Positions 1 through 64,000 of a stretch of DNA of 64,000 nt are shown here, in pieces. This DNA comes from a virus (Duplodnaviria > Heunggongvirae > Uroviricota > Caudoviricetes). How positions within the stretch are numbered: position 1 is the first letter of the stretch; the number at the start of each line of letters is the position of its first letter. The notes under the pieces were generated by a model. It was not told the origin of the DNA and made no database searches. It saw nothing but the letters and a program-made list of their open reading frames with translations. A program made the position numbers and the translations under genes. The stretch covers positions 1 through 64,000 of IMG/VR virus record IMGVR_UViG_3300037467_003075. The stretch is one strand, 5' to 3'.

Positions 1-1443
1 GGCCTTGATAAAGGTATATTCTTCGCCAAAGGCATCCATAATTCAGATGAATTTGATCTTTTTAATTCCACAGAACATACTGATAGCTTTGTTCATCCAT
101 GGATGGTAACAGGTGCAATGGGTGGCGGCAAAACAACACTAATCAATAATATGTGTCTGTCTAGGTCAATGGATGGTCATGGAGTTATAATATTGGACAC
201 TCAAGGCGACCAATCGAGAGAATTTTTGGCACAGCTCCCACAGTCAGAATGGCACAGGGTGGTATGGCTCAACTTTGGCGATTACGACTACCCTGTTCCC
301 GTTGATATGTTGGAAACTGTTCCAGTTGCAAATCCGCGCCATCAAAAATTCATGATGCAGTTCGCAAAGAATGAATTAGTTGAGCTATTTAAGCGAATGT
401 TTGGTCAAAACTTCGGCCCCCAGACTGAATATATTATTAGACACATCATCACGGCTACAATGACGAGTGGGCAAAGTTCATTTCTGGAAATGTTTCGCAT
501 GCTTGTTGACGATGAGTTCCGCGAAGAAATTACAAATAGAATTAAATTCAAGGCACCATTTAGCTGGTCATTCTGGCGCAACTTCCAGGACAATTTTGCC
601 TTGCCACAGAAAATGCGTATGATGATGCCAAGTATTAATAAAATTGGTTCATTTGTTGAGAATCCAATCGTTATGAATATTACAAGCCAAGGGCTAGGAA
701 GCCAGAATTACTCTTTCCGTAAATTAATGGATGAAGGAAAGATTGTTGTTGTGACAATACCAAAGGGCAGATTAATTGGCACATGGCAACTAATTGGCAG
801 GCTGATACTTGGAAAGATATGGACAGCTGCGCTCTCGCGGGAGAACGAACCTATTCCAAAACGTAGGCCAGCTTTCCTTTTTATTGATGAGGCAAAAGAC
901 TTGATCGAGGGCAGTGACAACCTTGATATCATGCTGTCACAGGCACGCAAGTTCCGCCTTGGTTTAGTGTTCGGATTCCAGTACTTAGATCAAATCAAGG
1001 CTGCCAATAAACGTGTGTACGATGCGCTGATAGGAAATAAGCCGAATATTGTAGCTCTTAAGGTCGGTGGAAAAGATGCGGAGGCATACGAGGAGCTATT
1101 CAAGGGCTATTACAATCGTCACGAAATGGACTTTCCTGACCTTCATGGCATTGCCAAGCTTAATATTTCAGGAACGTACTCGTCACCGTTTACAATTCGC
1201 ATTCCCTATAACTTTTTTACCCGCGACAATTCACCAAGACAGCCAAATGAGGACGCACTAGATACCTTGCAGGAACAGAGTAGAAAATTATACGCTAGAC
1301 CAATTGAGGAAGTTGAGAAAGCAGTTGAGTCACGGTATGGAGATATTATTAAACAGCTTGAGCTGGTCGAAGGATTCGAGGATGGGAAAGAAGAAATTGA
1401 GCTATCTGAGGACATGATTGAACAGTTAAGAAAAATGGAGTAG
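1..1443 (+). CDS. P-loop NTPase, conjugative coupling-protein-like (TraD/TraG/VirD4 or DUF87/HerA-like AAA); 5' end lies outside the window
   Basis: Reading frame is open from nt 1. Walker A GAMGGGKTT; Walker B-like FLFIDEAKD; the next gene is replication-relaxation family. Confidence 0.5.
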   Translation, partial: GLDKGIFFAKGIHNSDEFDLFNSTEHTDSFVHPWMVTGAMGGGKTTLINNMCLSRSMDGHGVIILDTQGDQSREFLAQLPQSEWHRVVWLNFGDYDYPVPVDMLETVPVANPRHQKFMMQFAKNELVELFKRMFGQNFGPQTEYIIRHIITATMTSGQSSFLEMFRMLVDDEFREEITNRIKFKAPFSWSFWRNFQDNFALPQKMRMMMPSINKIGSFVENPIVMNITSQGLGSQNYSFRKLMDEGKIVVVTIPKGRLIGTWQLIGRLILGKIWTAALSRENEPIPKRRPAFLFIDEAKDLIEGSDNLDIMLSQARKFRLGLVFGFQYLDQIKAANKRVYDALIGNKPNIVALKVGGKDAEAYEELFKGYYNRHEMDFPDLHGIAKLNISGTYSSPFTIRIPYNFFTRDNSPRQPNEDALDTLQEQSRKLYARPIEEVEKAVESRYGDIIKQLELVEGFEDGKEEIELSEDMIEQLRKME

Positions 1444-1477
1444 TGGGTTCTATTTATTTCGTCAAGGAGGATGAAAT

Positions 1478-2458
1478 ATGTTTGTTCCAGAAAGAAGAAC
1501 AATAAATAAATACAAAAGAGAGCCTATTCGCATCAATGACGAGCATATAAAAAAAGTACTTTCTTGGATTACAGAAAGAGATGTTCGTATTCTAAAGTTA
1601 TTGCTGACCCATCCATTTTTAAAAACAAGTCAGATAGAAATGATGGTTTTTTCTGACTTAAAACCATCATCATGGAGAACAAAATGCAATGAACGGATGA
1701 GGAGACTATATCATGCGCACTGTGTTGATAGATGGTACACTCCTGTTGGCAGTGGTGAAGGTTCGTCAGAGGCGCATTATGTGTTGGATAATCTTGGAAC
1801 AAAGATACTCGCAATAAAACTTGGCTATAAAGAGGAAATAAACAAGTTCCGTAAAAGGGTATATCTGCCACAGACCTACAAACATAGCCTTAAAATATTT
1901 GACTTCAAAGCCATGCTTCATGTACTAAACAGACAAATTGGAGTTATCGATGGGCATACTGTAGGGGAAATTTTGAAGTGGAGAACAGAGCATGAGGCAA
2001 CAATTAACTATCGGAGCGATGGCAAGAAGGGCCAAGTGATTCCTGATGCGTTTTGCATCTATAAATATACTCCAACCTTAGTAAAGCCTTTCTTCTTAGA
2101 GTGTGATAATGCAACGATGGACTTGAACCAGTTGAAAAGTAAAATACGGCGCTATTTAGACTGCTACGAAAGCGGCGACTGGCGAGAAACAGATTGGGCA
2201 AGGCTCATAAAAACGTTTCCACCAGTTATTATCGTCATGCACTCGTTTGATGATGTTCGTAAATTAACCGCTTTCATTAGAACAAATAAATCAAATATTA
2301 GATTCTTACTCACAACATATAGTGATTTAATTACAAGAAATTTCAAATCATATCCAAACAACCACGGAAAAGTCAGAGAAGTGCTTAGCGATATAAAAAT
2401 AAACTTATTGGAACCGATATATGTAAATCCATACGAGAAAGGGAGAGCTGTGTTGTAG
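1478..2458 (+). CDS. replication-relaxation family protein (plasmid/ICE-type winged-helix N-terminus)
   Basis: N-terminal ITERDVRILKLLLTHPFLKTSQIEMMVF resembles the Replic_Relax signature. RBS AAGGAGG precedes the ATG. Sits downstream of the coupling-ATPase-like gene. Confidence 0.45.
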   Translation: MFVPERRTINKYKREPIRINDEHIKKVLSWITERDVRILKLLLTHPFLKTSQIEMMVFSDLKPSSWRTKCNERMRRLYHAHCVDRWYTPVGSGEGSSEAHYVLDNLGTKILAIKLGYKEEINKFRKRVYLPQTYKHSLKIFDFKAMLHVLNRQIGVIDGHTVGEILKWRTEHEATINYRSDGKKGQVIPDAFCIYKYTPTLVKPFFLECDNATMDLNQLKSKIRRYLDCYESGDWRETDWARLIKTFPPVIIVMHSFDDVRKLTAFIRTNKSNIRFLLTTYSDLITRNFKSYPNNHGKVREVLSDIKINLLEPIYVNPYEKGRAVL

Positions 2459-2478
2459 GCTCTCCCTCTTTTATTTGC
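2441..2478. terminator. bidirectional rho-independent terminator between convergent genes
   Basis: GGGAGAGC-tgtgttgtag-GCTCTCCC followed by TCTTTTATTT. Confidence 0.5.
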
Positions 2479-2543
2479 CATCCAATCGTTCTATTATCAT
2501 TCGACACTCAACGGTTCCGCCATCATTTTATCCATCCTTTTCT

Positions 2544-2879
2544 TTATAGGTAAAGTGACCAGTAGATAGCATCTCTTTGCGCAGATTCGAGTGTAGGCGT
2601 TTCTGCGTATGTATCGTCTTCATCGCCCAAATCATGCTCAGCGTTGTCGTAGCGGTAAAAGGCCATTTGTTTTACGGCATCACTCTCTGATACCGGGAGG
2701 CTCCTATTGAACACTTGTTCCTCTGCAATCCTTCTGGATAGTTCTTCCCTTGCTTTATTGATGTATTCCCTAAGAAAAAGGAAAGCACCTTGTGCCGTAT
2801 CTGCTCCTTCATATTTGACACCCAGTAGATATTCGCATGCCTGAATAGCTCCCCTCTGCTTAGGAGACATCGGCTTCAT
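2544..2879 (-). CDS. hypothetical protein
   Basis: 111 aa ORF with RBS; convergent with the upstream plus-strand gene across a shared hairpin. Confidence 0.4.
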   Translation of the reverse strand: MKPMSPKQRGAIQACEYLLGVKYEGADTAQGAFLFLREYINKAREELSRRIAEEQVFNRSLPVSESDAVKQMAFYRYDNAEHDLGDEDDTYAETPTLESAQRDAIYWSLYL

Positions 2880-3030
2880 TAGACATATCCTCCTTTTTCT
2901 TATTTGGTTTCACCTTCGTAATCGGCTTAACACCATTCCAACTCCCACGCATAGCTCTAGGGTCTATTTTTAGACCTTGCCTGATCTTATGTGTTAGTTT
3001 CTTTTGTGACTCCGTTTTTGACATACTCAA

Positions 3031-3321
3031 TCACCACTCAATTATAAATGTACAGTCATGATAATCTGAACTATAAGTCACTTTAAATCCAAGTTTTTTA
3101 AGCTCTTCTTTTGCTTTTTTAACCAAATCAATTTTATAAACCCAATTTTCTTTGTTTAGTCCACTATAGACACCAATTTGTAGTGAATTTGATGTCGATG
3201 GATTAGAGGATGCAACTTCGAACATTGCGCGGAAAAGTGTAGGACTGATTTCTTCCCACCATTTGTTTGCAAAGTTTTCTTTTGTTTCTTCTGATATTTT
3301 TCTAAGCTCATCTGCTTTCAT
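3031..3321 (-). CDS. hypothetical protein
   Basis: 96 aa ORF, tightly packed minus-strand block. Confidence 0.4.
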   Translation of the reverse strand: MKADELRKISEETKENFANKWWEEISPTLFRAMFEVASSNPSTSNSLQIGVYSGLNKENWVYKIDLVKKAKEELKKLGFKVTYSSDYHDCTFIIEW

Positions 3322-3533
3322 TTTTCATAAACCTCCCCTATTCGCTATCGTCAAATTCCATGTAATTATTCAACTTTTCTTGTAAATCGCTATTTAATAT
3401 TCCACCATAACCTCCGCCAAGCGCAAGCCATATTTCAGTCAGTAATCCATCTGCCTGTTTTAAATGCTGAAGTTGATTAATAAGCTCAGATACCATATCT
3501 GGATTTTTCGACATATCATCACAACCCTAATAG

Positions 3534-3869
3534 TTAATTTTTATCACTACCTTTAACTAACTCTACTAACCTTCTACCTTTATCATTCAGATGCACATAT
3601 CTGTCGCCAAAATTATAATCGCTACCCCGACTAATAAATCCGTTTCTAATTAGACGGTCTACTTCATGTTCTATAAATGGGTCTTTAGGAAAATGATCGT
3701 TCGCATACCATATATACATATTGTGTTCTGCCTGGTCAAGATATTTTAAAATCTCAACCTCTCTGTCTGACAAATTCATTTCTTCCGTCCAAATGATTCT
3801 CATAATTCTATTCTCCTTTTTAATTAAATTTCGTAGCCATACCTTTGTTCGTGTTGTGAGTGACCGCAA
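3534..3869 (-). CDS. hypothetical protein
   Basis: 111 aa ORF. Confidence 0.4.
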   Translation of the reverse strand: MRSLTTRTKVWLRNLIKKENRIMRIIWTEEMNLSDREVEILKYLDQAEHNMYIWYANDHFPKDPFIEHEVDRLIRNGFISRGSDYNFGDRYVHLNDKGRRLVELVKGSDKN

Positions 3870-4069
3870 TCAAGACATGTAACAAGACGTTCCATAACAT
3901 CAGAGCTGCCACTATCCAGCACTTTGTACCATGGGCTTTTTGTTGTGTTTTCATGTTGACACTTTTTTGTCAGTTCGTCTAATGCTTTATTGATTCGATC
4001 TAGTTCTGCTAGATGAAATCTCTTTTCGGTGCGCAATCTTCTGATCTGTTCACCAATAGGCTTAGTCAT
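3824..4069 (-). CDS. hypothetical coiled-coil / zinc-ribbon protein (paralog of 4313-4636)
   Basis: CQHEN...CLDCGHS motif shared with the ORF at 4313-4636 (CKHES...CTECS). Confidence 0.4.
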   Translation of the reverse strand: MTKPIGEQIRRLRTEKRFHLAELDRINKALDELTKKCQHENTTKSPWYKVLDSGSSDVMERLVTCLDCGHSQHEQRYGYEI

Positions 4070-4313
4070 AATATTTTACCCCTCCAAAATCAAAATTAAG
4101 GAAGTCCATTGTATATATGTCGAACCCACCTGTGCCGATATTAATCTGAATATAAGATTCCTCTCCATCTTCATCCTCAAAAGTCAATTTAAGTTCAGTA
4201 ATTTCTTCGTGGTCATAGGTGGTATGTCTTTCCTCAATTTTTCTTGTTTCTAACTGCTCAATGTTCTTTAGTCTTTTTCCAACAAATTGATTAAACAGGT
4301 TTTCGTATAACAT
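4062..4313 (-). CDS. hypothetical acidic protein
   Basis: 83 aa ORF. Confidence 0.35.
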   Translation of the reverse strand: MLYENLFNQFVGKRLKNIEQLETRKIEERHTTYDHEEITELKLTFEDEDGEESYIQINIGTGGFDIYTMDFLNFDFGGVKYYD

Positions 4314-4636
4314 TATATTTTACCCTCCCTGGCGGCTTTTTCCCATTCAAATGAATTTGCCCACATAGAATCGGTGTATCTCATTTCATTCCATGAGACA
4401 CTACATTCTGTACATTTAACATGCCTTGTTTCAATTACCCTTTTGCCCGTTTTGTCATATTGATATGCCAAGTCATACATCCAACGCTCAAGTTCAATTG
4501 GCTCAGACATTTCTAAAGATTCATGTTTACATTCGCTTTGTAATTTGTGAATCTCATTGAGTATTTTCCTTGTTTCCGCACTTAGTCTTTCTTTGATATT
4601 ATGTAGTTCGTCTAACCTTACTCTTATTTCACCCAT
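4313..4636 (-). CDS. hypothetical coiled-coil / zinc-ribbon protein
   Basis: 107 aa; Cys pairs CKHE / CTECS. Confidence 0.4.
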   Translation of the reverse strand: MGEIRVRLDELHNIKERLSAETRKILNEIHKLQSECKHESLEMSEPIELERWMYDLAYQYDKTGKRVIETRHVKCTECSVSWNEMRYTDSMWANSFEWEKAAREGKI

Positions 4637-5059
4637 TATTAGTCACCTAATTCAAATAATATTGGAATATATTTTTCCACTTTATCCGCCAATTCTTTTT
4701 CATATGCTCTTCTTTCCGCGAATGGTATTTGCTAGGCAGTAGCTTAGCGTATACGCCCCAATGTGCCACGGCCCTAACTTCAAATTCGGCGGAAAATCCA
4801 GAATTGTGCCCAGTGTGACCTAACGCTTCAATCATGTCGCCTTTATGTAGGATACTAGGAAGTCTTTTATGATTACTACACATTATATTGCCAAACATAT
4901 AAGTCATGCTAATTCACCATCCTTATGATCGCCGCACAAAATGCAGCAAATATTACTAGTATAACACCAGTTATCAGTCCTATAATAAAGCCCCTATATG
5001 TATCATCGCTCCACTTTATCATTTATTCTACCCCCAAAAGGGGGGCAATTTTGCCCCCA

Positions 5060-5323
5060 TTAATATTCGTCTGTCAATAGGACTGTTGTGTATGATCTAT
5101 CCCACTCCGTTATAATATAAAAATATATTCCGTCTTCACTCTTATATTTAGAGAGAATACGGTCGTTTCCATTCTTAACGGCATTCTCATTCATTATTTT
5201 GTCCTCACAAGGAAGTTCACCCCAATCACCATTTGAATGTCGCCCTAGTGCATCGTACGTTTCAGACAGAGGGATTGAAGCCATAACCCCCCTAGTTACA
5301 ACTACTTTACCTAAGTTAAACAT
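5060..5323 (-). CDS. hypothetical protein
   Basis: 87 aa ORF. Confidence 0.35.
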   Translation of the reverse strand: MFNLGKVVVTRGVMASIPLSETYDALGRHSNGDWGELPCEDKIMNENAVKNGNDRILSKYKSEDGIYFYIITEWDRSYTTVLLTDEY

Positions 5324-5357
5324 ATAACGTATCCTCCTTTGTGGTAGAAGGGGTAGC

Positions 5358-6290
5358 TTACGCTACCGCCTTCAAAAGTTGATATGTTTTGTCAAACAGT
5401 GTGTCGCCACTTACTACGCTAGCGAATCGATTTTCGGCAAATGTTGAGGTTCTACGAGCTGGCTCACCGTGACCAACAAAATCGCTTACTGCGTTGATTA
5501 CTTGCCATCCAGTGTGACGGAACTTTGTGATATCGTCAGCTCTCATCGCCCGTTGGATAGCTTCGCGCTTGCGCATAACAGTGTTAGCCGCCCGCTCATT
5601 AACACGGGAATCAATCGGCAGAAGCTCGTTGAGAATTTCAATGAACTTGTTGTCAGGAATGTAGATGTCAGCAAGCTCATTTGCTTCTTCATTAAGTTTA
5701 TCCATGTAGTTTGTGGCAAGGCCAAGTGTACGTTGTGCTTCACTGAATTTTGCTGCAATATCTCCTACGTGCGTTGCACTCCATGAGCGGCTAGCTTGAC
5801 GGATAGCCATGTTCAACGTATTCTGGCACACTACACGGACAGGAGTCATTAAGGCGCGGATAGCGCCAGTGCCATCGTGGGACATAAAGAAGCAAATATA
5901 CGGGTCAAACTTATCGCCAAGAATATCATAGTCACGGTTCATTCTGGCAAGCATCCACACTTGGCGACCGTCCTTAAGGCTACCAGCCGTTTCGTATCGC
6001 ACTTCTCCTTCGCCAATCAAGCTGTCAGTAAAGGAGAAAGCTTCGCGGTTCTGCACAATTTGATAGCGGTCTGTTACGATACCAAGCACATTTTCGTTGT
6101 CGCTACGCACGTTTGCTTTAGTATTCGCTACTTCCTTACCGTTTACGAATACAGGCACTTGATTTACTTCCCAATCAAGGCCAGCAAGTTTAATTGCCGC
6201 CACTGAGTCGGGTGCTTCCTCAACCACTACTCCAAGACCATGCCAAGGGACTTGACGAACACTGAACATTTCGGAAACATTAGCTGGCAA
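5358..6290 (-). CDS. DUF932 family phage/plasmid-like protein
   Basis: N-terminal MFSVRQVPWHGLG...AIKLAGLDWEV...RSDNENVLGIV..YQIVQNREAFSF...YETAGSL..GRQVWMLA matches the DUF932 / TIGR03299 signature. TTG start follows AGGAGG. Confidence 0.7.
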   Translation of the reverse strand: MPANVSEMFSVRQVPWHGLGVVVEEAPDSVAAIKLAGLDWEVNQVPVFVNGKEVANTKANVRSDNENVLGIVTDRYQIVQNREAFSFTDSLIGEGEVRYETAGSLKDGRQVWMLARMNRDYDILGDKFDPYICFFMSHDGTGAIRALMTPVRVVCQNTLNMAIRQASRSWSATHVGDIAAKFSEAQRTLGLATNYMDKLNEEANELADIYIPDNKFIEILNELLPIDSRVNERAANTVMRKREAIQRAMRADDITKFRHTGWQVINAVSDFVGHGEPARRTSTFAENRFASVVSGDTLFDKTYQLLKAVA

Positions 6291-6320
6291 ATTAATCGTC
6301 CTCCTAAATAAAATGTATTT

Positions 6321-6509
6321 TTAGATTCTAAAGCTTTCCGCAATAGCTTTTGCTACTTCAATTTTCTTATCATCTGGAATCAAGTGACTGATTCGATGCC
6401 AGATATCGCTTGGTACGCTTGAAACACTGTGATAGTTCGCATCTTCAAGCATATTTCCAGTCTCTTCAATGATAGTCCATGCTTCTGCGCTTGCCATTGT
6501 GTGCGCCAT
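6321..6509 (-). CDS. hypothetical protein
   Basis: 62 aa ORF. Confidence 0.3.
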   Translation of the reverse strand: MAHTMASAEAWTIIEETGNMLEDANYHSVSSVPSDIWHRISHLIPDDKKIEVAKAIAESFRI

Positions 6510-6807
6510 TTTGGTTGCCCTCCGTTTTATTTGATACTTAGATTATAAATCATTATTACCTAATTGTCAAATAATAATTCGTAAAATTTTTTATTCTTGT
6601 ATTTACAAAGTGACTTAGGCAACGTTTATTACCCCCTATTCAGTGAAAGTTCGATTACAATCATTGCACTGGTATCCAACAAGAATCTTTTCGTGGCCCA
6701 TTCCACCGCCAGTTTTAGCGTATCCTGCATGACCTAAACAAGTCACATTAGAACTACTACAGTACGGGCAGATATACTTATCTCCGATTTTCATACCTAA
6801 TCACCCC

Positions 6808-7053
6808 TTAAGTGTTTTTAAATTTCTCTTTCAATCTAATATATTCGTTCCACTCAGGGTCTAATTTTTGAGCGTAGACACTCCATGCTGGAGGAATCTC
6901 GTTCTTTTGACCGTACTGATAAAACCTGACTTGTTGTTCGAGTTCGTTAGCTCCACCGTCGCCCCACTCACCAGCAAATCCCGCATCTTTTCGTCGTTTC
7001 TCTGCATCCTGTAAGATTAGAGCAATCAGTTGATCGATATCTTTATTTTCCAT
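6808..7053 (-). CDS. hypothetical protein
   Basis: 81 aa ORF. Confidence 0.35.
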   Translation of the reverse strand: MENKDIDQLIALILQDAEKRRKDAGFAGEWGDGGANELEQQVRFYQYGQKNEIPPAWSVYAQKLDPEWNEYIRLKEKFKNT

Positions 7054-7054
7054 C

Positions 7055-7291
7055 TTATTCCCCCCTTAAGAATCCATAAAGGATATTTAATACAGGCTCA
7101 TCGGTGGAATGAATTGTAATTGTGTCGCCAGTCTTAATACCAAGCGAGAAAAGTCCAAGAATACTTTTACAGTCAATTTTTTGATTCTTCTTTTCGATTT
7201 CAACAGCAAACTCTGATGCAGATGCAATATGTGTAGCTGTGGCAAGCTCTTGAATCGTTAGGTCTTTGGTCATTGTGATTTCATATTTCAT
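7055..7291 (-). CDS. HPr-like phosphocarrier-fold protein
   Basis: KSILGLFSLGIKTGDTITIHSTDEP aligns with HPr KSIMGVMSLGV..G..VTI..G.DE; a His sits in the N-terminal helix region (ATHIASASEF). A near-consensus promoter (TTGACA-N17-TATAAT) lies at 7324-7352. Confidence 0.45.
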   Translation of the reverse strand: MKYEITMTKDLTIQELATATHIASASEFAVEIEKKNQKIDCKSILGLFSLGIKTGDTITIHSTDEPVLNILYGFLRGE

Positions 7292-7314
7292 TTGTTCTCG
7301 CCTCCGTTTTAGAT

Positions 7315-7355
7315 TATACTTATATTATAAGCATTCAGCGGCGACTTGTCAAGTA
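7315..7355 (-). promoter_or_regulatory. sigma-A-type promoter TTGACA-N17-TATAAT followed by ATAAGTATAAT
   Basis: rc: cTTGACAagtcgccgctgaatgctTATAATATaagtataatc. Confidence 0.5.
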
Positions 7356-7561
7356 ACTTTTACCGAAATTTTACCTTCTTTCACAAGCTGCTGAATTAGG
7401 TCAGCCATTTCCTGTGCACCCAAGTTGTAAGCGGCCGCCATAGCTTCCCTTAGCAAGTATGTCGCATCCCTTGTTCCAATTGAATTTTCGATACACTTAC
7501 CAAGCATTTGTAATTTAGCAGTTGTCACAAGGTAATCAAGTTTTTCTGACAAGTCCGCCAC
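7349..7561 (-). CDS. hypothetical protein
   Basis: 70 aa ORF. Confidence 0.35.
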   Translation of the reverse strand: MADLSEKLDYLVTTAKLQMLGKCIENSIGTRDATYLLREAMAAAYNLGAQEMADLIQQLVKEGKISVKVT

Positions 7562-7667
7562 CGTCCTTTATGTTGCTCTCGTTGTTTTAATTATACCCCC
7601 TATTATAACAACTCAATACTTGATTGTCAAATAAAAAGACAGTTAAGTTTTCCTGTATTTAAAATTG

Positions 7668-8066
7668 TCAAGGAGAAGATTGTAAAACCTCAATGCTTTT
7701 GATGAATTCCCAACGACTTCCTTCAAGATATTCAATTTTTACAGTATCCCCTAAGTGAATTTTGGCTAAGTCAATATCTGCAATCTTATCAGTTACTTCA
7801 TAATTTGTTCTATCGTTAATCTCAATTGATTTCTTATTGTTATTAGCGGTAATTTGTGTTACAGTACCCGATATTTGTGAGATACTATTTTTTTTGATTG
7901 CTGTATCAATATCATCTGAGTAGCCTGGCATAACAAAGATAACAGCAACCAGAATTACTACAATGCCTACAAATATGGCACTAGGCGAACCATCCTCGAT
8001 TATGCCAGCAAAAACAAATAGGAGGCCGATAATAATCAATATCCATGCTAAAGCTACCATGTTCAA
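7668..8066 (-). CDS. membrane-anchored protein
   Basis: Two N-terminal hydrophobic helices. Confidence 0.4.
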   Translation of the reverse strand: MNMVALAWILIIIGLLFVFAGIIEDGSPSAIFVGIVVILVAVIFVMPGYSDDIDTAIKKNSISQISGTVTQITANNNKKSIEINDRTNYEVTDKIADIDLAKIHLGDTVKIEYLEGSRWEFIKSIEVLQSSP

Positions 8067-8740
8067 TTGCTCCTTTCAAATTTTAATTTCGGGAAAATCT
8101 CAATAAAAATCTTTGCGATATTCCTGGCATCTGAAATTGCGCGGTGGTGCGTACCATCAAGCGTTAGACCTAACATATTAAGTGCTGTTGCCATACCTAC
8201 GCCACGCTTATTGCCAATCATTTGCCCATGCTGGTGCTTGATTGAGATATGGCTAGCAAACACATCGGCAAATGCCTCGTACATATGTTTGTGTTTCTTC
8301 AAATCGGAAAGAATCATCTTCTTGTCGTAGAAACCCCATGAACAGAACCAAGTAGGCTTCTCTGTAAACCAATCTTTCGAAGTGCGAATATCAGTTGCCC
8401 ACTCATAAAACTTAGGAAAGACAATATCAAATGTGTCTGCTCCATCAACGTCAGATTGTGTTATGCTGGTCAACTCTTCACAGAAGTAGGTGATTGTAGG
8501 ATGTATAATTGGTCTAATAAAAGACTGAAACTCATCTACAATCTCAAGTTTTTCATTTAGCTTCACCGCGCCGATTTCAATGATTTCACTCTCGCCATTA
8601 GGAATTTCCTTGCCGCAACTCGCCTCAAGATCAAAGATGACATAATTTGTCATTTCTTCATACTCCTTTCCATGTTCTACTCTGTTTAATATTTGCAAAT
8701 ACCTTTCTTGTTGGCCCAAAATCTTTCTTGCATTCGGCAT
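8063..8740 (-). CDS. DEDDh 3'-5' exonuclease (DnaQ/KapD-like)
   Basis: Exo motif I VIFDLEAS; later H and D motifs; 225 aa. Confidence 0.6.
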   Translation of the reverse strand: MPNARKILGQQERYLQILNRVEHGKEYEEMTNYVIFDLEASCGKEIPNGESEIIEIGAVKLNEKLEIVDEFQSFIRPIIHPTITYFCEELTSITQSDVDGADTFDIVFPKFYEWATDIRTSKDWFTEKPTWFCSWGFYDKKMILSDLKKHKHMYEAFADVFASHISIKHQHGQMIGNKRGVGMATALNMLGLTLDGTHHRAISDARNIAKIFIEIFPKLKFERSN

Positions 8741-9188
8741 GCTACCTTGAAAATTTTTCTTGCTTTAAGATATTTTCCTTTTGCAAATTCTTCATATGCC
8801 CAAAATTTCATTTCGTTGTGCGCAAGCAATCCGTCACGCAATAGCCTCGACCACCCTTAGTTTAAATGTTCGATAATAACTTCACTAGAATTGCTGCGTT
8901 GATAGCCTGTTTTTATAACTCGCATCTTTCCACACTTGCACTTTTCAAAATCCAGAACATGATAGTGAGTAACGTCAGTCTTATAATGTTTGAACTTGCA
9001 CGCATGCTCTTTCTTTTTAAACCACAACATTTTTCTCAACGCCTTTTTCTTTAATCAAATATTTAATTACGGAACCATCATCCATTTTTACCGCAGCGAT
9101 TGTCTTGCAGTAGTGAGTATGAATGATAGACACAATCACACCACCATTAAGCTCATCGCCTAGCCATTTGACCATTTGCTTTTCCTCC

Positions 9189-9428
9189 TTATACAGCAGA
9201 TACAATAAGCCGCGCAAACCAATAAATATGTGGGAAAAGAAGTGGGAGTAAAGCATATTTCCAACCAACAAAGTCGTTATCAGTCAAATAAAAGATTGTG
9301 CTTCCTATTCCTATTACCAGGTATCCGACTACAAGCCATGGAGAAATACGCCACAGTCCACATAGTCCTAAAATTGTGCCAAAGATAAGGAATCCAAAGG
9401 TCAACCAGAATGATACCCTGTAGTCCAT
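9189..9428 (-). CDS. small membrane protein
   Basis: Hydrophobic 79 aa. Confidence 0.35.
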   Translation of the reverse strand: MDYRVSFWLTFGFLIFGTILGLCGLWRISPWLVVGYLVIGIGSTIFYLTDNDFVGWKYALLPLLFPHIYWFARLIVSAV

Positions 9429-9758
9429 ACTACTATTCCTCCTTAATGTCCACCATTTGCATTACTGTGCAATTCGCATAGCCCAACATGAAAGCCTTGG
9501 CAAACAATTGAACCTGTCATTCCGTTGCAGATAAAAGCGTCTAACTTTAGACAGATAGCTTTTTCGCGATTCGTTACTCGGCATTATTCTTCACTGTCCT
9601 TTTCAATTGATAGTTCTACGCTAAGTTTGCCTTTAGCAAACACACCTTCATCCCAAGACCAAGTTGCTTTATTTACTGTATACCCTTTATTCTTCATATA
9701 TTTGTCTAACTGCCTCAAAAGTTTCTAATTGACTTAATTCGCATTTTAGATTCATTTT

Positions 9759-10133
9759 CTAATTTCCCTCTTCCCATTTAATATCTTCAATAACGAGGAT
9801 ATTGCCACGCTTCTCAATGATCTTATATTTCTGAGCGTCGATTACATAGTTAGGGTCTGTGATTTGAACTTCATGTATCTTTTTCGCAGGGACAGATTCA
9901 TATGTAAATCCGCTATGAAAAAAGCCAACACAAAACGATACTATGCACATAACAAAAAGAACTGGTGTTAGGGCAGCGAATGCGAATGGCCTCTTATGCT
10001 CCTTTTTCGCTAACGCCCACGCAATAGCCATGGCGAAAGCCAATATACCAAAGTAAATGGCTCCTGTTTTTGCCATAGTAGGCGAAAATACTGCATCAAT
10101 ACTAATCGTATTAAGAATTTCCATTTTTATCAT
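9759..10133 (-). CDS. membrane protein
   Basis: Two transmembrane helices followed by a soluble domain. Confidence 0.4.
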   Translation of the reverse strand: MIKMEILNTISIDAVFSPTMAKTGAIYFGILAFAMAIAWALAKKEHKRPFAFAALTPVLFVMCIVSFCVGFFHSGFTYESVPAKKIHEVQITDPNYVIDAQKYKIIEKRGNILVIEDIKWEEGN

Positions 10134-10373
10134 TTTCCCCTCTTATTGTTATTACAGTTACATATGCCGATGGCATTTCGTTGGTCATGCCAAAATTCAA
10201 AGCGTATTCTTGCTCGTTTTCTTTCTTCTTCTGGATTTGAACTATTATTGACTATTCTTACTTGCTCTAACATCTTTTGATGCATTTCGTGCCACTTACA
10301 TTCAGACAATATAATCGCCCCCATGTTAAATTATATCTGAATTATAACATAGAGGCGATTATTAATCAAGGAA

Positions 10374-10760
10374 TTACCATTGATAATTTTTTGATTTATT
10401 TCTTTCTTCTTTTCTTGCCATTATTTCTTCCGCGAAATTTTGCTTAATATATTTTTTGATATATAACACTGTAATTATGTAGCTGATTGGATTATTAATT
10501 TTCATACCAACGCCACCAAATTTATAAATGGAAGCGTGAATAAGGTTATCGGAAAAGTCATCGTGAAAAAGACTTCCGCTCCAACCACTATCGTATCTCC
10601 ATTTATACTTATTTAGTTCACTTATAAATTTCTTGTGGCTGGCCCACCCAGAAATCTTAGTCTCGCTTTTTGTCATGGTCAAGTGAGTAAGCCATACAGC
10701 AAGAAAACAAATTATTGCAATTACCAGGCCAATAGAGACAACCACGAACAAAGCCTCCAT
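10374..10760 (-). CDS. membrane-anchored protein
   Basis: N-terminal transmembrane helix. Confidence 0.4.
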   Translation of the reverse strand: MEALFVVVSIGLVIAIICFLAVWLTHLTMTKSETKISGWASHKKFISELNKYKWRYDSGWSGSLFHDDFSDNLIHASIYKFGGVGMKINNPISYIITVLYIKKYIKQNFAEEIMARKEERNKSKNYQW

Positions 10761-10771
10761 ATATATCCTCC

Positions 10772-11644
10772 TTATACTACTGCTTCAATTTTTACTTCAT
10801 CAAGTTTGTTTTCCAAGTAGCGATATGCACTATTCCTGTAAGGCTCAATGTACTGCTCCATACCAAGAGCCTCAAAGAATTTATTGCAGATATTGCCAAT
10901 AGTTTCCTGAGAATAAATCTCTTTGAGGATAAACTCAAGTTGTTCTACAGTAGAATTTTTGACTAGATTGACGATAGCAAGGGACATCATTGCCTGGCCG
11001 ATAAGTTCTTCAACACCACCTACTGCGTGGAAAAGCCTGTATTCAACAGTAGAATAGTTGCTCCCAAGAACATTCATCCATTGATATTTCCCATTCCATA
11101 TTGCATGACGATAGTAACCGTGACTATCTTTACCTTTTATTGAACGGGCATAATTATTAAGATATGTCTGCAATTCGTAGCTGTCTGATGGAGCGTTGTT
11201 CCAGTCGATTCCTTTCACCTTGCTGTTTTTGCGGAAAATCGACCTCCAACCTTTTGAAATATCACAGCAATAATCATTTCCGATGCGGTAATCTTCAACG
11301 AACAGGAAGATAATTTTCTCAATTCCTTTCCCGAAACGAAGTAGCTTTACCTTATCAAGTCCCGTAAAATCGCTGATATCGACATGGATATGTGTTCCAG
11401 CTCGATCATCCGTTCCCCATCCACAGTGTTGCATGTCTTTCCATGTTTCATACAATGGAAACAAGTCAGTCATTGGCTTCGTTCGCAGTTCTACGCCGTA
11501 TGGCTCAAGATCATCTTCCCACTCGTAGTTTTCAAGGCTACCGTCTTGACCAATGCTTACACCAGCAATCTCGATTGACTTTGGATAATCATCCAAATAT
11601 CCTTCCATCTCAATCCCGATCTTGCGATTTGTTATTAATTCCAT
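10772..11644 (-). CDS. GS-like amidoligase (Amidoligase_2 family), paralog 1
   Basis: IGIEMEGY ... QDGSL ... YGVELRTKP ... GTHIHVD ... WMNVLGSNYSTVEYRLF; these motifs recur in four other ORFs. Confidence 0.6.
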   Translation of the reverse strand: MELITNRKIGIEMEGYLDDYPKSIEIAGVSIGQDGSLENYEWEDDLEPYGVELRTKPMTDLFPLYETWKDMQHCGWGTDDRAGTHIHVDISDFTGLDKVKLLRFGKGIEKIIFLFVEDYRIGNDYCCDISKGWRSIFRKNSKVKGIDWNNAPSDSYELQTYLNNYARSIKGKDSHGYYRHAIWNGKYQWMNVLGSNYSTVEYRLFHAVGGVEELIGQAMMSLAIVNLVKNSTVEQLEFILKEIYSQETIGNICNKFFEALGMEQYIEPYRNSAYRYLENKLDEVKIEAVV

Positions 11645-11654
11645 TTAAAAATCT

Positions 11655-11700
11655 CTCCCATAATAGTAGTTGTTTTATACTTGAATTATAAGCGGTACTT
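11655..11700 (-). promoter_or_regulatory. sigma-A-type promoter (TTGACA ... TTATAAT) upstream of amidoligase paralog 1
   Basis: rc: cTTGACAaatttagcaagtaccgcTTATAATtcaagtataaaac. Confidence 0.45.
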
Positions 11701-11717
11701 GCTAAATTTGTCAAGGT

Positions 11718-12056
11718 TTATTTTTCAGTAATTGATTCGATATAATTCCCGAACTGTGTACTATCCTCAACTGTAACTTCAATGTTATATTTTTTGTCTT
11801 TTACAAAAATATTTTCGTATTTAGAAGGTGCTGGACTATCGCCAAGTGCGATTTTATTTCCACTTTCATTCGTGAATACAAAAATTTCACTATTCCTGAT
11901 TATATAGTGTTCTCCTTGATAAGTAAGATTTTTATAAACAATTGTTTTTCCACATCCAGTCAATAGAATAAACGTAAACACGATTAAGATGGATAACACG
12001 ATTTTTTTCATTATAATTTCCTCCTTAAATTTCAGGGAGAATGGTATAATTTTCAT
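11718..12056 (-). CDS. lipoprotein
   Basis: Signal peptide plus lipobox LLTGC. Confidence 0.5.
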   Translation of the reverse strand: MKIIPFSLKFKEEIIMKKIVLSILIVFTFILLTGCGKTIVYKNLTYQGEHYIIRNSEIFVFTNESGNKIALGDSPAPSKYENIFVKDKKYNIEVTVEDSTQFGNYIESITEK

Positions 12057-12083
12057 TCTCCCTGATTATAATATAAGTATAGA

Positions 12084-12971
12084 TTATTTCTTTGTGGTAT
12101 CAGTTGATTGAACCTGTACTAAAATTCCCCCACCATTGCCACCAGAAACTACTTGAGAATTTTGGCCATTCCATTTCTCGATAGCTTTCATCTGAATCAA
12201 TTCTGGTGTAATGGATTGTTGCAATTCCTTGTTGGCTTTTGCCTGGCCTTGAGCAGCGATAAGAGCAGCGTCTGCTTCGCCCTGTGCGGCTACACGCTTT
12301 GTCTGTGCCGTAATCTCTGCCTGTTTCTGTTCCATTTCAAGCTTCTGCAAGGCAAGCTGCGCGTCTACATTCGCCTGAATCGATTTTAATGTGCTGTCAT
12401 CCGCATGAATTGTGCCAAGAGAAAACTCGTCTAAAATAATACCGTCTGGTTCAAGAGATTTTGCCAGGTCATCTCGTACTTTGGCGTTGATCTCAGGAAC
12501 TTTGGAACCGTACAATTCAAATACTGTGTACCCAGAAGTCACGGTGCGAACAGATTTCTGTAATTCTGTTTTAATCCAGCCTTTCTCGATGGTAGCGACT
12601 GGTACGCCACGATACTTGTTGTAGATTTCAGGAAGCTTGTCTGGTAGCATGTGGTACGAATAACGGGCATCTACCGTAATCGATTTGCCCTCGTTGGTCA
12701 CTGTCGGAAATGACTGGTCAGTACCGTCTCCCTCTTTCCCATCCTTGCTCAAGTAAACAGTTTCCTTGGAGATTGGATACTCGATAACCTTTTTCCAAAA
12801 CCACACCGTATGTCTACCCTGTGACAAAACACGGTCTTCTAGACCACCGCTCCAATTGATTACGAGTCCAGCATGACCAGGGCTTACATTATAAGTATTT
12901 GCAAAATAGCCTCCAATTCCCAGAAGAATAACTACTCCTACAAGAATTGCGCCTTTTTTAAACCAATTCAT
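12084..12971 (-). CDS. SPFH/band-7 (prohibitin/HflKC-like) membrane protein
   Basis: N-terminal transmembrane helix, SPFH-like core, C-terminal A/Q-rich coiled coil. Confidence 0.65.
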   Translation of the reverse strand: MNWFKKGAILVGVVILLGIGGYFANTYNVSPGHAGLVINWSGGLEDRVLSQGRHTVWFWKKVIEYPISKETVYLSKDGKEGDGTDQSFPTVTNEGKSITVDARYSYHMLPDKLPEIYNKYRGVPVATIEKGWIKTELQKSVRTVTSGYTVFELYGSKVPEINAKVRDDLAKSLEPDGIILDEFSLGTIHADDSTLKSIQANVDAQLALQKLEMEQKQAEITAQTKRVAAQGEADAALIAAQGQAKANKELQQSITPELIQMKAIEKWNGQNSQVVSGGNGGGILVQVQSTDTTKK

Positions 12972-13191
12972 TTTTAAATATCTCTCCCATTGTCTTTATA
13001 TTCTTCGAACGGCCTTGTAGCACGTTCAATAAATTTCCCTATCCTTTTAAACCATCTTGCTAGGCCGATAAAAAGCAACCCTCCTATAATTAATGCAAAA
13101 ATGACCATCATTACAAGCAAGTCACATCATCCTCTCGTTTATCTTATGCTTATATTATAAGTTAATATAAACCAATAGTCAAGGATAAACG

Positions 13192-13452
13192 CTAAAATAT
13201 TTTTGCAAGGCTATAGCTTTTTACCCTTTTGCACATAATCGCAATTCCCCCGCCAGGTAGATACGCTACATCGCGCACAAGAAGAAGACCAAGCTTTGCG
13301 ATATCAAGATACTGCTGTTCTTCTATGTTCTCTAATATGCGCTGAACGGAAGGGGAGCCGAGATTTTTAATCTTGTAGCACTCAAGGTCATAGTCTTGGA
13401 TTTCTTGATTGTAAGCAGGGACGGCAATTGTAGCGTCTAAAAATATACCCAT
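13192..13452 (-). CDS. hypothetical protein
   Basis: 86 aa ORF. Confidence 0.3.
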   Translation of the reverse strand: MGIFLDATIAVPAYNQEIQDYDLECYKIKNLGSPSVQRILENIEEQQYLDIAKLGLLLVRDVAYLPGGGIAIMCKRVKSYSLAKIF

Positions 13453-13454
13453 AA

Positions 13455-13733
13455 TTATCGTTCCTTTCCATGATTGGATACCTCATAGTACAAAATATGA
13501 TACATAAGATTTAGATACAGTCTTTTCTCCGCCTCGTTTCGTTGCGAGTACCCATTCAATAAGAATGATTCCCATTCTTTAATTATTGGATATGTTGAAG
13601 AATCTAATGTTAGACTGTATCCATGCAACAAATCACGATTGAAAGATTCCCTAAAATAAAAGCTAGTATTAATCTCGCGTAACAACCTAAGTTCTTCTGG
13701 TGTTAGACTAATTATAATTTTAGATGCTATCAT
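13455..13733 (-). CDS. hypothetical protein
   Basis: 92 aa ORF. Confidence 0.3.
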   Translation of the reverse strand: MIASKIIISLTPEELRLLREINTSFYFRESFNRDLLHGYSLTLDSSTYPIIKEWESFLLNGYSQRNEAEKRLYLNLMYHILYYEVSNHGKER

Positions 13734-14122
13734 TTGTTCTCCTCCAATATAGAACGAGCAAAAGTGCCTCCATCAACATGCATATTACTTGAGCCATCTA
13801 CCATACCAACCCAATTTACATCATCTGCATAAAATTTTAACCCATCTCGGTATCGCGCTTCTCTTTCTCGTAATGATTGAAGTTCGACTTCAAGCTGCAT
13901 ATGACTCTCGCGCCATTTCTCTCGATTCAGAAATAAGTCTTCTAGCGCGCCTTTCAGCTGTTCAATTTCCTTCGCTTGTGCTTGGTTCTCGTCTAGCAAT
14001 TGAATGGCTTTTGAAACTGCGTAATACGCTATGCCATATTGCTCATTGTCCCATTCATGAGTAGACTCAAGCTTTTCTTTTCTCTTGGTCAGTTCTTCTC
14101 TAAGTCTTTGGTAGGCATCCAT
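13730..14122 (-). CDS. hypothetical coiled-coil protein
   Basis: 130 aa, heptad-rich. Confidence 0.35.
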   Translation of the reverse strand: MDAYQRLREELTKRKEKLESTHEWDNEQYGIAYYAVSKAIQLLDENQAQAKEIEQLKGALEDLFLNREKWRESHMQLEVELQSLREREARYRDGLKFYADDVNWVGMVDGSSNMHVDGGTFARSILEENK

Positions 14123-14547
14123 TGTTTATTGGCCTCCTTATGAGTAGAAATTAAATAATGTGCAGTATCAGCAATCCATCCATGACTAGGCAAATGGAAT
14201 CCAGTGGTGCCGTCGAAATCTGTAAACTCTTTAGCAAATTCCACTTGACCAGCAATTTCAGGATATTGTTGTTGCAGTGCAACCAGCTGGTATGCCCATT
14301 CATCGAATTGTTTATCGCTTATGATTGAAGTGCCGAACCGATAGTAAATACAAGAATGAACTAGCATCTGTTTGCGGCGGCGGAGAATAAGAGAGGAGAT
14401 ATATGCATAATATTCATCAAAATCTGGTGTTCCATCACCCCACGTTCCAAATGTAAGCTTGCAATCTCTACACCACAGTTCACATCCTCCGTCATGTGCT
14501 GTCATGGGTTTATTGCACGATGGACAATTATGGGTTTGCACTAGCAA
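14089..14547 (-). CDS. hypothetical zinc-ribbon protein
   Basis: N-terminal CPSC...CRDC. Confidence 0.4.
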   Translation of the reverse strand: MLVQTHNCPSCNKPMTAHDGGCELWCRDCKLTFGTWGDGTPDFDEYYAYISSLILRRRKQMLVHSCIYYRFGTSIISDKQFDEWAYQLVALQQQYPEIAGQVEFAKEFTDFDGTTGFHLPSHGWIADTAHYLISTHKEANKQWMPTKDLEKN

Positions 14548-14824
14548 TCACTTCCTGTATTGTTATAAGTGCCTTTTCAATTTCAGCATTTCTTTTGTCT
14601 ATGCGGTAATCATACAGCATGGTACACTTCACAATTGCAGCAAAATTTTTAGCGTCTAAAATAATAGTATCCATCACAAGTAAACCTAAATTGGTGATCT
14701 CAAGATTAAGCGGAATGCCTGTTTGTCTACTTTCCTTGATACGGGAAAGTAATTCACCTTCTTTTGGATTCCGGACTAAAAATCGCTCACTGTTATCGAT
14801 ATCCAGATATATCTTAGCTGCCAA
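14528..14824 (-). CDS. hypothetical protein
   Basis: 98 aa ORF. Confidence 0.35.
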   Translation of the reverse strand: MAAKIYLDIDNSERFLVRNPKEGELLSRIKESRQTGIPLNLEITNLGLLVMDTIILDAKNFAAIVKCTMLYDYRIDKRNAEIEKALITIQEVIASANP

Positions 14825-15458
14825 TTTTTGAGCCCTCCGTTTCCTTGTAAAGATCGTAGCATTTTTTAATCATCCACAGGTGCGGCTCAATCGCTGTTTT
14901 GGCGGAAAAGAAATAAGACGCATATCGCGGATACAGATTCCTGCATTCCTTAAAAAATGGAATAAAAAAAATTTCAGTTTCCACGGCTTGTTTGTATTGT
15001 TTCTCAATTGTCGCATCGCGCAGTGTACTAAAATTGTGCTTACGGTCTGCTGTTTTAACTAGGGCGGCATCACGATTTGATTTGATCGCTTCAAGATATA
15101 ATAATAGATTTTCTAGTACCTTATAATCGACTCCTTTTTTCTTTGTCACCAGGTCAACTGCAACTGCTACTCGTGAACCAAATTTATTTTCAATCATCTT
15201 AATAGTTACGCCATCAACATCTTCTGCCATATCGTGAAGTAGTGTGGCTACAACCACTGCTTCGTCACGGATACCGTAATTCAGAATGTCTTGGGCGGCA
15301 TCAATCGGATGTGTGTAATAGTTGGAGCCATCGTGACGAACGAATCCTTTGCTTGCGTTCATTTCATCCACAAGCCAATCCATAGCACGTAATGCATCAT
15401 TAAATCCAAGAAGCGACAAGCTATTTTCGAAGAATCTTACTCTACTTTCTCCTGCCAT
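14814..15458 (-). CDS. small alarmone hydrolase (RelA/SpoT-type HD domain, Mesh1/SAH-like)
   Basis: HP..AAQDIL.YG.RDEAVVVATLLHDMAEDVDGVT...FG.RVA..VDLVTKKK...KT ADRKHNFSTL is the classic (p)ppGpp-hydrolase HD signature. No synthetase domain is present. Confidence 0.65.
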   Translation of the reverse strand: MAGESRVRFFENSLSLLGFNDALRAMDWLVDEMNASKGFVRHDGSNYYTHPIDAAQDILNYGIRDEAVVVATLLHDMAEDVDGVTIKMIENKFGSRVAVAVDLVTKKKGVDYKVLENLLLYLEAIKSNRDAALVKTADRKHNFSTLRDATIEKQYKQAVETEIFFIPFFKECRNLYPRYASYFFSAKTAIEPHLWMIKKCYDLYKETEGSKIGS

Positions 15459-15464
15459 TTTTAG

Positions 15465-15680
15465 TCACTCTCCATTAATTAGTTTGTCTGCCATCTCAAT
15501 AAGGCTATTAATATTAGCCAAAATTCCTTCAAGCTTCTCTGCTTTATCAATATTATTTTTTATCAGGTAAAATCCAATAGCAACTAAATCCATTGATGTA
15601 TAACCGTTTTCTCGTTTTTCTTCTTCTAGGCAAAGTGCCTCCATACGGAAAGCCTCTTTTTGATATTCATTAAGTGACAT
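15465..15680 (-). CDS. hypothetical protein
   Basis: 71 aa ORF. Confidence 0.3.
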   Translation of the reverse strand: MSLNEYQKEAFRMEALCLEEEKRENGYTSMDLVAIGFYLIKNNIDKAEKLEGILANINSLIEMADKLINGE

Positions 15681-15861
15681 TATTAAGCGCCTCCCTTAAA
15701 TTATAAATCTTGTTCCACAATTCACTGCATTTATTCCAGTTGCTTCCAGACTGCTCTTCTAATTCTTTAATTCTGTCGCTTAAGTGCGATAGCTCCCAGA
15801 CGATATCGTTAAGTATGTCGCATAGCATATCATGACTATCCACTAGTCATAGCCTCCTCTC

Positions 15862-16161
15862 TTATTCGCCGCTAAAATTCTCAAGGTATTTAATGTCATC
15901 ACTATTTAAAACCAATTCGGAACAATCTTCGCGTCTATAAATATATAATCCTCTACCACTAGGGCCGCGACAACAGCCTCTAGCACACAAAGCAACCCAT
16001 TCTTCTTCTGTACGAAACCACTTCCAAGCGTGTGCGTAGAATCTGCCATTAAGTAACGCCCTAGCGATATTGCAAGCATCAATAAATTCGATTCCGTATT
16101 CTTTACGTAAGTGTTTAGCAAGTTTATTAATACGTTTCTTCTTGAGTTTCTTCTTGGTCAC
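15862..16161 (-). CDS. hypothetical basic protein
   Basis: 99 aa, Lys-rich N-terminus. Confidence 0.35.
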   Translation of the reverse strand: MTKKKLKKKRINKLAKHLRKEYGIEFIDACNIARALLNGRFYAHAWKWFRTEEEWVALCARGCCRGPSGRGLYIYRREDCSELVLNSDDIKYLENFSGE

Positions 16162-16207
16162 AATCCATCACTCCTTTGTCATATAGTTATATTATAACCC
16201 AATTATA

Positions 16208-16242
16208 AGAAAAAAGGGGTAAAAAGTCAACCCCTTTTATCG
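16208..16242 (-). terminator. rho-independent terminator (minus strand)
   Basis: rc: AAAAGGGG-ttgactttttac-CCCTTTTTT. Confidence 0.5.
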
Positions 16243-16482
16243 ATTAATTTCGTATGCTTCCAAGAATTTTTCAAGTAAGGGCATCGTTGGCTGATCTTCG
16301 TCTTTTTCTATTGTAAAGTTCCATCCGTCCACTTTATAGCTCTTAGACGGATTATCGAACTCAGACACAACATAGTTATTGTCACCTAGCCATTTGACCA
16401 CCATTACCCGAATTGTGTGAGGAACCCTATCCTTTTCGAAATACAGTGCTGTCTTTCCTACTGTTTGTTCGGGCTTGTGCAT
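16237..16482 (-). CDS. hypothetical protein
   Basis: 81 aa ORF followed by a rho-independent terminator. Confidence 0.35.
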   Translation of the reverse strand: MHKPEQTVGKTALYFEKDRVPHTIRVMVVKWLGDNNYVVSEFDNPSKSYKVDGWNFTIEKDEDQPTMPLLEKFLEAYEINR

Positions 16483-16494
16483 TTTACTTCCTCC

Positions 16495-17049
16495 TTATAG
16501 TACTTCTTTTCGAATGTTTGCGATGAACTCTTTTAAAGCTTCCTCGACAAAGGCATTTTGCGTCATGTCAAGGTATTCTTTGCCGCGATATTTTTCCAAC
16601 TCATCCTTCACGGCCCTGTCAATACGGATATTGAGCTGTACCGTATCCTTTGCTTCTTCCTCCACCGTTTCTACTGGCCTCGGTGTACCAACGGCGAACT
16701 CGTAGTTGTTAAATTCTTTGACCTCGCCTACACGATTGACAAACATGATACGCCATTTGGCATCTGTCATAGGGCCAATAACAGCTTCCAGCTCACGGCG
16801 GCTAATCTTAATGTAGGGAGCTGAAAGAACATATGCATCGTCTGTCTCTACTAGTTGAGCATTGTTGACACCCGCCATCGCGTTAACAAGCCGCTTAGGA
16901 TAATTTTTGCGAAAACTAACAGAAGCAAATCCGTCAGAAATTTGGATATTTGGCTCTTTGCTGATAACAGGAGCCACTGCACCTTCAGTTTGTTGCCCGC
17001 CACCTTGCACTAATGTCAATTCGCTTACTGTTTTACCCATGATTATCAA
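16495..17049 (-). CDS. hypothetical protein with C-terminal ribbon-helix-helix-like region
   Basis: C-terminal LNIRIDRAVKDELEKY resembles a CopG/Arc ribbon-helix-helix. Confidence 0.4.
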   Translation of the reverse strand: MIIMGKTVSELTLVQGGGQQTEGAVAPVISKEPNIQISDGFASVSFRKNYPKRLVNAMAGVNNAQLVETDDAYVLSAPYIKISRRELEAVIGPMTDAKWRIMFVNRVGEVKEFNNYEFAVGTPRPVETVEEEAKDTVQLNIRIDRAVKDELEKYRGKEYLDMTQNAFVEEALKEFIANIRKEVL

Positions 17050-17108
17050 ATCTCCTTCGCTTTGTTTTTTTTCGACTTATGTTATCATTATATGCAAGCT
17101 AGCTTGTT

Positions 17109-17330
17109 TTATACATCTGTGCTAGCACTTTTTTTATTTTTTCTTTTGTCTATCCATTGATTTATAAACACATACGACACCATGCCAATAGAAAGAAACA
17201 GTAGTCCGCTATATCCCTCTTCTTTATATAGCGTTGAAGCTCCTGCTAATATTGCAAAAACCACAGCAACACAACAAATAAATAACAGTGACGACCAAAA
17301 AAATTTTTTCATCTTAAATGAGCCTCCCAT
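17109..17330 (-). CDS. small membrane protein
   Basis: Two hydrophobic segments. Confidence 0.3.
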   Translation of the reverse strand: MGGSFKMKKFFWSSLLFICCVAVVFAILAGASTLYKEEGYSGLLFLSIGMVSYVFINQWIDKRKNKKSASTDV

Positions 17331-17958
17331 CTTGTACTCCCTTTTCTCTTGCTTCCTTGTCGTTGTTACTTGCTACCCCATTGCTCCTTGTATATTTTAA
17401 CCTCATCCGTTCAACCTCTTTTATAACCGCTTCATCGTAGGATATAACAATTGATTTATCGTTCGATTTCTGCTCAGCAAATTTGTCGCGCAAACCTTCA
17501 ATGAATCCAAAAATATAATCATTTCTGCTACCGCGGCTTTGTTTTAAAGCTTTCATGTGCTGCTCAATTCTGCTTACGGCAAATTCAAATACCCCCTTGG
17601 CAAGTTCAACGTCACCTTCTAGTCCTACAAGCATAATTGTTGTACCACCGTGTGTTGTGTGAGTATACATAAAACATCTAAAATTAGACGCTACTACGCT
17701 TGCCAGTGCCTTTTTCCATAGCTCTGTTCTTCCCCAATCAGAAATAACAGAGTGGACAATTTTCTTTTCTTCCTTCTCAGCTAAGTCATCAGCCGAAATG
17801 TCATATTTAAACATCAGCTCTTGCGCCTTAAGCATGGAGGCCACTGCTTCCCCCATGCTTGTGTTATTTTCGGCAAGAGCCAGGCACTTTTTAACGATTT
17901 CGACTGCGCGTTTCTTGTTCATTTGTTCTTTCCACCGCCTCTGCATGCCCTTGAACAC
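17314..17958 (-). CDS. DUF2786-like protein
   Basis: N-terminal IVKKCLALAENNTSMGEAVASMLKAQELMFKY matches the DUF2786 signature. Confidence 0.45.
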   Translation of the reverse strand: MFKGMQRRWKEQMNKKRAVEIVKKCLALAENNTSMGEAVASMLKAQELMFKYDISADDLAEKEEKKIVHSVISDWGRTELWKKALASVVASNFRCFMYTHTTHGGTTIMLVGLEGDVELAKGVFEFAVSRIEQHMKALKQSRGSRNDYIFGFIEGLRDKFAEQKSNDKSIVISYDEAVIKEVERMRLKYTRSNGVASNNDKEAREKGVQDGRLI

Positions 17959-18403
17959 TATAATTAACCTTCGGCGATCTTGCTCCTACGTCAAATGATG
18001 GATTATAAATACTATTCCCACTAATAATACGATGTGTTTCAAGCTCCCTTATCATATCAGAGAATGTTTTTTTTCTAAGACTCGCCATAGACCGCTCAGG
18101 GTCTACTTGTACAACCATTTTTTCATACCATCCATTATCAATATCTTCTTGTAGCATAACAAATGTATAGTTGCCATGCTTTACCCTTGCAAATACAATA
18201 TTCGTGCCGTTAGCAGCGACATAGACAGCCATAATTTCCCCTCTTTCTTCTTTGGCCGCCTGATTGTTTTTCTCCCAGGTTTCGTTGTCAACATTGCCCC
18301 AGTATTTTTTCTTGTACATGTTCCACATCGTATTAAGTTCTTGATCGTCAAATTGGAATCTTGATGCCAAATCAGAGTAGTGCTTTCTCCCATAGTTAAA
18401 CAT
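17891..18403 (-). CDS. hypothetical protein
   Basis: 170 aa ORF. Confidence 0.35.
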   Translation of the reverse strand: MFNYGRKHYSDLASRFQFDDQELNTMWNMYKKKYWGNVDNETWEKNNQAAKEERGEIMAVYVAANGTNIVFARVKHGNYTFVMLQEDIDNGWYEKMVVQVDPERSMASLRKKTFSDMIRELETHRIISGNSIYNPSFDVGARSPKVNYSVQGHAEAVERTNEQETRSRNR

Positions 18404-18465
18404 AGTTTAATCTCTCCCTGTAAATTTAGTATTATAATTATAATATAAGAATAGCCGTGTGTCAA

Positions 18466-18762
18466 TCACATTTCATATCTTTCAGTCATCCCTGAATCAA
18501 ATGCTTTTACGATTAACTCATTAATGAGTCCCTGGTAATCTGCTTTTCCGTGTTCAGCTAGTAAATTCCTGATTTCTTTTTGACTGACGATATTTAGGTT
18601 ATTGTCTAATTTTTGACCAATAACAGCTTCTGGCGGAAAACGATAAAAGTAAAAGCTTGTTCCCTTCTCGTTATAGAGAACAACGTCAATATTACCCTCT
18701 ATGACCTCGATAATTTTTTCCCCGTTAGCATATCCCCGTTTGAACATAACGACAACTCCCAT
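18466..18762 (-). CDS. hypothetical protein
   Basis: 98 aa ORF. Confidence 0.35.
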   Translation of the reverse strand: MGVVVMFKRGYANGEKIIEVIEGNIDVVLYNEKGTSFYFYRFPPEAVIGQKLDNNLNIVSQKEIRNLLAEHGKADYQGLINELIVKAFDSGMTERYEM

Positions 18763-18770
18763 GAAGTTTA

Positions 18771-19379
18771 TTAGCCTACTACTTTTTCCTTTTTAAGATA
18801 GCTCCCATTTGCTTTTTCGAACGCGGCCTCTAGCGCGGTCAGTTCCCTTGGATAATACTTCCTTGTTTCGATGGCTTCCTTAATTTTTCCCACATTTGAG
18901 GCAATGCTTTGCAAATGCTTAGTAAGCTGCTTGTTGCCTTTGGCAAACTCATACAATTCCTTGCATTGTTCCAAGAAATTTTTACAAATTCTTCGCTTCT
19001 GCCTTACTTCCCTTAACTCATCGAAAAGACTGTTTTTCTCTTCTTCTGTCAGTTCAGCCATCTCAACCGCATGCAGGATATCTTGTGTGATCTTATCAAA
19101 TGCCTCCAAGTCAGACACCGCAATTTCATATAGGGCAGCTGCTCCACTAAAAACATTGATTGCCTTAGATATCTCAACGGACGGCGAAAAATTCATATAT
19201 GAAAATTTGATTTTATCGTATTTTTTATTGTCTGATTTTCTTTTGGCACTCTCATACACAGGGTCAAATATTTGACTAATTTTAATTAGCCGTTCCTTGT
19301 TTTCATCTGACATGCTTGAATCAGCAAGCATTAAATCAAGAGATTCCTTTACATATAGCACTTCTTGGTCAGTCATCAC
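18771..19379 (-). CDS. hypothetical helical protein
   Basis: 202 aa ORF. Confidence 0.4.
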   Translation of the reverse strand: MMTDQEVLYVKESLDLMLADSSMSDENKERLIKISQIFDPVYESAKRKSDNKKYDKIKFSYMNFSPSVEISKAINVFSGAAALYEIAVSDLEAFDKITQDILHAVEMAELTEEEKNSLFDELREVRQKRRICKNFLEQCKELYEFAKGNKQLTKHLQSIASNVGKIKEAIETRKYYPRELTALEAAFEKANGSYLKKEKVVG

Positions 19380-19699
19380 GCATCACTCCTTGGTTTTAGT
19401 CCATGATTCCATTTGATGTCAAACCCTCTCTCAAGGGCATTTGCCAATAATCTTTCTTTATTCCCTACCAACCAGCGCTGCGCCTTGTATTCATCCTTAA
19501 GAAAATTGCATAGCTTAATAAACTTGCCGTCAACATCGGAGACAAAGCACACAATAATGCGGCATCCTTTGTGCGCCGCGACAAAGCAGTTTAAATGCTT
19601 TGCCATGAGTCTAATATTAGGTATTGGAACCGTCTTCTTTAGAATCGGCCCAGAGTCGGGTCTGGTTGTGTAACAAAAAGTGTAGTAAATTTTAGCCAT
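19376..19699 (-). CDS. hypothetical protein
   Basis: 107 aa ORF. Confidence 0.35.
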   Translation of the reverse strand: MAKIYYTFCYTTRPDSGPILKKTVPIPNIRLMAKHLNCFVAAHKGCRIIVCFVSDVDGKFIKLCNFLKDEYKAQRWLVGNKERLLANALERGFDIKWNHGLKPRSDA

Positions 19700-19701
19700 T
19701 A

Positions 19702-19953
19702 TTATTTTTCACCCACCATTTTACATTGAATAGCGATTGTATTTGTGCTGTTCTCGAAAGAAACAAACGAAACTTTGAGGAGGCCAAGATTCTTAATATT
19801 CAGCACAACCCCGTTCAATCCTGCTAAGGAATCCTTGCCAAGAATACCCAGGAGTTCCAGATATCCATGCTTAAGTAGGTAACGATCTCCACTAATAGAG
19901 ATAACGATTTTTTTCCATAATCTATCAAGGTACTCTCCGTTCACTATAGGCAT
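19702..19953 (-). CDS. hypothetical protein
   Basis: 83 aa ORF. Confidence 0.3.
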   Translation of the reverse strand: MPIVNGEYLDRLWKKIVISISGDRYLLKHGYLELLGILGKDSLAGLNGVVLNIKNLGLLKVSFVSFENSTNTIAIQCKMVGEK

Positions 19954-19959
19954 ATCATG

Positions 19960-20169
19960 TCACCCCTTTGTGATAAAGCGTGATGGAATATAAAAATCTA
20001 TCGTACTTCCAAACTTATCGCTAAAATAAGCAATTGTCGCATAGCCTCGTACATATGAGATTGTAATATCGTATTTTACAGCAATTTCCTCAATCCTTTT
20101 CTTGACTTCATCAAGCGATTGAAAATTGTCCAGTGATTCACCAGGCACAAAGATAAATTCATCGTCCAT
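19960..20169 (-). CDS. hypothetical protein
   Basis: 69 aa ORF. Confidence 0.3.
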   Translation of the reverse strand: MDDEFIFVPGESLDNFQSLDEVKKRIEEIAVKYDITISYVRGYATIAYFSDKFGSTIDFYIPSRFITKG

Positions 20170-20172
20170 TTT

Positions 20173-21162
20173 TTATCGCAACCTTTCCATCGTATTTGAT
20201 CTATTATTAGATTGTCTGCGCGATTCTTGAGCTTGAGGCGGAACGACACCAATCCATTCTAGACCTCTGTTTGTGATCTCTCGACCACTCCTAGCCCGAT
20301 TAACTAATCCTTTCTGCACTAGGTAAGGCTCGATAATGTTCTCGATTGTCACCCTGTCGATATCAACACCTGTAGCAAGTGCACTGATGCCGACTGGCCT
20401 AGCCTGTGTAGAAAGGAAGTTTAGAACACGGTAATCGTTTTCATCAAGGCCAATTTCATCAATGCCCATGACAGCAAATTGATTCTTTGCAATTTCATCC
20501 GTAATATCCCCGTCAGCAAGGTAGTCTGCATATTCTTTGCAGCGGTAGAAAAAGTTAATTGCAATCCTGGCAACACCCTTAGCACGTTTTGCGATTTCTG
20601 CAACCGCATCCTGTGCAATACTTACTTTCTCTCGACCAGCCAGCTTTTGAATAATCATGCTGACCTCATCAACTTGATAATTCTGCAATTGGAAATGCAA
20701 CCCAAACCTATCGCGTAGTGGCCGCGACAAATCACCCATCAGTGTGGTAGCACCGATCAACGTAAAGCTAGGAATCCAATATCGCTGCATACCTTCTCCG
20801 ATATCGATCTCTACTGTATTGTCCTCCATCGCCGTATATAGCATTTCTTCAATGCGAATCGGCATGCGGTGGATTTCATCGATAAAGATAATGTCACCAC
20901 CATCATCATTCAACGGCGCGAAAAGAGCCTGAATAGACTCAGGTGTATTGAGATTGCCACCCATTGCTACATGAAGATTGGTGCCAAACTCATTAGCGAT
21001 AATCTCAGCCAGTGTTGTCTTACCTAAGCCAGGATTGCCATACAGCAGCATATGTGGAAGCGACTTATTGTTCTTACGGCATGCGCCAATCGTAATAGCC
21101 AACTGCGTCTTAACACGCTCTTGACCTATATAATCTCTCAGTGTAAGCGGCCTATTTGCCAT
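20173..21162 (-). CDS. RuvB-like AAA+ ATPase (Holliday-junction helicase family)
   Basis: LLYGNPGLGKTTLA Walker A; DEIHR Walker B/sensor; overall RuvB domain order including a C-terminal winged helix. Confidence 0.6.
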   Translation of the reverse strand: MANRPLTLRDYIGQERVKTQLAITIGACRKNNKSLPHMLLYGNPGLGKTTLAEIIANEFGTNLHVAMGGNLNTPESIQALFAPLNDDGGDIIFIDEIHRMPIRIEEMLYTAMEDNTVEIDIGEGMQRYWIPSFTLIGATTLMGDLSRPLRDRFGLHFQLQNYQVDEVSMIIQKLAGREKVSIAQDAVAEIAKRAKGVARIAINFFYRCKEYADYLADGDITDEIAKNQFAVMGIDEIGLDENDYRVLNFLSTQARPVGISALATGVDIDRVTIENIIEPYLVQKGLVNRARSGREITNRGLEWIGVVPPQAQESRRQSNNRSNTMERLR

Positions 21163-21486
21163 TTAAGCCATCCCCTCTCTGCATTGTTGTTTATGATATT
21201 CCCTTGATTTCTTTTTATGTCGCTGCTTAGCTAGCCTTTTGGATGTGTCACCAACAACTACCCTAATAGCACCGTGTTGCGGGACATTCCATTTCCCTTT
21301 CCATTTTGCTGTTTTGGATTTAGGATACTTATGTACAATAGGGGCCATCTTCGTAGCGTCATGTGTCCTTCCATGATGCCCGCCGCCTTTATGATATCCC
21401 TGTTTCACTGTCCAGTCTCCCCTTATAAAATACAATATTATATTTTGTCCGCTTGACCAGAGGAAGCATGAGACGAAGGAGAGCAA
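21163..21486 (-). CDS. small basic protein
   Basis: Lys/His-rich; the true start may be internal (MAPIVHKYPK). Confidence 0.3.
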   Translation of the reverse strand: MLSFVSCFLWSSGQNIILYFIRGDWTVKQGYHKGGGHHGRTHDATKMAPIVHKYPKSKTAKWKGKWNVPQHGAIRVVVGDTSKRLAKQRHKKKSREYHKQQCREGMA

Positions 21487-21563
21487 TGCGCAAGGAGGTC
21501 AGAACGCATTACTCATTCATGCTTCCCCTAATCAAAGGGACAAAAGTCCCTAAGAATATAAAA

Positions 21564-22454
21564 TTATACTGTAGCTGCTATTCTTACAGCTTCCCTTTGC
21601 TGTTTCAGCGACAATTCCCTTGCGGCCCGATTATTGATAACCGGAATATCGAAATCAATCCCAAGTGAATCAAGTAACTTCTTTGCTTTAAGTTCAATGT
21701 TAGATTCTTCTATAATGCTCTGAGCAATAAACTCAAGCTGCTCCAGCGTAGAATTTTTAACCAGATTAACGAAATTGTGGCATAGCATCGCAAACTTAGC
21801 GCCGTCTTCGGCCTTGCGAATCGGATGGAACAAGCGGAACTCAATTGTAGAATAATGGCTGTGAAAGATATTTACCCACCGATAGCGACCAAGATACACC
21901 TGGTCTGCTTCAATTGCTCCACGCGAACGATTAATTGCATCCATCAGGCTGTTCATGCTTTGTGCATTCGCGACATCACGATTCCGATCATGTATAATCG
22001 TCTTGTAGATTTCAGGAATCATCTGGCAGTATCTATTTTTATACCGACGATTCTTGACAAAAAGGAACATTATATCCTCGATCTGCTTGGCAAAATGCGC
22101 CATTTTGAGCTTATCGTGGAATGTAAAATCACCAGCGCTCACATGGATATGCAAGCTAGCTCTGCCGCTTGCCGACCAACCATAGCTTGTAATAGCTTCA
22201 AATACTTCCCCAAGCGGAGCCAGGTCATGTAACGGCTCAGTAACAAACTCTACACCATACATGCTGTATGAATCGCTCCAATGGGCATTGTGGAGACTTC
22301 CGTCTCGCTTAATCTGGCAGTATGGAATACCAGTAATCCTGCGAGGGTTAGTTCGTGAATACCCCTCAATTTCAAGTCCCACTGTCCGGTTCAAAATAAA
22401 ACCAGCATAATTCAATTCTTCCCTTTTTTTACGCGGCATATATGCCCCTCCCAT
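21564..22454 (-). CDS. GS-like amidoligase (Amidoligase_2 family), paralog 2
   Basis: VGLEIEGY ... RDGSL ... YGVEFVTEP ... SLHIHVS ... RWVNIFHSHYSTIEFRLFHP. Confidence 0.6.
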   Translation of the reverse strand: MGGAYMPRKKREELNYAGFILNRTVGLEIEGYSRTNPRRITGIPYCQIKRDGSLHNAHWSDSYSMYGVEFVTEPLHDLAPLGEVFEAITSYGWSASGRASLHIHVSAGDFTFHDKLKMAHFAKQIEDIMFLFVKNRRYKNRYCQMIPEIYKTIIHDRNRDVANAQSMNSLMDAINRSRGAIEADQVYLGRYRWVNIFHSHYSTIEFRLFHPIRKAEDGAKFAMLCHNFVNLVKNSTLEQLEFIAQSIIEESNIELKAKKLLDSLGIDFDIPVINNRAARELSLKQQREAVRIAATV

Positions 22455-22500
22455 TTGTTTTATACTTATATTATAAATGATGGTGAAAAAGAAGTCAACT
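22455..22500 (-). promoter_or_regulatory. sigma-A-type promoter upstream of amidoligase paralog 2
   Basis: rc: gTTGACTtctttttcaccatcattTATAATATaagtataaaac. Confidence 0.45.
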
Positions 22501-22513
22501 AGTGAGTAGGGAA

Positions 22514-23167
22514 TTACTCAGTCCCTGCCCACACAATGTTTCTGTCCACGAACCGCTCTTCATTCCAAACTTTGTCCTCGTACACCAGCTCTTTGCCGTT
22601 CGGACGATAAATATAATGGCATCGTAGGCAAGTTGCGCCTTTGATGTCGAACATTTCCATGCGCACAATAAAGTCTGTGCCTCCGATGTTCCAGTCATAA
22701 AATTTGCTTGATTCGTTGTCAAGCGGATGTGCCGACTTCGCTTTCGCGGCACGATTATTAAAATCAGTAGGACTAAATGGATTAATGTACCGTGTTCGCG
22801 TTATGCCCTCCCTTTCCTCTCTGTGGAAAATCCAGCGCATGCGATGTTCCATTACGCCGAACCAGCTCTTGCTGGCTTCCTCTCTCTCTGTCATGTTCCA
22901 CCTGGGAAGATCATAAGGAGGGAAATCATCTGCTTTCATTGAATAGAATGGTGGCTCTTCAAACGAACTGGAAACCATGCCAAAATCTGACTCGTTGCTA
23001 CTGCTAGGCTCTTCTGTATCGTCAAAAAGGTCATCTTCATCTGACTCGTCTACAGGTAGAGGCACAGCATCATTATGGCGGATAGTCTCATCATCGTTTG
23101 TAATAAACCAAGAAGTGCTATCCCAACCATTTTGTTGCGGCCGAGCTGGTTGTGTAGGTCTAGGCAT
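22514..23167 (-). CDS. hypothetical acidic protein
   Basis: 217 aa with a D/E/S-rich N-terminal half. Confidence 0.4.
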   Translation of the reverse strand: MPRPTQPARPQQNGWDSTSWFITNDDETIRHNDAVPLPVDESDEDDLFDDTEEPSSSNESDFGMVSSSFEEPPFYSMKADDFPPYDLPRWNMTEREEASKSWFGVMEHRMRWIFHREEREGITRTRYINPFSPTDFNNRAAKAKSAHPLDNESSKFYDWNIGGTDFIVRMEMFDIKGATCLRCHYIYRPNGKELVYEDKVWNEERFVDRNIVWAGTE

Positions 23168-23187
23168 TTTTCATATCCTCCTTATAA

Positions 23188-24291
23188 TCAATTAACTGAT
23201 TCCAACAAAAAGTCTTCTCTCTTTGTAGCATACCCGTCTTGAAATCCTTCTTTGTATCCTTTGTCGTAGGATATGGCAATTTTGTTGTTCATTTCTTCTT
23301 CTAAAGAAGCTCTTCCTTTTGCCCACCCTTCAATCCAGACATTTGACTCCATGTTACGGATGTATTCTTGTAATGTTTCCAACTCATTTGTGCTTAGCTT
23401 AGTCGTAATGGTATGGAGATCGATTTCTGACGGCGCGACCCCCTCTGCGCCGTTCAAAAAAAAATAGCTTTCATCATATTCGAACCACCCTGAGTAGTTT
23501 TCCTGAAAGGAGATTGGCGTTTGGAGCAGCTGAATCATTGCCTCATCCTTAGATGTATCAAATTTGTAGATTCCATGTCTTTTTGGCTCAAGAGAAGACA
23601 CATCCTCAAAGCTCACATTTACTGTCAGATGCTCTTCATTGGCGTCTGAAATTGCATTCTTAAGAAACAATTCCACGCTAGCAAATATAATAACATTTAA
23701 GCTGTCGATCATGTACATTGTGATTGGATTGTCGTTCCTGATGATATACATCAAATTTTTGTTCTTCTTAGGAACAAAAGCCGTTGTAAAGGAACCGCTA
23801 AGCTGCTCAGCTGCCCAAACAAGGCCATCGTCATTAATAATGTCGCCTTTTGTGTCTAGTAAGCGGAAAATAACTTCGCTGTCAACTTCGGCCGCACGAT
23901 ACAGATTGTGCTTTGCAAACAGCATATCGTCATTTTGAATCATTCCATTATGAACGCCAACATAGCGGTGCGATTCAATTGGATGGTTATTTAGATTGTT
24001 CTTCTCAGAACCTTTTGTACCCATGCGGGTATGAATAAGCACGTTCTTTGTGCTTTTATTCAAGTAGCGAGTGTTAAAATGGCTAAATGCCGTTGTCCGA
24101 CACAATTCCGCCGCCCGCATAGGATATTTAAAGATACTTTGATTATTCTTAGTAAAGAAAGCAAAGCCAGTTGAATCGCGGCCGCGTATTTCATTCTCAA
24201 CTGCAATATTTCTTGCCAGGAGACGCAAATACTGCATTTCCTCGCTTGTTCGATTCTTCGGAAAAATAAGGATTCCACCTATTCCACACAC
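23188..24291 (-). CDS. class-II glutamine amidotransferase (Ntn, GAT-II) family protein, paralog 1
   Basis: Starts MCGIGG (nucleophilic Cys2); internal HNGMIQND-like motifs. Confidence 0.65.
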   Translation of the reverse strand: MCGIGGILIFPKNRTSEEMQYLRLLARNIAVENEIRGRDSTGFAFFTKNNQSIFKYPMRAAELCRTTAFSHFNTRYLNKSTKNVLIHTRMGTKGSEKNNLNNHPIESHRYVGVHNGMIQNDDMLFAKHNLYRAAEVDSEVIFRLLDTKGDIINDDGLVWAAEQLSGSFTTAFVPKKNKNLMYIIRNDNPITMYMIDSLNVIIFASVELFLKNAISDANEEHLTVNVSFEDVSSLEPKRHGIYKFDTSKDEAMIQLLQTPISFQENYSGWFEYDESYFFLNGAEGVAPSEIDLHTITTKLSTNELETLQEYIRNMESNVWIEGWAKGRASLEEEMNNKIAISYDKGYKEGFQDGYATKREDFLLESVN

Positions 24292-24380
24292 ATTAGATCA
24301 ACCTTTCGTTTTTGGATTTTTTGATATAAGATAATTATAACATATTGCAACGGCAATTGCAATATATTGCTTTCCATTGT

Positions 24381-24788
24381 TTATTCCTCGGCAATTTCAA
24401 TTTCTTCAACATCGTAATCACCAATAAACATATCAGTACCACCAGCCTGTTTTCTTTCCTTTTCTTTCTCTTCTTCGATGTACTTTTCAGCTGCGGCCAT
24501 TGTCAGAAAACCTTTATCGTGGACGGATTTTCCGTGGGCATGATCTGCCCAAACCGGAATATGTGTCACAATATATACTTTCTTCGCTTCCGCGCTTTCC
24601 AACTTCTCGATTGCGTCATCTATTTCACTTAGCAATCTTTCGTGGTGTGTTTTTGCTTTTTTGGCGGCCTCTATTTCGTAGTTGCTTCGAAGAATCTCTC
24701 TTCCCTTTTCCAATTGCTTGTTAGTTATATCTAGGATGGTAACATATTCCTCTTTTCTTGATTTTAGTAAATCTAAAGCATAAGACAC
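24381..24788 (-). CDS. hypothetical protein
   Basis: 135 aa ORF. Confidence 0.35.
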   Translation of the reverse strand: MSYALDLLKSRKEEYVTILDITNKQLEKGREILRSNYEIEAAKKAKTHHERLLSEIDDAIEKLESAEAKKVYIVTHIPVWADHAHGKSVHDKGFLTMAAAEKYIEEEKEKERKQAGGTDMFIGDYDVEEIEIAEE

Positions 24789-24873
24789 AGCTTATCACAT
24801 CCTAATCCTAATCTAATTTTATACGTTACCCATAGCTACTCTCTGGAAGCTTTAATGGGTCTAATATTACATT

Positions 24874-25197
24874 TTAATACACGAGATTGTTCTTTGCTCG
24901 ACAAACAAATAATAGCCTCTCCTTGCCGTCAAATTCCTCAATTACATAAATATCATCGTCACCTATTTCCTCAATAGCCAACTTACAACATTCACCACTG
25001 GCTTTTTCAAGGCCAATTCGTTCGACAGCGGCAATCACCAGTGGATTCGTTCGATTGCTCAAATTATGACAAAACTCAAGCCCGTTGGTACCGTACTGAC
25101 CATCGGTAATGCCAAACATTTGCAGTAGCTCGTCGGAAAATCCAAAGCCACCATACTTAGTATTGTAGAGTATTTTTTTCAACCATACTACCCCCAT
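24874..25197 (-). CDS. hypothetical protein
   Basis: 107 aa ORF; start uncertain (possible TTG near 25179). Confidence 0.35.
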   Translation of the reverse strand: MGVVWLKKILYNTKYGGFGFSDELLQMFGITDGQYGTNGLEFCHNLSNRTNPLVIAAVERIGLEKASGECCKLAIEEIGDDDIYVIEEFDGKERLLFVCRAKNNLVY

Positions 25198-25390
25198 GTT
25201 TTAAATTTTCAACCAGCTTTCTAATATGCACCAAGTCTTTAAGCTTCATTTCAGCTTCATCACGCAAGCCCTCGTAGAAGGGGCCACAGTCTTCATAGCA
25301 GCCCATAGCTCTGTATTCTCTTTCTGCATGCTCAAGAGACTTTTCAGCCTCTTCGATTTCAGCGTCGATTGCTTCTAGTACCTTATCCAA
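25157..25390 (-). CDS. hypothetical protein
   Basis: 77 aa ORF. Confidence 0.35.
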   Translation of the reverse strand: MDKVLEAIDAEIEEAEKSLEHAEREYRAMGCYEDCGPFYEGLRDEAEMKLKDLVHIRKLVENLKHGGSMVEKNTLQY

Positions 25391-25406
25391 CTAACACTCA
25401 CCCCTC

Positions 25407-26747
25407 CTACACAATTTGTCTGTACAGCATAGCACCGATCTCTCTATCGAATGCTACAATCTTATCTTTGCCGATGAACTCAAGCAATTCATTGACTTTC
25501 GTAATCGGCACCGACAAGCGGTTAGCAACTTTGTTTTTCCAGATTGAAACATTTGGACAGTCAGTGATCTGCTGCAAAGAGATGATTTCTTTCAGGTTGT
25601 CAATGTGTTCGCTGTCGATTACTTGTTGCGGATAAATATAATCTTCGATCATCCGCCAGCTCTTGCCGCCGATTCGCATCATGGATGCAGGAGTAACAGC
25701 AATTTTCTTGATGATTTCGTAGGCAGTCGGACTAATCGCAGTGATATCGGACTTGAACCAACGAACCATATCGTTAGCCATTTGCTCAAGTTTAGTAATA
25801 TCTTCGTCGCTCAATTCGCTGGAGTCGCTGTCACGCTCACCAGTGCCAGAATTTGCAAACTTGTCAAACAATGCGCGGCGCATTTCATATTCATCCTGCT
25901 TCATGCTGATTAGGCCACACTGACTAATCTCGATTGCTTTATTCAGCATAGCAACCTCAAGAGCAACCAGTGCGCTTGCATAAGCAGGAGAAAGGTGCGT
26001 ATCAGGATAGCGAATCTCGACATGGAATCGGCAAATTTCATGACCGTCGAAGCGCAGCGGATTCAGGTTTACCATTTGATACTTGCCGTATTTATGATTC
26101 ATACCACTTTGAATATCGCGCATCGAATGCTGGAGTGGGGTATAATCGAACGGAGGCTGACGGAACAATGTGTATCGTGTAATTGCGTACCGTTGTGCGC
26201 CACCACTTGCAATCCAGAATAATTCAGGAGCAAAAATCCTATGAAGCTGATAGAAGTTTGCCAGGATGATTTCAGGCACATTCTTTTCCAGCTCAGAAAA
26301 TTCGCCGTTATAGCTTGCAAGCATGTGAATATGCATCCCTGTGTGATGCGTGGTATAAAAGTCAAACTCTTGAAACTGCTGCATGATTGACTTGTTCATT
26401 TCGTAGAACAGTTTCCAGTCGAAACGGCGGCCAACTGTTACCAGCTCCATACCATTCGGCACTGAGCCATCTGTTTTGACCTCAAGCACACCTGTCTGAC
26501 CAACATATTCGATTGTATTCGTTGGTTGGAATACCTGGCGAAAGCGTCTAAAAATATATTCTTGGTCATGCTCTCGTGGGATATGTACCTCAAACTCTTC
26601 CCCAACTTTGAGGATTTTCCCAAACGTCATTTTCCAGTAGTCAACATCGCGGCTTGTGATACGTCCCATTCGATTGCTAAACATCAGCTTTTCAAACATG
26701 CTTACTTTCTGAGCCATTATTATCATCCTCCTGTATAATGAATACAA
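25407..26747 (-). CDS. GS-like amidoligase-related protein, paralog 3 (divergent)
   Basis: VGEEFEVHIP ... TDGSVPNGMELVTVG ... TGMHIHMLASY ... YQMVNLNPLRF..HEICRFHVEIRYP parallel the motifs of the other paralogs. Confidence 0.5.
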   Translation of the reverse strand: MYSLYRRMIIMAQKVSMFEKLMFSNRMGRITSRDVDYWKMTFGKILKVGEEFEVHIPREHDQEYIFRRFRQVFQPTNTIEYVGQTGVLEVKTDGSVPNGMELVTVGRRFDWKLFYEMNKSIMQQFQEFDFYTTHHTGMHIHMLASYNGEFSELEKNVPEIILANFYQLHRIFAPELFWIASGGAQRYAITRYTLFRQPPFDYTPLQHSMRDIQSGMNHKYGKYQMVNLNPLRFDGHEICRFHVEIRYPDTHLSPAYASALVALEVAMLNKAIEISQCGLISMKQDEYEMRRALFDKFANSGTGERDSDSSELSDEDITKLEQMANDMVRWFKSDITAISPTAYEIIKKIAVTPASMMRIGGKSWRMIEDYIYPQQVIDSEHIDNLKEIISLQQITDCPNVSIWKNKVANRLSVPITKVNELLEFIGKDKIVAFDREIGAMLYRQIV

Positions 26748-26962
26748 TCTGTTTTAATATAGTGATATCGAAAGGAAGCATCGGCAACCCTTGTTGCTTT
26801 AATTTCAAAGCCAGTTACCTGATATAGCCCTAATCCTTTTATGCTAAAAATATCTCCTATATTTGCTCTTTTGATAATTTTAGTTACTGTATTGTCAAGT
26901 CTAATCTTATATATCCCCCCATGAATACCGCTTACTATTATATATGCAAAGTCATACGGCAT
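26723..26962 (-). CDS. small protein, tandem paralog family member
   Basis: GDIFSIKGLGLYQVTGFEI motif shared with the ORFs at 27283, 27552 and 27794. Confidence 0.35.
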   Translation of the reverse strand: MPYDFAYIIVSGIHGGIYKIRLDNTVTKIIKRANIGDIFSIKGLGLYQVTGFEIKATRVADASFRYHYIKTDCIHYTGG

Positions 26963-27004
26963 AATGTTTACCTCTTCTTATTTTATACTTATTTTACAAG
27001 TTTG

Positions 27005-27310
27005 TCAATCATCAAAACCGACCAACTCACAAAGAAATTCCAACTTTTGCGGCCAAGAATCCCAGTTATAATATTCATCGTCATAATCAAATTCAAATAG
27101 ATAACGAGATGAAGAATCAAGAAAAGGGTTTATCGGCCTCATGACAATACTCCTAATACTAAGCGTACCCATTGACAAAATTTCAAATGAATCGCGAAGG
27201 CCAATTGCCTCAAGCTTTTCGGCAACTTCTTCTATATTCTTAATAGGAAATTCCGTTCTTATCTTAGTAGGCGCAACAATCTTTATGCAAGCTTCCGCGA
27301 TTCTAGCCAT
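27005..27310 (-). CDS. hypothetical protein
   Basis: 101 aa ORF. Confidence 0.35.
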   Translation of the reverse strand: MARIAEACIKIVAPTKIRTEFPIKNIEEVAEKLEAIGLRDSFEILSMGTLSIRSIVMRPINPFLDSSSRYLFEFDYDDEYYNWDSWPQKLEFLCELVGFDD

Positions 27311-27537
27311 GAATCAAATTCACTCCTTTGAGTATAAAATGTGACCATTTCCCTCTCGCCTTGTTCCAACATGCAATAATACGGCTCCCTGGTAATTTTG
27401 TAGATTTTCAGCATGCCTAACCATTTTACAGGTAAAACCATTCCCTCTTTCAGCGATTCAATTGCTCCTGCAACCTCTTCTGCATCACGAATCGGATATA
27501 CTTCTCCTTCCAACTCGATCATCGCAAGTTTCAACAC
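27283..27537 (-). CDS. small protein, tandem paralog family member
   Basis: GMVLPVKWLGMLKIYKITRE motif. Confidence 0.35.
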   Translation of the reverse strand: MLKLAMIELEGEVYPIRDAEEVAGAIESLKEGMVLPVKWLGMLKIYKITREPYYCMLEQGEREMVTFYTQRSEFDSWLESRKLA

Positions 27538-27551
27538 AAGCGGCCGCCTCC

Positions 27552-27803
27552 CTAAGCGTCTAATCTTCTACAGAAAATACAAACTTCTTTGCATATGCTG
27601 TTATCATCTTCTTCATATGGAGTGATAGTTGCACGAATGACTTCCAACATACCCAAGCGGTGGATTTTTAATTTGCTACCGACTTTGATCTGCATAACTT
27701 TTTTAAATATATCTTTATTCCATAAATCCTTAATAAAAAGCGTATCTTCTTCCACCATAATATATCCATAATAATATTCATTTTTCCATGTCATCACTTC
27801 CAC
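27552..27803 (-). CDS. small protein, tandem paralog family member
   Basis: GSKLKIHRLGMLEVIRATI motif. Confidence 0.35.
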   Translation of the reverse strand: MEVMTWKNEYYYGYIMVEEDTLFIKDLWNKDIFKKVMQIKVGSKLKIHRLGMLEVIRATITPYEEDDNSICKEVCIFCRRLDA

Positions 27804-28189
27804 GTCCTTTCAAAGTCCCGTTTAATAATAGATTCTATCCTCCTTTCTTCCGCGACTCGTCTGCTATCAGCAAAAGACGCGACAATTGACGTTGTAACAT
27901 TATCCCACCAATCTGATATCCAATTGCAGTCAATAACGTATTCAACGATATCGATAAAACCATCGCCAGTGTGATATTCTCTTGACAACATAACTCGCAG
28001 CCGCCCGATTCCCTTAATATTCAAGACGTCGCCAGCTTTCAACGAGGCAAGCTTGATTCGAAAATCCCACGGCTCATGAATTTTGTATTCTTTATGCTCT
28101 TCATCTTTGAATACAATAATAGACGCTACAACCGCATCGACACCCAAAATATCAGGCAGCCTAGACAAGATTAACACTTCCCTTAACAA
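27794..28189 (-). CDS. small protein, tandem paralog family member
   Basis: GDVLNIKGIGRLRVMLSREY motif; TTG start directly after an ATCTAAAATTATAT motif. Confidence 0.35.
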   Translation of the reverse strand: MLREVLILSRLPDILGVDAVVASIIVFKDEEHKEYKIHEPWDFRIKLASLKAGDVLNIKGIGRLRVMLSREYHTGDGFIDIVEYVIDCNWISDWWDNVTTSIVASFADSRRVAEERRIESIIKRDFERTWK

Positions 28190-28203
28190 TATAATTTTAG
28201 ATA

Positions 28204-28485
28204 TTAATCATGGGAAAGAAACGGAGTGAAGTTTAAGACATATCTTAAATTGCCTCTATAGCTGATTATGTGCCTATCTCTAAACTTAAGTATGCCGCCA
28301 CTCAAGCCTCTGATATCGGCATACTTAACAAATGACTTTTCAGCAAGCATGTGTGTTTTTTCAACTAATGCATCAGCTGCACCATTAGCATTATTCACTA
28401 CGTATTCTTTTTTGGTGCCTACAACTGCAATAACGACTGTTATCGTTTGTTCGTCCTGTTCGTTCTGGAAACTAATTTCGTCCAT
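28204..28485 (-). CDS. hypothetical protein (trimmed to the ATG overlapping the upstream stop)
   Basis: ATGGACGAAATTAG overlaps the stop of the HTH gene; the longer ORF-track start would overlap by 134 nt. Confidence 0.3.
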   Translation of the reverse strand: MDEISFQNEQDEQTITVVIAVVGTKKEYVVNNANGAADALVEKTHMLAEKSFVKYADIRGLSGGILKFRDRHIISYRGNLRYVLNFTPFLSHD

Positions 28486-28756
28486 CCAATCGTACAATAT
28501 TATCCCCCTCCCCAAAATACTTTCGCTTTGCTTCCTCGATAATCCGCGGCGGCAACTTATTAGCCAAGGTGAAAATTTGCTTCTCGTCAAGTTCAAACGT
28601 ATCAACTATTTTTTGAATCACTTCTTCGGATGGGATAATGTTTTTCTTCTCGATATCGGAATAATACTGTGGCGTGATGCCGACACGCCTTGCAGCCTCT
28701 GATTTTGTAAATTTCTTTGCTAACCTTGCAACCCTAATTTGTTCACCGAATGTCAT
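28472..28756 (-). CDS. XRE-family helix-turn-helix transcriptional regulator
   Basis: EQIRVARLAKKFTKSEAARRVGITPQYYSDIEKKNIIPS is a Cro/CI-type helix-turn-helix. Confidence 0.6.
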   Translation of the reverse strand: MTFGEQIRVARLAKKFTKSEAARRVGITPQYYSDIEKKNIIPSEEVIQKIVDTFELDEKQIFTLANKLPPRIIEEAKRKYFGEGDNIVRLDGRN

Positions 28757-28847
28757 ATCGGCACCCCCTTTTCTCTAATATTATACCCGATAATGATTAA
28801 GTTATCAACTTAAATTTTACCCACAAGAATTTTCCATGATGCATTCC

Positions 28848-29036
28848 TCAAGTAGTTAAGGCTTTTCTACGCCTAGATGCAAGCTGCCTCTTTTGTTCTT
28901 TTGTGAATCCCTTGCCAATATCTAGGGACAAATCGTAGCAATCGGTACACATGCCGTTAATTAATCCTGTTTTATCGACCAATCCACATGTACAACACCG
29001 CAGTTTTTCCTCCACATTTGCTGACAAATTAATCAT
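28848..29036 (-). CDS. small Cys-rich protein; its 5' end is a duplicate of the DUF932 start region
   Basis: MINLSANVEE parallels the (T)LPANVSEM start of DUF932; contains CCTCG...CTDCY. Confidence 0.3.
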   Translation of the reverse strand: MINLSANVEEKLRCCTCGLVDKTGLINGMCTDCYDLSLDIGKGFTKEQKRQLASRRRKALTT

Positions 29037-29077
29037 CCTCCTAATTAAAATATATTTTTAGATTTTTGCCACTTAGT

Positions 29078-29176
29078 TGGAGCAATAAGCGGAAACAGTT
29101 GGTCTGCTGTTTTAATCTAATTTTAGACCGATTCTACAAAATCCTTAATTAGATTTGCTTATTGCTCCAACTAAAG
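29078..29176. repeat. perfect 19-20 bp inverted repeat (CTTAGTTGGAGCAATAAGC ... GCTTATTGCTCCAACTAAG) enclosing nested hairpins and promoter-like motifs
   Basis: Read directly; lies between the GAT-II paralog 2 stop and the small gene at 28848-29036. Confidence 0.5.
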
Positions 29177-29201
29177 GGCAAAAGCCCTTTAGTATATTAT
29201 A

Positions 29202-30368
29202 TTAGACTGTAGGAAACAGCGCAGTGAGAGCTTGTTGGTGACATTTTGCGCAGTAGTAAGTGTTGTCGTTTGCTGCACCTTCATTGTAGGCAGCGTGCAC
29301 TTCATGCTCTTGCAACGCATCTTCACATTCGGCACAGAATACAATTTCGTTCTCTTCCTCGCCGTCTTCTTCATCGACGCCAGCGGCCTGTGCACTGGTA
29401 TAGATAATGACCTCGCCAGTGATAGGATCAAGTTCTCCTTCGATAATCATACCAATGGAATCGGATGCGGAGACACGAGTACTGTTTGTGCTATTCGTAC
29501 CCCTGGTATTCCAGTATTCATTATTAGTGTATGTTACCTTCGACACACTGGATGCAATGAGAATGCTCACAGGCTCACTAATCATGGTTTCGTAGGAATC
29601 GGCTGTCGAATCCAACATAACATAATTATTTGCTTTCAGCTCGTATTCCTTGAGCGTGAAAGTCTCACAGATATTAAACCGTTTGCCTACGCGGCGCAGC
29701 TTATTGAAGCTGTCAAGAATGAATTTCTTTTCAGAATTGAAGAACAGCACGCCAGCCTCTTCCCAATAGACAAAATCCATTGGACGATCTTGTTTCACAA
29801 TGTGAACAAGGTGAGGCTGTGCCTTGTGTGCAAAAGCCAAGGCGAACATGCCGCGCAGCTTTGTTTCCTCAAGCGCATTACGTAGTCCTTGATACGTAAT
29901 CTTGTCTTGATTATAATAATTGATTAACTGATAGATGATCTCGCTGTCAACTTCGGCAATACGTTCGAATCTTCCTTCGTATTGCTTAAATAGTTCATCG
30001 TCATTGGAGATTGTGCCGTTATGAACGCCGACAACGTTGCCGATGTCAAACGGATGGTTATTGTTATTATTGTCGGGCTTGCCTTTGGTGTAATACCGTG
30101 TATGAGAGATAATAGAGGCAGTATTATCATCGATATTCCTGATAATCGAATCATATTGCTCATCGAATGTCGTGAACATTTTTGCCTCCACAGCAGCCTT
30201 GTGCATCTCATAAGAAGAACCATCGCGAAGAAATGATACCAGGCCAGTAGCATGGTGCCCACGATCTTGCGTCTCGACCAAAATCTCATCGAACAAGTAA
30301 CGAATCGCGGCCCACATATTCTCCGTCCGCTCTTTTTTCAACAAAACAATCCCCGAAATACCACACAT
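29202..30368 (-). CDS. class-II glutamine amidotransferase (GAT-II) family protein, paralog 2, with C-terminal zinc ribbon
   Basis: Starts MCGISG; C-terminal CAECE...CAKCH; near-consensus promoter upstream at 30385-30420. Confidence 0.65.
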   Translation of the reverse strand: MCGISGIVLLKKERTENMWAAIRYLFDEILVETQDRGHHATGLVSFLRDGSSYEMHKAAVEAKMFTTFDEQYDSIIRNIDDNTASIISHTRYYTKGKPDNNNNNHPFDIGNVVGVHNGTISNDDELFKQYEGRFERIAEVDSEIIYQLINYYNQDKITYQGLRNALEETKLRGMFALAFAHKAQPHLVHIVKQDRPMDFVYWEEAGVLFFNSEKKFILDSFNKLRRVGKRFNICETFTLKEYELKANNYVMLDSTADSYETMISEPVSILIASSVSKVTYTNNEYWNTRGTNSTNSTRVSASDSIGMIIEGELDPITGEVIIYTSAQAAGVDEEDGEEENEIVFCAECEDALQEHEVHAAYNEGAANDNTYYCAKCHQQALTALFPTV

Positions 30369-30384
30369 TACAACATCATTCCCT

Positions 30385-30425
30385 TCGAAATTTTTAATCT
30401 GTTTTTATATTATAAATGCATTATA
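30385..30425 (-). promoter_or_regulatory. sigma-A-type promoter upstream of GAT-II paralog 2
   Basis: rc: cTTGACAcctggttataatgcattTATAATATaaaaac. Confidence 0.45.
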
Positions 30426-30502
30426 ACCAGGTGTCAAGTAGAAATATTGATTATTTTGGAGCAGCAACCAATATTAGATCACTGCTCCGTTATAATGCAA
30501 TA

Positions 30503-31606
30503 TTATACTGCAGCGGAGGAGCGGATAACCTGAATAGCTTGCAATTCATTTGCAGTAAACAGATCGTAATTGTCAAAAACGTCATTCTGCTGTTGAAGTA
30601 AAACTGCACACTCAAGCTTGAGCGTTTCGACAATAATCTCTTTGTTGGTATCGAATGTGCAGTTAGCGTCTAATAATTGACCGACAATAACCAGTATTTG
30701 TTCCATGGTCGCATGCTTTGCAAAATTAACCATATGTGTGACCAACTCGACATATGCCTCCACCATGTCAGCACTTTTCTGTGGGTAGAAATAACGGAAC
30801 TCGACCGTCTTTCTATATGTGGCATAAGCATCAAAATTAAGTCCCATATATCTGGTGTCTGAAAATTTTACGCTACCGATATTATACAAGTCCAGTCTTC
30901 CAATCGCACGAAGAACCTGGCTCCTATATTCGGAAAGTGGGCGGCAGTACTGACTCGTGAAACGATACTCTTCTGTTACCGAATAAATAAACGGTTCAAT
31001 TCCAACCGTCAATGCAAGCAACTTCTGAAAGTCGTGTACAGTATAATCTTCTACTTCAACATGAATATGTAGGCCAGCTGTATTGTCAACATGCCAGCCG
31101 TTGCCGTCAAGCCAGTCATACATTTTGTAAATCGGAAGTGTATTGGAAAGCGGTTCACATTTGGCCTCAATGCCGTAATCGTCCGCCTCAACGTACCCAG
31201 AGCCATCACACTGATAACATTCAATTGCATTTGTACCTTCGCAACGTGGACATTTCACATAAGAGCGACCATCGCAATGATCGCAGTTTATTTCACATTC
31301 ACCATCGCATTCGCAGCAAACGTTGCCGTCCTCATCTTTCCCGCTTCCGCTGCACTCGTCACAAGTTTCATATCCATTGTTGCAGTGTTCGCAGTGAATT
31401 TCCCCATCGCTGTCGCAGTCTGGGCATTCTACATGTCCACTACCTTGACAGCTGCCGCATTCGGTATCGCCATTGCGTAGGCTGCCATCGTCTTCAATAT
31501 CCCATTCGCACCCATCTATTACGCGTCCATAAACGCGGCTATTGACGTATCCCTCAAGCTCTACCCCGAATCGACGGGGAGTATTAATTCCATGGTTTTT
31601 GCACAT
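30503..31606 (-). CDS. GS-like amidoligase, paralog 4, with inserted Cys-rich (DnaJ-like CxxCxGxG) zinc-finger module
   Basis: FGVELEGY ... DDGSL ... about 110 aa of CxxC repeats (CGSCQGSGHVECPDCDSDG...) ... GLHIHVEV ... YMGLNFDAYATYRKTVEFRYF. Confidence 0.6.
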   Translation of the reverse strand: MCKNHGINTPRRFGVELEGYVNSRVYGRVIDGCEWDIEDDGSLRNGDTECGSCQGSGHVECPDCDSDGEIHCEHCNNGYETCDECSGSGKDEDGNVCCECDGECEINCDHCDGRSYVKCPRCEGTNAIECYQCDGSGYVEADDYGIEAKCEPLSNTLPIYKMYDWLDGNGWHVDNTAGLHIHVEVEDYTVHDFQKLLALTVGIEPFIYSVTEEYRFTSQYCRPLSEYRSQVLRAIGRLDLYNIGSVKFSDTRYMGLNFDAYATYRKTVEFRYFYPQKSADMVEAYVELVTHMVNFAKHATMEQILVIVGQLLDANCTFDTNKEIIVETLKLECAVLLQQQNDVFDNYDLFTANELQAIQVIRSSAAV

Positions 31607-31624
31607 TGCAATCCGCCTCCTTGA

Positions 31625-31672
31625 TTTATCTTATAGTTGTATTATAATTGATTCTAACTTAAGCTGTCAACT
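31625..31672 (-). promoter_or_regulatory. sigma-A-type promoter upstream of amidoligase paralog 4
   Basis: rc: gTTGACAgcttaagttagaatcaatTATAATAC. Confidence 0.45.
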
Positions 31673-31678
31673 GAAAAA

Positions 31679-32419
31679 TCACTTAATCTTTTCGTCTAAT
31701 ATTTGACGCAAATGCGTTTCCTTATCATCGTAATTGCCTGTCATGATCTGAAACTCAGGCACCATGCTGTCAACAAACCAATCAGCATTAGCAATATACT
31801 GATTCGCTTGCTTCACAGTGCCGTCAGGCAAATAAACATCGATCATCATGCGATTGTACATATTGTACTCAGGACTTGCATCAGGATTATACCCTTCTGT
31901 GTAATCGTAGGAATTTACGACAATATGCAGCGGAATTTCAAAATATGTGCCGTACACTTTGTCACTTTCGTTCTCCGTTAATTTCGTAACCGGGAATCCT
32001 CTACCACCAGTAGCGTACATTATTTGACTCTTAACATAGGCATTAGGGATAATGTTAACGCCACCTTCTGCCTCAATGTTCTCGACATATTTGAGAATGC
32101 CGTAAGTAAACATCGGCACCATTTCACTGTACGGAGCCATTGCCGCCCCCACGGTTTTAGAATCAAATAATTGATTCATAACATGCTCAGTAAACTGATA
32201 GTTATTGTTGCGAATCAGTAACTTAGCCAGGCTGTCGGCACCTTCATCATAAGCTATGTCTGTCATAACTCTCGACCAACAAGAGATACAAAGTCTTTTA
32301 CCGCTAAAATGTTCGCTACCGGGCAAAAAATAGACAGTGAATTTAGCGGAATTGTTATTGCACTTTTCACACATTACAACTCGATTTTTCAATTTTACTA
32401 TCTCCTTTGTTTTACGCAT
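31679..32419 (-). CDS. AIG2/GGCT-like (gamma-glutamyl cyclotransferase fold) protein, paralog 1, with N-terminal zinc ribbon
   Basis: FTYGILKY (YGSL-type motif) and C-terminal EGYNPDASPEYNMYNRMMIDVYLPDGT...A.QY, paralogous to 33360-34034. Confidence 0.5.
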   Translation of the reverse strand: MRKTKEIVKLKNRVVMCEKCNNNSAKFTVYFLPGSEHFSGKRLCISCWSRVMTDIAYDEGADSLAKLLIRNNNYQFTEHVMNQLFDSKTVGAAMAPYSEMVPMFTYGILKYVENIEAEGGVNIIPNAYVKSQIMYATGGRGFPVTKLTENESDKVYGTYFEIPLHIVVNSYDYTEGYNPDASPEYNMYNRMMIDVYLPDGTVKQANQYIANADWFVDSMVPEFQIMTGNYDDKETHLRQILDEKIK

Positions 32420-32786
32420 ATTGGAATGAGAAAGATTCTACAACTGTGTTCTCTTTGACGTATGGATTCGCCTTATCAAGCACTGTCACCAATACAATAT
32501 TATATTTTTCGATTGCAAATATTGTTGACAGGTTCTTATCCTTGTCGGATATTAGAATTTGTTTGCCGCTGTTATTGTACATTTCCAACTTCGTCCCTAA
32601 TCCCAAGATAGCACTGGCAATTTGATACTTGTTTAGTCTGCGTTGCTTAATACGTTTGATTGCGTGATTTGTAGCAATCAGTCGAAAAAATTTCCCACTG
32701 ACGAAAAAACCAGTAATTTCGTTTTCGTTTAACATTTCCATATACTTTGCACCAACCTTCTCTTTTTTTGATACAAGTATATGCAA
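32412..32786 (-). CDS. hypothetical protein
   Basis: 124 aa ORF. Confidence 0.35.
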   Translation of the reverse strand: MHILVSKKEKVGAKYMEMLNENEITGFFVSGKFFRLIATNHAIKRIKQRRLNKYQIASAILGLGTKLEMYNNSGKQILISDKDKNLSTIFAIEKYNIVLVTVLDKANPYVKENTVVESFSFQYA

Positions 32787-32803
32787 GTTTGCTATCTTTT
32801 ATG

Positions 32804-33007
32804 CTATTGTCCCATATTTCTTTTTTGTGCATCAAGAAAGCAACTAAAGCACTCTATAAATCCCATAGTAAAAATAGATGTTTCATCTTTATCTAGCGGC
32901 CTTCCTCTCCTTGCTTCAAAAACTTTGATTTTTTGTTCCACATTTGACAAAAGGCCAACATCGGCAAGCCTATCCCTCATTTCATCTGACATAATCACGC
33001 ATATCAC
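32804..33007 (-). CDS. hypothetical protein
   Basis: 67 aa ORF. Confidence 0.3.
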   Translation of the reverse strand: MICVIMSDEMRDRLADVGLLSNVEQKIKVFEARRGRPLDKDETSIFTMGFIECFSCFLDAQKRNMGQ

Positions 33008-33359
33008 CTTCCCTATTAAATATAATATTGTATGCTAGGCCAGCGTATGTGCCAGCCTAGCACGTTACTTCTAAAGTCCAATGTTTTACTCTCATAATTC
33101 AATTATAATATAATTATCTAAGTATCGTCAAGTAGTGGCATAAATATCTACCTCCATTATTGTCGATAGCAACTAATGTCTTTCACTATACTTATCGTCT
33201 AACATTTGACTATTTACTCAACAATCCCATTGTGGGAAAGGAGCCTGTGTGCAAATGTTACCAGCTACTACCTATTGAGCTGAAATGCACCCTTATTCAT
33301 CAAACTGACCGATAACCTCTAGTCTTTCACATTGTAGCTATCTAATATTATATACAGTT

Positions 33360-34034
33360 TTAAGCGCGATAACCGCTAAAAACGTATAAAACATAGTCGC
33401 CATGTGGAATAGCGCGGCAACCATTCTTTGCCCTGGTGTCCGCACAGAAGTATGCCCACGCTTCCACCTGTGTACCATCGGAGAGTGTAACATTAACCAG
33501 CTTGCGATTGTAATGGTTATATTTTGGATTTCGTTTTGGATTGTACCCCTCAAGGCTGTCAAGGTCAGCCAGCATACGGACATAGTCTTTTTCGTCAACC
33601 CACATAACTTCGCCATGCACTTTCTTGTCACCTTCGAACATGTAAGGCAAACTGTATCCCCTAACAAACAATTCACCCTGTATTGTTGCCGCCTCTTCGC
33701 GAATTGTTTTTTTATGGAAATAATATCTGTGGTTACTCATTCCTCTGCGTAAGGTGCCATAAACAAAGAACGGATATTGTTTTTCGATTCCAGTTTCGCC
33801 TTGAACACGAACCAAACTACCAATAGAATCCAAAATTAGATTGAAGTCATAGGACAACATCCAATATGTTCCGTCAAATAAGAAAGTCCAATCCTTGCCG
33901 TTGTCCGTTGCGGATTCATGTAATTCGCGGGTGTCGCGCCGCTTTCCTTCATATCCAACAACAATCTTATTGTTTCTCATGCCGTATATATTGATCTTAC
34001 CCCAATACGTTTGCTTGCTTGCTAAAACTGGCAT
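33360..34034 (-). CDS. AIG2/GGCT-like (gamma-glutamyl cyclotransferase) protein, paralog 2
   Basis: PFFVYGTLRRGMSNH (GGCT YGSL-type motif) ... LDSLEGYNPKRNPKYNHYNRKLVNVTLSDGTQVEAWAYF. Confidence 0.6.
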   Translation of the reverse strand: MPVLASKQTYWGKINIYGMRNNKIVVGYEGKRRDTRELHESATDNGKDWTFLFDGTYWMLSYDFNLILDSIGSLVRVQGETGIEKQYPFFVYGTLRRGMSNHRYYFHKKTIREEAATIQGELFVRGYSLPYMFEGDKKVHGEVMWVDEKDYVRMLADLDSLEGYNPKRNPKYNHYNRKLVNVTLSDGTQVEAWAYFCADTRAKNGCRAIPHGDYVLYVFSGYRA

Positions 34035-34055
34035 TGTAATTCCTCCGATATGATT

Positions 34056-34265
34056 TTAGATTTTTTTACGCTTTACGATATAACGGCTGCCGTCGCATGC
34101 GACCAGTTCCCATCCTTGCTCTCCGACTTTATTAAGGGCAGTCAAAAGATCGGGAACATCAAGACTAGTTTCCTTTTTAGCACACGATAGAATCCAATTC
34201 GTGGAATATAAACGACTCTCCATAACAAGATAAGCATATTCAAATTCGGGCAATTTAAATACCAC
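34056..34265 (-). CDS. hypothetical protein
   Basis: 69 aa ORF. Confidence 0.3.
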   Translation of the reverse strand: MVFKLPEFEYAYLVMESRLYSTNWILSCAKKETSLDVPDLLTALNKVGEQGWELVACDGSRYIVKRKKI

Positions 34266-34270
34266 CTAAC

Positions 34271-34537
34271 TTAGTATGTATGTAGCTTTCCACCAGTATA
34301 AAGCTTAGCCCAGTGATTCTTTCCGCGATTTCGTACAAGAGGAATAGTATTCTCGTCTTCTTTCTCTTCTTCTTGGCGGCGAGGAACATTCGGAGAAATG
34401 TCTAATATTTGACTGACACCCCGATATTCAGGGAAAGTCTCAAGCTTAGTACGCGCCTCCTTTTCACTACTGGCACGAAGAGCCAAATTAACCTCAACCC
34501 CATTCATAACAACATCAGCATACATTCTTTTCGCCAT
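34271..34537 (-). CDS. hypothetical protein (start trimmed to the ATG after RBS AAAGGAG)
   Basis: MAKRMYADVV... follows an RBS. Confidence 0.35.
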   Translation of the reverse strand: MAKRMYADVVMNGVEVNLALRASSEKEARTKLETFPEYRGVSQILDISPNVPRRQEEEKEDENTIPLVRNRGKNHWAKLYTGGKLHTY

Positions 34538-35016
34538 TATCGTCAACTCCTTTGAATTTAATATTTGATTTCTTACTTTTAGCCATATAAAGGGAATCAG
34601 TATCGACTCCCTCATCTTCCAATGTCAATCCATATTTCCAGCTGGTGGCGACAACAATAGCAAAAATCAAAAGGGAAAGTAGTAACATGTCACGCCTCCC
34701 TCGAAACAAGCATTTTCACTCTTGTTCTGCTATTAAGAGAATCACCGACAACGCCAAGTATTTGAATTACCGTCACTTCCTCATCCTCAGGTCTACACTT
34801 GGAGCCTGGCTCTACAACTTGATAAGGATGTAACGTCACATAGACAATATCGGTCACTTTGTTATCCCTCCATTATGGTCAAAAATTTGACTTTGACCTT
34901 TTCAGCTTTCCGATACGTTATAATATTCGATTGCAACACCATCTTTCGGCCGCAGTCCTCAACGAACACAAACCATTTGCGCCAACGTTTCCCTAAATCA
35001 ATACCGATGTGGATTT

Positions 35017-35262
35017 TCATACTTCACTCACTGGATAAGAGATATCTGCATAATGCTCGGATAGAACCTCATGCAACAATTCAGATTCATGCGAAGAATA
35101 TAATGTTATACGCTCTTGTTTCTCTTTGTCAGTTAGAGTAGAATTTTTGATTCTCTCCTTAACGTTTGCCAACGCATCCAGCGCAGTATCTTTGCTGCCG
35201 AACAAAATATTGATTGCGTCATTCCAGCTCATAGACTGTTCTTGCCGCTTCCTCTTGCCCAT
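35017..35262 (-). CDS. hypothetical protein
   Basis: 81 aa ORF. Confidence 0.3.
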   Translation of the reverse strand: MGKRKRQEQSMSWNDAINILFGSKDTALDALANVKERIKNSTLTDKEKQERITLYSSHESELLHEVLSEHYADISYPVSEV

Positions 35263-35564
35263 TATCTCACCGTCCCTAAAGTCTTATATTCTACTACATG
35301 CCGAAAGAGCATCATTGAAATTGTATTCTTACTTAATTCTTTATTGTGTATTTCGACATAGCTTGGAATCTGCAACAACGCTTGAACGCGCATCGAATTT
35401 TCTATATTCTTATCGTCCTCCAAGTGCCAAGCAACCCAACCAGGCGGCAAAAAGCCACCGACAAACGAAACAAGTTCCTCAAACTCAGCATCAGAATACT
35501 CATGTGTGAATCTCACAAGAGAACCTAATTCATTAAGACGATTCCCAATGATGTGCCTTGCCAT
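35262..35564 (-). CDS. hypothetical protein
   Basis: 100 aa ORF preceded by an ATCTAAAATTATAT motif and RBS. Confidence 0.35.
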   Translation of the reverse strand: MARHIIGNRLNELGSLVRFTHEYSDAEFEELVSFVGGFLPPGWVAWHLEDDKNIENSMRVQALLQIPSYVEIHNKELSKNTISMMLFRHVVEYKTLGTVR

Positions 35565-35579
35565 TGTTATCCCTCCAAT

Positions 35580-35660
35580 ATAATTTTAGATTTCAACTTA
35601 TGTAGCCATCCAAGCTATTGAATATTAAACTCAATAGCTTGATTTTAACACATAAGCTTT
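35580..35660 (-). promoter_or_regulatory. ATCTAAAATTATAT promoter-like motif plus upstream hairpin with AATATT loop
   Basis: rc: caagctattgaGTTTAATATtcaatagcttg ... ATCTAAAATTATATTGGAGGGataacaATG. Confidence 0.45.
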
Positions 35661-35671
35661 AAGCTTGCAAC

Positions 35672-35947
35672 TTAATTTTGCCGTCCAATATTATAGCTTA
35701 CTTGTGTCCCCCAAAATTCACCTTTGTCATTGAAGCAAGCAACGATGTTATTTACTTCCTTCGGCAACGTTGCAAGTTCTGCCTTGATATCTCGCAGTAA
35801 ATGGCGGCGCAGTCTACCAGTAACCGTTGTCCCATCCTCCAAATGGTAGGTAACAGGAACAAAGTAGCGATGCGCACCGATGCCATTGTTCTTCTCGACT
35901 TTCGCACCCTCGACAGGTGCTATTTTTACGATCTTAATCTCTTTCAT
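35672..35947 (-). CDS. hypothetical protein
   Basis: 91 aa ORF. Confidence 0.35.
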   Translation of the reverse strand: MKEIKIVKIAPVEGAKVEKNNGIGAHRYFVPVTYHLEDGTTVTGRLRRHLLRDIKAELATLPKEVNNIVACFNDKGEFWGTQVSYNIGRQN

Positions 35948-36475
35948 GTTCGTCCCTCCTTAAAGTATATTATTTGATTTAAACTATGCCTCATCCAATT
36001 CCACATCATCCCACCAAGCAGTAGGATTCGTTTTAGGGTTACGGTCATATTTGTTCAATTCATTACAACGTGCTTCTGCTAATTCCTGTGTGCTCCACAC
36101 GGAATCAAAGTTTCGTGCATCCCGGTTTTGTTCGTCTTTCATGACAACATATAGCTTCATTGTGACTAAAGCCTCCTTTTTGTATATTATTTGACGCTAA
36201 CTTTCCACATTGCTACCTTTTTGCGTAGCTTAGCAGCCATGCGATGCTTACCATTCGTTTCCGCTTCCACCAGCTTGGATAAGAGACTATAATAGCTATC
36301 AGATACCATTCAGTGCACCCCTTTCATGAAGTCGCTAACCGGGGAAAGAATAGTGTATAAAATTATATACAAGCCAACAATAGCAACCGTACCGACAACT
36401 GAGATAGCCAACAGGGAAAGCCACACTTGCCAGCGCGGCCTCCCCCATGTGATGCCGATTGATTGAAAGAATCTC

Positions 36476-37114
36476 TTATCCATGCTGTGCCTCCGTTACC
36501 TTTGTCATGTTCACAACTGCAACTTTCGGAATCCAACCTGACCAGGTGAATGAGGCCATTTGACGCTTCATTTCTTCATATCGCTCCTGCAGCTCTTCCT
36601 CCGAATTTAGCGGATTGATATGGAAGTGCTGTCCGCATATCGGCCCTAATCCATACAGGAGGCTGACAGGATGCGTCAATTCGTGACCGCAATGCAAGCA
36701 ATGCGACGATGGAGCCAAAAAGCCTTTCAACTCGACCAGGTAGGCTTTTGTAGTCTCTTTTTTGATTATACCACGCATTTCACGGCAAGGGATAGGATTA
36801 TTTTCCTGTTTCGTCAACCATTTTTTCACCCTAATTTGATATTCCTGCCGCGGTACCGTTTCACGCACAGGATTGATTGCAGGGGCCGGAGACTCAACTT
36901 TGGAGAACCTGGAACGCACTGCTGGCAACTTAATTTCCCAATCAGCAAACACTTTTTCTACTGCCGTGTTATCGTCAACGTGTGCCATGAAGAACGTTGA
37001 ACCAGCTGCATCCTTGCCAATTAATTCCATCATGATAGTGCGATTAAATTCGGGCGAACGATAGTTAAAAAACTGACCAGTAAACTGACCTCTCGAAACC
37101 GTTGCCGTTGCCAT
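36476..37114 (-). CDS. hypothetical protein with Cys cluster
   Basis: 212 aa; CLHCGHE...ICGQ; preceded by the motif and RBS GGGAGG. Confidence 0.4.
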   Translation of the reverse strand: MATATVSRGQFTGQFFNYRSPEFNRTIMMELIGKDAAGSTFFMAHVDDNTAVEKVFADWEIKLPAVRSRFSKVESPAPAINPVRETVPRQEYQIRVKKWLTKQENNPIPCREMRGIIKKETTKAYLVELKGFLAPSSHCLHCGHELTHPVSLLYGLGPICGQHFHINPLNSEEELQERYEEMKRQMASFTWSGWIPKVAVVNMTKVTEAQHG

Positions 37115-37127
37115 TTTGTTATTCCTC

Positions 37128-37200
37128 CCTAGAATATAATTTTAGATTGAATTGCTTAATTGGGAGCAGGAATCTAATATTAAACTCCTGCTCTTTTGCT
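37128..37200 (-). promoter_or_regulatory. ATCTAAAATTATAT promoter-like motif plus hairpin (stem GAGCAGGA/TCCTGCTC, loop containing AATATTAGAT)
   Basis: Read directly; same loop and a different stem from the copy at 37590-37660. Confidence 0.45.
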
Positions 37201-37207
37201 AAGCGAT

Positions 37208-37552
37208 TCAAGCTTGTTTTTGAGGCCAGTATTTCTGCGGCAGTATGATCGTTTTGAATGACCATCCTGCGCCATAGGCTGCGCGATAGTTGGAAAGCAA
37301 GTGCACCTTGTCGCTTCTGTCCGTTGCATAGTCGCAGTGTTCATATTCTCTATCACCTTGCATACGGCAAAGAATCTGAAATTGATAACCAGTTTCCGGT
37401 GAATACGCTTTAGGCAATGTCATTTTGTTTTCCTCCTTTTTATGCCCGCTCAAATTAAGCTTTTCAGCGAGTCGATTCATCATTTCTTGCCTCCATTCCG
37501 ACGAGTCTTGCGCGGCCGAATGTACAACAAAGGCAATTCTTCCATTTCCCAA
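37208..37552 (-). CDS. hypothetical protein (start uncertain)
   Basis: No in-frame ATG near the ORF start; an ATG at 37578 is out of frame, suggesting a frameshift or non-ATG start. Confidence 0.3.
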   Translation of the reverse strand: MGNGRIAFVVHSAAQDSSEWRQEMMNRLAEKLNLSGHKKEENKMTLPKAYSPETGYQFQILCRMQGDREYEHCDYATDRSDKVHLLSNYRAAYGAGWSFKTIILPQKYWPQKQA

Positions 37553-37584
37553 AAATTCGTGTAGCCAAGTTTTAGCATTGTTAT

Positions 37585-37662
37585 TCCTCCGATCTAATTT
37601 TAGATTGTTTCGTACAATCCATTGAATGAGACGATGAATCTAATATTCGACCATCGTCTCAC
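37585..37662 (-). promoter_or_regulatory. ATCTAAAATTAGAT promoter-like motif plus hairpin (stem GAGACGATG/CATCGTCTC, loop GTCGAATATTAGATT)
   Basis: Read directly. Confidence 0.45.
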
Positions 37663-37678
37663 CCTAGCATTTTACGAA

Positions 37679-39121
37679 TCAATCACCCATGTACACCAGG
37701 CGGCCCGCCATAAACTCAAGATCGACATTTTCACGCTTGAACATTTGATACAGGCTGACCGCTTGTTTTTGCTGCACCCCAAGGAAAGCAGCGATGTTCA
37801 AATGAAAGTCGTTCAAGTTTCCAGCCATCGGCACCGCGAAACGCTTGATTGCTTCGATATAGCGGCCGCGCAGCTCATCATCGCGCACCCTGATGCGAGT
37901 CGAAAAGTGTGATTCCATTTTCGTCATGTCGTAATTTTGCTCTATTTTGTTTTCCTCCAAAAACTGAGGAATCGGGCAGTCAATCAGTTTGTCAAGCACA
38001 TCCAGCGCATCCAGCGAACCAGAAAGCTTGAAATATTTGAAAAGATAGGACTTCATTAGCGTATAATTTTCGACGATATACGTCTTATCCACTCGTTTCC
38101 AATTCACCGAATGATTCTGAGCCTGATTTTGACTGGCCTCGATTTCAGCTTTCGACGGCATGAAGTAGAAGCTATTCCGCGCCATATCGTAGGCAAACAA
38201 TGCGATTGCGCGATTCAAGGCGAACCAAGCGGACATCATGCTAGCGGAAAAATTGCAGTCCATCATGCGGTTTTCGAAGTGGAATGCATCAGTAAAGCGT
38301 GTATCCCACTCGTATTCCATGTCGCGGCCGTCATATCGATTCCAGAAGCCATTGCCACAAGGAATGCGGAAACACGATTCGCGCTGCATACTGACCATAT
38401 AGCCGTCAGTCTTTTTCGTGTGACCATTTTCTTCTGTACCGACAGCCGTTCTAATATTATACTCTACGGCATTGTACCAAGAGTAAAGCCTATCGCCATG
38501 CATCATATCATAACCATTCCCTGCTGTCCTACGTGCACCGCGAATGTTTGTCATTGACACCCATTTCAGCACTGGGAGGAAACGAACCAAGAACATGGCA
38601 ACGTTGCGGTACATTTTCATGACTGGCAGCTTGATTGCCACCACAGAACCATCCTCACCACCAAAATCCGCATAGGCGACAGCAGTGTGCACATGTGTGC
38701 TGGCACCGTAGTTATGGCGAACGCCGCCCGACGCTTCCAGGTAAATCGGCATGATACGATCAAACTCATCTTTAATGCCGTTGAAATCGTAAGCATGGAA
38801 CGGACTAGTTGAAGTTTCCGTTGAGTGCCAGTCACGATTTTCAACGTAGCAGCCGCCGCCGTCAGTATGAGAATCGTCATTCCAGCCGTTGCCGTCGTTT
38901 ATTGCTTTCGAAGAGGCGCAGCCAGCGCCGATTGTATTCAGACGACGAAGCGTTGTGCCTGGTCCATTTGCAGTAGGTGCTTCAAATTCGCACCCTTGAC
39001 GGATAAAACGATTGATTGCCGACAGCGACTGCTGCTTCCCGTTCATTTGCTCCATAAACTCTTTACTGTTCACCGTTACCACTTTCCTTCCGTTTTGGTT
39101 TGTTTTCCCTTCTGAATACAA
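37679..39121 (-). CDS. GS-like amidoligase-related protein, paralog 5 (divergent; start uncertain)
   Basis: GCEFEAP ... STHVHTA ... SWYNAVEYNIR echo the paralog motifs. A TTGACA-N17-TAATAT promoter sits at 39122-39150. Confidence 0.45.
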   Translation of the reverse strand: MYSEGKTNQNGRKVVTVNSKEFMEQMNGKQQSLSAINRFIRQGCEFEAPTANGPGTTLRRLNTIGAGCASSKAINDGNGWNDDSHTDGGGCYVENRDWHSTETSTSPFHAYDFNGIKDEFDRIMPIYLEASGGVRHNYGASTHVHTAVAYADFGGEDGSVVAIKLPVMKMYRNVAMFLVRFLPVLKWVSMTNIRGARRTAGNGYDMMHGDRLYSWYNAVEYNIRTAVGTEENGHTKKTDGYMVSMQRESCFRIPCGNGFWNRYDGRDMEYEWDTRFTDAFHFENRMMDCNFSASMMSAWFALNRAIALFAYDMARNSFYFMPSKAEIEASQNQAQNHSVNWKRVDKTYIVENYTLMKSYLFKYFKLSGSLDALDVLDKLIDCPIPQFLEENKIEQNYDMTKMESHFSTRIRVRDDELRGRYIEAIKRFAVPMAGNLNDFHLNIAAFLGVQQKQAVSLYQMFKRENVDLEFMAGRLVYMGD

Positions 39122-39152
39122 TATTAAACTTAAAGCTTAAAACTGTCAAGCG
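39122..39152 (-). promoter_or_regulatory. sigma-A-type promoter TTGACA-N17-TAATAT upstream of amidoligase paralog 5
   Basis: rc: gcTTGACAgttttaagctttaagttTAATATtgtattcag. Confidence 0.45.
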
Positions 39153-39227
39153 TGGGGAAAAGAAAATCTAAAAATAAATTCTTGGAGTCGTTCCCCCTTG
39201 TTCATCACCCAATAGTCGAATATTAGA

Positions 39228-39575
39228 TCAATTCGCGAATTGCAGCATCCCGTAGTGTAAACGGAAACGATAGGAAGAACCAACCAAGGAAAGCAGCGCG
39301 TTCATTGCACTTCGATGTGTTCCCGTATTTCCCCAATATTGAAGGATAGGCACCGAGCGATAGCGGCCGATAGTCAGCAGCCGTCGATCATTGACATAAA
39401 GACTTATTTCAAACAGGCTTACGACAATTTTATACGTATTGACCTTGCAGCGCACTTTCGCTTCGCCGCGATGCTCTTCCGATTGCTCAGCAAGCTCGAC
39501 AGCCTTTTTGTAAATCGATTCGATCATTTTCATTGTCATATTCCTCCCGAAATATAATTTTAGACTATTGGGCAA
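39228..39575 (-). CDS. hypothetical protein
   Basis: 115 aa ORF preceded by the motif and RBS. Confidence 0.35.
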   Translation of the reverse strand: MPNSLKLYFGRNMTMKMIESIYKKAVELAEQSEEHRGEAKVRCKVNTYKIVVSLFEISLYVNDRRLLTIGRYRSVPILQYWGNTGTHRSAMNALLSLVGSSYRFRLHYGMLQFAN

Positions 39576-39650
39576 TCAACAAGGGAAACGACATGTCGTT
39601 TCCCCAATTATACGCGAATGATCGATCAAAATATTAGATTTCGATTGCAA
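39545..39650 (-). promoter_or_regulatory. AGTCTAAAATTATAT motif plus palindromic hairpin GGGAAACGACATGTCGTTTCCC and upstream ATCTAATATTT
   Basis: Read directly. Confidence 0.4.
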
Positions 39651-40071
39651 ATTCGTATTGCTTGTAGCCTTCCTCCTTGTCGCCATAGGAGATGAAGACC
39701 AACTTTCCGTCTACCCATTCAGCACCGTAAAGGTCTTCCATCACGCGCTGCAGCTGCGAATCGTCTTTCAATTCATCCAGCTTTTTAGCGATTTTCTCTT
39801 TCATCGCATGGGCTTTCGCTGCCGTTTCGAAGGCAAAAAAGTCGCCGATTGTAGCAACTTGGTTGCGTTTCGGATTAAACATGCGAATTGTCGATTTACG
39901 CACATCGTCTTCCTTTTCGCTGGTAACGAACATGTTATAGCGATTCGGCGCACCGAGCAGCCGCGTTCCCCAATACCGCATGGTATCTTTCGAAAACCAG
40001 TGCATACCAGCTTCCTCGTTAAGCTTCTTCATTTGAACAAAAGAAATCGGTTTAGCAGTCAGAATGTTCAT
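39634..40071 (-). CDS. hypothetical protein
   Basis: 145 aa; first gene of the minus block downstream of the control region; motif and RBS GGAGGG upstream. Confidence 0.4.
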   Translation of the reverse strand: MNILTAKPISFVQMKKLNEEAGMHWFSKDTMRYWGTRLLGAPNRYNMFVTSEKEDDVRKSTIRMFNPKRNQVATIGDFFAFETAAKAHAMKEKIAKKLDELKDDSQLQRVMEDLYGAEWVDGKLVFISYGDKEEGYKQYEFAIEI

Positions 40072-40084
40072 ATTCGTTATCCCT

Positions 40085-40112
40085 CCAAGGATATAATTTT
40101 AGATCATTCGCG
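40085..40112 (-). promoter_or_regulatory. ATCTAAAATTATAT promoter-like motif ahead of RBS GGAGGG of gene 39634-40071
   Basis: rc: gaatgATCTAAAATTATATccttGGAGGGataacgaatATG. Confidence 0.4.
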
Positions 40113-41080
40113 CATAATTCGGGAAACGGCCGCGGAAAAGGAAAGGAGAAAAGATTCGGTTTTGTTGGCCTATCATATAAGGCACAGTCCGACAGCGACA
40201 ATTAACTGTCACTGGATAGCTCTACCGAAAACGTTTTAATCCTTTTCTCGCAAACAACACCAGCTAGTGCCGTTCATGCCGTTGGTCAACTACTCACCCC
40301 GATACATTCGCACACTAGACTGGAATCATTCGCTTTCCCTATTCCGTTCGTTCCCTACTATTGATACGACAAGCACACAAGGTTAACCGAGGAGAAGTGC
40401 AGGCCAGAAGAGCAAAAAAGCTTCTAACCTGGATAAGCGCGGGCACCTACCTGCAGGAACACATTCCTGCGACCATGAAAACCGATGCGCTGGGACTTTA
40501 CGCGATGGTCAATCGCAACCTTGATCTTACCTTGCATGCTTGCCGTACTCTTGACTAGCCTGGCGGAAAAAATCCCAAAAACGTGTGAAGCCTCACCAGT
40601 ACTGCGCTAGTCTAATATTTGATTTAAATTATCGCCCTTTTTCGTGAACATCGACAGCACTACCCGCTCAACCCTTTCGGATTAATTCTCGTGCCGTGTG
40701 GATGGCCTAGTTTTAAGCAGCATCGCTTGAATCACCTTGCCTACGTCTATACTCACAACCCGCAAGCCCTGCAACCCTTTGACATTGAAAGCTTTCGCGC
40801 AATAAACCCCTTACCCTGGGCAGTGTTTCGGAAACACACCCCCTCTATTCAGCCTGGCACCTTTCGGCACCGCCTCCCTTTTCCGTTTCGTTTCCTGCAC
40901 CAGTTTCCTGCCCGCCTACTCACTTGGCGATGTGTCCAAGCTTTCGAATACCAGATATTCCGCTCATGCATTCCGTTTCCCTACTCACAAGAGGCTGACG
41001 CTACTAACCGCTGCTCCACTCTTCCCCGTTCACCCTTCACCGGAAAAAGTCGCGTTTTCAATCAAATATTAAATTGTCAA
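40110..41080 (-). ncRNA. candidate large structured ncRNA in a GC-rich, ORF-poor island (class unknown; strand tentative)
   Basis: About 50% GC against about 38% background. The only ORFs have non-protein-like composition. The minus-strand transcript would be purine-rich with many GAAA-containing hairpins (AATCC-GAAA-GGGTT, GTGCC-GAAA-GGTGC and others). A TTGACA -35 box sits at about 41075. Confidence 0.25.
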
Positions 41081-41867
41081 GGAACTTCATCGGCCCTTTA
41101 AAGCGTGGTTACGGCGACCGCTTTCCGTGTATGCTCCAAGCGTTTCGCACCCTGTGAAAGCAGTCCAGCAAGCTCGCAGCTGGTGATTCGTTGGGATAAT
41201 GAAGCTTTCAGCTTTCAGCTGGTAACTGAAAATTGTACCAGACGAAGCTGTCTTGCCGTGTTGCCTTTCTTTGATGCAAATTAACCTTACCATACCCGCC
41301 AACGTGCTGTCAACTAGAAATTTTTGCGCGGCGGAAAAGCCAGGAAAAACTGTGTCCCATTCTCTAAAAAGCTAGGAGACTGATATAGGGACTGATACCG
41401 CTGGATGGATTGTTGTGTTTCAGTGAGGATGTGACAGTACACCAGTCGCCATCTGTCAGCTACCCCCTTGCTGCCTATCCAATGCTGACGGCCCGTTTCT
41501 GTTTTCCGCTCTTCACGGTATGGCGTCCCCCATTCGCCTTGCAATGGGGATTGTTTGCCCAGGTCGGTCGTCCGTTTCGCTCTTGGATTGCCTTGCCGTC
41601 TTACAAGTCAACACTATACACTAGGGAATAAACGTTGTAAAGACTTTTTTTTGAGCAAATACAATCAAATATTGTACCGTATCCTCCTGCTGCTCTCATC
41701 TGCTCTCGTTTACTCCCTTATACTCTTATTCTTGCCGATATCGTCTAATATTATACGCTGCCCATGCAAAATATTTTTCTCTTCATTATAAGGGAAAAAA
41801 GAAAGTTGCCCGGTATCAAGTCAGTAGAGGAGAGAACACCAGGGAATGATCGATATGTTATGGAAGC

Positions 41868-41962
41868 ATAAATGTGAAGGATAAAAATGAAGGATATGAA
41901 CGATAAAAGCGAAGGATATGAAGGATAAAAAGCGAAGGATATGAAGCGAAGGATGGAAGCAT
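41868..41962. repeat. iteron-like degenerate tandem repeats (GAAGGATATGAA units with GATAAAAGC spacers)
   Basis: GAAGGATAAAAAT GAAGGATATGAACGATAAAAGC GAAGGATATGAAGGATAAAAAGC GAAGGATATGAAGC GAAGGATGGAAGC, read directly. Confidence 0.5.
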
Positions 41963-42299
41963 GTTCACCTGCGCACTGCAATTATTGTATAGATACAACA
42001 ATGAGGAGACACCTGGCAAGTGGCCCTCACTTCTGATAATAATCGTTATGAGAATTGCACCCAGGGGGCATTTCATTTGAAACGGCAGCGGCCCCGGTGA
42101 AAATCCGTGCGCACCTTCCCATATTAATTAAGGCTAAATAAGCTGTACGCACCTGTTACATAAAACAACGCACACATATCCATAGGGGGTGTAAAAGTCG
42201 AAAAAATACATTTCTCATAACGAATTGGAAACGACTTTCCAAAAAAAATCGGGGCCATTTTTGCTTACAATTTCTGAACGAAAAATATTTATAAAAAAT

Positions 42300-42345
42300 C
42301 GATTTTTCCTTGTATAAAAGGGGGTGGATCGGTTATAATATAAGT
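42300..42345 (+). promoter_or_regulatory. plus-strand promoter (TTGTAT-N17-TATAAT-ATAAGTATCAT) with upstream A-tracts, heading the plus-strand block
   Basis: TTGTATaaaagggggtggatcggTTATAATATaagtatcat; A/T-rich UP-like region at 42230-42300. Confidence 0.4.
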
Positions 42346-42736
42346 ATCATATAATTCTTTAAAACACTAAAGGAGGATGAAGGAAATGGTTGAAAAGTAC
42401 CACATGATTATGGGTAACATTGTAGAAGCGAGACGGGCAGGAGACATGAAAACAGTAAAAATGTGGCGGGGTAGATTGGAGAAATGGCAAAAAGAATATG
42501 GGGCGTGTGCACCCGTATAAGAGTATAGGAAAGTGGATATACTATAAGTATAATACAATAAGGGGAAATACAGGGACATTCCCTGCCCCGCGCCGCCGAG
42601 AGAGTGGAGGAATGAAATGACGAACACTCTCGTTAGTTTTTGTTAGAGGGTCTGGTTAGATGTAGTTAGTATAAGGATATGTACAAGTAGATAGTGTTGT
42701 ATTCATAAATAAAATGGGAGGACAAGTGTTACTAAT

Positions 42737-43006
42737 ATGGTATATACATGGGATGGTTTTGAACTGACTGAGGTAGTTGTGGAGTTTGTTGTCGGGGATA
42801 CAGATAAAGAATCGGTGATTACGGCGTTTCGTCTTAAGGGCGGCACAGACCTTGATTTCGGCGTTGTAGGCATGTGGTTGGTTGATGCCGAAGGAACAGT
42901 CGATTTTGGTTTTCCCGAAGAAAAGGGGCGCTACAGGATGTGTGCATACTGGCACGATACAAAGGAGTACTTCTGTGGTGCGTGGGATTTAGTGAAGCTG
43001 GATTAA
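42737..43006 (+). CDS. hypothetical protein
   Basis: 89 aa; RBS GGGAGGA. Confidence 0.4.
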   Translation: MVYTWDGFELTEVVVEFVVGDTDKESVITAFRLKGGTDLDFGVVGMWLVDAEGTVDFGFPEEKGRYRMCAYWHDTKEYFCGAWDLVKLD

Positions 43007-43034
43007 TAAATGTTAATAAGGGGAGAGAATTAGA

Positions 43035-43568
43035 ATGCCTTGGATTAAGGGTATTGCGAACAGAGAAGATGAAACGATGCATGGCGAAGTACTGTGTGAT
43101 TATTGTAATGAAGAACGATTCGAGGTTAAGGGTATATCTGTATACGCAGATGTGAAGTTCGTTTGTGAGACATGCGATAACAAACATAGAGTAATGTTTA
43201 ACAGGTGGGACATGTCACAGATTAAAGCAAGAGAGATGGATGTGACAAAGATACAGTCGGACATGTCTATGTTTCACAGCGTAGTAGCATGTTCTGGCGG
43301 TTGCGACAAGATTATCGACAAGCCAGGGCAAGGGAATTGGATTTGCGACGAGTGCGCCAGCAAGGGAGGCGGAGGGGTCAGAATAATTGAACAATTACTT
43401 GCTTACGCAAATGAATTGCGTAATAATATAGCTGATTTAGAAAAAAAGCTTAGAAATAATACTACTCAGAATGCATGTGGATACTGTCATGATGAGGGGA
43501 TTATTGATGGTATGAACCGTGTTCTCTACGGCTTGGAAAAAGTAATTGAGGAGGTAAACAATGAATGA
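43035..43568 (+). CDS. Cys-rich multi-zinc-ribbon protein
   Basis: CDYC...CETC..., CSGGC...CDEC, CGYC motifs. Confidence 0.45.
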   Translation: MPWIKGIANREDETMHGEVLCDYCNEERFEVKGISVYADVKFVCETCDNKHRVMFNRWDMSQIKAREMDVTKIQSDMSMFHSVVACSGGCDKIIDKPGQGNWICDECASKGGGGVRIIEQLLAYANELRNNIADLEKKLRNNTTQNACGYCHDEGIIDGMNRVLYGLEKVIEEVNNE

Positions 43569-43836
43569 TTTGATTAAAATAAGAGATAGAATTAATGAAT
43601 ACCAAACTGAGCTTTATTTTCATCCTTTTACTTGTCGCGCCGATGGCTGCAGGAATGATCTTGTTGCCGAGATCACAGGTGACGATGTTGTACTAGTCTG
43701 CCCTGGCTGTGGCCTTAAACAGGAAGAGTACCCACTCATGGAACTTTTTGAAGATGATGAGGCGTGGGATGAAATTATTAAGAGTTACAAGGAACTCCGT
43801 GAAATACTTAGACCAAAAGGGGAGGGCAAACAATGA
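43561..43836 (+). CDS. hypothetical zinc-ribbon protein
   Basis: CRADGC...CPGCG. Confidence 0.4.
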   Translation: MNDLIKIRDRINEYQTELYFHPFTCRADGCRNDLVAEITGDDVVLVCPGCGLKQEEYPLMELFEDDEAWDEIIKSYKELREILRPKGEGKQ

Positions 43837-44030
43837 CATACGCAGAATTGTATCGATTGGATTCGGGGTGGTATTATTATTCGATTGACGGTGGCGAGGA
43901 ATTTTTATGTGGAGCCGATAACAATTACCTTTTTGCACTTAATTTGATGTATGATATGGGCTATCAGCTTATTTCCTCTTTTTCCCGCGGCGGAACGAGA
44001 TACTACATTCTTATCCATAAAGGTGCATAA
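43833..44030 (+). CDS. hypothetical protein
   Basis: 65 aa ORF. Confidence 0.35.
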   Translation: MTYAELYRLDSGWYYYSIDGGEEFLCGADNNYLFALNLMYDMGYQLISSFSRGGTRYYILIHKGA

Positions 44031-44039
44031 TAACAATAG

Positions 44040-44831
44040 TTGTATAGGTACAACAATGGAGGGGTAGATTTGTTAATTGAGGAGTTAGATGGCGAAGTAT
44101 TAGTTGCCTGCGACTATTGCGGTGAGGTTGAGAGAGTTAAAATTAGTGCATACAAACGAAGATCGGCATCCCTTATTAAGAAGGATGCCTGTAAATCATG
44201 TATTGGACTCAAACTTTCAGAAGCAAAGTATGAATCGTTTATGCAATATGTGGAGTCAATTCGAACAGATGAAATAATTGATGGTAAATTTAAAAGGATT
44301 CCTCTTGGTGAAGGGGTCTATACAGTTGTTGATATTAAAAATTATGAAGTCCTTATTAATCTTTGTAGGTGGTATTTTTCCGCATCTGGATATGTGGTAG
44401 GAAATATCAAAGTAGATGGCGTTTTTTCTCAAATTCCTATGCACCGTTTCATTATGGGTCTTCCGCCGCAACATTTTGAGGTTGACCACATTAACAACAA
44501 CAGACTTTTTAATGTAGAAGATAATCTTCGAATTTGCACAAGACAGGAAAATGCAAGAAACATCAGGGCATACGACAAGGATAAGCACTCTAAATACAAA
44601 GGCGTGACAAAAAATAATGACAAGTGGGAGTCACGAATCAAGCATAAAGGAAGACTGTATCGTATAGGTCTGTTTACTGATGAAGTGGCGGCGGCCAACG
44701 GATACAACTTTTTTGCCAAGCTACTGTTTGGTGAATACGCAAACCTGAACGAATGCCCATATATGGATGAGTCAACATGGAGATCATTTATAACAGGAAA
44801 ACAGTTGTACAAGCAAAATATCCGCCTCTGA
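44040..44831 (+). CDS. HNH homing endonuclease with AP2 DNA-binding domain
   Basis: HFEVDHINNNRLFNVEDNLRICTRQENARN (HNH_3) followed by YKGVTK..DKWESRIKHKGRLYRIGLF (AP2); N-terminal zinc ribbon. Confidence 0.65.
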   Translation: MYRYNNGGVDLLIEELDGEVLVACDYCGEVERVKISAYKRRSASLIKKDACKSCIGLKLSEAKYESFMQYVESIRTDEIIDGKFKRIPLGEGVYTVVDIKNYEVLINLCRWYFSASGYVVGNIKVDGVFSQIPMHRFIMGLPPQHFEVDHINNNRLFNVEDNLRICTRQENARNIRAYDKDKHSKYKGVTKNNDKWESRIKHKGRLYRIGLFTDEVAAANGYNFFAKLLFGEYANLNECPYMDESTWRSFITGKQLYKQNIRL

Positions 44832-44837
44832 CCTTGC

Positions 44838-44880
44838 CTACGCTGTATTTATGTGGTATAATATAGGTATACTATAACGA
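44838..44880 (+). promoter_or_regulatory. plus-strand sigma-A-type promoter
   Basis: cTTGCCTacgctgtatttatgtggTATAATATaggtatactat. Confidence 0.4.
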
Positions 44881-45077
44881 AGGGGATTTATATGAAAAGG
44901 GTTTATTTGGTTGAAGTAGCCACAGATAAGCATAGTGAATTTGATGTACATAGTGTAATGCTTGTTGCATTACAGGCAGTACAGGAGTCAATCAGCGGTA
45001 AAATCAAGGTAAAAGTGCTTGAAGATAAAGACATTAATAAGTCTTAATAATAAACTTTAGAACATTTATAAGGAGTT

Positions 45078-45272
45078 ATGAACATGGGTATTTCTTATGT
45101 TTTTCGCGCCGATGGATACGGTGGCGTTGAGAAGTGCGATCTTAATTGCGGGCAGGATGTTATTTTTATTCGCGGCGAACTAGCTGACGAGTGGGAATCG
45201 ATAGATGAATTTCTTTTGTCTAACCGTACCTATGCAACACTACAAGAATGTATTGAAAAGGAGGGTCTGTAA
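45078..45272 (+). CDS. hypothetical protein
   Basis: 64 aa ORF. Confidence 0.35.
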   Translation: MNMGISYVFRADGYGGVEKCDLNCGQDVIFIRGELADEWESIDEFLLSNRTYATLQECIEKEGL

Positions 45273-45273
45273 A

Positions 45274-45513
45274 ATGTACGAATTACACTGGACAAAAAGG
45301 CTTAATAAAAAGGAGGCCGATTACACAGTTGTTAACTATGGGTGCCAAAAAGAATTTGTAACTATTGAGGAAGCAGATGAGTATGTAAGAAAGAACAATC
45401 TAAATCCATCTTATCTTCTTGATAAAGATGGATGCTTAACTGTAAAAATTTACGCCGCTTCTTTCTTCTCATCTCCCGCGCCGCGAAAAAGGAGGAAGTT
45501 GAATGAAGGTTAA
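45274..45513 (+). CDS. hypothetical protein (start trimmed to the ATG after AAGGAGGG)
   Basis: RBS 8 nt upstream of the MYELHW start. Confidence 0.35.
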   Translation: MYELHWTKRLNKKEADYTVVNYGCQKEFVTIEEADEYVRKNNLNPSYLLDKDGCLTVKIYAASFFSSPAPRKRRKLNEG

Positions 45514-45727
45514 ATTAATAGCACTTATGGTGCTGTCAGCTTTACTACTCAGTGGATGTCGAGAAACCGAAAGTGCTGAATTATCGGGACGCTATTTCGT
45601 TGTAATTACTGATGATAAAACAGGATGCAAGTACATTACATACGATAGGGGGATTTCACCTTATTATGACGAAAATGGAAGAGTGGCAGGATGTTTCAAT
45701 TCTAAATCAGAAGGAGTATTGCAATGA
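45503..45727 (+). CDS. lipoprotein
   Basis: Signal peptide plus lipobox LLSGC. Confidence 0.45.
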   Translation: MKVKLIALMVLSALLLSGCRETESAELSGRYFVVITDDKTGCKYITYDRGISPYYDENGRVAGCFNSKSEGVLQ

Positions 45728-45836
45728 GATTCCAATTTAAACCTAGTCGGTTCTTATTTGGTTTTCAGTTAACACATGGACGGTTAAGCATTAGTTTTGG
45801 CGCATGGTCTTTGAGGTTCGGAAAGGGGAAATAAAA

Positions 45837-46196
45837 ATGAGATATAAGGGAAATAGGACAATCGAAAAAGTGCTTGGAGACAGATCGGTATTTACTTATC
45901 ACCACGATTTGCAGAGAATGACTGAACTGTGTGGATGTAGCAGAGGTCATGTTGCACAAATCCTAAGAAAGAAGTATCCTGACGAAGAAAAGTATATGGA
46001 ACAGGTAACTTACGGAGCAATTAAATACGCTTTTGAACGATTGGCGGAAGATGTAACAAGGGAACTGTTTACTATCGAAGATGAAAACGAGGCAGTTAAA
46101 GAGTTTTTTGAACTAAAAAGGTTGTACAAAAAAGCAAATAATAAAGTAGAAATGTTTACGGAATCAGATGGATGTCTTCTTGTAGACCATTTCTAA
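45837..46196 (+). CDS. hypothetical protein
   Basis: MRYKGNR... follows RBS GGGGAAATAAAA. Confidence 0.4.
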   Translation: MRYKGNRTIEKVLGDRSVFTYHHDLQRMTELCGCSRGHVAQILRKKYPDEEKYMEQVTYGAIKYAFERLAEDVTRELFTIEDENEAVKEFFELKRLYKKANNKVEMFTESDGCLLVDHF

Positions 46197-46209
46197 GGAG
46201 GGAATAAAA

Positions 46210-46470
46210 ATGAGCAAATACTTATTTTTTAATGATACAGGTAAAATTATTTCTATCCATCCAGAAACGCAAGAGAGTGGAATCATAGTCGAAAAAAATA
46301 ATAAAAATTACGAAAATGTTATTTATCCACTTGAGCTAGTTGTTTTTACCGCGCCAGAAGGTAAGATTCCGATAATGAAACTGTGGGATTATGGATTTGA
46401 GTTCCAAGTTTTTGTCTGGGCCGTAGAGGAGGGATTCTTTGTATCATGCGCAAATACCAAACAAAGATGA
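46210..46470 (+). CDS. hypothetical protein
   Basis: 86 aa; RBS AAGGAGGG. Confidence 0.4.
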   Translation: MSKYLFFNDTGKIISIHPETQESGIIVEKNNKNYENVIYPLELVVFTAPEGKIPIMKLWDYGFEFQVFVWAVEEGFFVSCANTKQR

Positions 46471-46754
46471 AGACATTTCCTACAAAATGGGGGACAGTTG
46501 GATTCTCAAAAAGTATTAATACAGAACAACTTGTTAAGCATTATGGTCTATTATTGCATCTTAGCAAGAAATACAATCGGCACTTCTACTTGAGTTGGGC
46601 GATGAAAAAAGGTGACTGGTGGTATGACAAAGACCCTGCTAACGCAAAGTTCTTCCGTATTGGAACGAAAAGACATGCCAACGGAAACATACAAAGGGGC
46701 ATCTATATTGGACGTTTCGCATTGGTATATATGAAAGGATTAGCTGATAAATGA
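46446..46754 (+). CDS. hypothetical protein
   Basis: 102 aa ORF. Confidence 0.4.
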   Translation: MRKYQTKMKTFPTKWGTVGFSKSINTEQLVKHYGLLLHLSKKYNRHFYLSWAMKKGDWWYDKDPANAKFFRIGTKRHANGNIQRGIYIGRFALVYMKGLADK

Positions 46755-47032
46755 AATATATTGCATTCGTAAGCCTTGGAATGTTTATAGCTTTTATTAT
46801 TCTTAGTCTATTCACCTTAGCTGAAAAATCAAATGTGTATGAATTAACATGCACAGATCAAGCAGGCAAAGTGTAAAAACATATAAAGCCATTGACCTAC
46901 ATTATGGTGACGGCGAAATTTACTTTAAGGATATGAACGGTATGAAAGACACAACCATCTTGAGCGGAGTGTGTACCAAAAAAACCATTGGCTCTGTCAG
47001 CGGATATCAAAGAATGAAAGAAGGTTATTGAA

Positions 47033-47362
47033 ATGAAAATTAAACCAGAACAAGTAATTGAAGCTTATAAAAAAACAGGACTTATTCCTAAGCAAAAAGT
47101 TACACTTAAAGATGGATGTGCATGTGGTCTTGGCGCAATTTACGCCCTTGAGCATGGGGCAGAAAAAAAAGATTGGATTGGACTCCTTCATGTTATTAGT
47201 TCATTTAACGACAAAGATAAAGACTATGGAATTGGATTTGCTGATGGATTTGATGGTCTGCCTAGGGCATACATTGAATTTTCTGAATATCGTACTGGTC
47301 ATGAAGATGGGAAGGCCGCCTGGAAAGCCGTTGTGGAATCTGGATTGGTGTCAAATGTATAA
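47033..47362 (+). CDS. hypothetical protein
   Basis: 109 aa ORF. Confidence 0.4.
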   Translation: MKIKPEQVIEAYKKTGLIPKQKVTLKDGCACGLGAIYALEHGAEKKDWIGLLHVISSFNDKDKDYGIGFADGFDGLPRAYIEFSEYRTGHEDGKAAWKAVVESGLVSNV

Positions 47363-47597
47363 TCAATCAAAATACAATGGAATATGGCACAGATACACAT
47401 GTCCCGTATGTAATAAAAATCTTCACAAGGAAGAAACGATAGGGCCAGAATGGTATTATAAATGCTCGGATGGTCACTATGAACACTATGTAGCATTCTG
47501 GGGAGACATCGTGACGATTAACGGCAAAGAGTTCAGAGTGTACGGTGATGGCATTGGTATTAAGGAGATAGAGGAGCATTTGTCGGGGTTGGAGTAG
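47357..47597 (+). CDS. small zinc-ribbon protein
   Basis: CPVCNK...CSDGH; taken as the C-terminal part of the long ORF-track frame beginning at the internal ATG. Confidence 0.35.
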
Positions 47598-47738
47598 GGC
47601 AATTGAGTGATGGCAGAGCCAGAGCGAAAAATGGGTGCCCTACGGCGAAAAGCGGTTTATCCTTGCCAAAAGGTATTGTAAAGTGGTATAATATAACCAT
47701 AATACAATACTTTTTTATTTTGTAGGAGGGGTGTCAAC

Positions 47739-48056
47739 ATGTCTTACTATGAAACATGGGCACTAGCGAAAACTGGGCTAGATAACAATTATATTTTCTG
47801 GCCTCCAGGGGTTGTTGAAGCTGCGCTGAAAAAGAGCGGCTTTGAAACAATGAGGGTCAATGATGTTGTTTATTTTAAAATAGGAGTTGGAGAAGATGAA
47901 TTTCGCAGATTACAGGAAGCGGAGACAGACATTGTTAGAATCACGAAAGAAGGAAATAGCGGTTCGGCGGCCGCTGTTGACGACGCAGGAGCAGAGGTTT
48001 CTGTACAGCCTACGCTACAAAACGATGGAATATCGGACACTAATGGCAACACTTAA
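47739..48056 (+). CDS. hypothetical protein (3' half overlaps another frame)
   Basis: N-terminal 55 aa look protein-like; the distal part is low-complexity. Confidence 0.3.
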   Translation: MSYYETWALAKTGLDNNYIFWPPGVVEAALKKSGFETMRVNDVVYFKIGVGEDEFRRLQEAETDIVRITKEGNSGSAAAVDDAGAEVSVQPTLQNDGISDTNGNT

Positions 48057-48180
48057 GGCAACGATTGCACCTTCACAGCTTGACGAAATCATTGTTGAGT
48101 ATAATCTTAGACTGAGAAAGGCAAGAGTCAACTTCGAGAAAAACAACTACAACTACGAATGGGATGCTGATGAGGAATGA
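47887..48180 (+). CDS. hypothetical basic helical protein (possible frameshift continuation of 47739)
   Basis: Protein-like composition in the +1 frame, overlapping the previous ORF by 170 nt. Confidence 0.3.
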   Translation: MEKMNFADYRKRRQTLLESRKKEIAVRRPLLTTQEQRFLYSLRYKTMEYRTLMATLKATIAPSQLDEIIVEYNLRLRKARVNFEKNNYNYEWDADEE

Positions 48181-48273
48181 ATATACTAAAGGGACTAGTA
48201 GCATGTGCGTTGTACAGTGTGGTTTTGTGCGTGGCATTATTCGGGACGCTATACTTGCTATTTGGGTGATTAA

Positions 48274-49044
48274 ATGACAACTAAAGTAGTCAATCGTCAT
48301 CATGGCGATTCATACGATGTCTATATTGGTCGCGGGAGTGTTTGGGGGAATCCTTACACTCATCTTGACAGTACGCAAGCACTATACAAAGTAGATAGCA
48401 GAGAGCAAGCAATAGAGGAATACTTTGGCTATATATTTGCACAACGAAACCTTCTTTCAAGGCTTAGTGAATTAAAAGGCAAGGTGCTTGGCTGCTACTG
48501 CCATCCTAAATCTTGCCACGGTCACATTTTGGCTCAGCTAGCTGACACAACATGGTGGAAAGACGATAAGCTGATTCTTGAGTGTTCAACAAAAGGTGAC
48601 ATTCGTTTCTCTGCTTTTGGCGCGGAAGTAACAGTGTTCGGTAAGAAAGCAACTGTAGAGGAGCATTATCAACTATCTAAACGATTCGTTACAAACACAT
48701 TAGACATGATGAACAATAACCTGTATGCTCCAAAAAGTATTTACGATGTAAAGGGAAAGAATGCGAAAACGAAGGATATGAGCCTGTATTTGATTTTTGT
48801 CAACGGGTTTTATTTCCCACCAGATTTTCGTCTTGAGTTCTATAAATGGATGTGGCTAAAATACCTTGATGAAAACCCAGAGCTTGTTGCTTATGCATCT
48901 AGATTTGACGATTATAATGACATTTTTAAGGGAAAATCAATTATTTGCCAGGCAGATTGTATTAGGCAGTACATAAAGCAAGGCAGAGACAGTGTTGTTA
49001 GCGATATTAAAGATTTTTGTGAAATGATAGGAGTTGAAGCATAA
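48274..49044 (+). CDS. DUF4326-domain protein with C-terminal extension
   Basis: GRGSVWGNPY ... LGCYCHPKSCHGHIL carries the GNP and CHG motifs. Confidence 0.5.
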   Translation: MTTKVVNRHHGDSYDVYIGRGSVWGNPYTHLDSTQALYKVDSREQAIEEYFGYIFAQRNLLSRLSELKGKVLGCYCHPKSCHGHILAQLADTTWWKDDKLILECSTKGDIRFSAFGAEVTVFGKKATVEEHYQLSKRFVTNTLDMMNNNLYAPKSIYDVKGKNAKTKDMSLYLIFVNGFYFPPDFRLEFYKWMWLKYLDENPELVAYASRFDDYNDIFKGKSIICQADCIRQYIKQGRDSVVSDIKDFCEMIGVEA

Positions 49045-49047
49045 GAC

Positions 49048-49329
49048 ATGGAACAGTATAGAATAAAAAAAGATTTTTTAACTAATAACAATGGAATGAC
49101 TATTAAGATTATTGTAGAGAAATGGAGTTGGCTATACAAAGAATGGTTTTGTGATGTGACTTTTATTCAACATGTAACTCGTCCTAACTGGTTTAATAGG
49201 CTGCGTAAGATCACATATAAAGAAAAATGTGAAATGGCTATAAAAAACCTTCTTAATCAAGCCAATCAATACATCGAGCATAAAACAGAAGGAGATCGTA
49301 TTGCTGAAAAATTAGACAAGGAGTTTTAG
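49048..49329 (+). CDS. hypothetical protein
   Basis: 93 aa ORF. Confidence 0.4.
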   Translation: MEQYRIKKDFLTNNNGMTIKIIVEKWSWLYKEWFCDVTFIQHVTRPNWFNRLRKITYKEKCEMAIKNLLNQANQYIEHKTEGDRIAEKLDKEF

Positions 49330-49331
49330 CA

Positions 49332-49634
49332 ATGAAATACATGATCGTTTTTCACAATGTACCACATGAGCTTGCTTTATACAAATCAGAATTATCGCTT
49401 TTTGGTGAGATTTTTGACGCGCCAGAAAGCCTGCCTACGCACATTTGGATAGAGTCAGATTGGGATAAAGACATTTTGGAATCGATTATGGGTGTAAAGA
49501 AAGTATATCCAAAAAGATTCGAAAATAAACAGCTTAGTGTACTAACAGGAAGAAAATGGACTGAACTATTGGGTACAAAATGGGAAAAACAGCCAAGTGA
49601 CTACGAAAGAGAAGAGGAGGAAATTCCATCATGA
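49332..49634 (+). CDS. hypothetical protein
   Basis: 100 aa ORF. Confidence 0.4.
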   Translation: MKYMIVFHNVPHELALYKSELSLFGEIFDAPESLPTHIWIESDWDKDILESIMGVKKVYPKRFENKQLSVLTGRKWTELLGTKWEKQPSDYEREEEEIPS

Positions 49635-49918
49635 TTATGGAAATTGAAACTGAACGCACAGAGGCACGAGTAGTAATTAGGGACGATGAGTTAAAAACAA
49701 AGCATTTGAGGAACTTTTACCTCTACAAGGACAGCATGAGCGTCAGTGATCTTATTAGTTGGGCTTTTGAGAGGGCTGTGAAGTTTCAAGTTAGCGAAAT
49801 ACTTGTTGTTACAAATTATGGTTATGGGCAATCAGTTGCTGACACGCTCAGGGACTACATTCGCCATTCAAATCTTAACATTAGAGTGCTTGACTACAGA
49901 GAGCTAAAACTTAATTAA
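49631..49918 (+). CDS. hypothetical protein
   Basis: 95 aa; translationally coupled ATGA overlap. Confidence 0.4.
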   Translation: MIMEIETERTEARVVIRDDELKTKHLRNFYLYKDSMSVSDLISWAFERAVKFQVSEILVVTNYGYGQSVADTLRDYIRHSNLNIRVLDYRELKLN

Positions 49919-49937
49919 GTACCCATTAGGTAGAGTT

Positions 49938-49980
49938 TGTCCTTGACATGACTCTACTTTTTTTATATAATATAAGTATA
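49938..49980 (+). promoter_or_regulatory. plus-strand sigma-A-type promoter
   Basis: cTTGACAtgactctactttttttaTATAATATaagtataat. Confidence 0.45.
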
Positions 49981-50260
49981 ATATTAATGGTGGTGTATAA
50001 TAATGTTGGAAATAATAAAAAATACATTTAGTGGCAAGTGGAGCGAAGACCAGCAAAGGTTCTTTGCATGGGGATTTGTTATAGGCTTTATCGTTACCAT
50101 GTTAGGTTTTGGAATTGGATTTATTCTTGTGTCTATTATGTAACACGCTACAAGCCATTATGGGACGATGTGTGTATCTAACGAATACCCTTACCATTGA
50201 TAATGTAATACAATGTCTGTATGAGGCGCGTATTTCGTCTGGTAACAATTTAGTAGGAGG

Positions 50261-50626
50261 ATGACAATGAGCAGATTAGACTTAATTAAAACAGAGTACA
50301 TTCCAGTTGGCAAAATGCTAGGAGGTAAGTCATTCTCTAATCTTGATAAAATAAAAAAGCTATCGAGCCATATCGTTCGACAGCGAAGAGATGAATGGCT
50401 ATTGGCTGTTTTTATAAAGCACAGCATATTCGCCAATCCCGCTGTCATGTCACGCAGAGAACTTTTTGAGATATTCGAAAAAAATCAAGTAACACTAGTT
50501 GATGAAGATGGCATATATAGAATTTACAAAGATAATAAAGTAATTGGAGAGTGGCAAAACAAGACACGCTGGAGACTGACCAAAGATGGTATGCTTCAAG
50601 TTAAAATCAAATATGTGATTGTATAG
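50261..50626 (+). CDS. hypothetical protein
   Basis: 121 aa; RBS GGAGGA. Confidence 0.4.
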   Translation: MTMSRLDLIKTEYIPVGKMLGGKSFSNLDKIKKLSSHIVRQRRDEWLLAVFIKHSIFANPAVMSRRELFEIFEKNQVTLVDEDGIYRIYKDNKVIGEWQNKTRWRLTKDGMLQVKIKYVIV

Positions 50627-50743
50627 ATGGGGCTGCGATTAGTAGTTCCATTTTTTACAATTTGATATTTGTACAAAATAGGTGTATTATAATAGGCATA
50701 GGAACCAAACAATAATCACACAGTCGAGGAGAGAAAATTAAAA

Positions 50744-51241
50744 ATGATGACATGGACAGAGGAAAAGGAAAGAGAACTTGTTGAGGTTGTTGAATCATAT
50801 AGCAACATTAACGAGGGTCTTGAAGCTGCGGCAGAACATTTTAAAACAACATTCTTTGCTGTACGTAACCGTTGGTATTCAGACGAAGTAAAGGCCATCC
50901 GTGGAGTTACGAAGCCAATCAAAGAAAAAGACGTAGAGAAAATCGCATATGAGATTGAATCTAAAGCACAAATCCTATCGAAATTCATAAGTGAAGAAGT
51001 AGGAACTCTTCGTGACCGCATAGCTCATCTAGAGAGAGAAAACAAGGAAACGACAACTGCATACCATACTCTTCTTAAAAAATACACTAATCTTGAACAG
51101 GATTTCGCTGGTTTGAGTAGAATATTTGATCGTGCGCGGAAGCTGGTTGTAGAAGAATCGCTTGGGCAATTTGATTCTAAAACATTTGTCATGGAGAAAA
51201 ATGGAAACCTAGAAACTGTTGAAAATACAAAGGGAGCCTAA
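50744..51241 (+). CDS. hypothetical coiled-coil protein
   Basis: 165 aa; followed by a bidirectional terminator. Confidence 0.4.
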   Translation: MMTWTEEKERELVEVVESYSNINEGLEAAAEHFKTTFFAVRNRWYSDEVKAIRGVTKPIKEKDVEKIAYEIESKAQILSKFISEEVGTLRDRIAHLERENKETTTAYHTLLKKYTNLEQDFAGLSRIFDRARKLVVEESLGQFDSKTFVMEKNGNLETVENTKGA

Positions 51242-51260
51242 TGGCTCCCCCTTTTTTTAA
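51229..51260. terminator. bidirectional terminator between convergent genes
   Basis: GGGAGCC-taat-GGCTCCC plus CCTTTTTTT; the minus orientation also ends in T-rich sequence. Confidence 0.55.
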
Positions 51261-51988
51261 ATATTATCTGTGTTAGTAATGGTTAAGTTTCCAATCTTTA
51301 TATCGCCTTTTACAGTAAGAGTGCCAGTTGTATCAGCATTTAGGTGAGTATTCATAGCCTCTAGTGATGTGCCTCTAATATCGTACTCTGCAATTCCTCT
51401 TGAGCGGTATGTCGATGTTGCATTATTCAGTACATGTATAGTATCAGTGAACCCACCGCTACTTGGACTAAAATTAAGCGATCTATTACTGGAGATGCCA
51501 AGAGATGATGCCTCTTTTACAGCGTCCAAATTCGCGCCAAGGAAAACAAACTCCCAACTATGACGCTTCGTTTGGTGCCTAATCATCTTTGCTACCGATT
51601 CCTTATTGTAGGTCTTGCTTGCATTTTCCTCGCCATCAGTAATGATTGCAAAGATTACTTTGGCAGGAATATTGTTTTCATCCTCTTCGTTTGTGTAACG
51701 AGTCTCAATGGAATCAATTGTAACGCCGATTGCATCAAGCAATGCTGTGCCTCCGTTTGGTCGATATGTCTTTTCATTAAGAGGTTCTACTTCTACTACA
51801 TCGCGGCCATTGATCGGTGTGCGAACACTTGAGCTGAATGTGACTAGTGTCAGCTTTGCCTTTCCGCTGTCCAGCTTCTTCTGGTCTTCTAGGAATGTAT
51901 TAAATCCACCAATCGTGTCGTTTCGAATGCTTCCCATTGACCCACTTTCATCAAGTACTACTACAATTTCTGTTAGTTCTTTGTTCAC
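51257..51988 (-). CDS. von Willebrand factor A (vWA) domain protein
   Basis: MIDAS motif VVLDESGSMG near the N-terminus. Confidence 0.55.
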   Translation of the reverse strand: MNKELTEIVVVLDESGSMGSIRNDTIGGFNTFLEDQKKLDSGKAKLTLVTFSSSVRTPINGRDVVEVEPLNEKTYRPNGGTALLDAIGVTIDSIETRYTNEEDENNIPAKVIFAIITDGEENASKTYNKESVAKMIRHQTKRHSWEFVFLGANLDAVKEASSLGISSNRSLNFSPSSGGFTDTIHVLNNATSTYRSRGIAEYDIRGTSLEAMNTHLNADTTGTLTVKGDIKIGNLTITNTDNI

Positions 51989-51990
51989 TT

Positions 51991-52296
51991 TTATTCCTCC
52001 ACAATAAGATTTTTTATTTGTTCTGTCGTTGCGCTTCCGCCGATGAATTTTTTAAGCACATTTCCGTTGCGGAACGCGAAAACAACAGGAACACCCATTA
52101 CACGATAATCAAGAGCTGGCTCACTAATTGTATCAATATTAAGCTTATAAACATCGTAACCTTCACTCTCCACAGCCTCTAGTACTGGCTCAATTGTCTT
52201 GCATGGGCCGCACCATGGCGCACCAAACTTGACAATGACTGGTGTCTCAGACGCAATCACCTGTTTAAAGTGTTCGTATGATGTGATCTCTTTCAA
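51991..52296 (-). CDS. thioredoxin
   Basis: WCGPC active site; 101 aa. Confidence 0.7.
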   Translation of the reverse strand: MKEITSYEHFKQVIASETPVIVKFGAPWCGPCKTIEPVLEAVESEGYDVYKLNIDTISEPALDYRVMGVPVVFAFRNGNVLKKFIGGSATTEQIKNLIVEE

Positions 52297-53277
52297 AGTC
52301 TTAGTCCTCCCTGTAAAATAACTGCTGATGTAATTAAATCTTTTATTTGACCACTCATCCCTGCTCCAGCTGCTTTTGGATGTCCTCCGCCGCCGAATAG
52401 TTTGGCGACTACTCCTAAATCAATATTGTCATGGATTCCACGGAAGCTAATTCCACCGCCCCCAACATTGACAATCATAATAAAATCAAGGTCTGTATTT
52501 TCTTTGCACAGCGTATTTCCGAGTTCAGATATGTAGCTTTCAGCAAATACGAGTCCAAAATTATATCCATAAGCAGATTTTTGAATCACATTTTTGCTTA
52601 CTTTTTTAATATAATTTTTGATTCTTTCTTCTTCGACTTCGACGAGTAGTTTTTCGCCAGCACTAAATTCCATACCTGGATTATCGCTAAATCGTTCTAC
52701 AAATTTGTCGCGACCGAGAAGTCCAAATAGCATATTCAGTTTTTTTGATGCCAAATCCTTGTAAATAGTGTCCCATTCCCAAGTATCATATCTGCGAGCT
52801 TTCTCTACAAACAATGATGTATCAGAATAATTATTCATGTATCCTGCACCAACTACATGGTCGTAGAACATCGAAGTTCCCGCTGTCTTAATTTGAGTAA
52901 CAGGTGGGTCATAACAAATCTCTCCTCTTGCCTGTTCCTCTGTTGGTGGTGGTACTGGTTCTAGTATCTTAATCGGTGAAACAGTAGCCCAACCATACTT
53001 ATTCAGCCACATCGCTGTCGCATGATGATCGAGTAAGATTACTTTGTAAGGACAATGGTACTCAATTAGTTCAGCCACATGCTCTTTTACAGAAATGTCT
53101 GTAATGTAAATTCTGTCATAATTCTCAAATTCCTTAGAAGTAATAAAATCAAATACTTCTTGGTCGATTTTATCGTAGTCACAGTATGTAATATCAATAA
53201 CGTCGAAAGCCCATTTGCCTACGATTGCACAGCCTACTCCATCAAAGGTCGGTATGTGTAAATAATTTTACTTTCAT
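52293..53277 (-). CDS. DHH-family phosphoesterase (DHH/DHHA1, NrnA-like); apparent frameshift near 53245
   Basis: LLDHH and GGGGHPKAAGAG (DHHA1) in the long ORF. An upstream MKVKLFTHTDL* fragment lies in another frame and would restore the DHH N-terminal motif HTDLDG if one base were removed. Confidence 0.5.
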
Positions 53278-53310
53278 ACCTTACATTTCTCCCTTCTGTA
53301 CGCATCCATT

Positions 53311-53338
53311 AGCCCCCAATTAAGGGGGCATTTTTTAC
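53311..53338 (+). terminator. hairpin-plus-T-run terminator-like element (plus orientation) between minus-strand genes
   Basis: GCCCCC-aattaa-GGGGGC followed by ATTTTTTAC. Confidence 0.35.
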
Positions 53339-54031
53339 TTATACATTAATAACTCGTCTTGCTGATGTTGCACGATTTCTCCAGTAGCTTCCGGGCGAAA
53401 AATCAGAGTATGTCGGCCCTCCACAATTGTCGCGAAGTTTCTTAAGATTCTTGTCGAACACATCGGATGTTGTGCTAAATGTATGAAGCAACCTGTCTTT
53501 TCCATCAACATTCACATACTGCGCTACATGATGCACATAACCGCTTTCGTAGGCAAAGAATAATAGATCACCAGTTCTGAGCGAGTTAAGATCAACTGCA
53601 ATTCCTTGTTGTGACTGCTGTCTTGAATCTGCACCAAGAGTAATTCCTGCTGCTGTACCGTATACATATCGCTGTAAGCTTGAGCAATCGAATACAGGTA
53701 ATGACGGTGCTTGACCGAAACGATATCGTTGTGCGCCAAATACATACTTGCATACATTTCCGTTTGGCAAAATGAAACTTTCGGCTAGTTCTAAAATGCT
53801 TTTTTCTACTGCTTCCCACGCAGGAACATATTCTTTTACATACTTGCTGAGATATGTAATGTATCCTTCTGTCCCATCTTCAAGTCGTGCGTGGTACCAA
53901 CCTGTTGTTGCATCGGTTCCTAGTACAAGGAGTACTGTTCCATTTGGCAATGTTTTAATTACCCTAGTTCCTGTTGTGCCAGGTGCATTTCTAAAGTTGA
54001 CTGCTCCAATTGTTGCTATGTACTTTTCCAT
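53339..54031 (-). CDS. cell-wall hydrolase with SH3b domain and NlpC/P60 endopeptidase domain
   Basis: N-terminal SH3b-like (GTRVIKTLPNGTVL...GWYHA); C-terminal Cys/His (CSSLQRYVYG...HHVAQYV). Confidence 0.6.
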   Translation of the reverse strand: MEKYIATIGAVNFRNAPGTTGTRVIKTLPNGTVLLVLGTDATTGWYHARLEDGTEGYITYLSKYVKEYVPAWEAVEKSILELAESFILPNGNVCKYVFGAQRYRFGQAPSLPVFDCSSLQRYVYGTAAGITLGADSRQQSQQGIAVDLNSLRTGDLLFFAYESGYVHHVAQYVNVDGKDRLLHTFSTTSDVFDKNLKKLRDNCGGPTYSDFSPGSYWRNRATSARRVINV

Positions 54032-54111
54032 AGTTATCTCCCTTGTTGTTTGTCTAGTTGTGTGATAAACTATGAATTAAACCGATGGCTTAATCCATTG
54101 TCATGGTGCAA

Positions 54112-54690
54112 TTAATTGTTTTTTGTATCATGGTAGCATTTACGGCATACAGGCTTGTAGCTTTCGTTTCCGCCGATTTGAATTTGATCTCCATCAAATG
54201 TCGGCTTGTCATCAATAAATCGAATGACCATTGTCGCTTTTTTATCACAGTACCAACATACCGTCTTAATTTCTTCTATCTTGTCAGCCTGAGCAAGTAG
54301 GTGATATGTCCCTTCAAACAATTCGTTCCTAAAATCATTCTTTAATCCGAATGCTATAACAGGAACATTTAGATCGTCAACAATCCTTGTTAATTGCATA
54401 ACATGCTCCTTGGATAGGAATTGCGACTCGTCAACGAGTACACAATAAATCCTATTTTTTGTAAGCAGGTTTTCAACTAACTGATGTAAGTTGGTATCTT
54501 GGTAAATAACAATTGCTTCTTTTTCAAACCCTGTCCGTGACTTTACGACATTAACTTCACTTCTGGTGTCGATTACTGGCTTTAATACAACTACTTCCTT
54601 GCCTTGCTCTTCGTAGTTGTGAACCACTTTTAGAAGTTCAAGTGATTTACCGCTGTTCATCGTGCCAAATCTATAGTACAGTTGCGACAA
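54112..54690 (-). CDS. tdk: thymidine kinase
   Basis: YYRFGTMNSGKSLELL P-loop; C-terminal zinc-binding Cys pairs (CWYC...CRKC). Confidence 0.75.
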   Translation of the reverse strand: MSQLYYRFGTMNSGKSLELLKVVHNYEEQGKEVVVLKPVIDTRSEVNVVKSRTGFEKEAIVIYQDTNLHQLVENLLTKNRIYCVLVDESQFLSKEHVMQLTRIVDDLNVPVIAFGLKNDFRNELFEGTYHLLAQADKIEEIKTVCWYCDKKATMVIRFIDDKPTFDGDQIQIGGNESYKPVCRKCYHDTKNN

Positions 54691-54920
54691 CCAACCACCC
54701 TCCCTTGTGTTATGTTTATATTATAACATACGGACATAATTAAGTCAAGGACAAAGGATACTTTGTCCAACATGTGGACATAATAAAGGAGAAGTGAACA
54801 TAAAATGGAATATGTTATCGGAGTAATATTTTTGGTGTCACTTATCGCTTGGTACATCGTAGAGCAGAAGTGGCGAAAATTGTAGAAAAATCTTAAATAT
54901 ATAAACAGGAGGTATTTCAC

Positions 54921-55154
54921 ATGAATAATGTTGTAATATTTGACCCTGTTTACATGAAGCACTTAAAGATGTGGCGCGAGAACAGGTGGCGTTTCTCTGG
55001 TAAAATAGTTAACCTTACAATTAAGCAGTCGGAAGGAAAGTTAACGCCAGAAGAAAAGTATGAAAAGGAAATAATGGACAGAATTGTAGAAGAGCATAAT
55101 GGACAATGGCTAGATGAATATATCCCTCATAAAAAAAATAAGAAAAAAGGATAA
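54921..55154 (+). CDS. hypothetical protein
   Basis: 77 aa; RBS AGGAGG; followed by a terminator. Confidence 0.4.
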   Translation: MNNVVIFDPVYMKHLKMWRENRWRFSGKIVNLTIKQSEGKLTPEEKYEKEIMDRIVEEHNGQWLDEYIPHKKNKKKG

Positions 55155-55180
55155 GCCCCTAATTAAAGGGGCTTTTTTGT
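55154..55180. terminator. terminator between convergent genes (plus gene 54921-55154 and clpP)
   Basis: AGCCCCT-aattaa-AGGGGCT followed by TTTTTTG. Confidence 0.55.
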
Positions 55181-55181
55181 T

Positions 55182-55826
55182 TTATTGGATGATTTCATCA
55201 ATTAGTCCAAACTCCATTGCTTCTTCCGCTGTCAACCACCATTCACGGTCATCCATTTCTTCATATTTTTCAGCCGTAATTTTGCTATTAGCGATAATAA
55301 ATGTTTTGATTTGCTCACTCTTCTTATCGAAGAATTTCATGTGATCTTTAACTTTATTACTTGTGCCAGCGATACCTGTGCTGCCATCGTGAATAAGGAC
55401 ATTAGAGAACTGGTATGCATAGCGTCTGTGACCAGCGGCAAGAAGTACAGAACCCATGCTTGCAGCCATGCTAAGGACAATAACATGTACTGGTGTCTTT
55501 GATTTCTTGATTACTTCCGCAGCAACAAGACCATTAAAAAGGTCGCCACCAGGAGAATTGAGATAAAGTGTAATTGGCTTACGATTGAAATTCTTCCCTT
55601 GTCCGTCTGGTAGATACGGCGCAGCTTCTTCTGCTTTATCATCTTCTTTGTTCCATTTCAAAATTGGCATAACAATCTCTTCTACAATAAATTCATCCAC
55701 AGCATCATTTAGGACAAGTACTCTATCTTTTAACTCCTGCCAATGCGTATATTCAGCAAACGAAGGTGTTTTCTTCATGGCAATAAATGTCTCATCAAAA
55801 TCGCCATTCATCTTTTTGTCGATCAT
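55182..55826 (-). CDS. clpP: ClpP-family serine protease
   Basis: YLNSPGGD ... MAASMGSVLLAAGH ... H/D triad region. Confidence 0.65.
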   Translation of the reverse strand: MIDKKMNGDFDETFIAMKKTPSFAEYTHWQELKDRVLVLNDAVDEFIVEEIVMPILKWNKEDDKAEEAAPYLPDGQGKNFNRKPITLYLNSPGGDLFNGLVAAEVIKKSKTPVHVIVLSMAASMGSVLLAAGHRRYAYQFSNVLIHDGSTGIAGTSNKVKDHMKFFDKKSEQIKTFIIANSKITAEKYEEMDDREWWLTAEEAMEFGLIDEIIQ

Positions 55827-55962
55827 AGTCTTCTCTCCTTTTTTAACGATCTAATAATATATTTAAAAAATCAGTTTATAAGTTCGACACTTTTTTATAT
55901 GGCATAATTTGCCACAAGGGAGAAAGTATCTGTAATTAGACAAAACAAAGGAGGAATAGATC

Positions 55963-56238
55963 GTGTACACTTATTCTTCAAGTTCAATCAGAGACGCTAA
56001 TCGAGCTACAGCTACTACAACAGATCAAGCAATTACACCAATAGAGAGTTTTACACATATTAGCATCTACAATGAGGGAACAACAGAACTTAGAGTGAGC
56101 GTAAATAAAAGCTCTGCGACTGGCGGAAAAATTATTTTTGTTCCAGCTGGTCAAGCATTTGAAGACAACATACTAGGGGAATCATTGCATTATTCAACAG
56201 CAAGTGGAACGACATCATTTTTATATGTATTAAGATAA
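55963..56238 (+). CDS. hypothetical protein
   Basis: 91 aa; RBS AAAGGAGG. Confidence 0.35.
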   Translation: MYTYSSSSIRDANRATATTTDQAITPIESFTHISIYNEGTTELRVSVNKSSATGGKIIFVPAGQAFEDNILGESLHYSTASGTTSFLYVLR

Positions 56239-56256
56239 GAAGGAGGTATTTAATAA

Positions 56257-57540
56257 ATGGGATGGAAATCAAGTGGTGGAGGAAGCAGTTACTCACCAGA
56301 CAATAAAACAACGCTTGATAAACTGAGTGAAGCGAACGGAAGACCTACATTCAGTGGACAAAATCTTGCGTTTCTATCTGATGCTGGTGGCGGTTCATTG
56401 GCACTACCAGCAGGAGCAGGAACAGCGGTAGTGATGGGCGACTCAATATCACAGAGTGGCTCAGATGACTCAACAGGGTTTATGCGTCCTAGTTGGTTCA
56501 ATATTGCATGTATCAAGAGTAACCAGAGACTGCTTTATGTGAAAAACTCAGCCATAGCGGGACAAAGAACAGACAATATGGTAGCAAGATTTGATACTGA
56601 TGTAATTGCGTATCATCCAAGATACTGCTTCATTATGGGCGGAACAAATGATTTATCATCTGGTCTAAACGGTATTCCAGCTGGAAGTACGCCAGAAACA
56701 TTAAGAGCGAATATCGACTGGATGGTTACAAGATGCAAAGACAATAATATTATTCCTATTCTCTGTACTATTCCGCCTCGCGACGATAACACGATTCCTA
56801 ATATTTATACACTAACAAATTCCTATAACTTGTGGCTTAAAAAGTACGGCGCAAAAAATGGAGTTATGGTAATTGATATGTATTCTATAATCGTAGACCC
56901 TGCGACAGGCAAGTATAAAACAGGATTCGGAGTAGACGGCATTCACCCTAATTACAATGGATTGACATTAATGGGTGATCTAGTAGTAGCACAAATGAAC
57001 AGTATCCTTCCTGCATATGGCCCCTATCTTTCCTACAGCAATATAGACCCCATCAATATGCTTACCAACGGATGCTTTACTGGAACCGTAACAAACGGAG
57101 TGCCAGCTGGATGGACTGCAAACAATACTGCTGTAGTAACTAATACTGTAGTGACTGATGCCGTAGCAGTAGGAAGTATGGCTCGTATTCAGAAAGCTGG
57201 TTCTGGTATTGGCTCATTGGCGCAGACAATCTCAACAGGATTCTCTGTCGGGGATAAAATTATGTTCGCGGGAAAGATAAAAACAATAAGTCTAAATGAT
57301 CTATCATTGTCACATGATGTTACCCTTACATTTGATGGTTCTACGGGGCCAGTAAAACTACAGCCTATTGCACAATTCCAAAATAACATCAATAACGGTG
57401 GCACATGGTTCGGTCAATTCACTGTTCCAGCAGGAACAACGAGTATGACAGTATCGTTAAACTTAAATGCTGGTGACGGAACTGTACAATATGGTCAAGT
57501 AACAGTAGTAAACTTAACTACACAGGAAGCAGACCTGTAA
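56257..57540 (+). CDS. SGNH/GDSL hydrolase with C-terminal beta-rich domain
   Basis: VVMGDSISQSG (GDSx block I), GGTND block III, C-terminal T/N/G-rich region; terminator follows. Confidence 0.55.
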   Translation: MGWKSSGGGSSYSPDNKTTLDKLSEANGRPTFSGQNLAFLSDAGGGSLALPAGAGTAVVMGDSISQSGSDDSTGFMRPSWFNIACIKSNQRLLYVKNSAIAGQRTDNMVARFDTDVIAYHPRYCFIMGGTNDLSSGLNGIPAGSTPETLRANIDWMVTRCKDNNIIPILCTIPPRDDNTIPNIYTLTNSYNLWLKKYGAKNGVMVIDMYSIIVDPATGKYKTGFGVDGIHPNYNGLTLMGDLVVAQMNSILPAYGPYLSYSNIDPINMLTNGCFTGTVTNGVPAGWTANNTAVVTNTVVTDAVAVGSMARIQKAGSGIGSLAQTISTGFSVGDKIMFAGKIKTISLNDLSLSHDVTLTFDGSTGPVKLQPIAQFQNNINNGGTWFGQFTVPAGTTSMTVSLNLNAGDGTVQYGQVTVVNLTTQEADL

Positions 57541-57546
57541 AATGAA

Positions 57547-57597
57547 AAAGAGCATGGTTGAAAATTATATTCAACTACGCTCTTTATTTTTTACGTG
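57547..57597 (+). terminator. rho-independent terminator after the SGNH hydrolase gene
   Basis: Imperfect 13-bp stem (GAGCATGGTTGAA ... TTCAACTACGCTC) followed by TTTATTTTTT. Confidence 0.45.
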
Positions 57598-57669
57598 GCG
57601 AAGGTTAGACGAATCGAACGCCTATCGACAGGGTTGGAATCTGCCGTGTTACCATTACACTAAACCCCC
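57596..57669 (-). tRNA. tRNA-Trp (anticodon CCA)
   Basis: Cloverleaf read by hand: acceptor GGGGGTT/AACCTTC, D stem GTGT/ACAC, anticodon loop TTCCAAC, T arm AGGCG-TTCGATT-CGTCT, encoded CCA. One A-C mismatch in the anticodon stem. Confidence 0.5.
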
Positions 57670-57677
57670 CAATAATA

Positions 57678-57750
57678 TACGCCCACAAGGTGAATTGAAC
57701 ACCTAATTACGACTTAGAAGGTCGTTGTTATATCCTTTTAACTATGCAGG
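57678..57750 (-). tRNA. tRNA-like fragment (Arg-TCT-like anticodon arm and T arm; no pairing acceptor)
   Basis: ACGAC-CTTCTAA-GTCGT and AGGTG-TTCAATT-CACCT are present, but the 5' acceptor strand is missing. Confidence 0.25.
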
Positions 57751-57823
57751 CAAACGTGCGGAGAGCTAGGTAACTCTCCATATTAAATGTATGAGAAGGT
57801 AGCATATGAAATGCAATCACACG

Positions 57824-57898
57824 TGGTGCAGGGCAGGGTAGTCGAAACCCTATCATCTGAGTGGAAGTCAGATATCATATCCATTAGACCAGCCCCAC
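57824..57898 (-). tRNA. tRNA-Gly (anticodon TCC)
   Basis: Acceptor GTGGGGC/GCCCTGC, anticodon arm TCTGA-CTTCCAC-TCAGA, T arm AGGGT-TTCGACT-ACCCT, CCA. Confidence 0.55.
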
Positions 57899-58273
57899 AT
57901 ATTTAATTACTGAATCATAAACCATTCATTTTTATGGTTATCTTTGTTGTTTGCATATATTTCGTTTGCTGTATCAAGCATGTAGCCATCTGTTATAGCT
58001 TTCAGTATTCCCTTTGTTTCTTTGCACATATTAATATCGTCCCAAGTAAGGCCAATAAGCTTATTCATTGCTTCTTTCTGCCCTTCTGTTCCATATATAT
58101 TAATAATATGCAAACATTTCTGTAAATCATGAACCATAACAACTACCTCCATATATAATTTATATACGTATCTATGGGCGGAGCTTCTTTTTATAGTGGT
58201 TAGCTTTTTAAACTATGCCGCCCTATAAAACCACTGTGTGCACTATGTTCCCACTAAGGAGTGCGTTATACGT

Positions 58274-58347
58274 TGGTGTGGACAGTGGGGATTGAACCCA
58301 CACCCTAACGTTGGCAACGTCAAGTTCTTCCATTAAACTATGTCCAC
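58274..58347 (-). tRNA. tRNA-Gly (anticodon GCC)
   Basis: Acceptor GTGGACA/TGTCCAC, anticodon loop TTGCCAA, T arm GTGGG-TTCAATC-CCCAC, CCA. Confidence 0.6.
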
Positions 58348-58534
58348 ATAATACGGGTGGCTCCCTCCGAACCTTAATACGACCACCCCATGCAACCTAC
58401 ATAGGAGAATATTTTCGGTTGCACACCCTGGCTGTCTTTTGCTTATTTCGCGGCTCCTATAATGACTAGATAAGCAGTACCAGCTTAATGTCCGTTTTTA
58501 TTAAGGGATTAAACGGAGCCGAAATCAACCGATG

Positions 58535-58600
58535 CAAGGGGACGGATTCGAACCATCTAGTCGCGCACTAAGCCCTCCGTTTGGACTTCCCTTACGTGTG
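58535..58600 (-). tRNA. tRNA-like element, atypical (about 63 nt, no clear D arm)
   Basis: T arm GATGG-TTCGAAT-CCGTC and acceptor GTAAGGG/CCCTTGC are present, but the region is too short for a canonical cloverleaf. An adjacent 50-nt hairpin lies at 58598-58650. Confidence 0.25.
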
Positions 58601-58665
58601 CTTGTTTTTCTAAGTCGGCATCTCGCCTCTGAGAGGATAAAACAAGCAAAACCCAGTGATTAACG

Positions 58666-58761
58666 TGGTACAGGAGGAGGGACTCGAACCCACAGCCGCG
58701 CACTAATCTGGTGCATACGAGAGGTATAAGCTCTCCGCTCTGCCAATTGAGCTACTCCTGC
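58666..58761 (-). tRNA. long (96 nt) tRNA-like gene with about 25-nt variable region, anticodon TAT
   Basis: Acceptor GCAGGAG/CTCCTGT, D arm GCTC-AATTGGCA-GAGC, anticodon arm GAGAG-CTTATAC-CTCTC, T arm GTGGG-TTCGAGT-CCCTC, CCA. Confidence 0.4.
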
Positions 58762-58765
58762 ATAT

Positions 58766-58841
58766 TGGATGCCGAATGAGGGAATCGAACCCCCAATAGA
58801 AGATTACAAATCTACTGTTATTCCATTTAACTAATTCGGCA
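58766..58841 (-). tRNA. tRNA-Thr (anticodon TGT)
   Basis: Acceptor TGCCGAA/TTCGGCA, anticodon loop TTTGTAA (one stem mismatch), T arm GGGGG-TTCGATT-CCCTC, CCA. Confidence 0.5.
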
Positions 58842-58912
58842 TATATCAATCGGCATTTATCGGTTGCCTAATCACCGACCCTTTTCCATATATGAAGGAT
58901 GAAACTACGTTA

Positions 58913-58987
58913 TGGTAGGGAATAAGGGAATCGAACCCTTGCCCCAAGCTCCCAAAGCCCGTGTTCTAACCATTATACTAATTCCCT
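58913..58987 (-). tRNA. tRNA-Pro (anticodon TGG)
   Basis: Acceptor AGGGAAT/ATTCCCT, anticodon arm CGGGC-TTTGGGA-GCTTG, T arm AAGGG-TTCGATT-CCCTT, CCA. Confidence 0.5.
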
Positions 58988-59156
58988 ATAAATAATATAG
59001 CTGTCACTCTTGCCAACATCGTATCAGTTGGTGATAAGTTAGCAGTATAGCCTAGATGTTCAGCACTACTAACGCTTTACCCTTTTCCAATGTGACAGGA
59101 TACAGGACGCAACATCCTCCTGAATCGTCGGTAAATCCCTTTAGCTATATTACGTT

Positions 59157-59234
59157 TGGTCGGGAAGGTGAGAGTCAAACTCACAGTTGTACAAGGTTTG
59201 AGCTTGTTGCGTCTGCCTATTCCGCCACAACCCG
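59157..59234 (-). tRNA. tRNA-like, short variable arm, anticodon CAA (Leu codon UUG); two T-T mismatches in acceptor stem
   Basis: Anticodon arm ACAAG-CTCAAAC-CTTGT (perfect stem), T arm GTGAG-TTTGACT-CTCAC, CCA. Confidence 0.35.
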
Positions 59235-59238
59235 ATAA

Positions 59239-59324
59239 TACCGCCAAGGAGACTCGAACTCCTACGCCCAATTAAGAGCAGCAGATTTTAAATCTGCTTT
59301 GTCTACCGATTCCATCATGGCGGC
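59239..59324 (-). tRNA. tRNA-Leu (anticodon TAA), type II
   Basis: Anticodon arm GCAGA-TTTAAAA-TCTGC, long variable arm, T arm GGAG-TTCGAGT-CTCC, acceptor GCCGCCA/TGGCGGT. Confidence 0.55.
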
Positions 59325-59504
59325 AAAGAATACAGAATACACTTGCTTGCGCTTCCCGCGCTTAAAATTTGTGTTACGTGAGAGCATCCATGCCAACTAT
59401 GCACTTAGGTACGCCTACCACATAACTTCGTCAAGTTATCATGCATGTTGGACACTTACTGGACACTCATTGTTCCGCATTACACGGTTGTAATCAAGAC
59501 GCTC

Positions 59505-59580
59505 AAATTAGTTGGGACTCGAACCCAAAAGGACTTTTTGGAAGAAAGTTTGCTAGCCATTAGCACTGTATTTGTTTTGC
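59505..59580 (-). tRNA. tRNA-like, degenerate (Gly-TCC-like anticodon arm; acceptor pairs poorly)
   Basis: ACTTT-CTTCCAA-AAAGT and TTGGG-TTCGAGT-CCCAA are present; only 4 of 7 acceptor pairs form. Confidence 0.25.
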
Positions 59581-59647
59581 TGTAAGCGTCTTACGTTCTT
59601 ATATTATTATTATATTACATTTCCTTGATTTTGTCAAGGGTAAAACG

Positions 59648-59738
59648 TGGCGGGTGGCGAGGGATTTGAACCCCCACAGGCTATCAACCCTTAAGCGCTT
59701 TTCAAGAGCGCCCCCTTACCAGATTCGGACAGCCACCC
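59648..59738 (-). tRNA. tRNA-Ser (anticodon TGA), type II
   Basis: Acceptor GGGTGGC/GCCACCC, anticodon arm GCGCT-CTTGAAA-AGCGC, long variable arm, T loop TTCAAAT, CCA. Confidence 0.6.
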
Positions 59739-59741
59739 ATT

Positions 59742-59820
59742 TGGAGAGCAAGATCGGACTCGAACCGACGAATAATAGCGATTTTGCAGATCGCCGCGTT
59801 TGCCTCTTCGCCACTTGCTC
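59742..59820 (-). tRNA. tRNA-Cys (anticodon GCA)
   Basis: Acceptor GAGCAAG/CTTGCTC, anticodon arm GCGAT-CTGCAAA-ATCGC, T arm GTCGG-TTCGAGT-CCGAT, CCA. Confidence 0.55.
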
Positions 59821-59882
59821 CATAATAATTCAAGGCACATTTTAATTAGCTTCTCCCCCATAGTAAAAGGTTTTTAAATAAT

Positions 59883-59950
59883 GGCGGGGGAGCTTGGAAT
59901 TGAACCAAGTATCTTCTGTTTACAATACAGACGCTTCACCTATTAGGTAA
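59883..59950 (-). tRNA. tRNA-like 3' fragment (Thr-TGT-like anticodon arm, T arm and CCA; no 5' acceptor strand)
   Basis: TCTGT-ATTGTAA-ACAGA; CTTGG-TTCAATT-CCAAG; CTCCCCC-G-CCA with no matching GGGGGAG upstream. Confidence 0.25.
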
Positions 59951-59974
59951 GTTTTGCTGTGAGTGCCTTACGTT

Positions 59975-60014
59975 AGGAGAGGACTTAGCAAACCTCTCCA
60001 AGCTAAGTTTTTTC
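59975..60014 (+). terminator. terminator-like hairpin plus T6 inside the tRNA array (plus orientation)
   Basis: GGAGAGG-acttagcaaa-CCTCTCC ... AGCTAAGTTTTTT. Confidence 0.3.
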
Positions 60015-60082
60015 GGCGGACAACAAGGGAAAACAGCTATTAGTTTTATTACCTACAAAACCTTGTTATAGTATCCGCAACG

Positions 60083-60158
60083 TGGTACCCTCGGTCAGAG
60101 TCGAACTGACACTGTATGCGTTCTAAGCGCATCTTCTCTGCCATTGGAATACGAGGGC
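60083..60158 (-). tRNA. tRNA, standard 76-nt type-I scaffold but anticodon TAG (Leu codon CUA)
   Basis: Acceptor GCCCTCG/CGAGGGT, anticodon arm ATGCG-CTTAGAA-CGCAT, variable CAGT, T arm GTCAG-TTCGACT-CTGAC, CCA. Confidence 0.45.
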
Positions 60159-60159
60159 A

Positions 60160-60245
60160 TGGTACCAGTTGATGGAGTCGAACCACCCGAGCCGTTAGAC
60201 AACAGATTTACAGTCTGTCCCGCTTCCTCTACGGTATAAACTGGC
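60160..60245 (-). tRNA. tRNA-Tyr (anticodon GTA), type II
   Basis: Acceptor GCCAGTT/AACTGGT, anticodon arm ACAGA-CTGTAAA-TCTGT, long variable arm, CCA; 1 nt from the previous tRNA. Confidence 0.55.
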
Positions 60246-60351
60246 ATGTTATTAAACTAGGCGCGATAGTAACTTTGTTACTCATTTACAGTATACTAAT
60301 ATCAAATTTAGGTTTGTGTGTATTGTGTTGCTGTGTGCGCCTAACGTGGTA

Positions 60352-60425
60352 TGGACAGTGACAGATTCGAACTGCCAACGCTGAGTGCTTCAAACTCACG
60401 CTCTACCAATTGGAGCTAACTGTTC
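60352..60425 (-). tRNA. tRNA-Phe (anticodon GAA)
   Basis: GAACAGT-TA-GCTC-CAATTGGTA-GAGC, anticodon arm TGAGT-TTGAAGC-ACTCA, T arm GGCAG-TTCGAAT-CTGTC. Confidence 0.55.
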
Positions 60426-60599
60426 ATATTAATTTCATCTTCTTCATTATCTTCGTAATCTTTTGTGAACCCGAAGAAGCATTCATTTCGACTTTCTAGC
60501 CACTGAATAAAATCGTTTAGCCATTCATCCATTGTCTTTTCTGTATTAACAGCACCATTAATTGTTACCCATTTTTCCATGATTTTTTATCTCCCTTAC
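60426..60599 (-). CDS. small acidic protein; stop codon overlaps tRNA-Phe 5' end
   Basis: 57 aa (MEKWVTING...); RBS AGGGAGATAAAAAATC; the TAG stop falls within the GAACAGTTAGCTC tRNA start. Confidence 0.25.
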
Positions 60600-60600
60600 G

Positions 60601-60692
60601 TGGCGGACAGAATGGGATTCGAACCCATGCACGATTATTAGTCGCCTATTCCCTTAGCAGAGGAACCTCTTGAACCACTTGAGTATCTATCC
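60601..60692 (-). tRNA. tRNA-Ser (anticodon GCT), type II
   Basis: Acceptor GGATAGA/TCTGTCC, anticodon loop CTGCTAA, long variable arm, T arm ATGGG-TTCGAAT-CCCAT, CCA. Confidence 0.55.
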
Positions 60693-60836
60693 ATGATATT
60701 GTTTTTTAGCATAAAACAACCAAGAGTCATTTAACATTCTGATTTGTTCAATATCTTTCCTTTGAAAAGCTCTTGTTAGTTGATTTTTTTAACCATTGAG
60801 GCATTTTAATCACCTACGTTTTTTATTTAGGTTTTA

Positions 60837-60909
60837 TGGGGCGCACAGGAGTTGAACCTGCCTAGTACAGATTAAAAGTCTGTTGCATCTGCCGCTTTGC
60901 TAGCGCCCC
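60837..60909 (-). tRNA. tRNA-Lys (anticodon TTT)
   Basis: Acceptor GGGGCGC/GCGCCCC, anticodon arm ACAGA-CTTTTAA-TCTGT, T arm GCAGG-TTCAACT-CCTGT. Confidence 0.55.
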
Positions 60910-61250
60910 GTATTTTCAAATGCACAAGTTGGACATTTTTTAATGTAGCCAATATTGTGTTTAGTACAAACATATCCATTTCCTAGTTTCTTATCGCTTG
61001 TCTTTCGTTTCATTGTAGGCACTCCTTTTTGTTTTGCTGTCTTGCATGTTTTTTTAATCTTTTACTCATAACATAATTCTTTTGCAGATGCTTTGGGTGT
61101 TTACTTGACATGTCTCCACATAAACAACCTTTTTTACTGCATTTAACTCTGTCTTTTCTTTTTATTCCGTAGGGTTTCATTTGTTTTCCCTCCGTTGTTG
61201 TTTATATTATGATTATAATACATATACTTCTTTTTGTCAAGGAATAAATA

Positions 61251-61634
61251 TCAATTTATTTCAGAACTTTCTTCGACCCAACGACCATTTTCATCCTTTA
61301 CTTCAACCTTGATGTTTTTGGATTCCATTGATCTTTCTACTTGTTTTTCAATTGACTCTAGACCTTGTTTCTCCATCATAATTTCCGCTGTTTTACGCTT
61401 GTGCCAGTTCTGAAACTCTTTAGTTGCAACACAGCGCCTAAACGCCTCTGTGCGGTTTCTAGACTGCTCCCTGTGTTCTACGCTTTGTCCTACTGCTCCT
61501 GATTCAAGGTGAGTGAAACGAACGCCAGAGCTTGTCTTATTGACCTTTTGACCACCATTTCCAGGTGCGCGGAAAGTATCGATGCGAAAATCGTTTCTTG
61601 TTACTGAAAACAACAATTCTCTTCCCATCGCCAC
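61251..61634 (-). CDS. ArfB/ICT1-like peptidyl-tRNA hydrolase (class-I release-factor GGQ domain)
   Basis: GNGGQKVNKTSSGVRFTH parallels ArfB GAGGQHVNKTSTAIHLRF; basic C-terminal tail. Confidence 0.6.
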   Translation of the reverse strand: MAMGRELLFSVTRNDFRIDTFRAPGNGGQKVNKTSSGVRFTHLESGAVGQSVEHREQSRNRTEAFRRCVATKEFQNWHKRKTAEIMMEKQGLESIEKQVERSMESKNIKVEVKDENGRWVEESSEIN

Positions 61635-61718
61635 TACTCCTTAATTATTGTTTATGCGGTTTTGGCGAATCAGGTCGCCCGCTTATTTCCCTCTTTAAAC
61701 CAACCGCAAAGGAAACGT

Positions 61719-61795
61719 GGTTGCTACGCTACTGGAATTGAACCAGATTAACCCTAGCTTATGAAACTAGGTCGGATACTTACCCGCCGCCAGCT
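61719..61795 (-). tRNA. tRNA-like with CAT anticodon arm; acceptor stem does not pair (possible pseudo-tRNA)
   Basis: CTAGT-TTCATAA-GCTAG, T arm CTGG-TTCAATT-CCAG; no complementary acceptor strands. Confidence 0.3.
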
Positions 61796-61802
61796 ATAAT
61801 TT

Positions 61803-61877
61803 TGGTGGCTCTGGCAAGAATTGAACTTGCGACATACCGCTTATGAAACGGTTGTTCTCCCACTGAACTACAAAGCC
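61803..61877 (-). tRNA. tRNA-Met (anticodon CAT)
   Basis: Acceptor GGCTTTG/CAGAGCC, D arm TAGTTCAGTGGGAGAAC, anticodon arm ACCGT-TTCATAA-GCGGT, T arm GCAAG-TTCAATT-CTTGC, CCA. Confidence 0.6.
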
Positions 61878-62213
61878 ATTATTTTGATTTTCTACTTAAA
61901 ATATAATACTCAACTAACCAAAACGGAAGCAAGATGGCTCCAACAATAAACATAAGTATGACAAATAGTCCACTTTTAAATCTTTTGTCTTCTTCACTGT
62001 ATTCCCAAGCTTTGCCGAAAAAGTACCCGATAATTTTTCCTGTCATTATAGACCATCCTTTAAATTTTATCTAGCTTTTCCTTGAATTTTTCAACTCTTC
62101 TCGCGCCAGTTAAAATCCTTCTTTCTTCTACGCATGAAGCACAATTGCATATTTGCCTTTCAACTTTACGCTTTGGTTTGGGATAGATTAAATTTCTTAG
62201 CCATTCCATAAGA

Positions 62214-62435
62214 TTACTCCATCTCAAATTGCTTTAATGCTCTTAGGTAAGCATTGTTATAACAACCTTCAAACATTCTGTCTAATGCTTCCTTGTTGTT
62301 AGATAAGTCTTTTCTAATATGGCATTTAGCATATGGATAAACAACCTGATAATAACTAATTACCCTAATATCCCCAATTATCTCTTCTATTTTCTCAAGT
62401 GAAGAGCAAAACTCCTCAAATGATAGCTTATTCAT
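62214..62435 (-). CDS. hypothetical protein (trimmed; the longer ORF would overlap two tRNAs)
   Basis: ATG after GGAGGAAGG at 62435; the upstream extension would cover tRNA-Asp and tRNA-Ile. Confidence 0.35.
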   Translation of the reverse strand: MNKLSFEEFCSSLEKIEEIIGDIRVISYYQVVYPYAKCHIRKDLSNNKEALDRMFEGCYNNAYLRALKQFEME

Positions 62436-62464
62436 TAGTCCTTCCTCCACTTTAAAGATAGTTT

Positions 62465-62539
62465 TGGCGGCCCCAAGGAGAATTGAACTCCTGTCTGACG
62501 GCTGACAACCGACTGTAATATCCACTATACGATGGAGCC
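62465..62539 (-). tRNA. tRNA-Asp (anticodon GTC)
   Basis: Acceptor GGCTCCA/TGGGGCC, anticodon loop TTGTCAG (one T-T in stem), T arm AGGAG-TTCAATT-CTCCT, CCA. Confidence 0.5.
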
Positions 62540-62544
62540 ATATA

Positions 62545-62620
62545 TGGTAGGAGCGGCAAGAATTGAACTTGCATTGGGCGATTATCAGTCGCCTATTCTT
62601 CCATTGAATTACGCTCCAAT
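62545..62620 (-). tRNA. tRNA-Ile (anticodon GAT)
   Basis: D arm ATTC-AATGGAA-GAAT, anticodon arm GGCGA-CTGATAA-TCGCC, T arm GCAAG-TTCAATT-CTTGC, CCA; the 1-72 pair is mismatched. Confidence 0.55.
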
Positions 62621-62650
62621 AAAATAAAACCACAGATTATAGTAAGCTAT

Positions 62651-63106
62651 TTAGCTTATACACTTATCGGTTTCATACTCAATTTCCATGTGACAATTTA
62701 AACAAACAAGGATACATTTATCCAATTCTTCTTTTAGTTTGTCCCAAGATTTTGTTATTCCACTTGAAATATCAAAAGACTTTTCTTCTGGATTGACATG
62801 GTGAAAAGAAAGCGCCCTCTGACACTTATTGTACCCGCATATGCAACACTTTCCGCCTTTGTATTCTGTGGCCTTGTCTCTTAACTCTTGCCTTCTTCTT
62901 GCTACTTGTGCAACATTTTTCTTTATTTTTTGTTGCTTTCTTTCATCCTTTGGAATGTGCGGATTTTTACTTGTATTATGTTTTCCAAACGGGGAGCAGT
63001 CTAGGCAATATTTTCTATTTGCCAAATTCCTTGTTTTTCCATCAATGACTTTTGAATATGGTACTCGTTTTCCACATATTAAACATTCTCTTTTGTTGTT
63101 ACTCAT
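62651..63106 (-). CDS. HNH endonuclease with zinc ribbons
   Basis: CLICG...CLDC; SFHHVNPEEK...CLNCH (HNH motif). Confidence 0.55.
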   Translation of the reverse strand: MSNNKRECLICGKRVPYSKVIDGKTRNLANRKYCLDCSPFGKHNTSKNPHIPKDERKQQKIKKNVAQVARRRQELRDKATEYKGGKCCICGYNKCQRALSFHHVNPEEKSFDISSGITKSWDKLKEELDKCILVCLNCHMEIEYETDKCIS

Positions 63107-63291
63107 ATATATTCTCCTTAAAATTGGTTATATATGAATAACTTACTTATATAGCCTAATTGATGCTATATAATTGCACTTCCCTTATGCTATGTTCCAA
63201 TATTGGCTGGTGTTTTTTGATAAAGCAGAAAGAACCAGTTGATAAAACTGCTCGTTTTGCGTAGAGCGCAAGGAACGTTAAGTGGACTTAA

Positions 63292-64000
63292 TTAGTCCAC
63301 AATTAAAGATTTAAGAATATTTTCAATGACATCGACAACAATACTGTTTCCCGCCATTTTATAAATCTGACTGTTAGATATGTTGTTTTCTTTTAGCCTC
63401 AGATAATCTTCATCATCAAATCCCATGAGTCTCATACATTCAAGCGGTGTCAACTTTCTGATTCTGCATTCGTGATAGACTTTTTTAGCGTCCTTATAAT
63501 CTCTTGCGCTAATTGTAGGAGATAAACCTTCTGAGCTATAGACTCTTCGGTTTTGCTCGTATCCACTATCACCAACCATACCTATTTGTATGATTTTTGG
63601 TTGTCTATTCCCGCCTTGCATGGTACTTAATGTCGGAGAAATTCCATCGGGGTCGTACACTCTTCTGATCTGTTCATTGCCCTTGATATCGAGCATCCCC
63701 ACTTGCTTAATACTATTGCTCGTTTCAACTACATGTGTTCTTCTTCCGCTATTCACGAACGCCGCGGAAATTCCCTTAGAATAGTTGGCATCGATACAGT
63801 AGCTAATTCCTTCGCCGTCGAACGATAGTTCTCTTGGTGAATCATCTGCTCGTTCCCTTTGTATTAGAGCCTCCAGAAGTGATTTCGCTTTCTCGTTAGA
63901 TATGTAATACCTAGCATCAACATTTTCTTCTAGAATGTGCTTTAGTCTCATCCCGCTATCAAATGCGGTTGGGAAACTAAATTCTTGATCGTCGCGGATA
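63292..64000 (-). CDS. DNA (cytosine-5)-methyltransferase, C-terminal part; 5' end lies beyond the window
   Basis: ENV motif near the window edge; C-terminal RKLTPLECMRLMGFDDEDY and MAGNS. The frame remains open upstream to nt 64000. Confidence 0.55.
   Translation of the reverse strand, partial: IRDDQEFSFPTAFDSGMRLKHILEENVDARYYISNEKAKSLLEALIQRERADDSPRELSFDGEGISYCIDANYSKGISAAFVNSGRRTHVVETSNSIKQVGMLDIKGNEQIRRVYDPDGISPTLSTMQGGNRQPKIIQIGMVGDSGYEQNRRVYSSEGLSPTISARDYKDAKKVYHECRIRKLTPLECMRLMGFDDEDYLRLKENNISNSQIYKMAGNSIVVDVIENILKSLIVD

Follow-up and report, generated by a model that had tools for sequence, protein, structure and literature searches.

The minus strand between positions 41085 and 40608 probably holds the gene for a large structured RNA that is expressed early, stands alone and belongs to a previously undescribed family; what this RNA does is proposed here from sequence comparison. 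The window is the whole 64,000-nucleotide stretch of phage DNA that was analysed, and W denotes its copy of the RNA. An earlier note on this DNA had suggested a large structured RNA, possibly of a new class, on the minus strand of a 1.5-kb GC-rich island. This central idea is borne out by homologues, by covariation and by absence of the RNA from Rfam. The suggested extent is not, as the RNA measures only about 475 nt. It occupies about one third of the island, and about 1 kb of GC-rich sequence is left unexplained by it.

The GC-rich island and the RNA gene

The island (40110-41660) has a GC content of 48.9%, compared with 40.1% for the whole 64-kb window (SD 2.8% among 1551-nt windows). It is essentially the GC maximum of the window; 0.16% of 1551-nt windows get that high. 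The figure of 50-53% given earlier is right as to enrichment but not as to uniformity, with 300-nt windows ranging from 44 to 53%, and the background, put at about 38%, was measured at 40%. Since the coding region to the left (36-40 kb) already has 45% GC, the contrast is more modest than had been claimed. Similarly, the plus strand is pyrimidine-rich (61% pyrimidine, C-skew -0.33) within 40608-41085, but the rest of the island has 49-54% pyrimidine.

The island lies in a gene-free gap of 2.3 kb (40072-42376), which exceeds the interval originally delimited. Its description as ORF-poor is accurate: it holds no credible ORF, searches of its ORFs against Pfam and PHROGs find nothing even with a cutoff of E<=1, and Logan gene calls on an identical contig leave it empty. 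Elsewhere, the gap has an iteron-like GAAGGATA array (41863-41954), AT-rich sequence around 42150-42450 and, near 41.7 kb, both the cumulative GC-skew minimum and a switch of gene orientation.

The RNA gene (40608-41085, minus strand, ends approximate) was delineated by nhmmer, alignments A4 and A5, RNAalifold and pair counts with controls. Read 5' to 3', it consists of a 5' block, helix P0, hairpin P2, helices P3a, P3b and P4 around a variable domain, P5, a bulge, P7/P8, an A-rich junction and the 3' strand of P0. The 5' block GUUCCUUGACAAU (41073-41085), located directly upstream of P0, is the same in all six sequences and is possibly a processing or protein-binding site. Across the window its motif occurs about as often as expected (19 sites versus 20). 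P0, which corresponds to inverted repeat I2, pairs a 5' strand at 41051-41072 (UUAAUAUUUGAUU...CGC) with a 3' strand at 40611-40636 (GCG...AAUCAAAUAUUAG), as detected by RNAduplex in six homologues. Hairpin P2 (41020-41048) has the form UUUUUCCG-(12 nt)-CGGGGAAGA and comprises 9 pairs, with 92.5% of cells paired. It is followed at 40998-41018 by the 5' strands of P3a (UGGA), P3b (GCAGC) and P4 (GCGU), placed with an anchored helix table; the invariant junction GGUUAGUA separates P3b from P4.

The peripheral domain enclosed by P4 (40801-40997) is 197 nt long in W and 118-236 nt in the others. It carries several hairpins, among them GAAA-capped ones pointed out previously; the three GAAA hairpins quoted at that time were all found on the minus strand. 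Positions 40699-40800 contain the 3' strand of P4 (GCGC), the invariant GAAAGCUUU..AUG, P5 (GUC/GAU) with an internal variable stem, the 3' strand of P3b (GCUGC), the invariant bulge UUAAAACUAGG and the 3' strand of P3a (UCCA). P7 (ACGGCAC/GUGCUGU), which surrounds the terminal hairpin P8 (UUAAUCC-GAAA-GGGUUGA), and the invariant junction CGAUGUUCACGAAAA after it are located within 40639-40698. In the resulting comparative model, a compact multi-helix fold, P0 is shown to join the 5' and 3' ends, and the long-range helices P3a, P3b and P4 to enclose the variable domain. The same model shows a conserved core made of the 3' domain (P5, P7, P8) and the invariant single-stranded junctions GGUUAGUA, GAAAGCU, UUAAAACUAGG and ACGAAAAA.

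Two further candidates were discarded. The sequence AATATTTGATT is enriched genome-wide (28 sites versus 5.6 expected) without any wider consensus, and within the RNA it merely builds the closing helix of W. In half of the sequences an early helix "P1" (CYUUG/CGAWG) contains mismatches, and it clashes with the much better-supported P0.

Homologues and covariation

Homologues of the RNA were identified in five other phage contigs, in each case in the same divergent early-promoter gap. Four of them (L013, L006, L008 and L005) match the nhmmer profile with E values of 1e-76 to 1e-95, and the fifth, L015, is more distant (E 1e-42). Together with W they make up the set of six sequences, which fall into roughly three sub-clades; a further contig identical to the window contributes no variation. 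Some of the homologue-bearing contigs come from Paenibacillus assemblies. The RNA is present in one copy per genome and ranges in length from 380 to 520 nt. Three close relatives, L003, L007 and L014, are without it according to profile search. In the IMG/VR relative L001/L011/L018, the contig stops short of the gap and is uninformative. A pattern match in contig L012 was dismissed as chance: it is situated inside a 464-aa ORF and synteny is absent. Searches of GenBank phages (blastn, four queries), PLSDB plasmids and IMG/VR (three pattern scans with controls) retrieved no match. The family is found in a small clade of uncultivated phages with genomes of about 160 kb.

Comparison with related phages for covariation, as the earlier note had recommended, revealed compensatory changes in long-range helices across the five other phages and W. 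In alignment A5 (six sequences), from which, as from A4, the structure was also derived, L015 excepted, 92.7% of the 245 predicted pair cells pair, compared with 78.2% in shuffled controls (0 of 500 reach the observed value) and 37-45% when partners are slid. Changes on both sides occur at 17 pairs versus 0-3 with slid partners, and the covariation score is 0.53 versus 0.04-0.09 in controls; alignment A4 gives similar pair counts. With six sequences in about three sub-clades, R-scape would have little power.

Compensatory changes affect at least six internal helices, with partners up to about 340 nt apart. P3b shows six different sequences or combinations in the six phages, and P7 likewise has six different sequences. 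P3a contains A-U in three phages and G-C in three, and this switch cuts across sister pairs. In P4, three of the four pairs exhibit double changes. P8 differs between all the phages, with a deletion of the hairpin in L015. P0 is present in all six homologues with differing sequences: its strands vary yet stay complementary in W, L013 (with G-U pairs), L015, L006 and L008/L005. L015, which was found after the structure had been derived, keeps P2, P3, P4, P5, P7 and P0 with new helix sequences. The pattern also specifies the strand, with 33 G-U cells and 92.7% pairing on the minus strand compared with 80.8% on the opposite one.

Folding stability supports the structured RNA, with z = -1.1 to -4.7 in all six homologues. 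Taken by itself, W is no more stable than its shuffles (z = 0.18 over 40640-41100, and -1.06 once the ends are correct), and the single-sequence MFE z-score is an unreliable indicator for this RNA. A covariance model of the 3' domain was given up: MAFFT left the variable stems unaligned, and only about 11 local pairs were reliable.

Predicted expression and alternative readings

A predicted sigma-A-type promoter directed toward the RNA is located at 41284-41313 on the minus strand, with TTGACA at 41313-41308, an 18-nt spacer, TGgTAAGGT and the -10 at 41289-41284 (alignment A1, with L006 and L007). Transcription is predicted to start near 41277, some 190 nt before the RNA begins. At the other five loci, TTGACA-17/18-TGnTAAGAT promoters occur on the same strand 150-400 nt upstream of the RNA. 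The TTGACA box reported earlier at about 41075 does exist (41080 to 41075, minus strand) but is not the -35 of this RNA. This perfect box sits within the invariant 5' block, directly 5' of P0; no -10 is found at 16-18 nt from it in any homologue, and a start there would strip the covarying 5' strand of P0. The T8 run at 41645-41652 is likewise present, but on the opposite strand and upstream of the RNA, where it has no evident role.

Just upstream of the promoter there is a conserved "block B" (GGGACAC..UUCCGCCGC, 41320-41374, minus strand), a candidate regulator-binding site. It is conserved in W, L006, L007, L005 and L003, and in L005 it is placed downstream of the RNA. No intrinsic terminator was found after the RNA. 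Before the first gene is reached, the sequence that follows the RNA (40072-40607, minus strand) has an unusually stable predicted fold in W (z = -3.4 and -4.0) and may harbour another structured element; only hairpin 40521-40492, with one compensatory change, is common to L013.

The first downstream genes are unrelated across the six phages, and the position of the RNA relative to block B differs between them. Since strong promoters lie upstream in every phage while downstream genes are unrelated, the RNA is read as stand-alone and early-expressed. The ends of the transcript, its processing and its accumulation we infer from the sequence. Host sigma-A RNA polymerase would transcribe the RNA right after infection from the promoters 150-400 nt upstream, which places the RNA at the front of the leftward early transcript. 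Cleavage down to the closing helix, for which a double-strand-specific RNase is plausible, would then yield a stable stand-alone RNA. The product, either an RNA-only assembly or part of a ribonucleoprotein, would act in trans in host takeover or counter-defence and would not regulate a particular downstream gene.

The same RNA might, on the other hand, act in cis in the 5' leader of the leftward early operon, either in processive antitermination by modifying RNA polymerase (like HK022 put and Bacillus EAR) or as an mRNA stabiliser or processing platform. Strong early promoters precede it by 150-400 nt, a minus-strand gene run of about 37 kb follows with no terminator between, and it is in sense orientation to the operon in six of six phages. 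Without a terminator after it, the RNA could simply remain within a long 5' leader. We nevertheless consider action in cis unlikely, given a length of 380-520 nt, an architecture closed between the 5' and 3' ends, as is typical of stable RNAs, and three close relatives that have the same operon layout without the RNA. Between the RNA and the first gene there are a further 300-750 nt with additional promoter-like sites, and these first genes are unrelated among the phages. Known cis-acting antitermination RNAs are 70-130 nt long.

A role of the transcript in DNA replication, as an origin-associated R-loop or primer RNA with the island as part of the origin, appears very improbable. An origin or packaging region was the alternative put forward in the earlier note, and the skew minimum with the orientation switch at about 41.7 kb, the iteron-like array (41863-41954) and the AT-rich stretch (about 42150-42450) are in keeping with it. 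Divergent transcription, however, explains the skew switch equally well, the iterons, about 800 nt away, do not share the conservation of the RNA, and the close relatives that lack the RNA must still replicate. Moreover, primer or R-loop RNAs need no conserved multi-helix fold with invariant junctions. The RNA segment itself does not call for the origin alternative; in other parts of the 2.3-kb gap, around the iteron-like array and the skew minimum, an origin is possible. Least credible of all is that the segment does not encode RNA and represents a DNA-level element (inverted repeats, protein-binding sites, a segment able to invert or move) or a decayed protein-coding gene. A 16-nt inverted repeat does bound the element in W, and presence in the clade is patchy, but compensatory changes in at least six internal helices, a strand-specific pattern due to G-U pairs and a single copy per genome argue against a DNA element. 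As for a decayed gene, a 136-aa plus-strand ORF overlaps the RNA element, but every homologue has 2-13 stops in each frame of both strands, no ORF is conserved on either strand across homologues, and indels among them are not multiples of three. With no frame conserved and no Pfam or PHROG family matched, a decayed protein gene was rejected.

Returning to the stand-alone early RNA, we tentatively suggest that it could be the founding member of a new "ornate" class of phage RNAs with a biochemical activity of its own, made in the first minutes of infection by host polymerase. It might be a self-assembling RNA-only complex, a ribozyme or a decoy that either neutralises a host defence or takes over a host RNA-binding machine. 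On this tentative proposal, the 2-3 kb gene-free gaps of the clade would be hotspots for interchangeable large RNAs, with different ones perhaps present in the RNA-negative relatives and in the L017 clade.

Bacteria and phages have few structured RNAs above 300 nt whose tertiary-type architecture is conserved, and most of the known large ones proved to be ribozymes, ribonucleoprotein cores or, lately, RNA-only cages. A new class of this kind would offer RNA structural biology a compact and clearly bounded target (380-520 nt) whose natural length variants mark dispensable domains, and phage biology would gain a candidate early RNA for host takeover or counter-defence. The control regions of these phages, unusually long and free of genes, are shown not to be empty, and the RNA may help to explain the abundant uncharacterised lncRNAs of other large Firmicutes phages.

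Comparison with known RNAs

The comparison with Rfam proposed at the outset was carried out and returned no known family. Cmscan of the window against Rfam 15 at gathering thresholds gave no match to ROOL or GOLLD, and no family was matched by 39900-42400 at E<=10 with permissive filters or by four homologous loci at E<=1. The sole match within 39900-42400 at E<=10 was a chance one (15.9 bits) to a cyanobacterial sRNA, within the neighbouring gene. Models of OLE, raiA, HEARO/omega RNA, RNase P, tmRNA, 6S, group I/II introns, T-box and EAR gave no match. The RNA does not belong to GOLLD or ROOL, the class considered earlier; neither covariance model is matched even at E<=10. Nor does proximity to tRNA genes apply: the nearest one is at 57596, about 16 kb off, and none was called near the RNA in related loci by Rfam scan.

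HK022 put and Bacillus EAR resemble the RNA in following closely after early promoters where a long operon begins. They differ from it in architecture and are smaller by a factor of four to six, and EAR, which is in Rfam, gave no match. The RNA is missing from close relatives having the same operon.

ROOL (RF03087) and GOLLD (RF01998) are, like the RNA described here, large (0.4-0.8 kb) multi-helix non-coding RNAs of Firmicutes-type phages, and the present RNA is of a broadly similar kind. Common features are nucleotides that do not vary at the junctions, hairpins in the periphery that do vary and carry GNRA loops, and a function that is unknown. The present RNA is smaller (380-520 nt; GOLLD has about 800 nt) and occupies an early-promoter control region, whereas ROOL typically adjoins tRNA genes in phages and prophages. 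ROOL and GOLLD form multimeric cages as determined by cryo-EM (PMC12286853).

Kayviruses (Staphylococcus phage K, vB_SauM-515A1) encode lncRNA1 and lncRNA2, intergenic RNAs of about 0.5-1.1 kb with unknown function, which account for 2-9% of reads in infection; one of them is driven by a typical early promoter (PMC7698491, PMC9241854). The six-sequence nhmmer profile has no match at E<=10 in the phage K regions 13595-14229 and 37679-38832. Kayvirus lncRNAs adjoin tRNA genes, unlike the RNA described here. No conserved secondary structure is given for them in PMC7698491 and PMC9241854, whereas our RNA has structural evidence and promoters that are predicted only. Kayvirus lncRNAs are the closest analogue of this RNA in genomic logic and provide a precedent for the early RNA proposed here.

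Phage relatives and the gene-free gap

The phage genome is ~160 kb in length and the window represents part of it. Amidoligase, glutamine amidotransferase, clamp loader and HNH endonuclease genes are present in the window together with many PHROG-only proteins, and 19 tRNA genes form a block at 57.6-62.6 kb. No close phage was found in GenBank. A JGI protein encoded on a 162,770-nt contig has the same sequence as the 480-aa protein encoded at 37679-39121, and Logan contig L002, assembled independently from the same phage, is 100% identical across 8.3 kb. Using the 480-aa gene, 11 distinct relatives were recovered; the nearest share 53-62% identity in this protein and comprise metagenomic contigs and ~160-kb contigs in Paenibacillus assemblies. 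Two Paenibacillus isolate assemblies each contain a phage genome of this clade as a single contig of ~160 kb (L003, GCA_003833245.1, contig RPHH01000009.1, 160,979 nt; L005, GCA_047185845.1, 161,800 nt). Such contigs suggest a carrier state, plasmid-like prophage or co-cultured phage and point to Paenibacillus as host.

Minus-strand genes on the left and plus-strand genes on the right are separated by a gene-free gap of 2.3 kb (40072-42376), and all 11 relatives carry a gene-free gap of 1.9-3 kb at the equivalent divergent junction. Within the 2.3-kb gap lies a GC-rich island (40110-41660; 48.9% GC vs 40.1% in the window), the most GC-rich 1.5-kb stretch of the 64 kb (top 0.16%). The earlier note, made from the sequence alone, overstated this contrast somewhat; its GAAA hairpins and T8 run were located where it had placed them, and the ORFs it regarded as non-protein lack any protein-family match. 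The plus-strand pyrimidine bias that it ascribed to the island is confined to 40608-41085, as is a C-skew.

A conserved structured RNA within the island

Pairwise gap comparisons revealed short blocks in shared order. A profile built from the window copy, L013 and L006 retrieved homologues in L008 and L005, and the five-sequence profile a sixth in the more distant L015 (E = 1e-42). The conserved element runs along the minus strand from 41085 to 40608, and no other portion of the gap approaches it in conservation. It has no conserved reading frame on either strand.

The RNAs are 380-520 nt long. From the 5' end, invariant GUUCYUUGACAAU is followed by the 5' strand of closing helix P0, hairpin P2, the 5' strands of P3a and P3b, and invariant junction GGUUAGUA. 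Next, P4 encloses a variable multi-hairpin domain (118-236 nt), which in the window copy bears the GAAA-capped hairpins. Invariant GAAAGCU(U/A)U..AUG, P5 with a variable inner stem, the 3' strand of P3b, invariant bulge UUAAAACUAGG, the 3' strand of P3a, P7 and P8, invariant CGAUGUUAACGAAAAA and the 3' strand of P0 complete the order. In all six homologues two-part P0 pairs the segment just after the invariant 5' block with that just after invariant ACGAAAAA; its sequences vary yet remain complementary, G-U pairs included. In the window copy P0 is a 16-nt inverted repeat. This closing helix, specific to the window copy, is made up of two copies of AATATTTGATT, a motif often palindromic as AATCAAATATTTGATT that occurs at 28 sites in the whole window (5.6 expected) without clear extended consensus.

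An alignment with related phages, as proposed in the earlier note, was analysed by RNAalifold with five and then six sequences; long-range helices with compensatory changes were predicted. Helices were also tabulated by anchoring on invariant motifs, independently of MAFFT columns. P3a is UGGA/UCCA in three phages, UGGG/CCCA in two and CGGG/CCCA in L008, and this A-U/G-C switch cuts across sister pairs. P3b takes the forms GCAGC/GCUGC, GUCGC/GCGGC, GGCUC/GAGUC, GUUGC/GCAAC, GAUGC/GCAUC and GAUUC/GAAUC, and P4 the forms GCGU/GCGC, UCGU/ACGA, CCAA/AUGG (two phages), GAGU/ACUU and GAAU/AUUC. P5 is GYC/GRU (U-A in two phages, C-G in four), P7 consists of six distinct helices of 6-7 bp, and hairpin P8 differs in each phage and is deleted in L015. 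An early candidate helix, P1, was abandoned: half of the sequences contain mismatches in it, and it is incompatible with P0.

In the six-sequence alignment 92.7% of 245 pair cells pair, against 78.2% in shuffles (0/500 reach the observed value) and 37-45% when partners are slid by 1-3 columns. Pairs changed on both sides number 17 (shuffles 10.3, slid 0-3), and the covariation score is 0.53 (shuffles 0.22, slid 0.04-0.09). Five sequences gave similar values, and L015, left out of structure derivation, fits the proposed fold throughout. Because of G-U pairs (33 cells), the pairing pattern is strand-specific, with 80.8% paired on the opposite strand. When cut at the correct ends, each of the six RNAs exceeds its dinucleotide shuffles in folding stability (z = -1.1 to -4.7, the window copy being weakest); a first segment with arbitrarily chosen ends gave unremarkable MFE z-scores for either strand. 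The island very probably contains a conserved structured RNA, and the earlier note's central idea of a large minus-strand RNA is borne out by comparative evidence.

The same note left its class open between GOLLD/ROOL-type and new. Rfam 15 at gathering thresholds detected only tRNAs in the window, and relaxing the threshold to E<=10 for 39900-42400 brought up no relevant family. With search patterns verified on known copies, no matches were found in GenBank phages, PLSDB plasmids or IMG/VR. Current family libraries very probably do not contain the RNA, which represents a new family and not a member of GOLLD, ROOL or another Rfam family.

The profile did not detect it in L003, L007 and L014 of the same clade, or in L017/L019. 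The former three keep a ~2 kb gene-free gap at the equivalent junction (L003 5414-7338, L007 5224-7218, L014 2094-4253), where other RNAs could possibly reside. In the more distant L017 (6059-6530; identical in L019, 2181-2652) only 5' block GAGUUCCUUGACAAG is shared; after it, a 9-bp closing helix (AAAUAGUUC...GAACUAUUU) encloses ~450 purine-rich nt that contain GNRA hairpins. Judged from this single sequence, the segment may be a very divergent analogue.

Remainder of the gap

About 1 kb of the island lies outside what the RNA explains. The RNA is separated from the first gene by 536 nt (40072-40607, minus strand) that fold with unusual stability in the window copy (z = -3.4 to -4.0), centred on a 20-bp long-range helix. 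Of this stretch, L013 retains only hairpin 40521-40492, which shows one compensatory change. The stretch may hold a second, as yet unproven, structured RNA element. For the 370 nt upstream (41660-41290), folding stability did not exceed that of shuffles.

Block B (GGACAC..TTCCGCCGC; 41320-41374, minus strand) is nearly invariant and lies just upstream of the early promoter. Its counterparts (L006 ~706-746, L007 ~6650-6700, L005 ~7205-7260, L003 ~7195-7250) are found whether or not the phage carries the RNA, and lie on one or the other side of the RNA where it is present; block B could be the operator of a conserved regulator. To the right of the island, an iteron-like GAAGGATA array (41863-41954, plus strand; five exact and further degenerate copies, periods 13-22 nt) is possibly an origin, or else an array bound by a regulator; L002 breaks inside it, at 41978. 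Block A (42240-42345, plus strand), common to six phages, is a conserved rightward early-promoter region with TTGTAT, 18-nt spacer and TATAAT at 42310-42339 and upstream blocks AAAAATCGGGGCCATTTTT and TTCTGAACGA. Near 41.7 kb the GC skew switches, which is consistent with divergent transcription and by itself does not demonstrate an origin.

Transcription and mode of action

A predicted sigma-A-type promoter with extended -10 (TTGACA at 41313-41308, 18-nt spacer, TGgTAAGGT) lies ~190 nt upstream of the RNA and aligns with counterparts in L006 and L007. Other RNA-bearing loci each have 1-3 predicted TTGACA-17/18-TGnTAAGAT promoters on the same strand, 150-400 nt upstream. The TTGACA noted earlier near 41075 does exist, in the invariant 5' block, which is not a repeated genomic motif. 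Its role as -35 of the RNA was rejected: no -10 follows in any homologue, and a start there would also delete the covarying P0 strand.

The main rival explanation is that the RNA is a cis-acting operon leader, e.g. a processive antiterminator; no convincing terminator was found downstream of it. The first downstream genes are unrelated across the six RNA-bearing phages and a further 300-750 nt away, and the RNA lies downstream of block B in the window and L006 and upstream of it in L005. Together with absence from close relatives, this favours an independent, accessory RNA module over a cis-regulator dedicated to a particular gene. We therefore lean towards a stand-alone, trans-acting early RNA. 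Since Bacillus RNase III cleaves early transcripts of SPO1-type phages, the early transcript might be trimmed to closing helix P0 to yield such a stand-alone RNA.

L006 also carries a full-length match to the Pistol self-cleaving ribozyme (RF02679; 11295-11362, plus strand, 58.6 bits, E = 4e-8), ~10 kb downstream of its own homologue of the RNA; none was found in the window.

Large Firmicutes phages of the genus Kayvirus produce abundant lncRNAs of ~0.5 kb from early promoters (PMC7698491, PMC9241854). They represent a precedent for abundant early-promoter RNAs of this size and show no homology to the RNA described here.

What the first reader, a model, noticed from the sequence alone, without database searches (positions are those of the whole stretch)
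57596..62620. 5-kb tRNA array with about 16 canonical and several degenerate or atypical tRNA-like genes, interleaved with tiny ORFs
Hand-folded cloverleaves give Trp-CCA, Gly-TCC, Gly-GCC, Thr-TGT, Pro-TGG, Leu-TAA, Ser-TGA, Cys-GCA, Tyr-GTA, Phe-GAA, Ser-GCT, Lys-TTT, Met-CAT, Asp-GTC and Ile-GAT, all on the minus strand and most with encoded CCA. Between them sit tRNA-like elements that do not fold canonically. One (58535-58600) is about 63 nt with no D arm. One (59883-59950) is a 3' fragment with no 5' acceptor strand. One (61719-61795) is a CAT anticodon-arm copy with an unpaired acceptor. One (59505-59580) has a poor acceptor. One (57678-57750) is an Arg-TCT-like fragment. Such degenerate copies might be pseudogenes, recombination relics, or decoys for tRNA-targeting host nucleases. 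Two small ORFs (60426-60599 and about 60910-61020) place their TAG stop codons exactly inside the 5' ends of tRNA-Phe and tRNA-Lys.
Basis: seen in the sequence. Interest (0 to 1): 0.6.

Follow-up and report, generated by a model that had tools for sequence, protein, structure and literature searches.

The report
Phage tRNA array hiding Y-RNA-like cassettes

Summary
The array is real. ARAGORN and Rfam agree on 19 minus-strand tRNA genes at 57596-62618, not about 16. The "Arg-TCT fragment" is a normal tRNA. Ile-TAT, Leu-CAA and Leu-TAG were missed.

Four other elements carry a T arm and are not called at default settings. Two of them (59496-59592 and 59832-59969), plus a third element without a tRNA-like part (60258-60343), share one architecture:
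- a 7-bp closing stem,
- the 5' motif NN-ACAGCAA,
- a variable insert, often tRNA-like,
- an invariant G after the stem.

I found 49 distinct such cassettes, all on the gene or tRNA strand. They lie next to a DUF2828/DUF7788 gene, or in the tRNA array beside it, in phages of Bacillus, Paenibacillus, Listeria, Enterococcus, Staphylococcus, Mycobacterium, E. coli, Campylobacter, Sinorhizobium and Synechococcus.

The window's own phage very probably encodes this protein just outside the window, preceded by four cassettes. Its predicted fold matches Ro60/Rsr over the full length.

Best reading: a new variant of the Ro60-Y RNA module. RNA binding is inferred, not shown.

Element 61718-61795 is a conserved atypical CAU tRNA. 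Element 58534-58595 is unresolved. The TAG stops inside tRNA-Phe and tRNA-Lys are simply tRNA positions U8-A9-G10.

The parts
57596..62618 (-). tRNA array of 19 canonical tRNA genes, in transcription order: Ile-GAT, Asp-GTC, Met-CAT, Lys-TTT, Ser-GCT, Phe-GAA, Tyr-GTA, Leu-TAG, Cys-GCA, Ser-TGA, Leu-TAA, Leu-CAA, Pro-TGG, Thr-TGT, Ile-TAT, Gly-GCC, Gly-TCC, Arg-TCT, Trp-CCA.
   Evidence: ARAGORN. Rfam RF00005 scores of 32.5-68.5 bits, all at or above the gathering score of 29.
59495..59592 (-).
- P1 5' strand AAGACGC 59592-59586
- motif ACAGCAA 59583-59577
- D-like arm 59565-59551
- anticodon-like arm 59549-59533 (loop CTTCCAA)
- T arm 59528-59512
- P1 3' strand GCGTCTT 59502-59496
- invariant G 59495
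The tRNA-like arms are in normal order, with P1 taking the place of the acceptor stem.
   Evidence: Read from the sequence. Model R1, built only from other phages, scores it 33.7 bits, E=2.4e-4 over the whole window. Orthologues occur in L015, L036 and L038, and 6 of 19 pairs change compensatorily. ARAGORN calls it only at a relaxed threshold.
59831..59969 (-).
- P1 5' strand AAGGCAC 59969-59963
- motif ACAGCAA 59960-59954
- hairpin 59950-59936
- anticodon-like hairpin 59931-59915 (loop ATTGTAA)
- T arm 59909-59893
- acceptor 3' strand CTCCCCC 59892-59886, then GCCA
- 23-nt loop remainder after GCCA (26 nt between the strands)
- acceptor 5' strand GGGGGAG 59859-59853
- P1 3' strand GTGCCTT 59838-59832
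- invariant G 59831
   Evidence: The minimum-free-energy fold gives exactly this structure, z = -3.04, with 0 of 200 shuffles as stable. Rfam tRNA scores 26.9 bits over model positions 8-63. The permuted-tmRNA model aligns T arm, acceptor 3' strand, CCA, spacer and acceptor 5' strand at 20.8 bits. R1 matches only the 5' part, E=1.2, because the insert is long.
60257..60343 (-). P1 is TAGGCGC 60343-60337 paired with GCGCCTA 60264-60258. The motif ACAGCAA is at 60334-60328 and the invariant G at 60257. The insert has no tRNA-like arm.
   Evidence: Repeat family D10. Model R1 scores it 35.6 bits, E=1e-4, the best hit in the window.
59609..59637 (-). Sigma-70-type promoter, TTGACA-17-TATAAT (12 of 12 matches). 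It ends about 17 nt upstream of cassette b.
   Evidence: Promoter scan and repeat D5. A promoter followed directly by the first cassette also occurs in L033, L034 (Tsamsa) and L029.
61718..61795 (-). Element d, an atypical CAU tRNA-like gene. It has a normal anticodon arm (loop TTCATAA), T arm and CCA end, a reduced D arm and an interrupted acceptor helix. It lies upstream of the RF-1-domain gene.
   Evidence: Not called by ARAGORN even at relaxed thresholds. The Rfam tRNA-Sec model scores 17.5 bits, E=9.9. It is 79% identical to L038 13691-13769, which ARAGORN calls tRNA-Met. The D stem and anticodon stem differ by compensatory changes in the A3 alignment.
58534..58595 (-). Element a, an unassigned miniature tRNA-like element. 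It has an acceptor-like stem GTAAGGG/CCCTTGC, a 5-bp hairpin, a 4-bp stem with loop TGCGCGA and a T arm. It has no CCA and no ACAGCAA motif.
   Evidence: Fold with z = -0.93, not better than shuffles. No orthologue in the related loci. Not matched by R1. ARAGORN at a relaxed threshold offers a different register, 58582-58510.
61251..61628 (-). RF-1-domain (GGQ) protein gene of 125 aa inside the array. This is context, not part of the cassettes.
   Evidence: Pfam PF00472, E=5.6e-20. PHROG 3122.
60416..60580 (-). 54-aa ORF whose TAG stop (60418-60416) is positions 8-10 of tRNA-Phe.
   Evidence: ORF list and sequence. Called as a gene in the identical Logan contig.
60900..61013 (-). 37-aa Cys-rich ORF whose TAG stop (60902-60900) is positions 8-10 of tRNA-Lys.
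   Evidence: The same ORF/tRNA-Lys overlap exists in relative L036 (ORF 9540-9665, tRNA 9656-9730).

Best explanation
The region is the tRNA island of a roughly 163-kb phage or phage-plasmid of a Bacillota host; the closest relative lies in a Paenibacillus assembly.

It holds 19 working tRNA genes co-transcribed with small ORFs from sigma-70-type promoters. Embedded in it are three copies of a conserved RNA cassette. Each cassette is a 7-bp closing stem (P1), followed on the 5' side by NN-ACAGCAA and a G-poor stretch. Next comes a variable insert, then the 3' strand of P1 and an invariant G.

The insert can be a plain hairpin (cassette e). It can be a tRNA-like body in normal arm order with P1 replacing the acceptor stem (cassette b). 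Or it can be a tRNA-like body whose acceptor stem is closed by a loop (cassette c).

Shown here: this cassette family is strand-specific and covaries. It is genetically linked, across bacterial phyla, to a DUF2828/DUF7788 gene whose predicted fold is that of Ro60/Rsr, a helical-repeat ring plus a vWA domain with a DxSxS MIDAS motif.

Inferred: the cassettes are Y-RNA-like partners of this Ro-like protein. P1 plus the ACAGCAA loop would be the protein-binding site, playing the role of the stem and CGAA loop in known Y RNAs. The tRNA-like module would mimic tRNA to engage tRNA-binding or RNA-decay enzymes, as YrlA and Yrn1 do. The likely purpose is RNA quality control, repair or counter-defence during infection.
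For: Family definition
- Three copies in the window against 0.25 expected by chance.
- 49 distinct cassettes across the loci.
- 58 of 99 ACAGCAA sites on the gene strand have a perfect 7-bp closure. Displaced or random controls give 8-10%.
- 99 sites lie on the gene strand against 21 on the opposite strand.
- The base after P1 is G in 49 of 49, a feature not used for detection.
- All 7 P1 pairs show double changes. Covariation score is 0.78 against 0.23 in shuffles and 0.06-0.14 in slid controls.

Independent model
- R1 was built without any window sequence. It recovers cassettes e and b as the only significant hits in 64 kb.
- It gives 43 hits in 345 kb of loci, all in the cassette-bearing loci (those holding the Ro-like gene or recovered with the motif pattern). 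It gives none in about 90 kb of unrelated phage loci, none in the spurious pattern loci, and none in the 35-kb tRNA region of T5.

Linkage to the Ro-like gene
- Cassettes lie within about 3 kb of the DUF2828 gene, or in the adjoining tRNA array, in L015, L016, L029-31, L033, Tsamsa, Halena, L036, L038, wV8, LMTA-57, CP81, S-CoN_Ph3, phiM7, B3 and EFDG1.
Four cassettes and a promoter lie directly upstream of it.

Protein fold
- AlphaFold model with pLDDT 83.
- The top 8 PDB matches are all Ro60/Rsr over the full length, E down to 5e-7, TM about 0.55.
- D305, S307 and S309 are invariant.
- Mycobacteriophage homologues are annotated 'Ro-like RNA binding protein'.

Resemblance to Y RNAs
- Ten cassettes have the arm order T arm, closed acceptor, D arm that defines YrlA.
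- Rfam YrlA aligns full-length to two of them, at 39.8 bits (E=1.3e-7) and 35.5 bits.

Literature
- PMC4201824: Y RNAs are encoded within 4 kb of Ro60 on the same strand.
- PMC12135203: a phage Ro60 binds two Yrl RNAs encoded upstream of its gene.
- PMC11482910: Bas63 gp130 is Ro60-like and counters the Ppl defence, and the authors guess that some neighbouring 'tRNAs' are Y RNAs.
Against: - No expression, processing or binding data exist for any cassette.
- The conserved motif is ACAGCAA, not the GNCGAA/CGAA motif tied to Ro60 binding.
- The protein has no sequence-level match to TROVE or to any solved Ro60.
- No window cassette reaches any Rfam threshold for YrlA.
- Cassette c lacks the D arm that follows the closed acceptor in YrlA.
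- The Ro-like gene is outside the window. Its distance from the window cassettes is unknown, and no overlap exists between L033 and the window.
- Sequences used for the P1 covariation count were chosen for having a closed P1, so that count is not independent of the selection.
- Vibrio phage XZ1 has the gene but no convincing cassette.
Confidence: 0.6

Rival explanations
1. The cassettes are processing or punctuation signals of the polycistronic tRNA transcript. The leader-trailer stem and ACAGCAA loop would be a substrate for a host or phage ribonuclease that sets the ends of tRNAs and small RNAs. Alternatively they are operator sites through which the neighbouring protein regulates its own mRNA. 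Either way they would not be a stable RNP partner.
For: - Some cassettes enclose a complete tRNA: L029 5937 encloses tRNA-Pro at 63.6 bits, and L036 6708 encloses tRNA-Gln.
- Cassettes often sit directly between a promoter and the Ro-like gene.
- In this phage group an ACGT follows many CCA ends and precedes many cassettes.
Against: - Most tRNAs in these arrays have no such flanks.
- Many cassettes hold only a short hairpin with nothing to release.
- The tight link to one protein family across phyla, and the tRNA-like inserts with YrlA arm order, fit a dedicated RNP better.
- Autoregulation and Y-RNA function are not mutually exclusive.
Confidence: 0.2
2. The atypical elements are decaying tRNA pseudogenes or recombination relics with no function.
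For: - Element a (58534-58595) has no orthologue and folds no better than shuffled sequence.
- The anticodon loops of b-type orthologues are not conserved.
- Annotated phage arrays often list pseudo-tRNAs.
Against: - Cassettes b, c and e carry a motif and a stem conserved from Actinobacteria phages to Proteobacteria phages, with compensatory changes.
- D-like, anticodon-like and T stems of b-type orthologues covary.
- Element d keeps its stems through compensatory changes relative to L038.
Confidence: 0.08
3. The tRNA-like elements are decoys that soak up host anticodon nucleases or other tRNA-targeting defence toxins, independently of the Ro-like protein.
For: - tRNA mimicry is evident: D/T-loop signatures such as AATGG and TTCGA are kept.
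- The island also carries replacement tRNAs, an RF-1-domain rescue-type factor and, in relatives, a tmRNA. This fits a response to attack on translation.
Against: - A decoy for an anticodon nuclease should keep the targeted anticodon loop, yet the loops differ among orthologues (TCC, GCA, TTC and others).
- Many cassettes, including e, have no tRNA-like part at all.
- This reading explains neither the ACAGCAA-P1 module nor the linkage to DUF2828.
Confidence: 0.1
4. The inverted repeats act at the DNA level, as miniature mobile elements or as recombination or homing-endonuclease sites that shuffle tRNA genes.
For: - 7-bp terminal inverted repeats flank variable cargo.
- HNH endonuclease genes lie in and next to such arrays.
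- Array order differs between relatives.
Against: - The motif is strongly strand-specific and always co-oriented with transcription (99 against 21 sites).
- The repeat sequence changes freely as long as pairing is kept. That is the signature of an RNA helix, not of a protein-recognised DNA site.
- No target-site duplications were seen.
Confidence: 0.02

Closest known systems
Bacterial Y RNAs YrlA (Rfam RF02553) and D. radiodurans Yrn1, bound by Ro60/Rsr (Chen et al. 2014, PMC4201824)
   Same: - Small RNAs encoded beside a Ro60-fold protein gene on the same strand, often in several copies.
- A 5'-3' closing stem followed by a conserved 5' loop motif.
- A tRNA-like module in T arm, closed acceptor, D arm order (as in YrlA) or in normal order with an anticodon-like arm (as in Yrn1).
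- The Rfam YrlA model aligns full-length to two cassettes at sub-threshold scores.
   Different: - The conserved motif is ACAGCAA, not GNCGAA(N)G.
- The partner protein is DUF2828/DUF7788, with no TROVE match at sequence level.
- No cassette reaches the YrlA gathering score of 69 bits.
- Cassettes are scattered through a tRNA array.
- Inserts range from 16 nt to a complete tRNA.
- Binding is untested.
Thermus phage phiLo Ro60 with Yrl1 and Yrl2 (NAR 2025, PMC12135203)
   Same: A phage-encoded Ro60-fold protein with two or more stem-loop-stem RNAs encoded directly upstream of its gene. Binding and a ternary complex with host PNPase were shown experimentally.
   Different: - The phiLo RNAs were identified by the CGAA motif.
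- A profile of the DUF2828 family (alignment A2) finds no Ro60 chain of any kind among PDB sequences.
- No tRNA array is described there.
Stable tRNA-like RNAs of the phage T5 tRNA region (RNA1, RNA2, RNA3, RNAI, RNAIII, RNAIV, RNA2H, RNAX in record NC_005859)
   Same: A phage tRNA island in which tRNA genes are interleaved with small ORFs that overlap tRNAs, and with stable tRNA-like RNAs of unknown function (annotation).
   Different: The cassette model finds nothing in the 35-kb T5 region at E up to 1. The T5 RNAs have no reported ACAGCAA-P1 module or Ro-like partner.
Bas63 (Felixounavirus) gp130, a Ro60-like counter-defence protein (PhageMaP preprint, PMC11482910)
   Same: The related Felixounavirus wV8 carries a homologue of the window phage's Ro-like protein directly upstream of its tRNA array, the position the preprint reports for gp130. 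That homologue is followed by four cassettes in wV8. The preprint's authors guessed that some neighbouring 'tRNA genes' are Y RNAs.
   Different: The preprint defines no RNA motif or candidate. Here the candidates are specified. The Ppl phenotype has not been linked to any RNA.
Circularly permuted tRNA genes and two-piece (permuted) tmRNA genes
   Same: In cassette c the gene order is T arm, acceptor 3' strand, CCA, spacer, acceptor 5' strand. The permuted-tmRNA model aligns to it.
   Different: - There is no coding piece or tag frame: tRNA-Cys starts 11 nt after P1.
- The score of 20.8 bits is below the threshold of 47.
- No D arm follows the 5' strand.
- The element carries the cassette hallmarks instead.

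Membership tests
Canonical tRNA genes (Rfam RF00005) | Cloverleaf accepted by a tRNA finder, with a covariance-model score at or above the gathering score of 29 bits. | tested here: met
   19 genes pass. Elements a-d do not: c scores 26.9 bits as a partial match, b and a appear only at relaxed ARAGORN thresholds, and d is never called.
YrlA / bacterial Y RNA (RF02553) | Covariance-model score at or above the gathering score of 69 bits. | tested here: not met
   No YrlA hit covers any window cassette. Related cassettes reach 39.8 bits (Halena) and 35.5 bits (L038) in full-length alignments.
YrlA / bacterial Y RNA (RF02553) | Conserved GNCGAA(N0-1)G motif near the 5' end (PMC4201824). | tested here: not met
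   All cassettes carry ACAGCAA at that place instead. It is invariant in the 25-sequence alignment and in all 49 cassettes, which were selected for it. The TCAGCAA variant in cyanophage B3 lies outside that set.
YrlA / bacterial Y RNA (RF02553) | Encoded within about 4 kb of a Ro60 orthologue on the same strand. | tested here: inconclusive
   Met in 15 or more other loci, and for four cassettes of the same phage in L033. For the three window cassettes the gene lies beyond the window end at an unknown distance. In relatives L036 and L038 the b-type cassette is about 4-6 kb downstream on the same strand.
YrlA / bacterial Y RNA (RF02553) | tRNA-like domain in the order T arm, closed acceptor stem-loop, D arm. 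| tested here: inconclusive
   Ten cassettes in other phages have it. Window cassette c has the T arm and closed acceptor but no D arm after it. Cassette b has normal tRNA order, as in Yrn1. Cassette e has no tRNA-like part.
YrlA / bacterial Y RNA (RF02553) | Physical binding to the Ro60-type protein. | not testable with these tools
   Needs RIP/CLIP or gel-shift assays.
Ro60 / Rsr (TROVE, PF05731) for the partner protein P0145 | Ring of helical repeats followed by a vWA domain with a MIDAS motif. | tested here: met
   The AF2 model (pLDDT 83, pTM 0.80) matches Ro60/Rsr chains as its top 8 PDB hits over about 560 aligned columns. D305, S307 and S309 are invariant.
Ro60 / Rsr (TROVE, PF05731) for the partner protein P0145 | Sequence-level match to the TROVE family or to a solved Ro60. 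| tested here: not met
   Pfam gives only DUF2828 and DUF7788. Neither phmmer nor a family profile finds any Ro60 in the PDB.
Permuted (two-piece) tmRNA (RF04321) | Acceptor piece followed by a coding piece with a tag reading frame, and a score of at least 47 bits. | tested here: not met
   20.8 bits covering model positions 36-95 only. tRNA-Cys starts at 59820, leaving no room for a coding piece.
New cassette family defined here (model R1) | 7-bp P1, NN-ACAGCAA, P1' followed by G, on the strand of the tRNAs or the Ro-like gene. | tested here: met
   Cassettes b, c and e meet all four features. R1 gives E=2.4e-4 for b and 1e-4 for e. Elements a and d do not meet them.

The most novel reading that the evidence does not exclude
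P1-ACAGCAA cassettes are a previously undescribed and very widespread class of phage Y-like RNAs. They would be the specific ligands of the DUF2828 Ro60-fold protein, which is present in about 700 sequenced phages including Felix O1-, A511/P100-, Tsamsa-, EFDG1- and CP81-type phages. Their modular insert, which can be a hairpin, a tRNA mimic in either topology, or even a complete tRNA, would let the phage present tRNA-shaped cargo to the Ro ring or to host RNA-decay and repair enzymes as a counter-defence device. Many 'pseudo-tRNAs' annotated in phage arrays would then be these RNAs.
Probability: 0.45. Interest if true: 0.8.

Novelty: new variant of a known kind. Interest (0 to 1): 0.62.

Why it matters
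Phage tRNA islands are usually read as codon-usage helpers plus junk pseudo-tRNAs. This analysis gives a concrete, testable identity to part of that "junk".

The result is a defined RNA motif, with a covariance model, that tracks a Ro60-fold protein across phages of at least four bacterial phyla (Bacillota, Actinomycetota, Pseudomonadota incl. Campylobacter, Cyanobacteria).

A protein the PhageMaP preprint describes as Ro60-like, gp130 of the Felixounavirus Bas63, has a counter-defence phenotype against Ppl with no known RNA partner. The related Felixounavirus wV8 carries the DUF2828 homologue followed by four cassettes. The cassettes are therefore explicit candidates for pull-down, gel-shift, structural and deletion experiments.

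They would also extend the Ro60-Y RNA paradigm to a second, sequence-unrelated recognition motif. Practically, they would improve annotation. Several cassettes are currently annotated as tiny hypothetical ORFs or sit in unannotated gaps next to pseudo-tRNAs.

Tried and rejected
- Close relatives by DNA: megablast found nothing, and blastn found only isolated tRNA matches.
- An exact 25-mer of element c in IMG/VR: no hit.
- Anchoring on the RF-1-domain protein: homologues at 41-68% identity mostly lie outside any tRNA array. Only L015 was useful.
- Element c as a permuted tmRNA or permuted tRNA gene: rejected. There is no coding piece, the score is sub-threshold, and no D arm follows the 5' strand.
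- The spacer between Ile-TAT and Gly-GCC (which holds element a) as a degenerate tmRNA, since relative L036 has a tmRNA at that place: rejected. It is not alignable and its fold gives z = -0.8.
- Direct YrlA membership for the window cassettes: not met.
- Sequence-level link of DUF2828 to Ro60: none. Only the fold links them.
- Supplementary tables of Chen et al. 2014, to see which phage RNAs they listed: not held.
- RNAalifold on the three d-type sequences gave no cloverleaf because the alignment was poor. The compensatory changes were read from alignment A3 instead.
- A literature search found no description of the ACAGCAA cassettes or of DUF2828 function.

Full report
**1. The observation**

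ARAGORN finds 19 tRNA genes, all on the minus strand, between 57596 and 62618. Rfam's tRNA model confirms all 19 above its gathering score when the region is scanned alone, and 17 in the whole-window scan.
- The "Arg-TCT-like fragment" (57679-57752) is a canonical tRNA at 60.2 bits.
- Three tRNAs were missed: Ile-TAT 58666-58761, Leu-CAA 59157-59234 and Leu-TAG 60083-60158.
- Sixteen genes end in an encoded CCA.
- A T-loop scan of the whole window shows that, beyond the called tRNAs, exactly four more minus-strand elements in the array have a proper T arm.

**2. The stop codons**

The TAG of the 54-aa ORF (60418-60416) and of the 37-aa ORF (60902-60900) are positions 8-10 of tRNA-Phe and tRNA-Lys. 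U8, A9 and G10 are conserved tRNA nucleotides that spell a stop codon. Any ORF running into a tRNA in that frame ends there.

The ORF/tRNA-Lys overlap is conserved in relative L036. The overlap implies co-transcription. After RNase P cleavage the upstream mRNA would lack its stop codon. I note this only as a possible link to the RF-1-domain gene in the array.

**3. What the odd elements share**

A repeat search showed a 24-nt motif, AACGTAAGnCnCTnACAGCAAAAC, three times at about 375-nt spacing. It precedes elements b (59505-59580) and c (59883-59950) and occurs at a third place (60325-60348). Chance expectation is 0.25 copies.

A related contig, L015, holds an orthologue of b. In it the first seven bases of the motif (AAGGCGC) pair with GCGCCTT after the T arm. 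In the window the corresponding pair is AAGACGC with GCGTCTT, a compensatory change. The same closure exists for c (AAGGCAC with GTGCCTT) and for the third copy (TAGGCGC with GCGCCTA).

The unit is therefore a closing stem P1, then NN-ACAGCAA, then an insert, then P1'.

In c, the "missing" 5' acceptor strand (GGGGGAG, 59859-59853) lies 26 nt after the 3' strand and closes the acceptor into a hairpin. The minimum-free-energy fold reproduces the whole architecture with z = -3.0. Rfam's permuted-tmRNA model aligns to the T-arm/CCA/spacer/5'-strand part.

**4. The family elsewhere**

A pattern scan of IMG/VR returned 17 loci, 11 of them with the closure.

Scanning all loci held gave these results:

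| Measure | Result |
|---|---|
| ACAGCAA sites on the tRNA/gene strand | 99 |
| ACAGCAA sites on the opposite strand | 21 |
| Gene-strand sites with a perfect 7-bp closure | 58 of 99 |
| Closure rate for displaced or random 7-mers | 8-10% |

- Forty-nine distinct cassettes have a G directly after P1' in 49 of 49 cases, and almost no G in the six bases after the motif. Neither feature was used for detection.
- In a MAFFT alignment of 25 short cassettes from 15 loci, every P1 pair shows double compensatory changes. There are 46 such cells. The covariation score is 0.78, against 0.23 for shuffles and at most 0.14 for slid registers. The caveat is that these sequences were chosen for having a closure.
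- A covariance model built from that alignment, with no window sequence in it, finds cassettes e and b as the only significant hits in both strands of the 64-kb window (E=1e-4 and 2.4e-4). It finds the 5' part of c at E=1.2.
- The model gives 43 hits in 345 kb of loci. All are in cassette-bearing loci. None is in about 90 kb of unrelated phage loci or in the spurious pattern hits. None is in the 35-kb tRNA region of T5.
- Rfam 15 has no family for these RNAs.

**5. The linked gene**

In L015, three cassettes lie directly upstream of a 507-aa DUF2828/DUF7788 gene and one lies downstream. Homologues of that gene sit next to the cassettes in L016, L029, L030 and L031.

A homologue, P0145, is recorded on a JGI contig of 162,770 bp. 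That is the same length as the contig carrying the window's RF-1 protein, and both proteins occur in the same Logan sample. So the window's phage very probably encodes it. In that locus (L033) a consensus promoter and four cassettes precede the gene, and tRNA-His, Glu, Asn and Val follow it. L033 does not overlap the window. Synteny with L036 and L038 places it just beyond the window's right end.

tblastn finds the protein in 697 phage records. I sampled eleven genera:

| Phage | Host group | Cassettes found |
|---|---|---|
| Tsamsa | Bacillus | 3 |
| Halena | Mycobacterium | 3 |
| wV8 | E. coli | 4 |
| LMTA-57 | Listeria | 3 |
| CP81 | Campylobacter | 2 |
| S-CoN_Ph3 | Staphylococcus | 3 |
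| phiM7 | Sinorhizobium | 2-3 |
| EFDG1 | Enterococcus | 2 |
| B3 | Synechococcus | 2, with TCAGCAA |
| L038 | Paenibacillus contig | 7 |
| XZ1 | Vibrio | none convincing |

Ten of the eleven have cassettes within about 3 kb of the gene or in the adjoining tRNA array, on the same strand.

**6. What the protein is**

- An AlphaFold2 model of P0145 (pLDDT 83, pTM 0.80) has Ro60/Rsr structures as its eight best PDB matches over the full length. E goes down to 5e-7 and TM is about 0.55. Only isolated vWA domains follow.
- The family keeps an invariant D-x-S-x-S.
- There is no sequence-level match to TROVE or to any solved Ro60.
- Mycobacteriophage homologues are already annotated "Ro-like RNA binding protein".

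**7. Comparison with what is known**

[quoted passage not shown] They have a 5'-3' stem with a conserved loop motif (GNCGAA), and in bacteria they carry a tRNA-like domain. YrlA has the order T arm, closed acceptor, D arm. Yrn1 has a different orientation with an anticodon-like arm (PMC4201824).

A Thermus phage Ro60 binds two Yrl RNAs encoded upstream of its gene and forms a complex with host PNPase (PMC12135203).

Ten cassettes in other phages have the YrlA arm order. The Rfam YrlA model aligns full-length to two of them, at 39.8 and 35.5 bits against a threshold of 69.

Window cassette b is Yrn1-like: normal arm order with P1 in place of the acceptor. Its orthologues in L015, L036 and L038 keep the D-like, anticodon-like and T stems with compensatory changes, while the "anticodon" varies. 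Cassette c has the T arm and closed acceptor only. Cassette e is a plain cassette.

The motif (ACAGCAA) and the protein family differ from the described systems, so I file this as a new variant and not as a member of YrlA. The PhageMaP preprint (PMC11482910) reports that the Ro60-like gp130 of Bas63 counters the Ppl defence. It guesses that some adjacent "tRNAs" are Y RNAs but names no candidates.

**8. The remaining elements**

- Element d (61718-61795) is 79% identical to L038 13691-13769, which ARAGORN calls tRNA-Met. The D stem (CGG/CCG against GAG/CUC) and the anticodon stem changed compensatorily, and the CAU loop and the CCA end are kept. I read it as a maintained but atypical CAU tRNA with an interrupted acceptor helix. 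Whether it is charged is unknown.
- Element a (58534-58595) can be drawn as a miniature cloverleaf. It has no orthologue, no cassette hallmarks, and no fold better than shuffles. It remains unresolved and may be a relic.

**9. Mechanism and confidence**

Shown:
- a conserved, strand-specific, covarying RNA cassette,
- its genomic linkage to a Ro60-fold protein gene across phyla,
- tRNA mimicry in many inserts,
- promoters directly upstream of first cassettes.

Inferred:
- the cassettes are stable RNAs bound by the Ro-like protein through P1 and ACAGCAA,
- the tRNA-like modules recruit or gate tRNA-directed enzymes,
- the module serves RNA surveillance, repair or counter-defence.

I put 0.9 on family membership and linkage, and about 0.6 on the Y-RNA-like function.

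Noticed in passing
window 61251-61628 (-); L036 11745-12064; L001 729-1118: A 125-aa RF-1-domain (GGQ) protein gene lies inside the tRNA array. Relatives carry a tmRNA gene in their arrays instead: L036 has tag GKQLQLVA*, and L001 has tag ADNFADDYALAIAA*. Together with ORF stop codons buried in tRNAs, this suggests the island also deals with stalled or non-stop ribosomes. That link is speculative.
   Followed up: partly
window 58666-58761 (-): tRNA-Ile(TAT) is 96 nt long with a 27-nt variable region, a class II shape, and A73. Its acceptor and T arm resemble the 83-nt 'tRNA-OTHER' of phage Tsamsa (L034 2558-2640), whereas the Ile-TAT genes of relatives L036 and L038 are normal class I. Its charging identity is open.
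   Followed up: partly
window 59157-59234 and 60083-60158 (-); L036 10367-10443, 10816-10893, 10897-10973: The tRNAs with Leu anticodons CAA and TAG have short variable arms (76-78 nt) and so lack the class II long arm expected of bacterial tRNA-Leu. Leu-CAA also has two T-T mismatches in its acceptor stem. The short form recurs in relative L036.
   Followed up: no
window 57596-62618: ACGT occurs 0-4 nt after the CCA end of 10 tRNAs and of element d (11 in all), and directly before cassettes b, c and e. Its density is 3.8 per kb in the array against 1.4 per kb in the whole window. The same ACGT precedes cassettes in L015, L036 and L038. It may be a processing signal, but it is unexplained.
   Followed up: partly
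window 60347-60428 (-): In tRNA-Phe the CCA lies two bases beyond the usual position (ACTGTCC-A-TA-CCA). The flanks ATGAACAGT and ACTGTCCAT could form a 9-bp acceptor helix with one mismatch.
   Followed up: no
window 58988-59156 (-): The 169-nt spacer between Leu-CAA and Pro is closed by a 9-bp stem (AATATAGCT with AGCTATATT) but has no ACAGCAA motif. In relative L038 the syntenic spacer holds a YrlA-like cassette (15954-16072). It may be a decayed or divergent cassette.
   Followed up: no
window 61640-61717 (-): The leader between element d and the RF-1-domain gene has nested long-range pairings: GCGGTT with AACCGC, and GGCGA with TCGCC. It has no Rfam match and its function is unknown.
   Followed up: no
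window 59326-59494 (-): A 170-nt stretch between cassette b and tRNA-Leu(TAA) has no ORF call, no tRNA and no Rfam hit. It contains the hairpin GCGCGGGAAGCGC.
   Followed up: no
L033 3879-8649 (same phage, outside the window): Upstream of the Ro-like gene lie an Apyc1-type anti-Pycsar phosphodiesterase, a TRM5/TYW2-like methyltransferase (weak match), a radical-SAM protein and a DUF483 protein. These point to phage-encoded tRNA modification and counter-defence functions around the island.
   Followed up: no
L036 12424-12499; L019 8666-8740 and 8939-9013: Related arrays carry tRNAs with a CTA anticodon (reported by ARAGORN as 'Pyl'). These are putative amber suppressors. The window has none.
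   Followed up: no
L040 6838-8049 (Listeria phage LMTA-57): An RtcB-type 'tRNA-splicing ligase' gene lies 1.3 kb downstream of the Ro-like gene. This recalls the rsr-yrlBA-rtcBA operon of Salmonella.
   Followed up: no
L043 4510-4857; L041 3867-4004: Several cassettes are currently annotated as tiny hypothetical proteins (S-CoN_Ph3 CDS0028/0029 and CP81 ORF140). These are probably mis-annotations.
   Followed up: no
window 103-2458 and 29202-31606: Elsewhere in the window are a TrwB-like coupling-protein fragment and a Replic_Relax protein, three amidoligase-family proteins, class II glutamine amidotransferases, GGACT, a NADAR/DarT1-associated antitoxin-like protein, ClpP and thymidine kinase. 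The element may be a phage-plasmid.
   Followed up: no

Follow-up and report, generated by a model that had tools for sequence, protein, structure and literature searches.

A stand-alone GGQ-domain relative of class-I release factors encoded within the tRNA array of a likely phage or phage-like element

The window, by which we mean the whole 64,000-nucleotide stretch of DNA that was analysed, carries a run of 19 tRNA genes, and within that run, on the same strand, lies a gene for a short protein with the GGQ motif of peptide chain release factors. The features of this region are as follows.

57596..62618, minus strand: 19 tRNA genes, on the strand of the GGQ gene (ARAGORN and Rfam tRNA matches)
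61637..61642, minus strand: Shine-Dalgarno sequence AAGGAG (read directly from the sequence)
61251..61634, minus strand: mechanical open reading frame with a GTG start (ORF list)
61251..61628, minus strand: gene for a stand-alone GGQ (RF-1 domain) protein of 125 amino acids (ORF list, PF00472, PHROG 3122, database protein P0001)
61212..61240, minus strand: perfect sigma-70 consensus TTGACA-17-TATAAT (promoter scan, 12/12 positions; a consensus match only)
61010..61180, minus strand: ORF of 56 amino acids, very basic (18 lysines plus arginines, 4 cysteines), immediately downstream of the GGQ gene
60900..61022, minus strand: ORF of 40 amino acids, zinc-ribbon-like, second downstream of the GGQ gene (no family match)

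A preliminary description of this DNA had placed the gene at 61251-61634. That open reading frame exists, lies on the minus strand, encodes the GGQ motif and ends in a TAA stop codon at 61251-61253, but its start is more likely to be the internal ATG. The AAGGAG sequence is 8 nt from the ATG at 61628 and only 2 nt from the GTG at 61634, and because of this spacing we regard the ATG as the most likely start, which gives a product of 125 amino acids. A database protein from a 162,770-bp JGI contig, P0001, is identical to this product; since it too is 125 amino acids long and begins MGRELL, the gene is taken to span 61251-61628. The product includes GNGGQKVNKTSSGVRFTH, and its GGQ codons are found at 61548-61556 (residues 25-27). 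The Pfam RF-1 model, PF00472, whose gathering score is 35, matches at 71.9 bits (E=5.6e-20) and aligns over profile positions 5-111 of 116, and PHROG 3122 gives a full-length match (E=2.5e-27, 96.6 bits) that puts residues 3-123 on profile positions 19-131 of 136. Judged by these sequence matches, the ORF is a real gene, far beyond what chance would produce.

The gene was also said to be embedded in a tRNA array, and so it is. Its flanking tRNA genes are tRNA-Lys(ttt) (60837-60909) and tRNA-Met(cat) (61803-61877), with three tRNAs (Ile-gat, Asp and Met) upstream and the other 16 downstream. The sigma-70 consensus begins 11 nt past the GGQ stop codon, ahead of the two small ORFs and the 16 downstream tRNAs; the predicted promoter would drive the small basic ORFs and these tRNAs independently of the GGQ gene. 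Similar small ORFs, basic and CxxC, occupy the same slot in the locus of a relative that is 64% identical (L084), and they are not conserved in more distant relatives. The idea that the 56- and 40-residue ORFs supply a basic tail in trans was considered but lacks support across the family, as more than 80 loci revealed no consistent small basic partner downstream of the gene.

Several further elements of the array and its borders deserve description. The tRNA-Ile(TAT) gene at 58666-58761 (minus strand) has an unusual anticodon and is 96 nt long, its variable region having an insertion of 21 nt (Rfam tRNA score, 54 bits). A degenerate tRNA-like element occupies 61723-61794 on the minus strand, between tRNA-Met and the GGQ gene. 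Its anticodon loop carries CAU and its T arm is good, but it scores under the tRNA thresholds (17.5 bits with the tRNA-Sec model, E=0.33) and may be a decayed copy of tRNA-Met or tRNA-Ile2. The 318-nt gap at 58348-58665, the position at which L084 has a tmRNA, was considered as the site of a tmRNA gene and rejected, with no match by ARAGORN or Rfam and a fold no better than that of shuffled sequences; it holds a T-arm-like GGTTCGAATCC and a partial tRNA-like fold. Just upstream of the array, at 62651-63106 (minus strand), is an ORF for a Cys/His-rich, HNH-endonuclease-like protein of 151 amino acids, for which a Pfam search returned no significant HNH match, and adjoining it at 63292-63951 (minus strand) is the C-terminal part of a C5 cytosine DNA methylase. 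Phage tRNA arrays are known to be accompanied by HNH genes.

The GGQ protein itself can be divided into three parts.

61425..61613, minus strand: core GGQ peptidyl-hydrolase domain, residues 6-68 (hhalign, AlphaFold2 model)
61329..61421, minus strand: long alpha-helix, residues 70-100, neither basic nor ArfB-like (AlphaFold2, charge count)
61272..61310, minus strand: family-specific C-terminal beta-hairpin KVEVKDENGRWVE, residues 107-119 (118-homologue alignment, AlphaFold2 strands)

An AlphaFold2 model computed from an alignment of 118 homologues (mean pLDDT 86) contains the fold of release factor domain 3. It begins with a strand at residues 14-19, the GGQ loop, a short helix at 27-31 and strands at 35-40 and 46-49; its C-terminal part consists of a helix at 55-68, the long helix at 70-100 and the hairpin strands at 109-111 and 117-119. 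Residues G23, G26, Q27, H40, N58 and A62 are invariant in all 118 aligned homologues, W75, E109 and W117 are nearly so, and the block KVEVKDENGRWVE is conserved at the C-terminus. The GGQ motif is kept in 119 of 120 homologues. The family, which counts at least 210 clusters at 50% identity, is under strong purifying selection, judging by its conservation. Homology of the helix and hairpin to alpha-7 and domain 4 of RF1 and RF2 was considered, and the alignments differ on it: the Pfam RF-1 alignment reaches residues 116-118, whereas alignments by hhalign to E. coli RF1 and Klebsiella RF2 cover residues 6-68 (probability 99%, 41-42% identity) and stop there. Because they end at residue 68, the helix and hairpin would thus be family-specific at the level of sequence. 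They may nonetheless mimic the helix alpha-7 and switch-loop region of RF1 and RF2, which reach the decoding centre.

What the protein does not have is the typical basic C-terminal tail with which it had been credited. Residues 76-125 contain 10 lysines and arginines against 12 aspartates and glutamates, for a net charge of -2 and a pI of 5.4, and the tails of 119 homologues have a median net charge of -1 (range, -8 to +4). In ArfB the C-terminal tail is positively charged, is needed for ribosome binding and sits in the empty mRNA channel. The GGQ protein has no equivalent basic element, which weighs against the rescue role proposed below, and it is very unlikely to recognise its substrate in the manner of ArfB.

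Within the release factor superfamily, the GGQ protein is closest, on both sequence and modelled structure, to domain 3 of RF1 and RF2, then to PrfH, and then to mtRF-R. When the family profile was compared with PDB sequences, the scores were 76.8 bits for RF2, 72.9 for RF1, 63.8 for PrfH, 55.3 for mtRF-R/C12orf65 (over profile positions 6-103), 35.9 for ArfB (positions 13-40 only) and 23.7 for ICT1. NCBIfam models gave partial matches to their domain-3 part, led by prfB at 65 bits and followed by prfA at 62 and 55 and PrfH at 51.5. A Foldseek search of the PDB returned ribosome-bound RF2, RF1 and mtRF1 first, with PrfH and mtRF-R next and ArfB at rank 47. RF1/RF2 domain 3 thus has the highest sequence and structural similarity to the GGQ protein, and the two share the pattern GGQ...NKT..S.VR.TH..(S/T)G...R.Q..NK. 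Unlike RF1 and RF2, however, the GGQ protein is without domains 1, 2 and 4, and therefore cannot read stop codons or contact RF3.

The preliminary description had assigned the protein to the ArfB/ICT1 subfamily, and this assignment does not hold. The ArfB equivalog model NF006718 scores 29.5 bits against a cut-off of 100 and matches residues 8-38 only. Among the 118 homologues the best E-value with ArfB was 6.2e-11, compared with 2.8e-23 with RF2, and none came near the ArfB cut-off, whereas PF00472 was above its Pfam cut-off in every one of them. A profile search therefore puts the protein inside the RF-1/GGQ superfamily but outside ArfB. The claimed parallel with the catalytic loop of ArfB is partly borne out, in that the loop does align to ArfB, but it matches RF1 and RF2 at least as well and the ArfB alignment ends at residue 40 of the GGQ protein. 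ArfB class 1 and ICT1 are defined by a helical insertion, alpha-i, which separates the final two strands of their GGQ domain (Burroughs & Aravind 2019, PMC6514570). In the AlphaFold2 model this insertion is absent, because just five residues part the strands at 35-40 and 46-49, which are the last two of the sheet. Membership in ArfB/ICT1 thus fails on each feature tested (the NF006718 score, the acidic tail and the missing alpha-i insertion) and is largely refuted, and the proper label should be "stand-alone RF-1/GGQ domain protein (PHROG 3122)" and not ArfB.

PHROG 3122 is already annotated, as "RF-1 domain peptide chain release factor", and members in more than 200 mycobacteriophages carry the SEA-PHAGES label "RF-1 peptide chain release factor". 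A first search for homologues returned 132 at E<=1e-5, nearly all of 110-135 amino acids, and at least 210 clusters at 50% identity came out of an exhaustive profile search with E<=1e-30, each of them aligned at profile positions of about 2-120. By tblastn, 257 records of catalogued phages were matched, 206 of them Mycobacterium phages; in 209 phage records the match spans 80% or more of the query, with 43-48% identity, and the partial matches in Listeria, Staphylococcus and Salmonella are only short and come from unannotated fragment records. A relative is encoded by 421 IMG/VR contigs. A plasmid origin of the family was rejected, since PLSDB was without a full-length member and gave only prfA and prfB matches. 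Identity to the GGQ protein is at most 68% for any protein on record and below 50% for any cultured phage. We conclude that the GGQ protein is new but belongs, as a divergent member, to a phage family of stand-alone GGQ proteins that is widespread and already annotated.

The closest known systems include the family members from mycobacteriophages of clusters C and M (for example ScottMcG gp204 and prophiT49-2 gp135), which are 43-48% identical over 94-97% of the GGQ protein and share its size, GGQ core and C-terminal hairpin. These are high-GC actinophages, whereas the element in the window is about 40% GC and probably from Firmicutes. In cluster M, as in the window, the gene sits inside a tRNA array. 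In mycobacteria and their phages, one type of tRNA array has been described as having an RF-1-domain gene as its core gene, for which a rescue role was suggested (Morgado & Vicente 2018, PMC5966550). The association of the family with tRNA arrays has thus been noted before; no experimental study of any family member was found in the searchable literature.

The loci of relatives indicate how general this association is. We sampled the best 80 loci of the 421 IMG/VR contigs, taking 5 kb on either side of the gene. At least one tRNA was present in 23 of the 80 and at least five in 12, and a tRNA lay within 500 bp of the gene in 14; 57 loci had no tRNA nearby. In these 80 loci the tRNA genes thin out with distance from the gene, with 0.43 per kb at 0-1 kb and 0.18 per kb at 4-5 kb, and 157 of the 195 tRNAs are on the strand of the gene. 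Linkage to tRNA arrays is thus recurrent but optional: as most relatives have no tRNA nearby, the link is not obligatory and says little about the substrate of the protein. Genes for RtcB and Pth2 were each found within 5 kb in four of the 80 loci, and one or the other in eight.

Clustering of 1,348 ORFs from 81 loci by all-against-all blastp was also used to look for a conserved protein neighbour. None emerged, with no cluster present in more than nine of 80 loci; the commonest was a replication helicase, and the other top clusters were DnaB, DNA polymerase, phosphoesterase and ribonucleotide reductase. Neither an S4-domain gene nor any other conserved partner gene was found in the 80 loci. 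Relatives without tRNAs have the gene beside DNA polymerase, RecA/UvsX, thymidylate synthase or dCMP deaminase (L082, L094, L091 and L087), an early or middle module of replication and nucleotide metabolism. An example is ScottMcG of cluster C (L082), in which the gene lies between DNA polymerase III alpha and UvsX and no tRNA is nearby.

Loci with tRNAs can be considerably richer. In prophiT49-2 of cluster M there are a tmRNA and 24 tRNAs, with the RF-1 gene between tRNA-Asp and tRNA-Glu and followed by an RtcB-like ligase and then a peptidyl-tRNA hydrolase. The 64% identical relative in L084 has the tRNA order of the window and the gene in the same slot, and its array includes a tmRNA (Rfam 86.5 bits, tag GNQLQLVA) between tRNA-Ile(tat) and tRNA-Gly(gcc), at L084 9485-9797, as well as a tRNA with anticodon CTA at 10422-10497, a possible amber suppressor judging by its anticodon. 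Unlike prophiT49-2, the window has no RtcB, Pth2 or tmRNA: tblastn found neither RtcB nor Pth2 anywhere in it, and ARAGORN and Rfam found no tmRNA.

The GGQ domains of RF1, RF2, ArfB, PrfH and mtRF-R act in the ribosomal A site, at the peptidyl-transferase centre, where they hydrolyse peptidyl-tRNA. From this shared behaviour we infer that the protein is a release factor that does not depend on a stop codon. The protein belongs to the RF-1 family, has an intact catalytic motif and the domain-3 fold, lacks the features of ArfB and is recurrently linked to tRNAs; catalytic activity on ribosomes, a role in rescue and a benefit to the element are inferred. We suggest, with a probability of roughly 0.6, that the gene encodes a "mini release factor" that would carry out stop-codon-independent hydrolysis of peptidyl-tRNA on stalled ribosomes and would form, with the tRNA array, a translation-support module. 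The protein combines the GGQ domain of a class-I release factor with a long helix and a small, conserved acidic hairpin bearing a tryptophan. On a stalled ribosome it would occupy the vacant A site, with its GGQ loop placed in the peptidyl-transferase centre, and the peptidyl-tRNA bond would then be hydrolysed with no need for a stop codon. Ribosomes and tRNA would in this way be freed to translate the element's own genes. The mini release factor would be expressed together with the tRNA array, and relatives have a tmRNA, the RNA ligase RtcB or Pth2 in the same module. The conserved helix and hairpin are the obvious candidate for the part that senses stalled ribosomes or contacts the ribosome.

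The earlier proposal of a peptidyl-tRNA hydrolase that rescues ribosomes has therefore survived the loss of the ArfB label. As a stand-alone GGQ domain, the protein is still best read as a codon-independent hydrolase of the rescue type. A further suggestion, that rescue follows RNA damage, receives circumstantial support from those relatives whose gene lies beside tmRNA, RtcB or Pth2, but none of these accompanies the gene in the window.

A more specific version of the mini release factor would make the family a distinct, mainly phage-borne class of rescue factor. The acidic helix and the Trp hairpin would bind close to the decoding centre and would not thread the mRNA channel, so that peptides could be released where ribosomes have stalled on intact mRNA and the A site is empty. 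We offer this tentatively and consider it unlikely as a whole. Ribosomes of this kind are handled poorly by ArfA, ArfB and tmRNA. If the idea is true, the protein could come into play, to give one example, once anticodon nucleases of the host or defences that deplete tRNA have acted, and array and protein would form a two-part counter-defence in which cut tRNAs are replaced and jammed ribosomes are cleared.

One function now assigned to phage tRNA arrays is to counter defences directed at tRNA. That a release factor fragment travels with arrays, together with tmRNA, RtcB and Pth2 in relatives, suggests that phages also carry the means of unjamming ribosomes. The gene itself will not surprise a specialist, but the family poses a clear and testable mechanistic question: how a GGQ domain with neither a codon reader nor a basic tail would find its substrate is well defined and can be answered at the bench, and the family is easy to manipulate genetically in mycobacteriophages.

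Other explanations have to be weighed against the mini release factor. One, which we regard as improbable, is that the protein resembles mtRF-R (C12orf65) and acts on split large subunits that retain peptidyl-tRNA, possibly with a host S4-domain protein (RqcP/Hsp15) in the place of MTRES1. In mtRF-R (PDB 7a5h) there is likewise a stand-alone GGQ domain without alpha-i that is followed by a helical extension, and the alignment between the two is nearly full-length. However, the C-terminal extension of mtRF-R is positively charged (Burroughs & Aravind 2019, PMC6514570), whereas the extension here is acidic. On those subunits mtRF-R works with MTRES1; no partner was detected here, the 80 loci having yielded neither an S4-domain gene nor any other conserved candidate, although a partner may be encoded by the host.

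We place next, as likewise improbable, a role like that of PrfH, in which peptides would be released once a ribotoxin or a defence nuclease has cut the rRNA or tRNA of a ribosome, and RtcB would then repair the RNA. PrfH (RFH), the partner of RtcB2, is a protein of about 200 amino acids with a domain that recognises the decoding centre, whereas the GGQ protein has 125 amino acids and no N-terminal domain; the domain 2/4 module through which PrfH recognises a damaged decoding centre is missing. Its score with the PrfH model TIGR03072, noted above, compares with a cut-off of 166.65 bits and covers only model positions 103-193 of 200. Moreover, RtcB is not in the window and is absent from most loci.

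It is very unlikely, in our opinion, that the protein serves instead to shut off or regulate the host, by causing premature peptide release on host ribosomes or by occupying the A site as an inhibitor. The frequent place of the gene among early and replication genes would fit a takeover of the host, as would the lack of an evident sensor for stalled ribosomes. Nevertheless, a factor that released peptides indiscriminately would damage translation of the element's genes as well, and an invariant catalytic GGQ speaks against inhibition by steric means alone. The presence of tmRNA, Pth2 and RtcB near the gene in relatives likewise suggests repair and not attack. Least probable of all is the ArfB/ICT1 mechanism, in which a basic C-terminal tail probes the empty mRNA channel of non-stop ribosomes and so licenses GGQ hydrolysis: the protein is, like ArfB (YaeJ) and ICT1, short, with a GGQ domain and no codon reader, is of ArfB-like length and has a GGQ loop that aligns to ArfB residues 11-41, but the equivalog score, the acidic tail and the lack of an alpha-i insertion in the model all speak against it, and as family membership it is largely refuted.

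The remainder of the window bears on the nature of the element, which had been called a phage. This is likely but unproven from the window, as no capsid, tail or terminase gene was seen among the genes of its 64 kb; at the DNA level it matched no catalogued phage, and the PADLOC defence-system models gave no match. Its proteins do match the phage families phrog_5156, phrog_9381 (replication initiation by nicking), phrog_200, phrog_15275 and phrog_421, and there are further matches to an HNH endonuclease, thymidine kinase, ClpP, an NlpC/P60 peptidase and RuvB. We consider the element likely to be a large phage or phage-like element. At its left end, 103-2458 (plus strand) encodes a phrog_5156-related protein with weak similarity to the TrwB coupling protein, followed by a Replic_Relax or "replication initiation by nicking" protein, and these genes suggest a plasmid-like or phage-plasmid flavour. 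Several copies of genes for class-II glutamine amidotransferase and Amidoligase_2 proteins, some of them in pairs, and genes for gamma-glutamyl cyclotransferase are found at 10772-11644, 21564-24291 and 29202-34034 (minus strand), and by their sequence similarities they would make up a system for modifying peptides or metabolites. Amidoligase-type modification systems of this sort are typical of large phages and conjugative elements. Finally, 48274-49044 (plus strand) encodes a protein with DUF4326 and NADAR similarity, resembling the antitoxin associated with DarT1, which is a candidate counter-measure to defence based on ADP-ribosylation.
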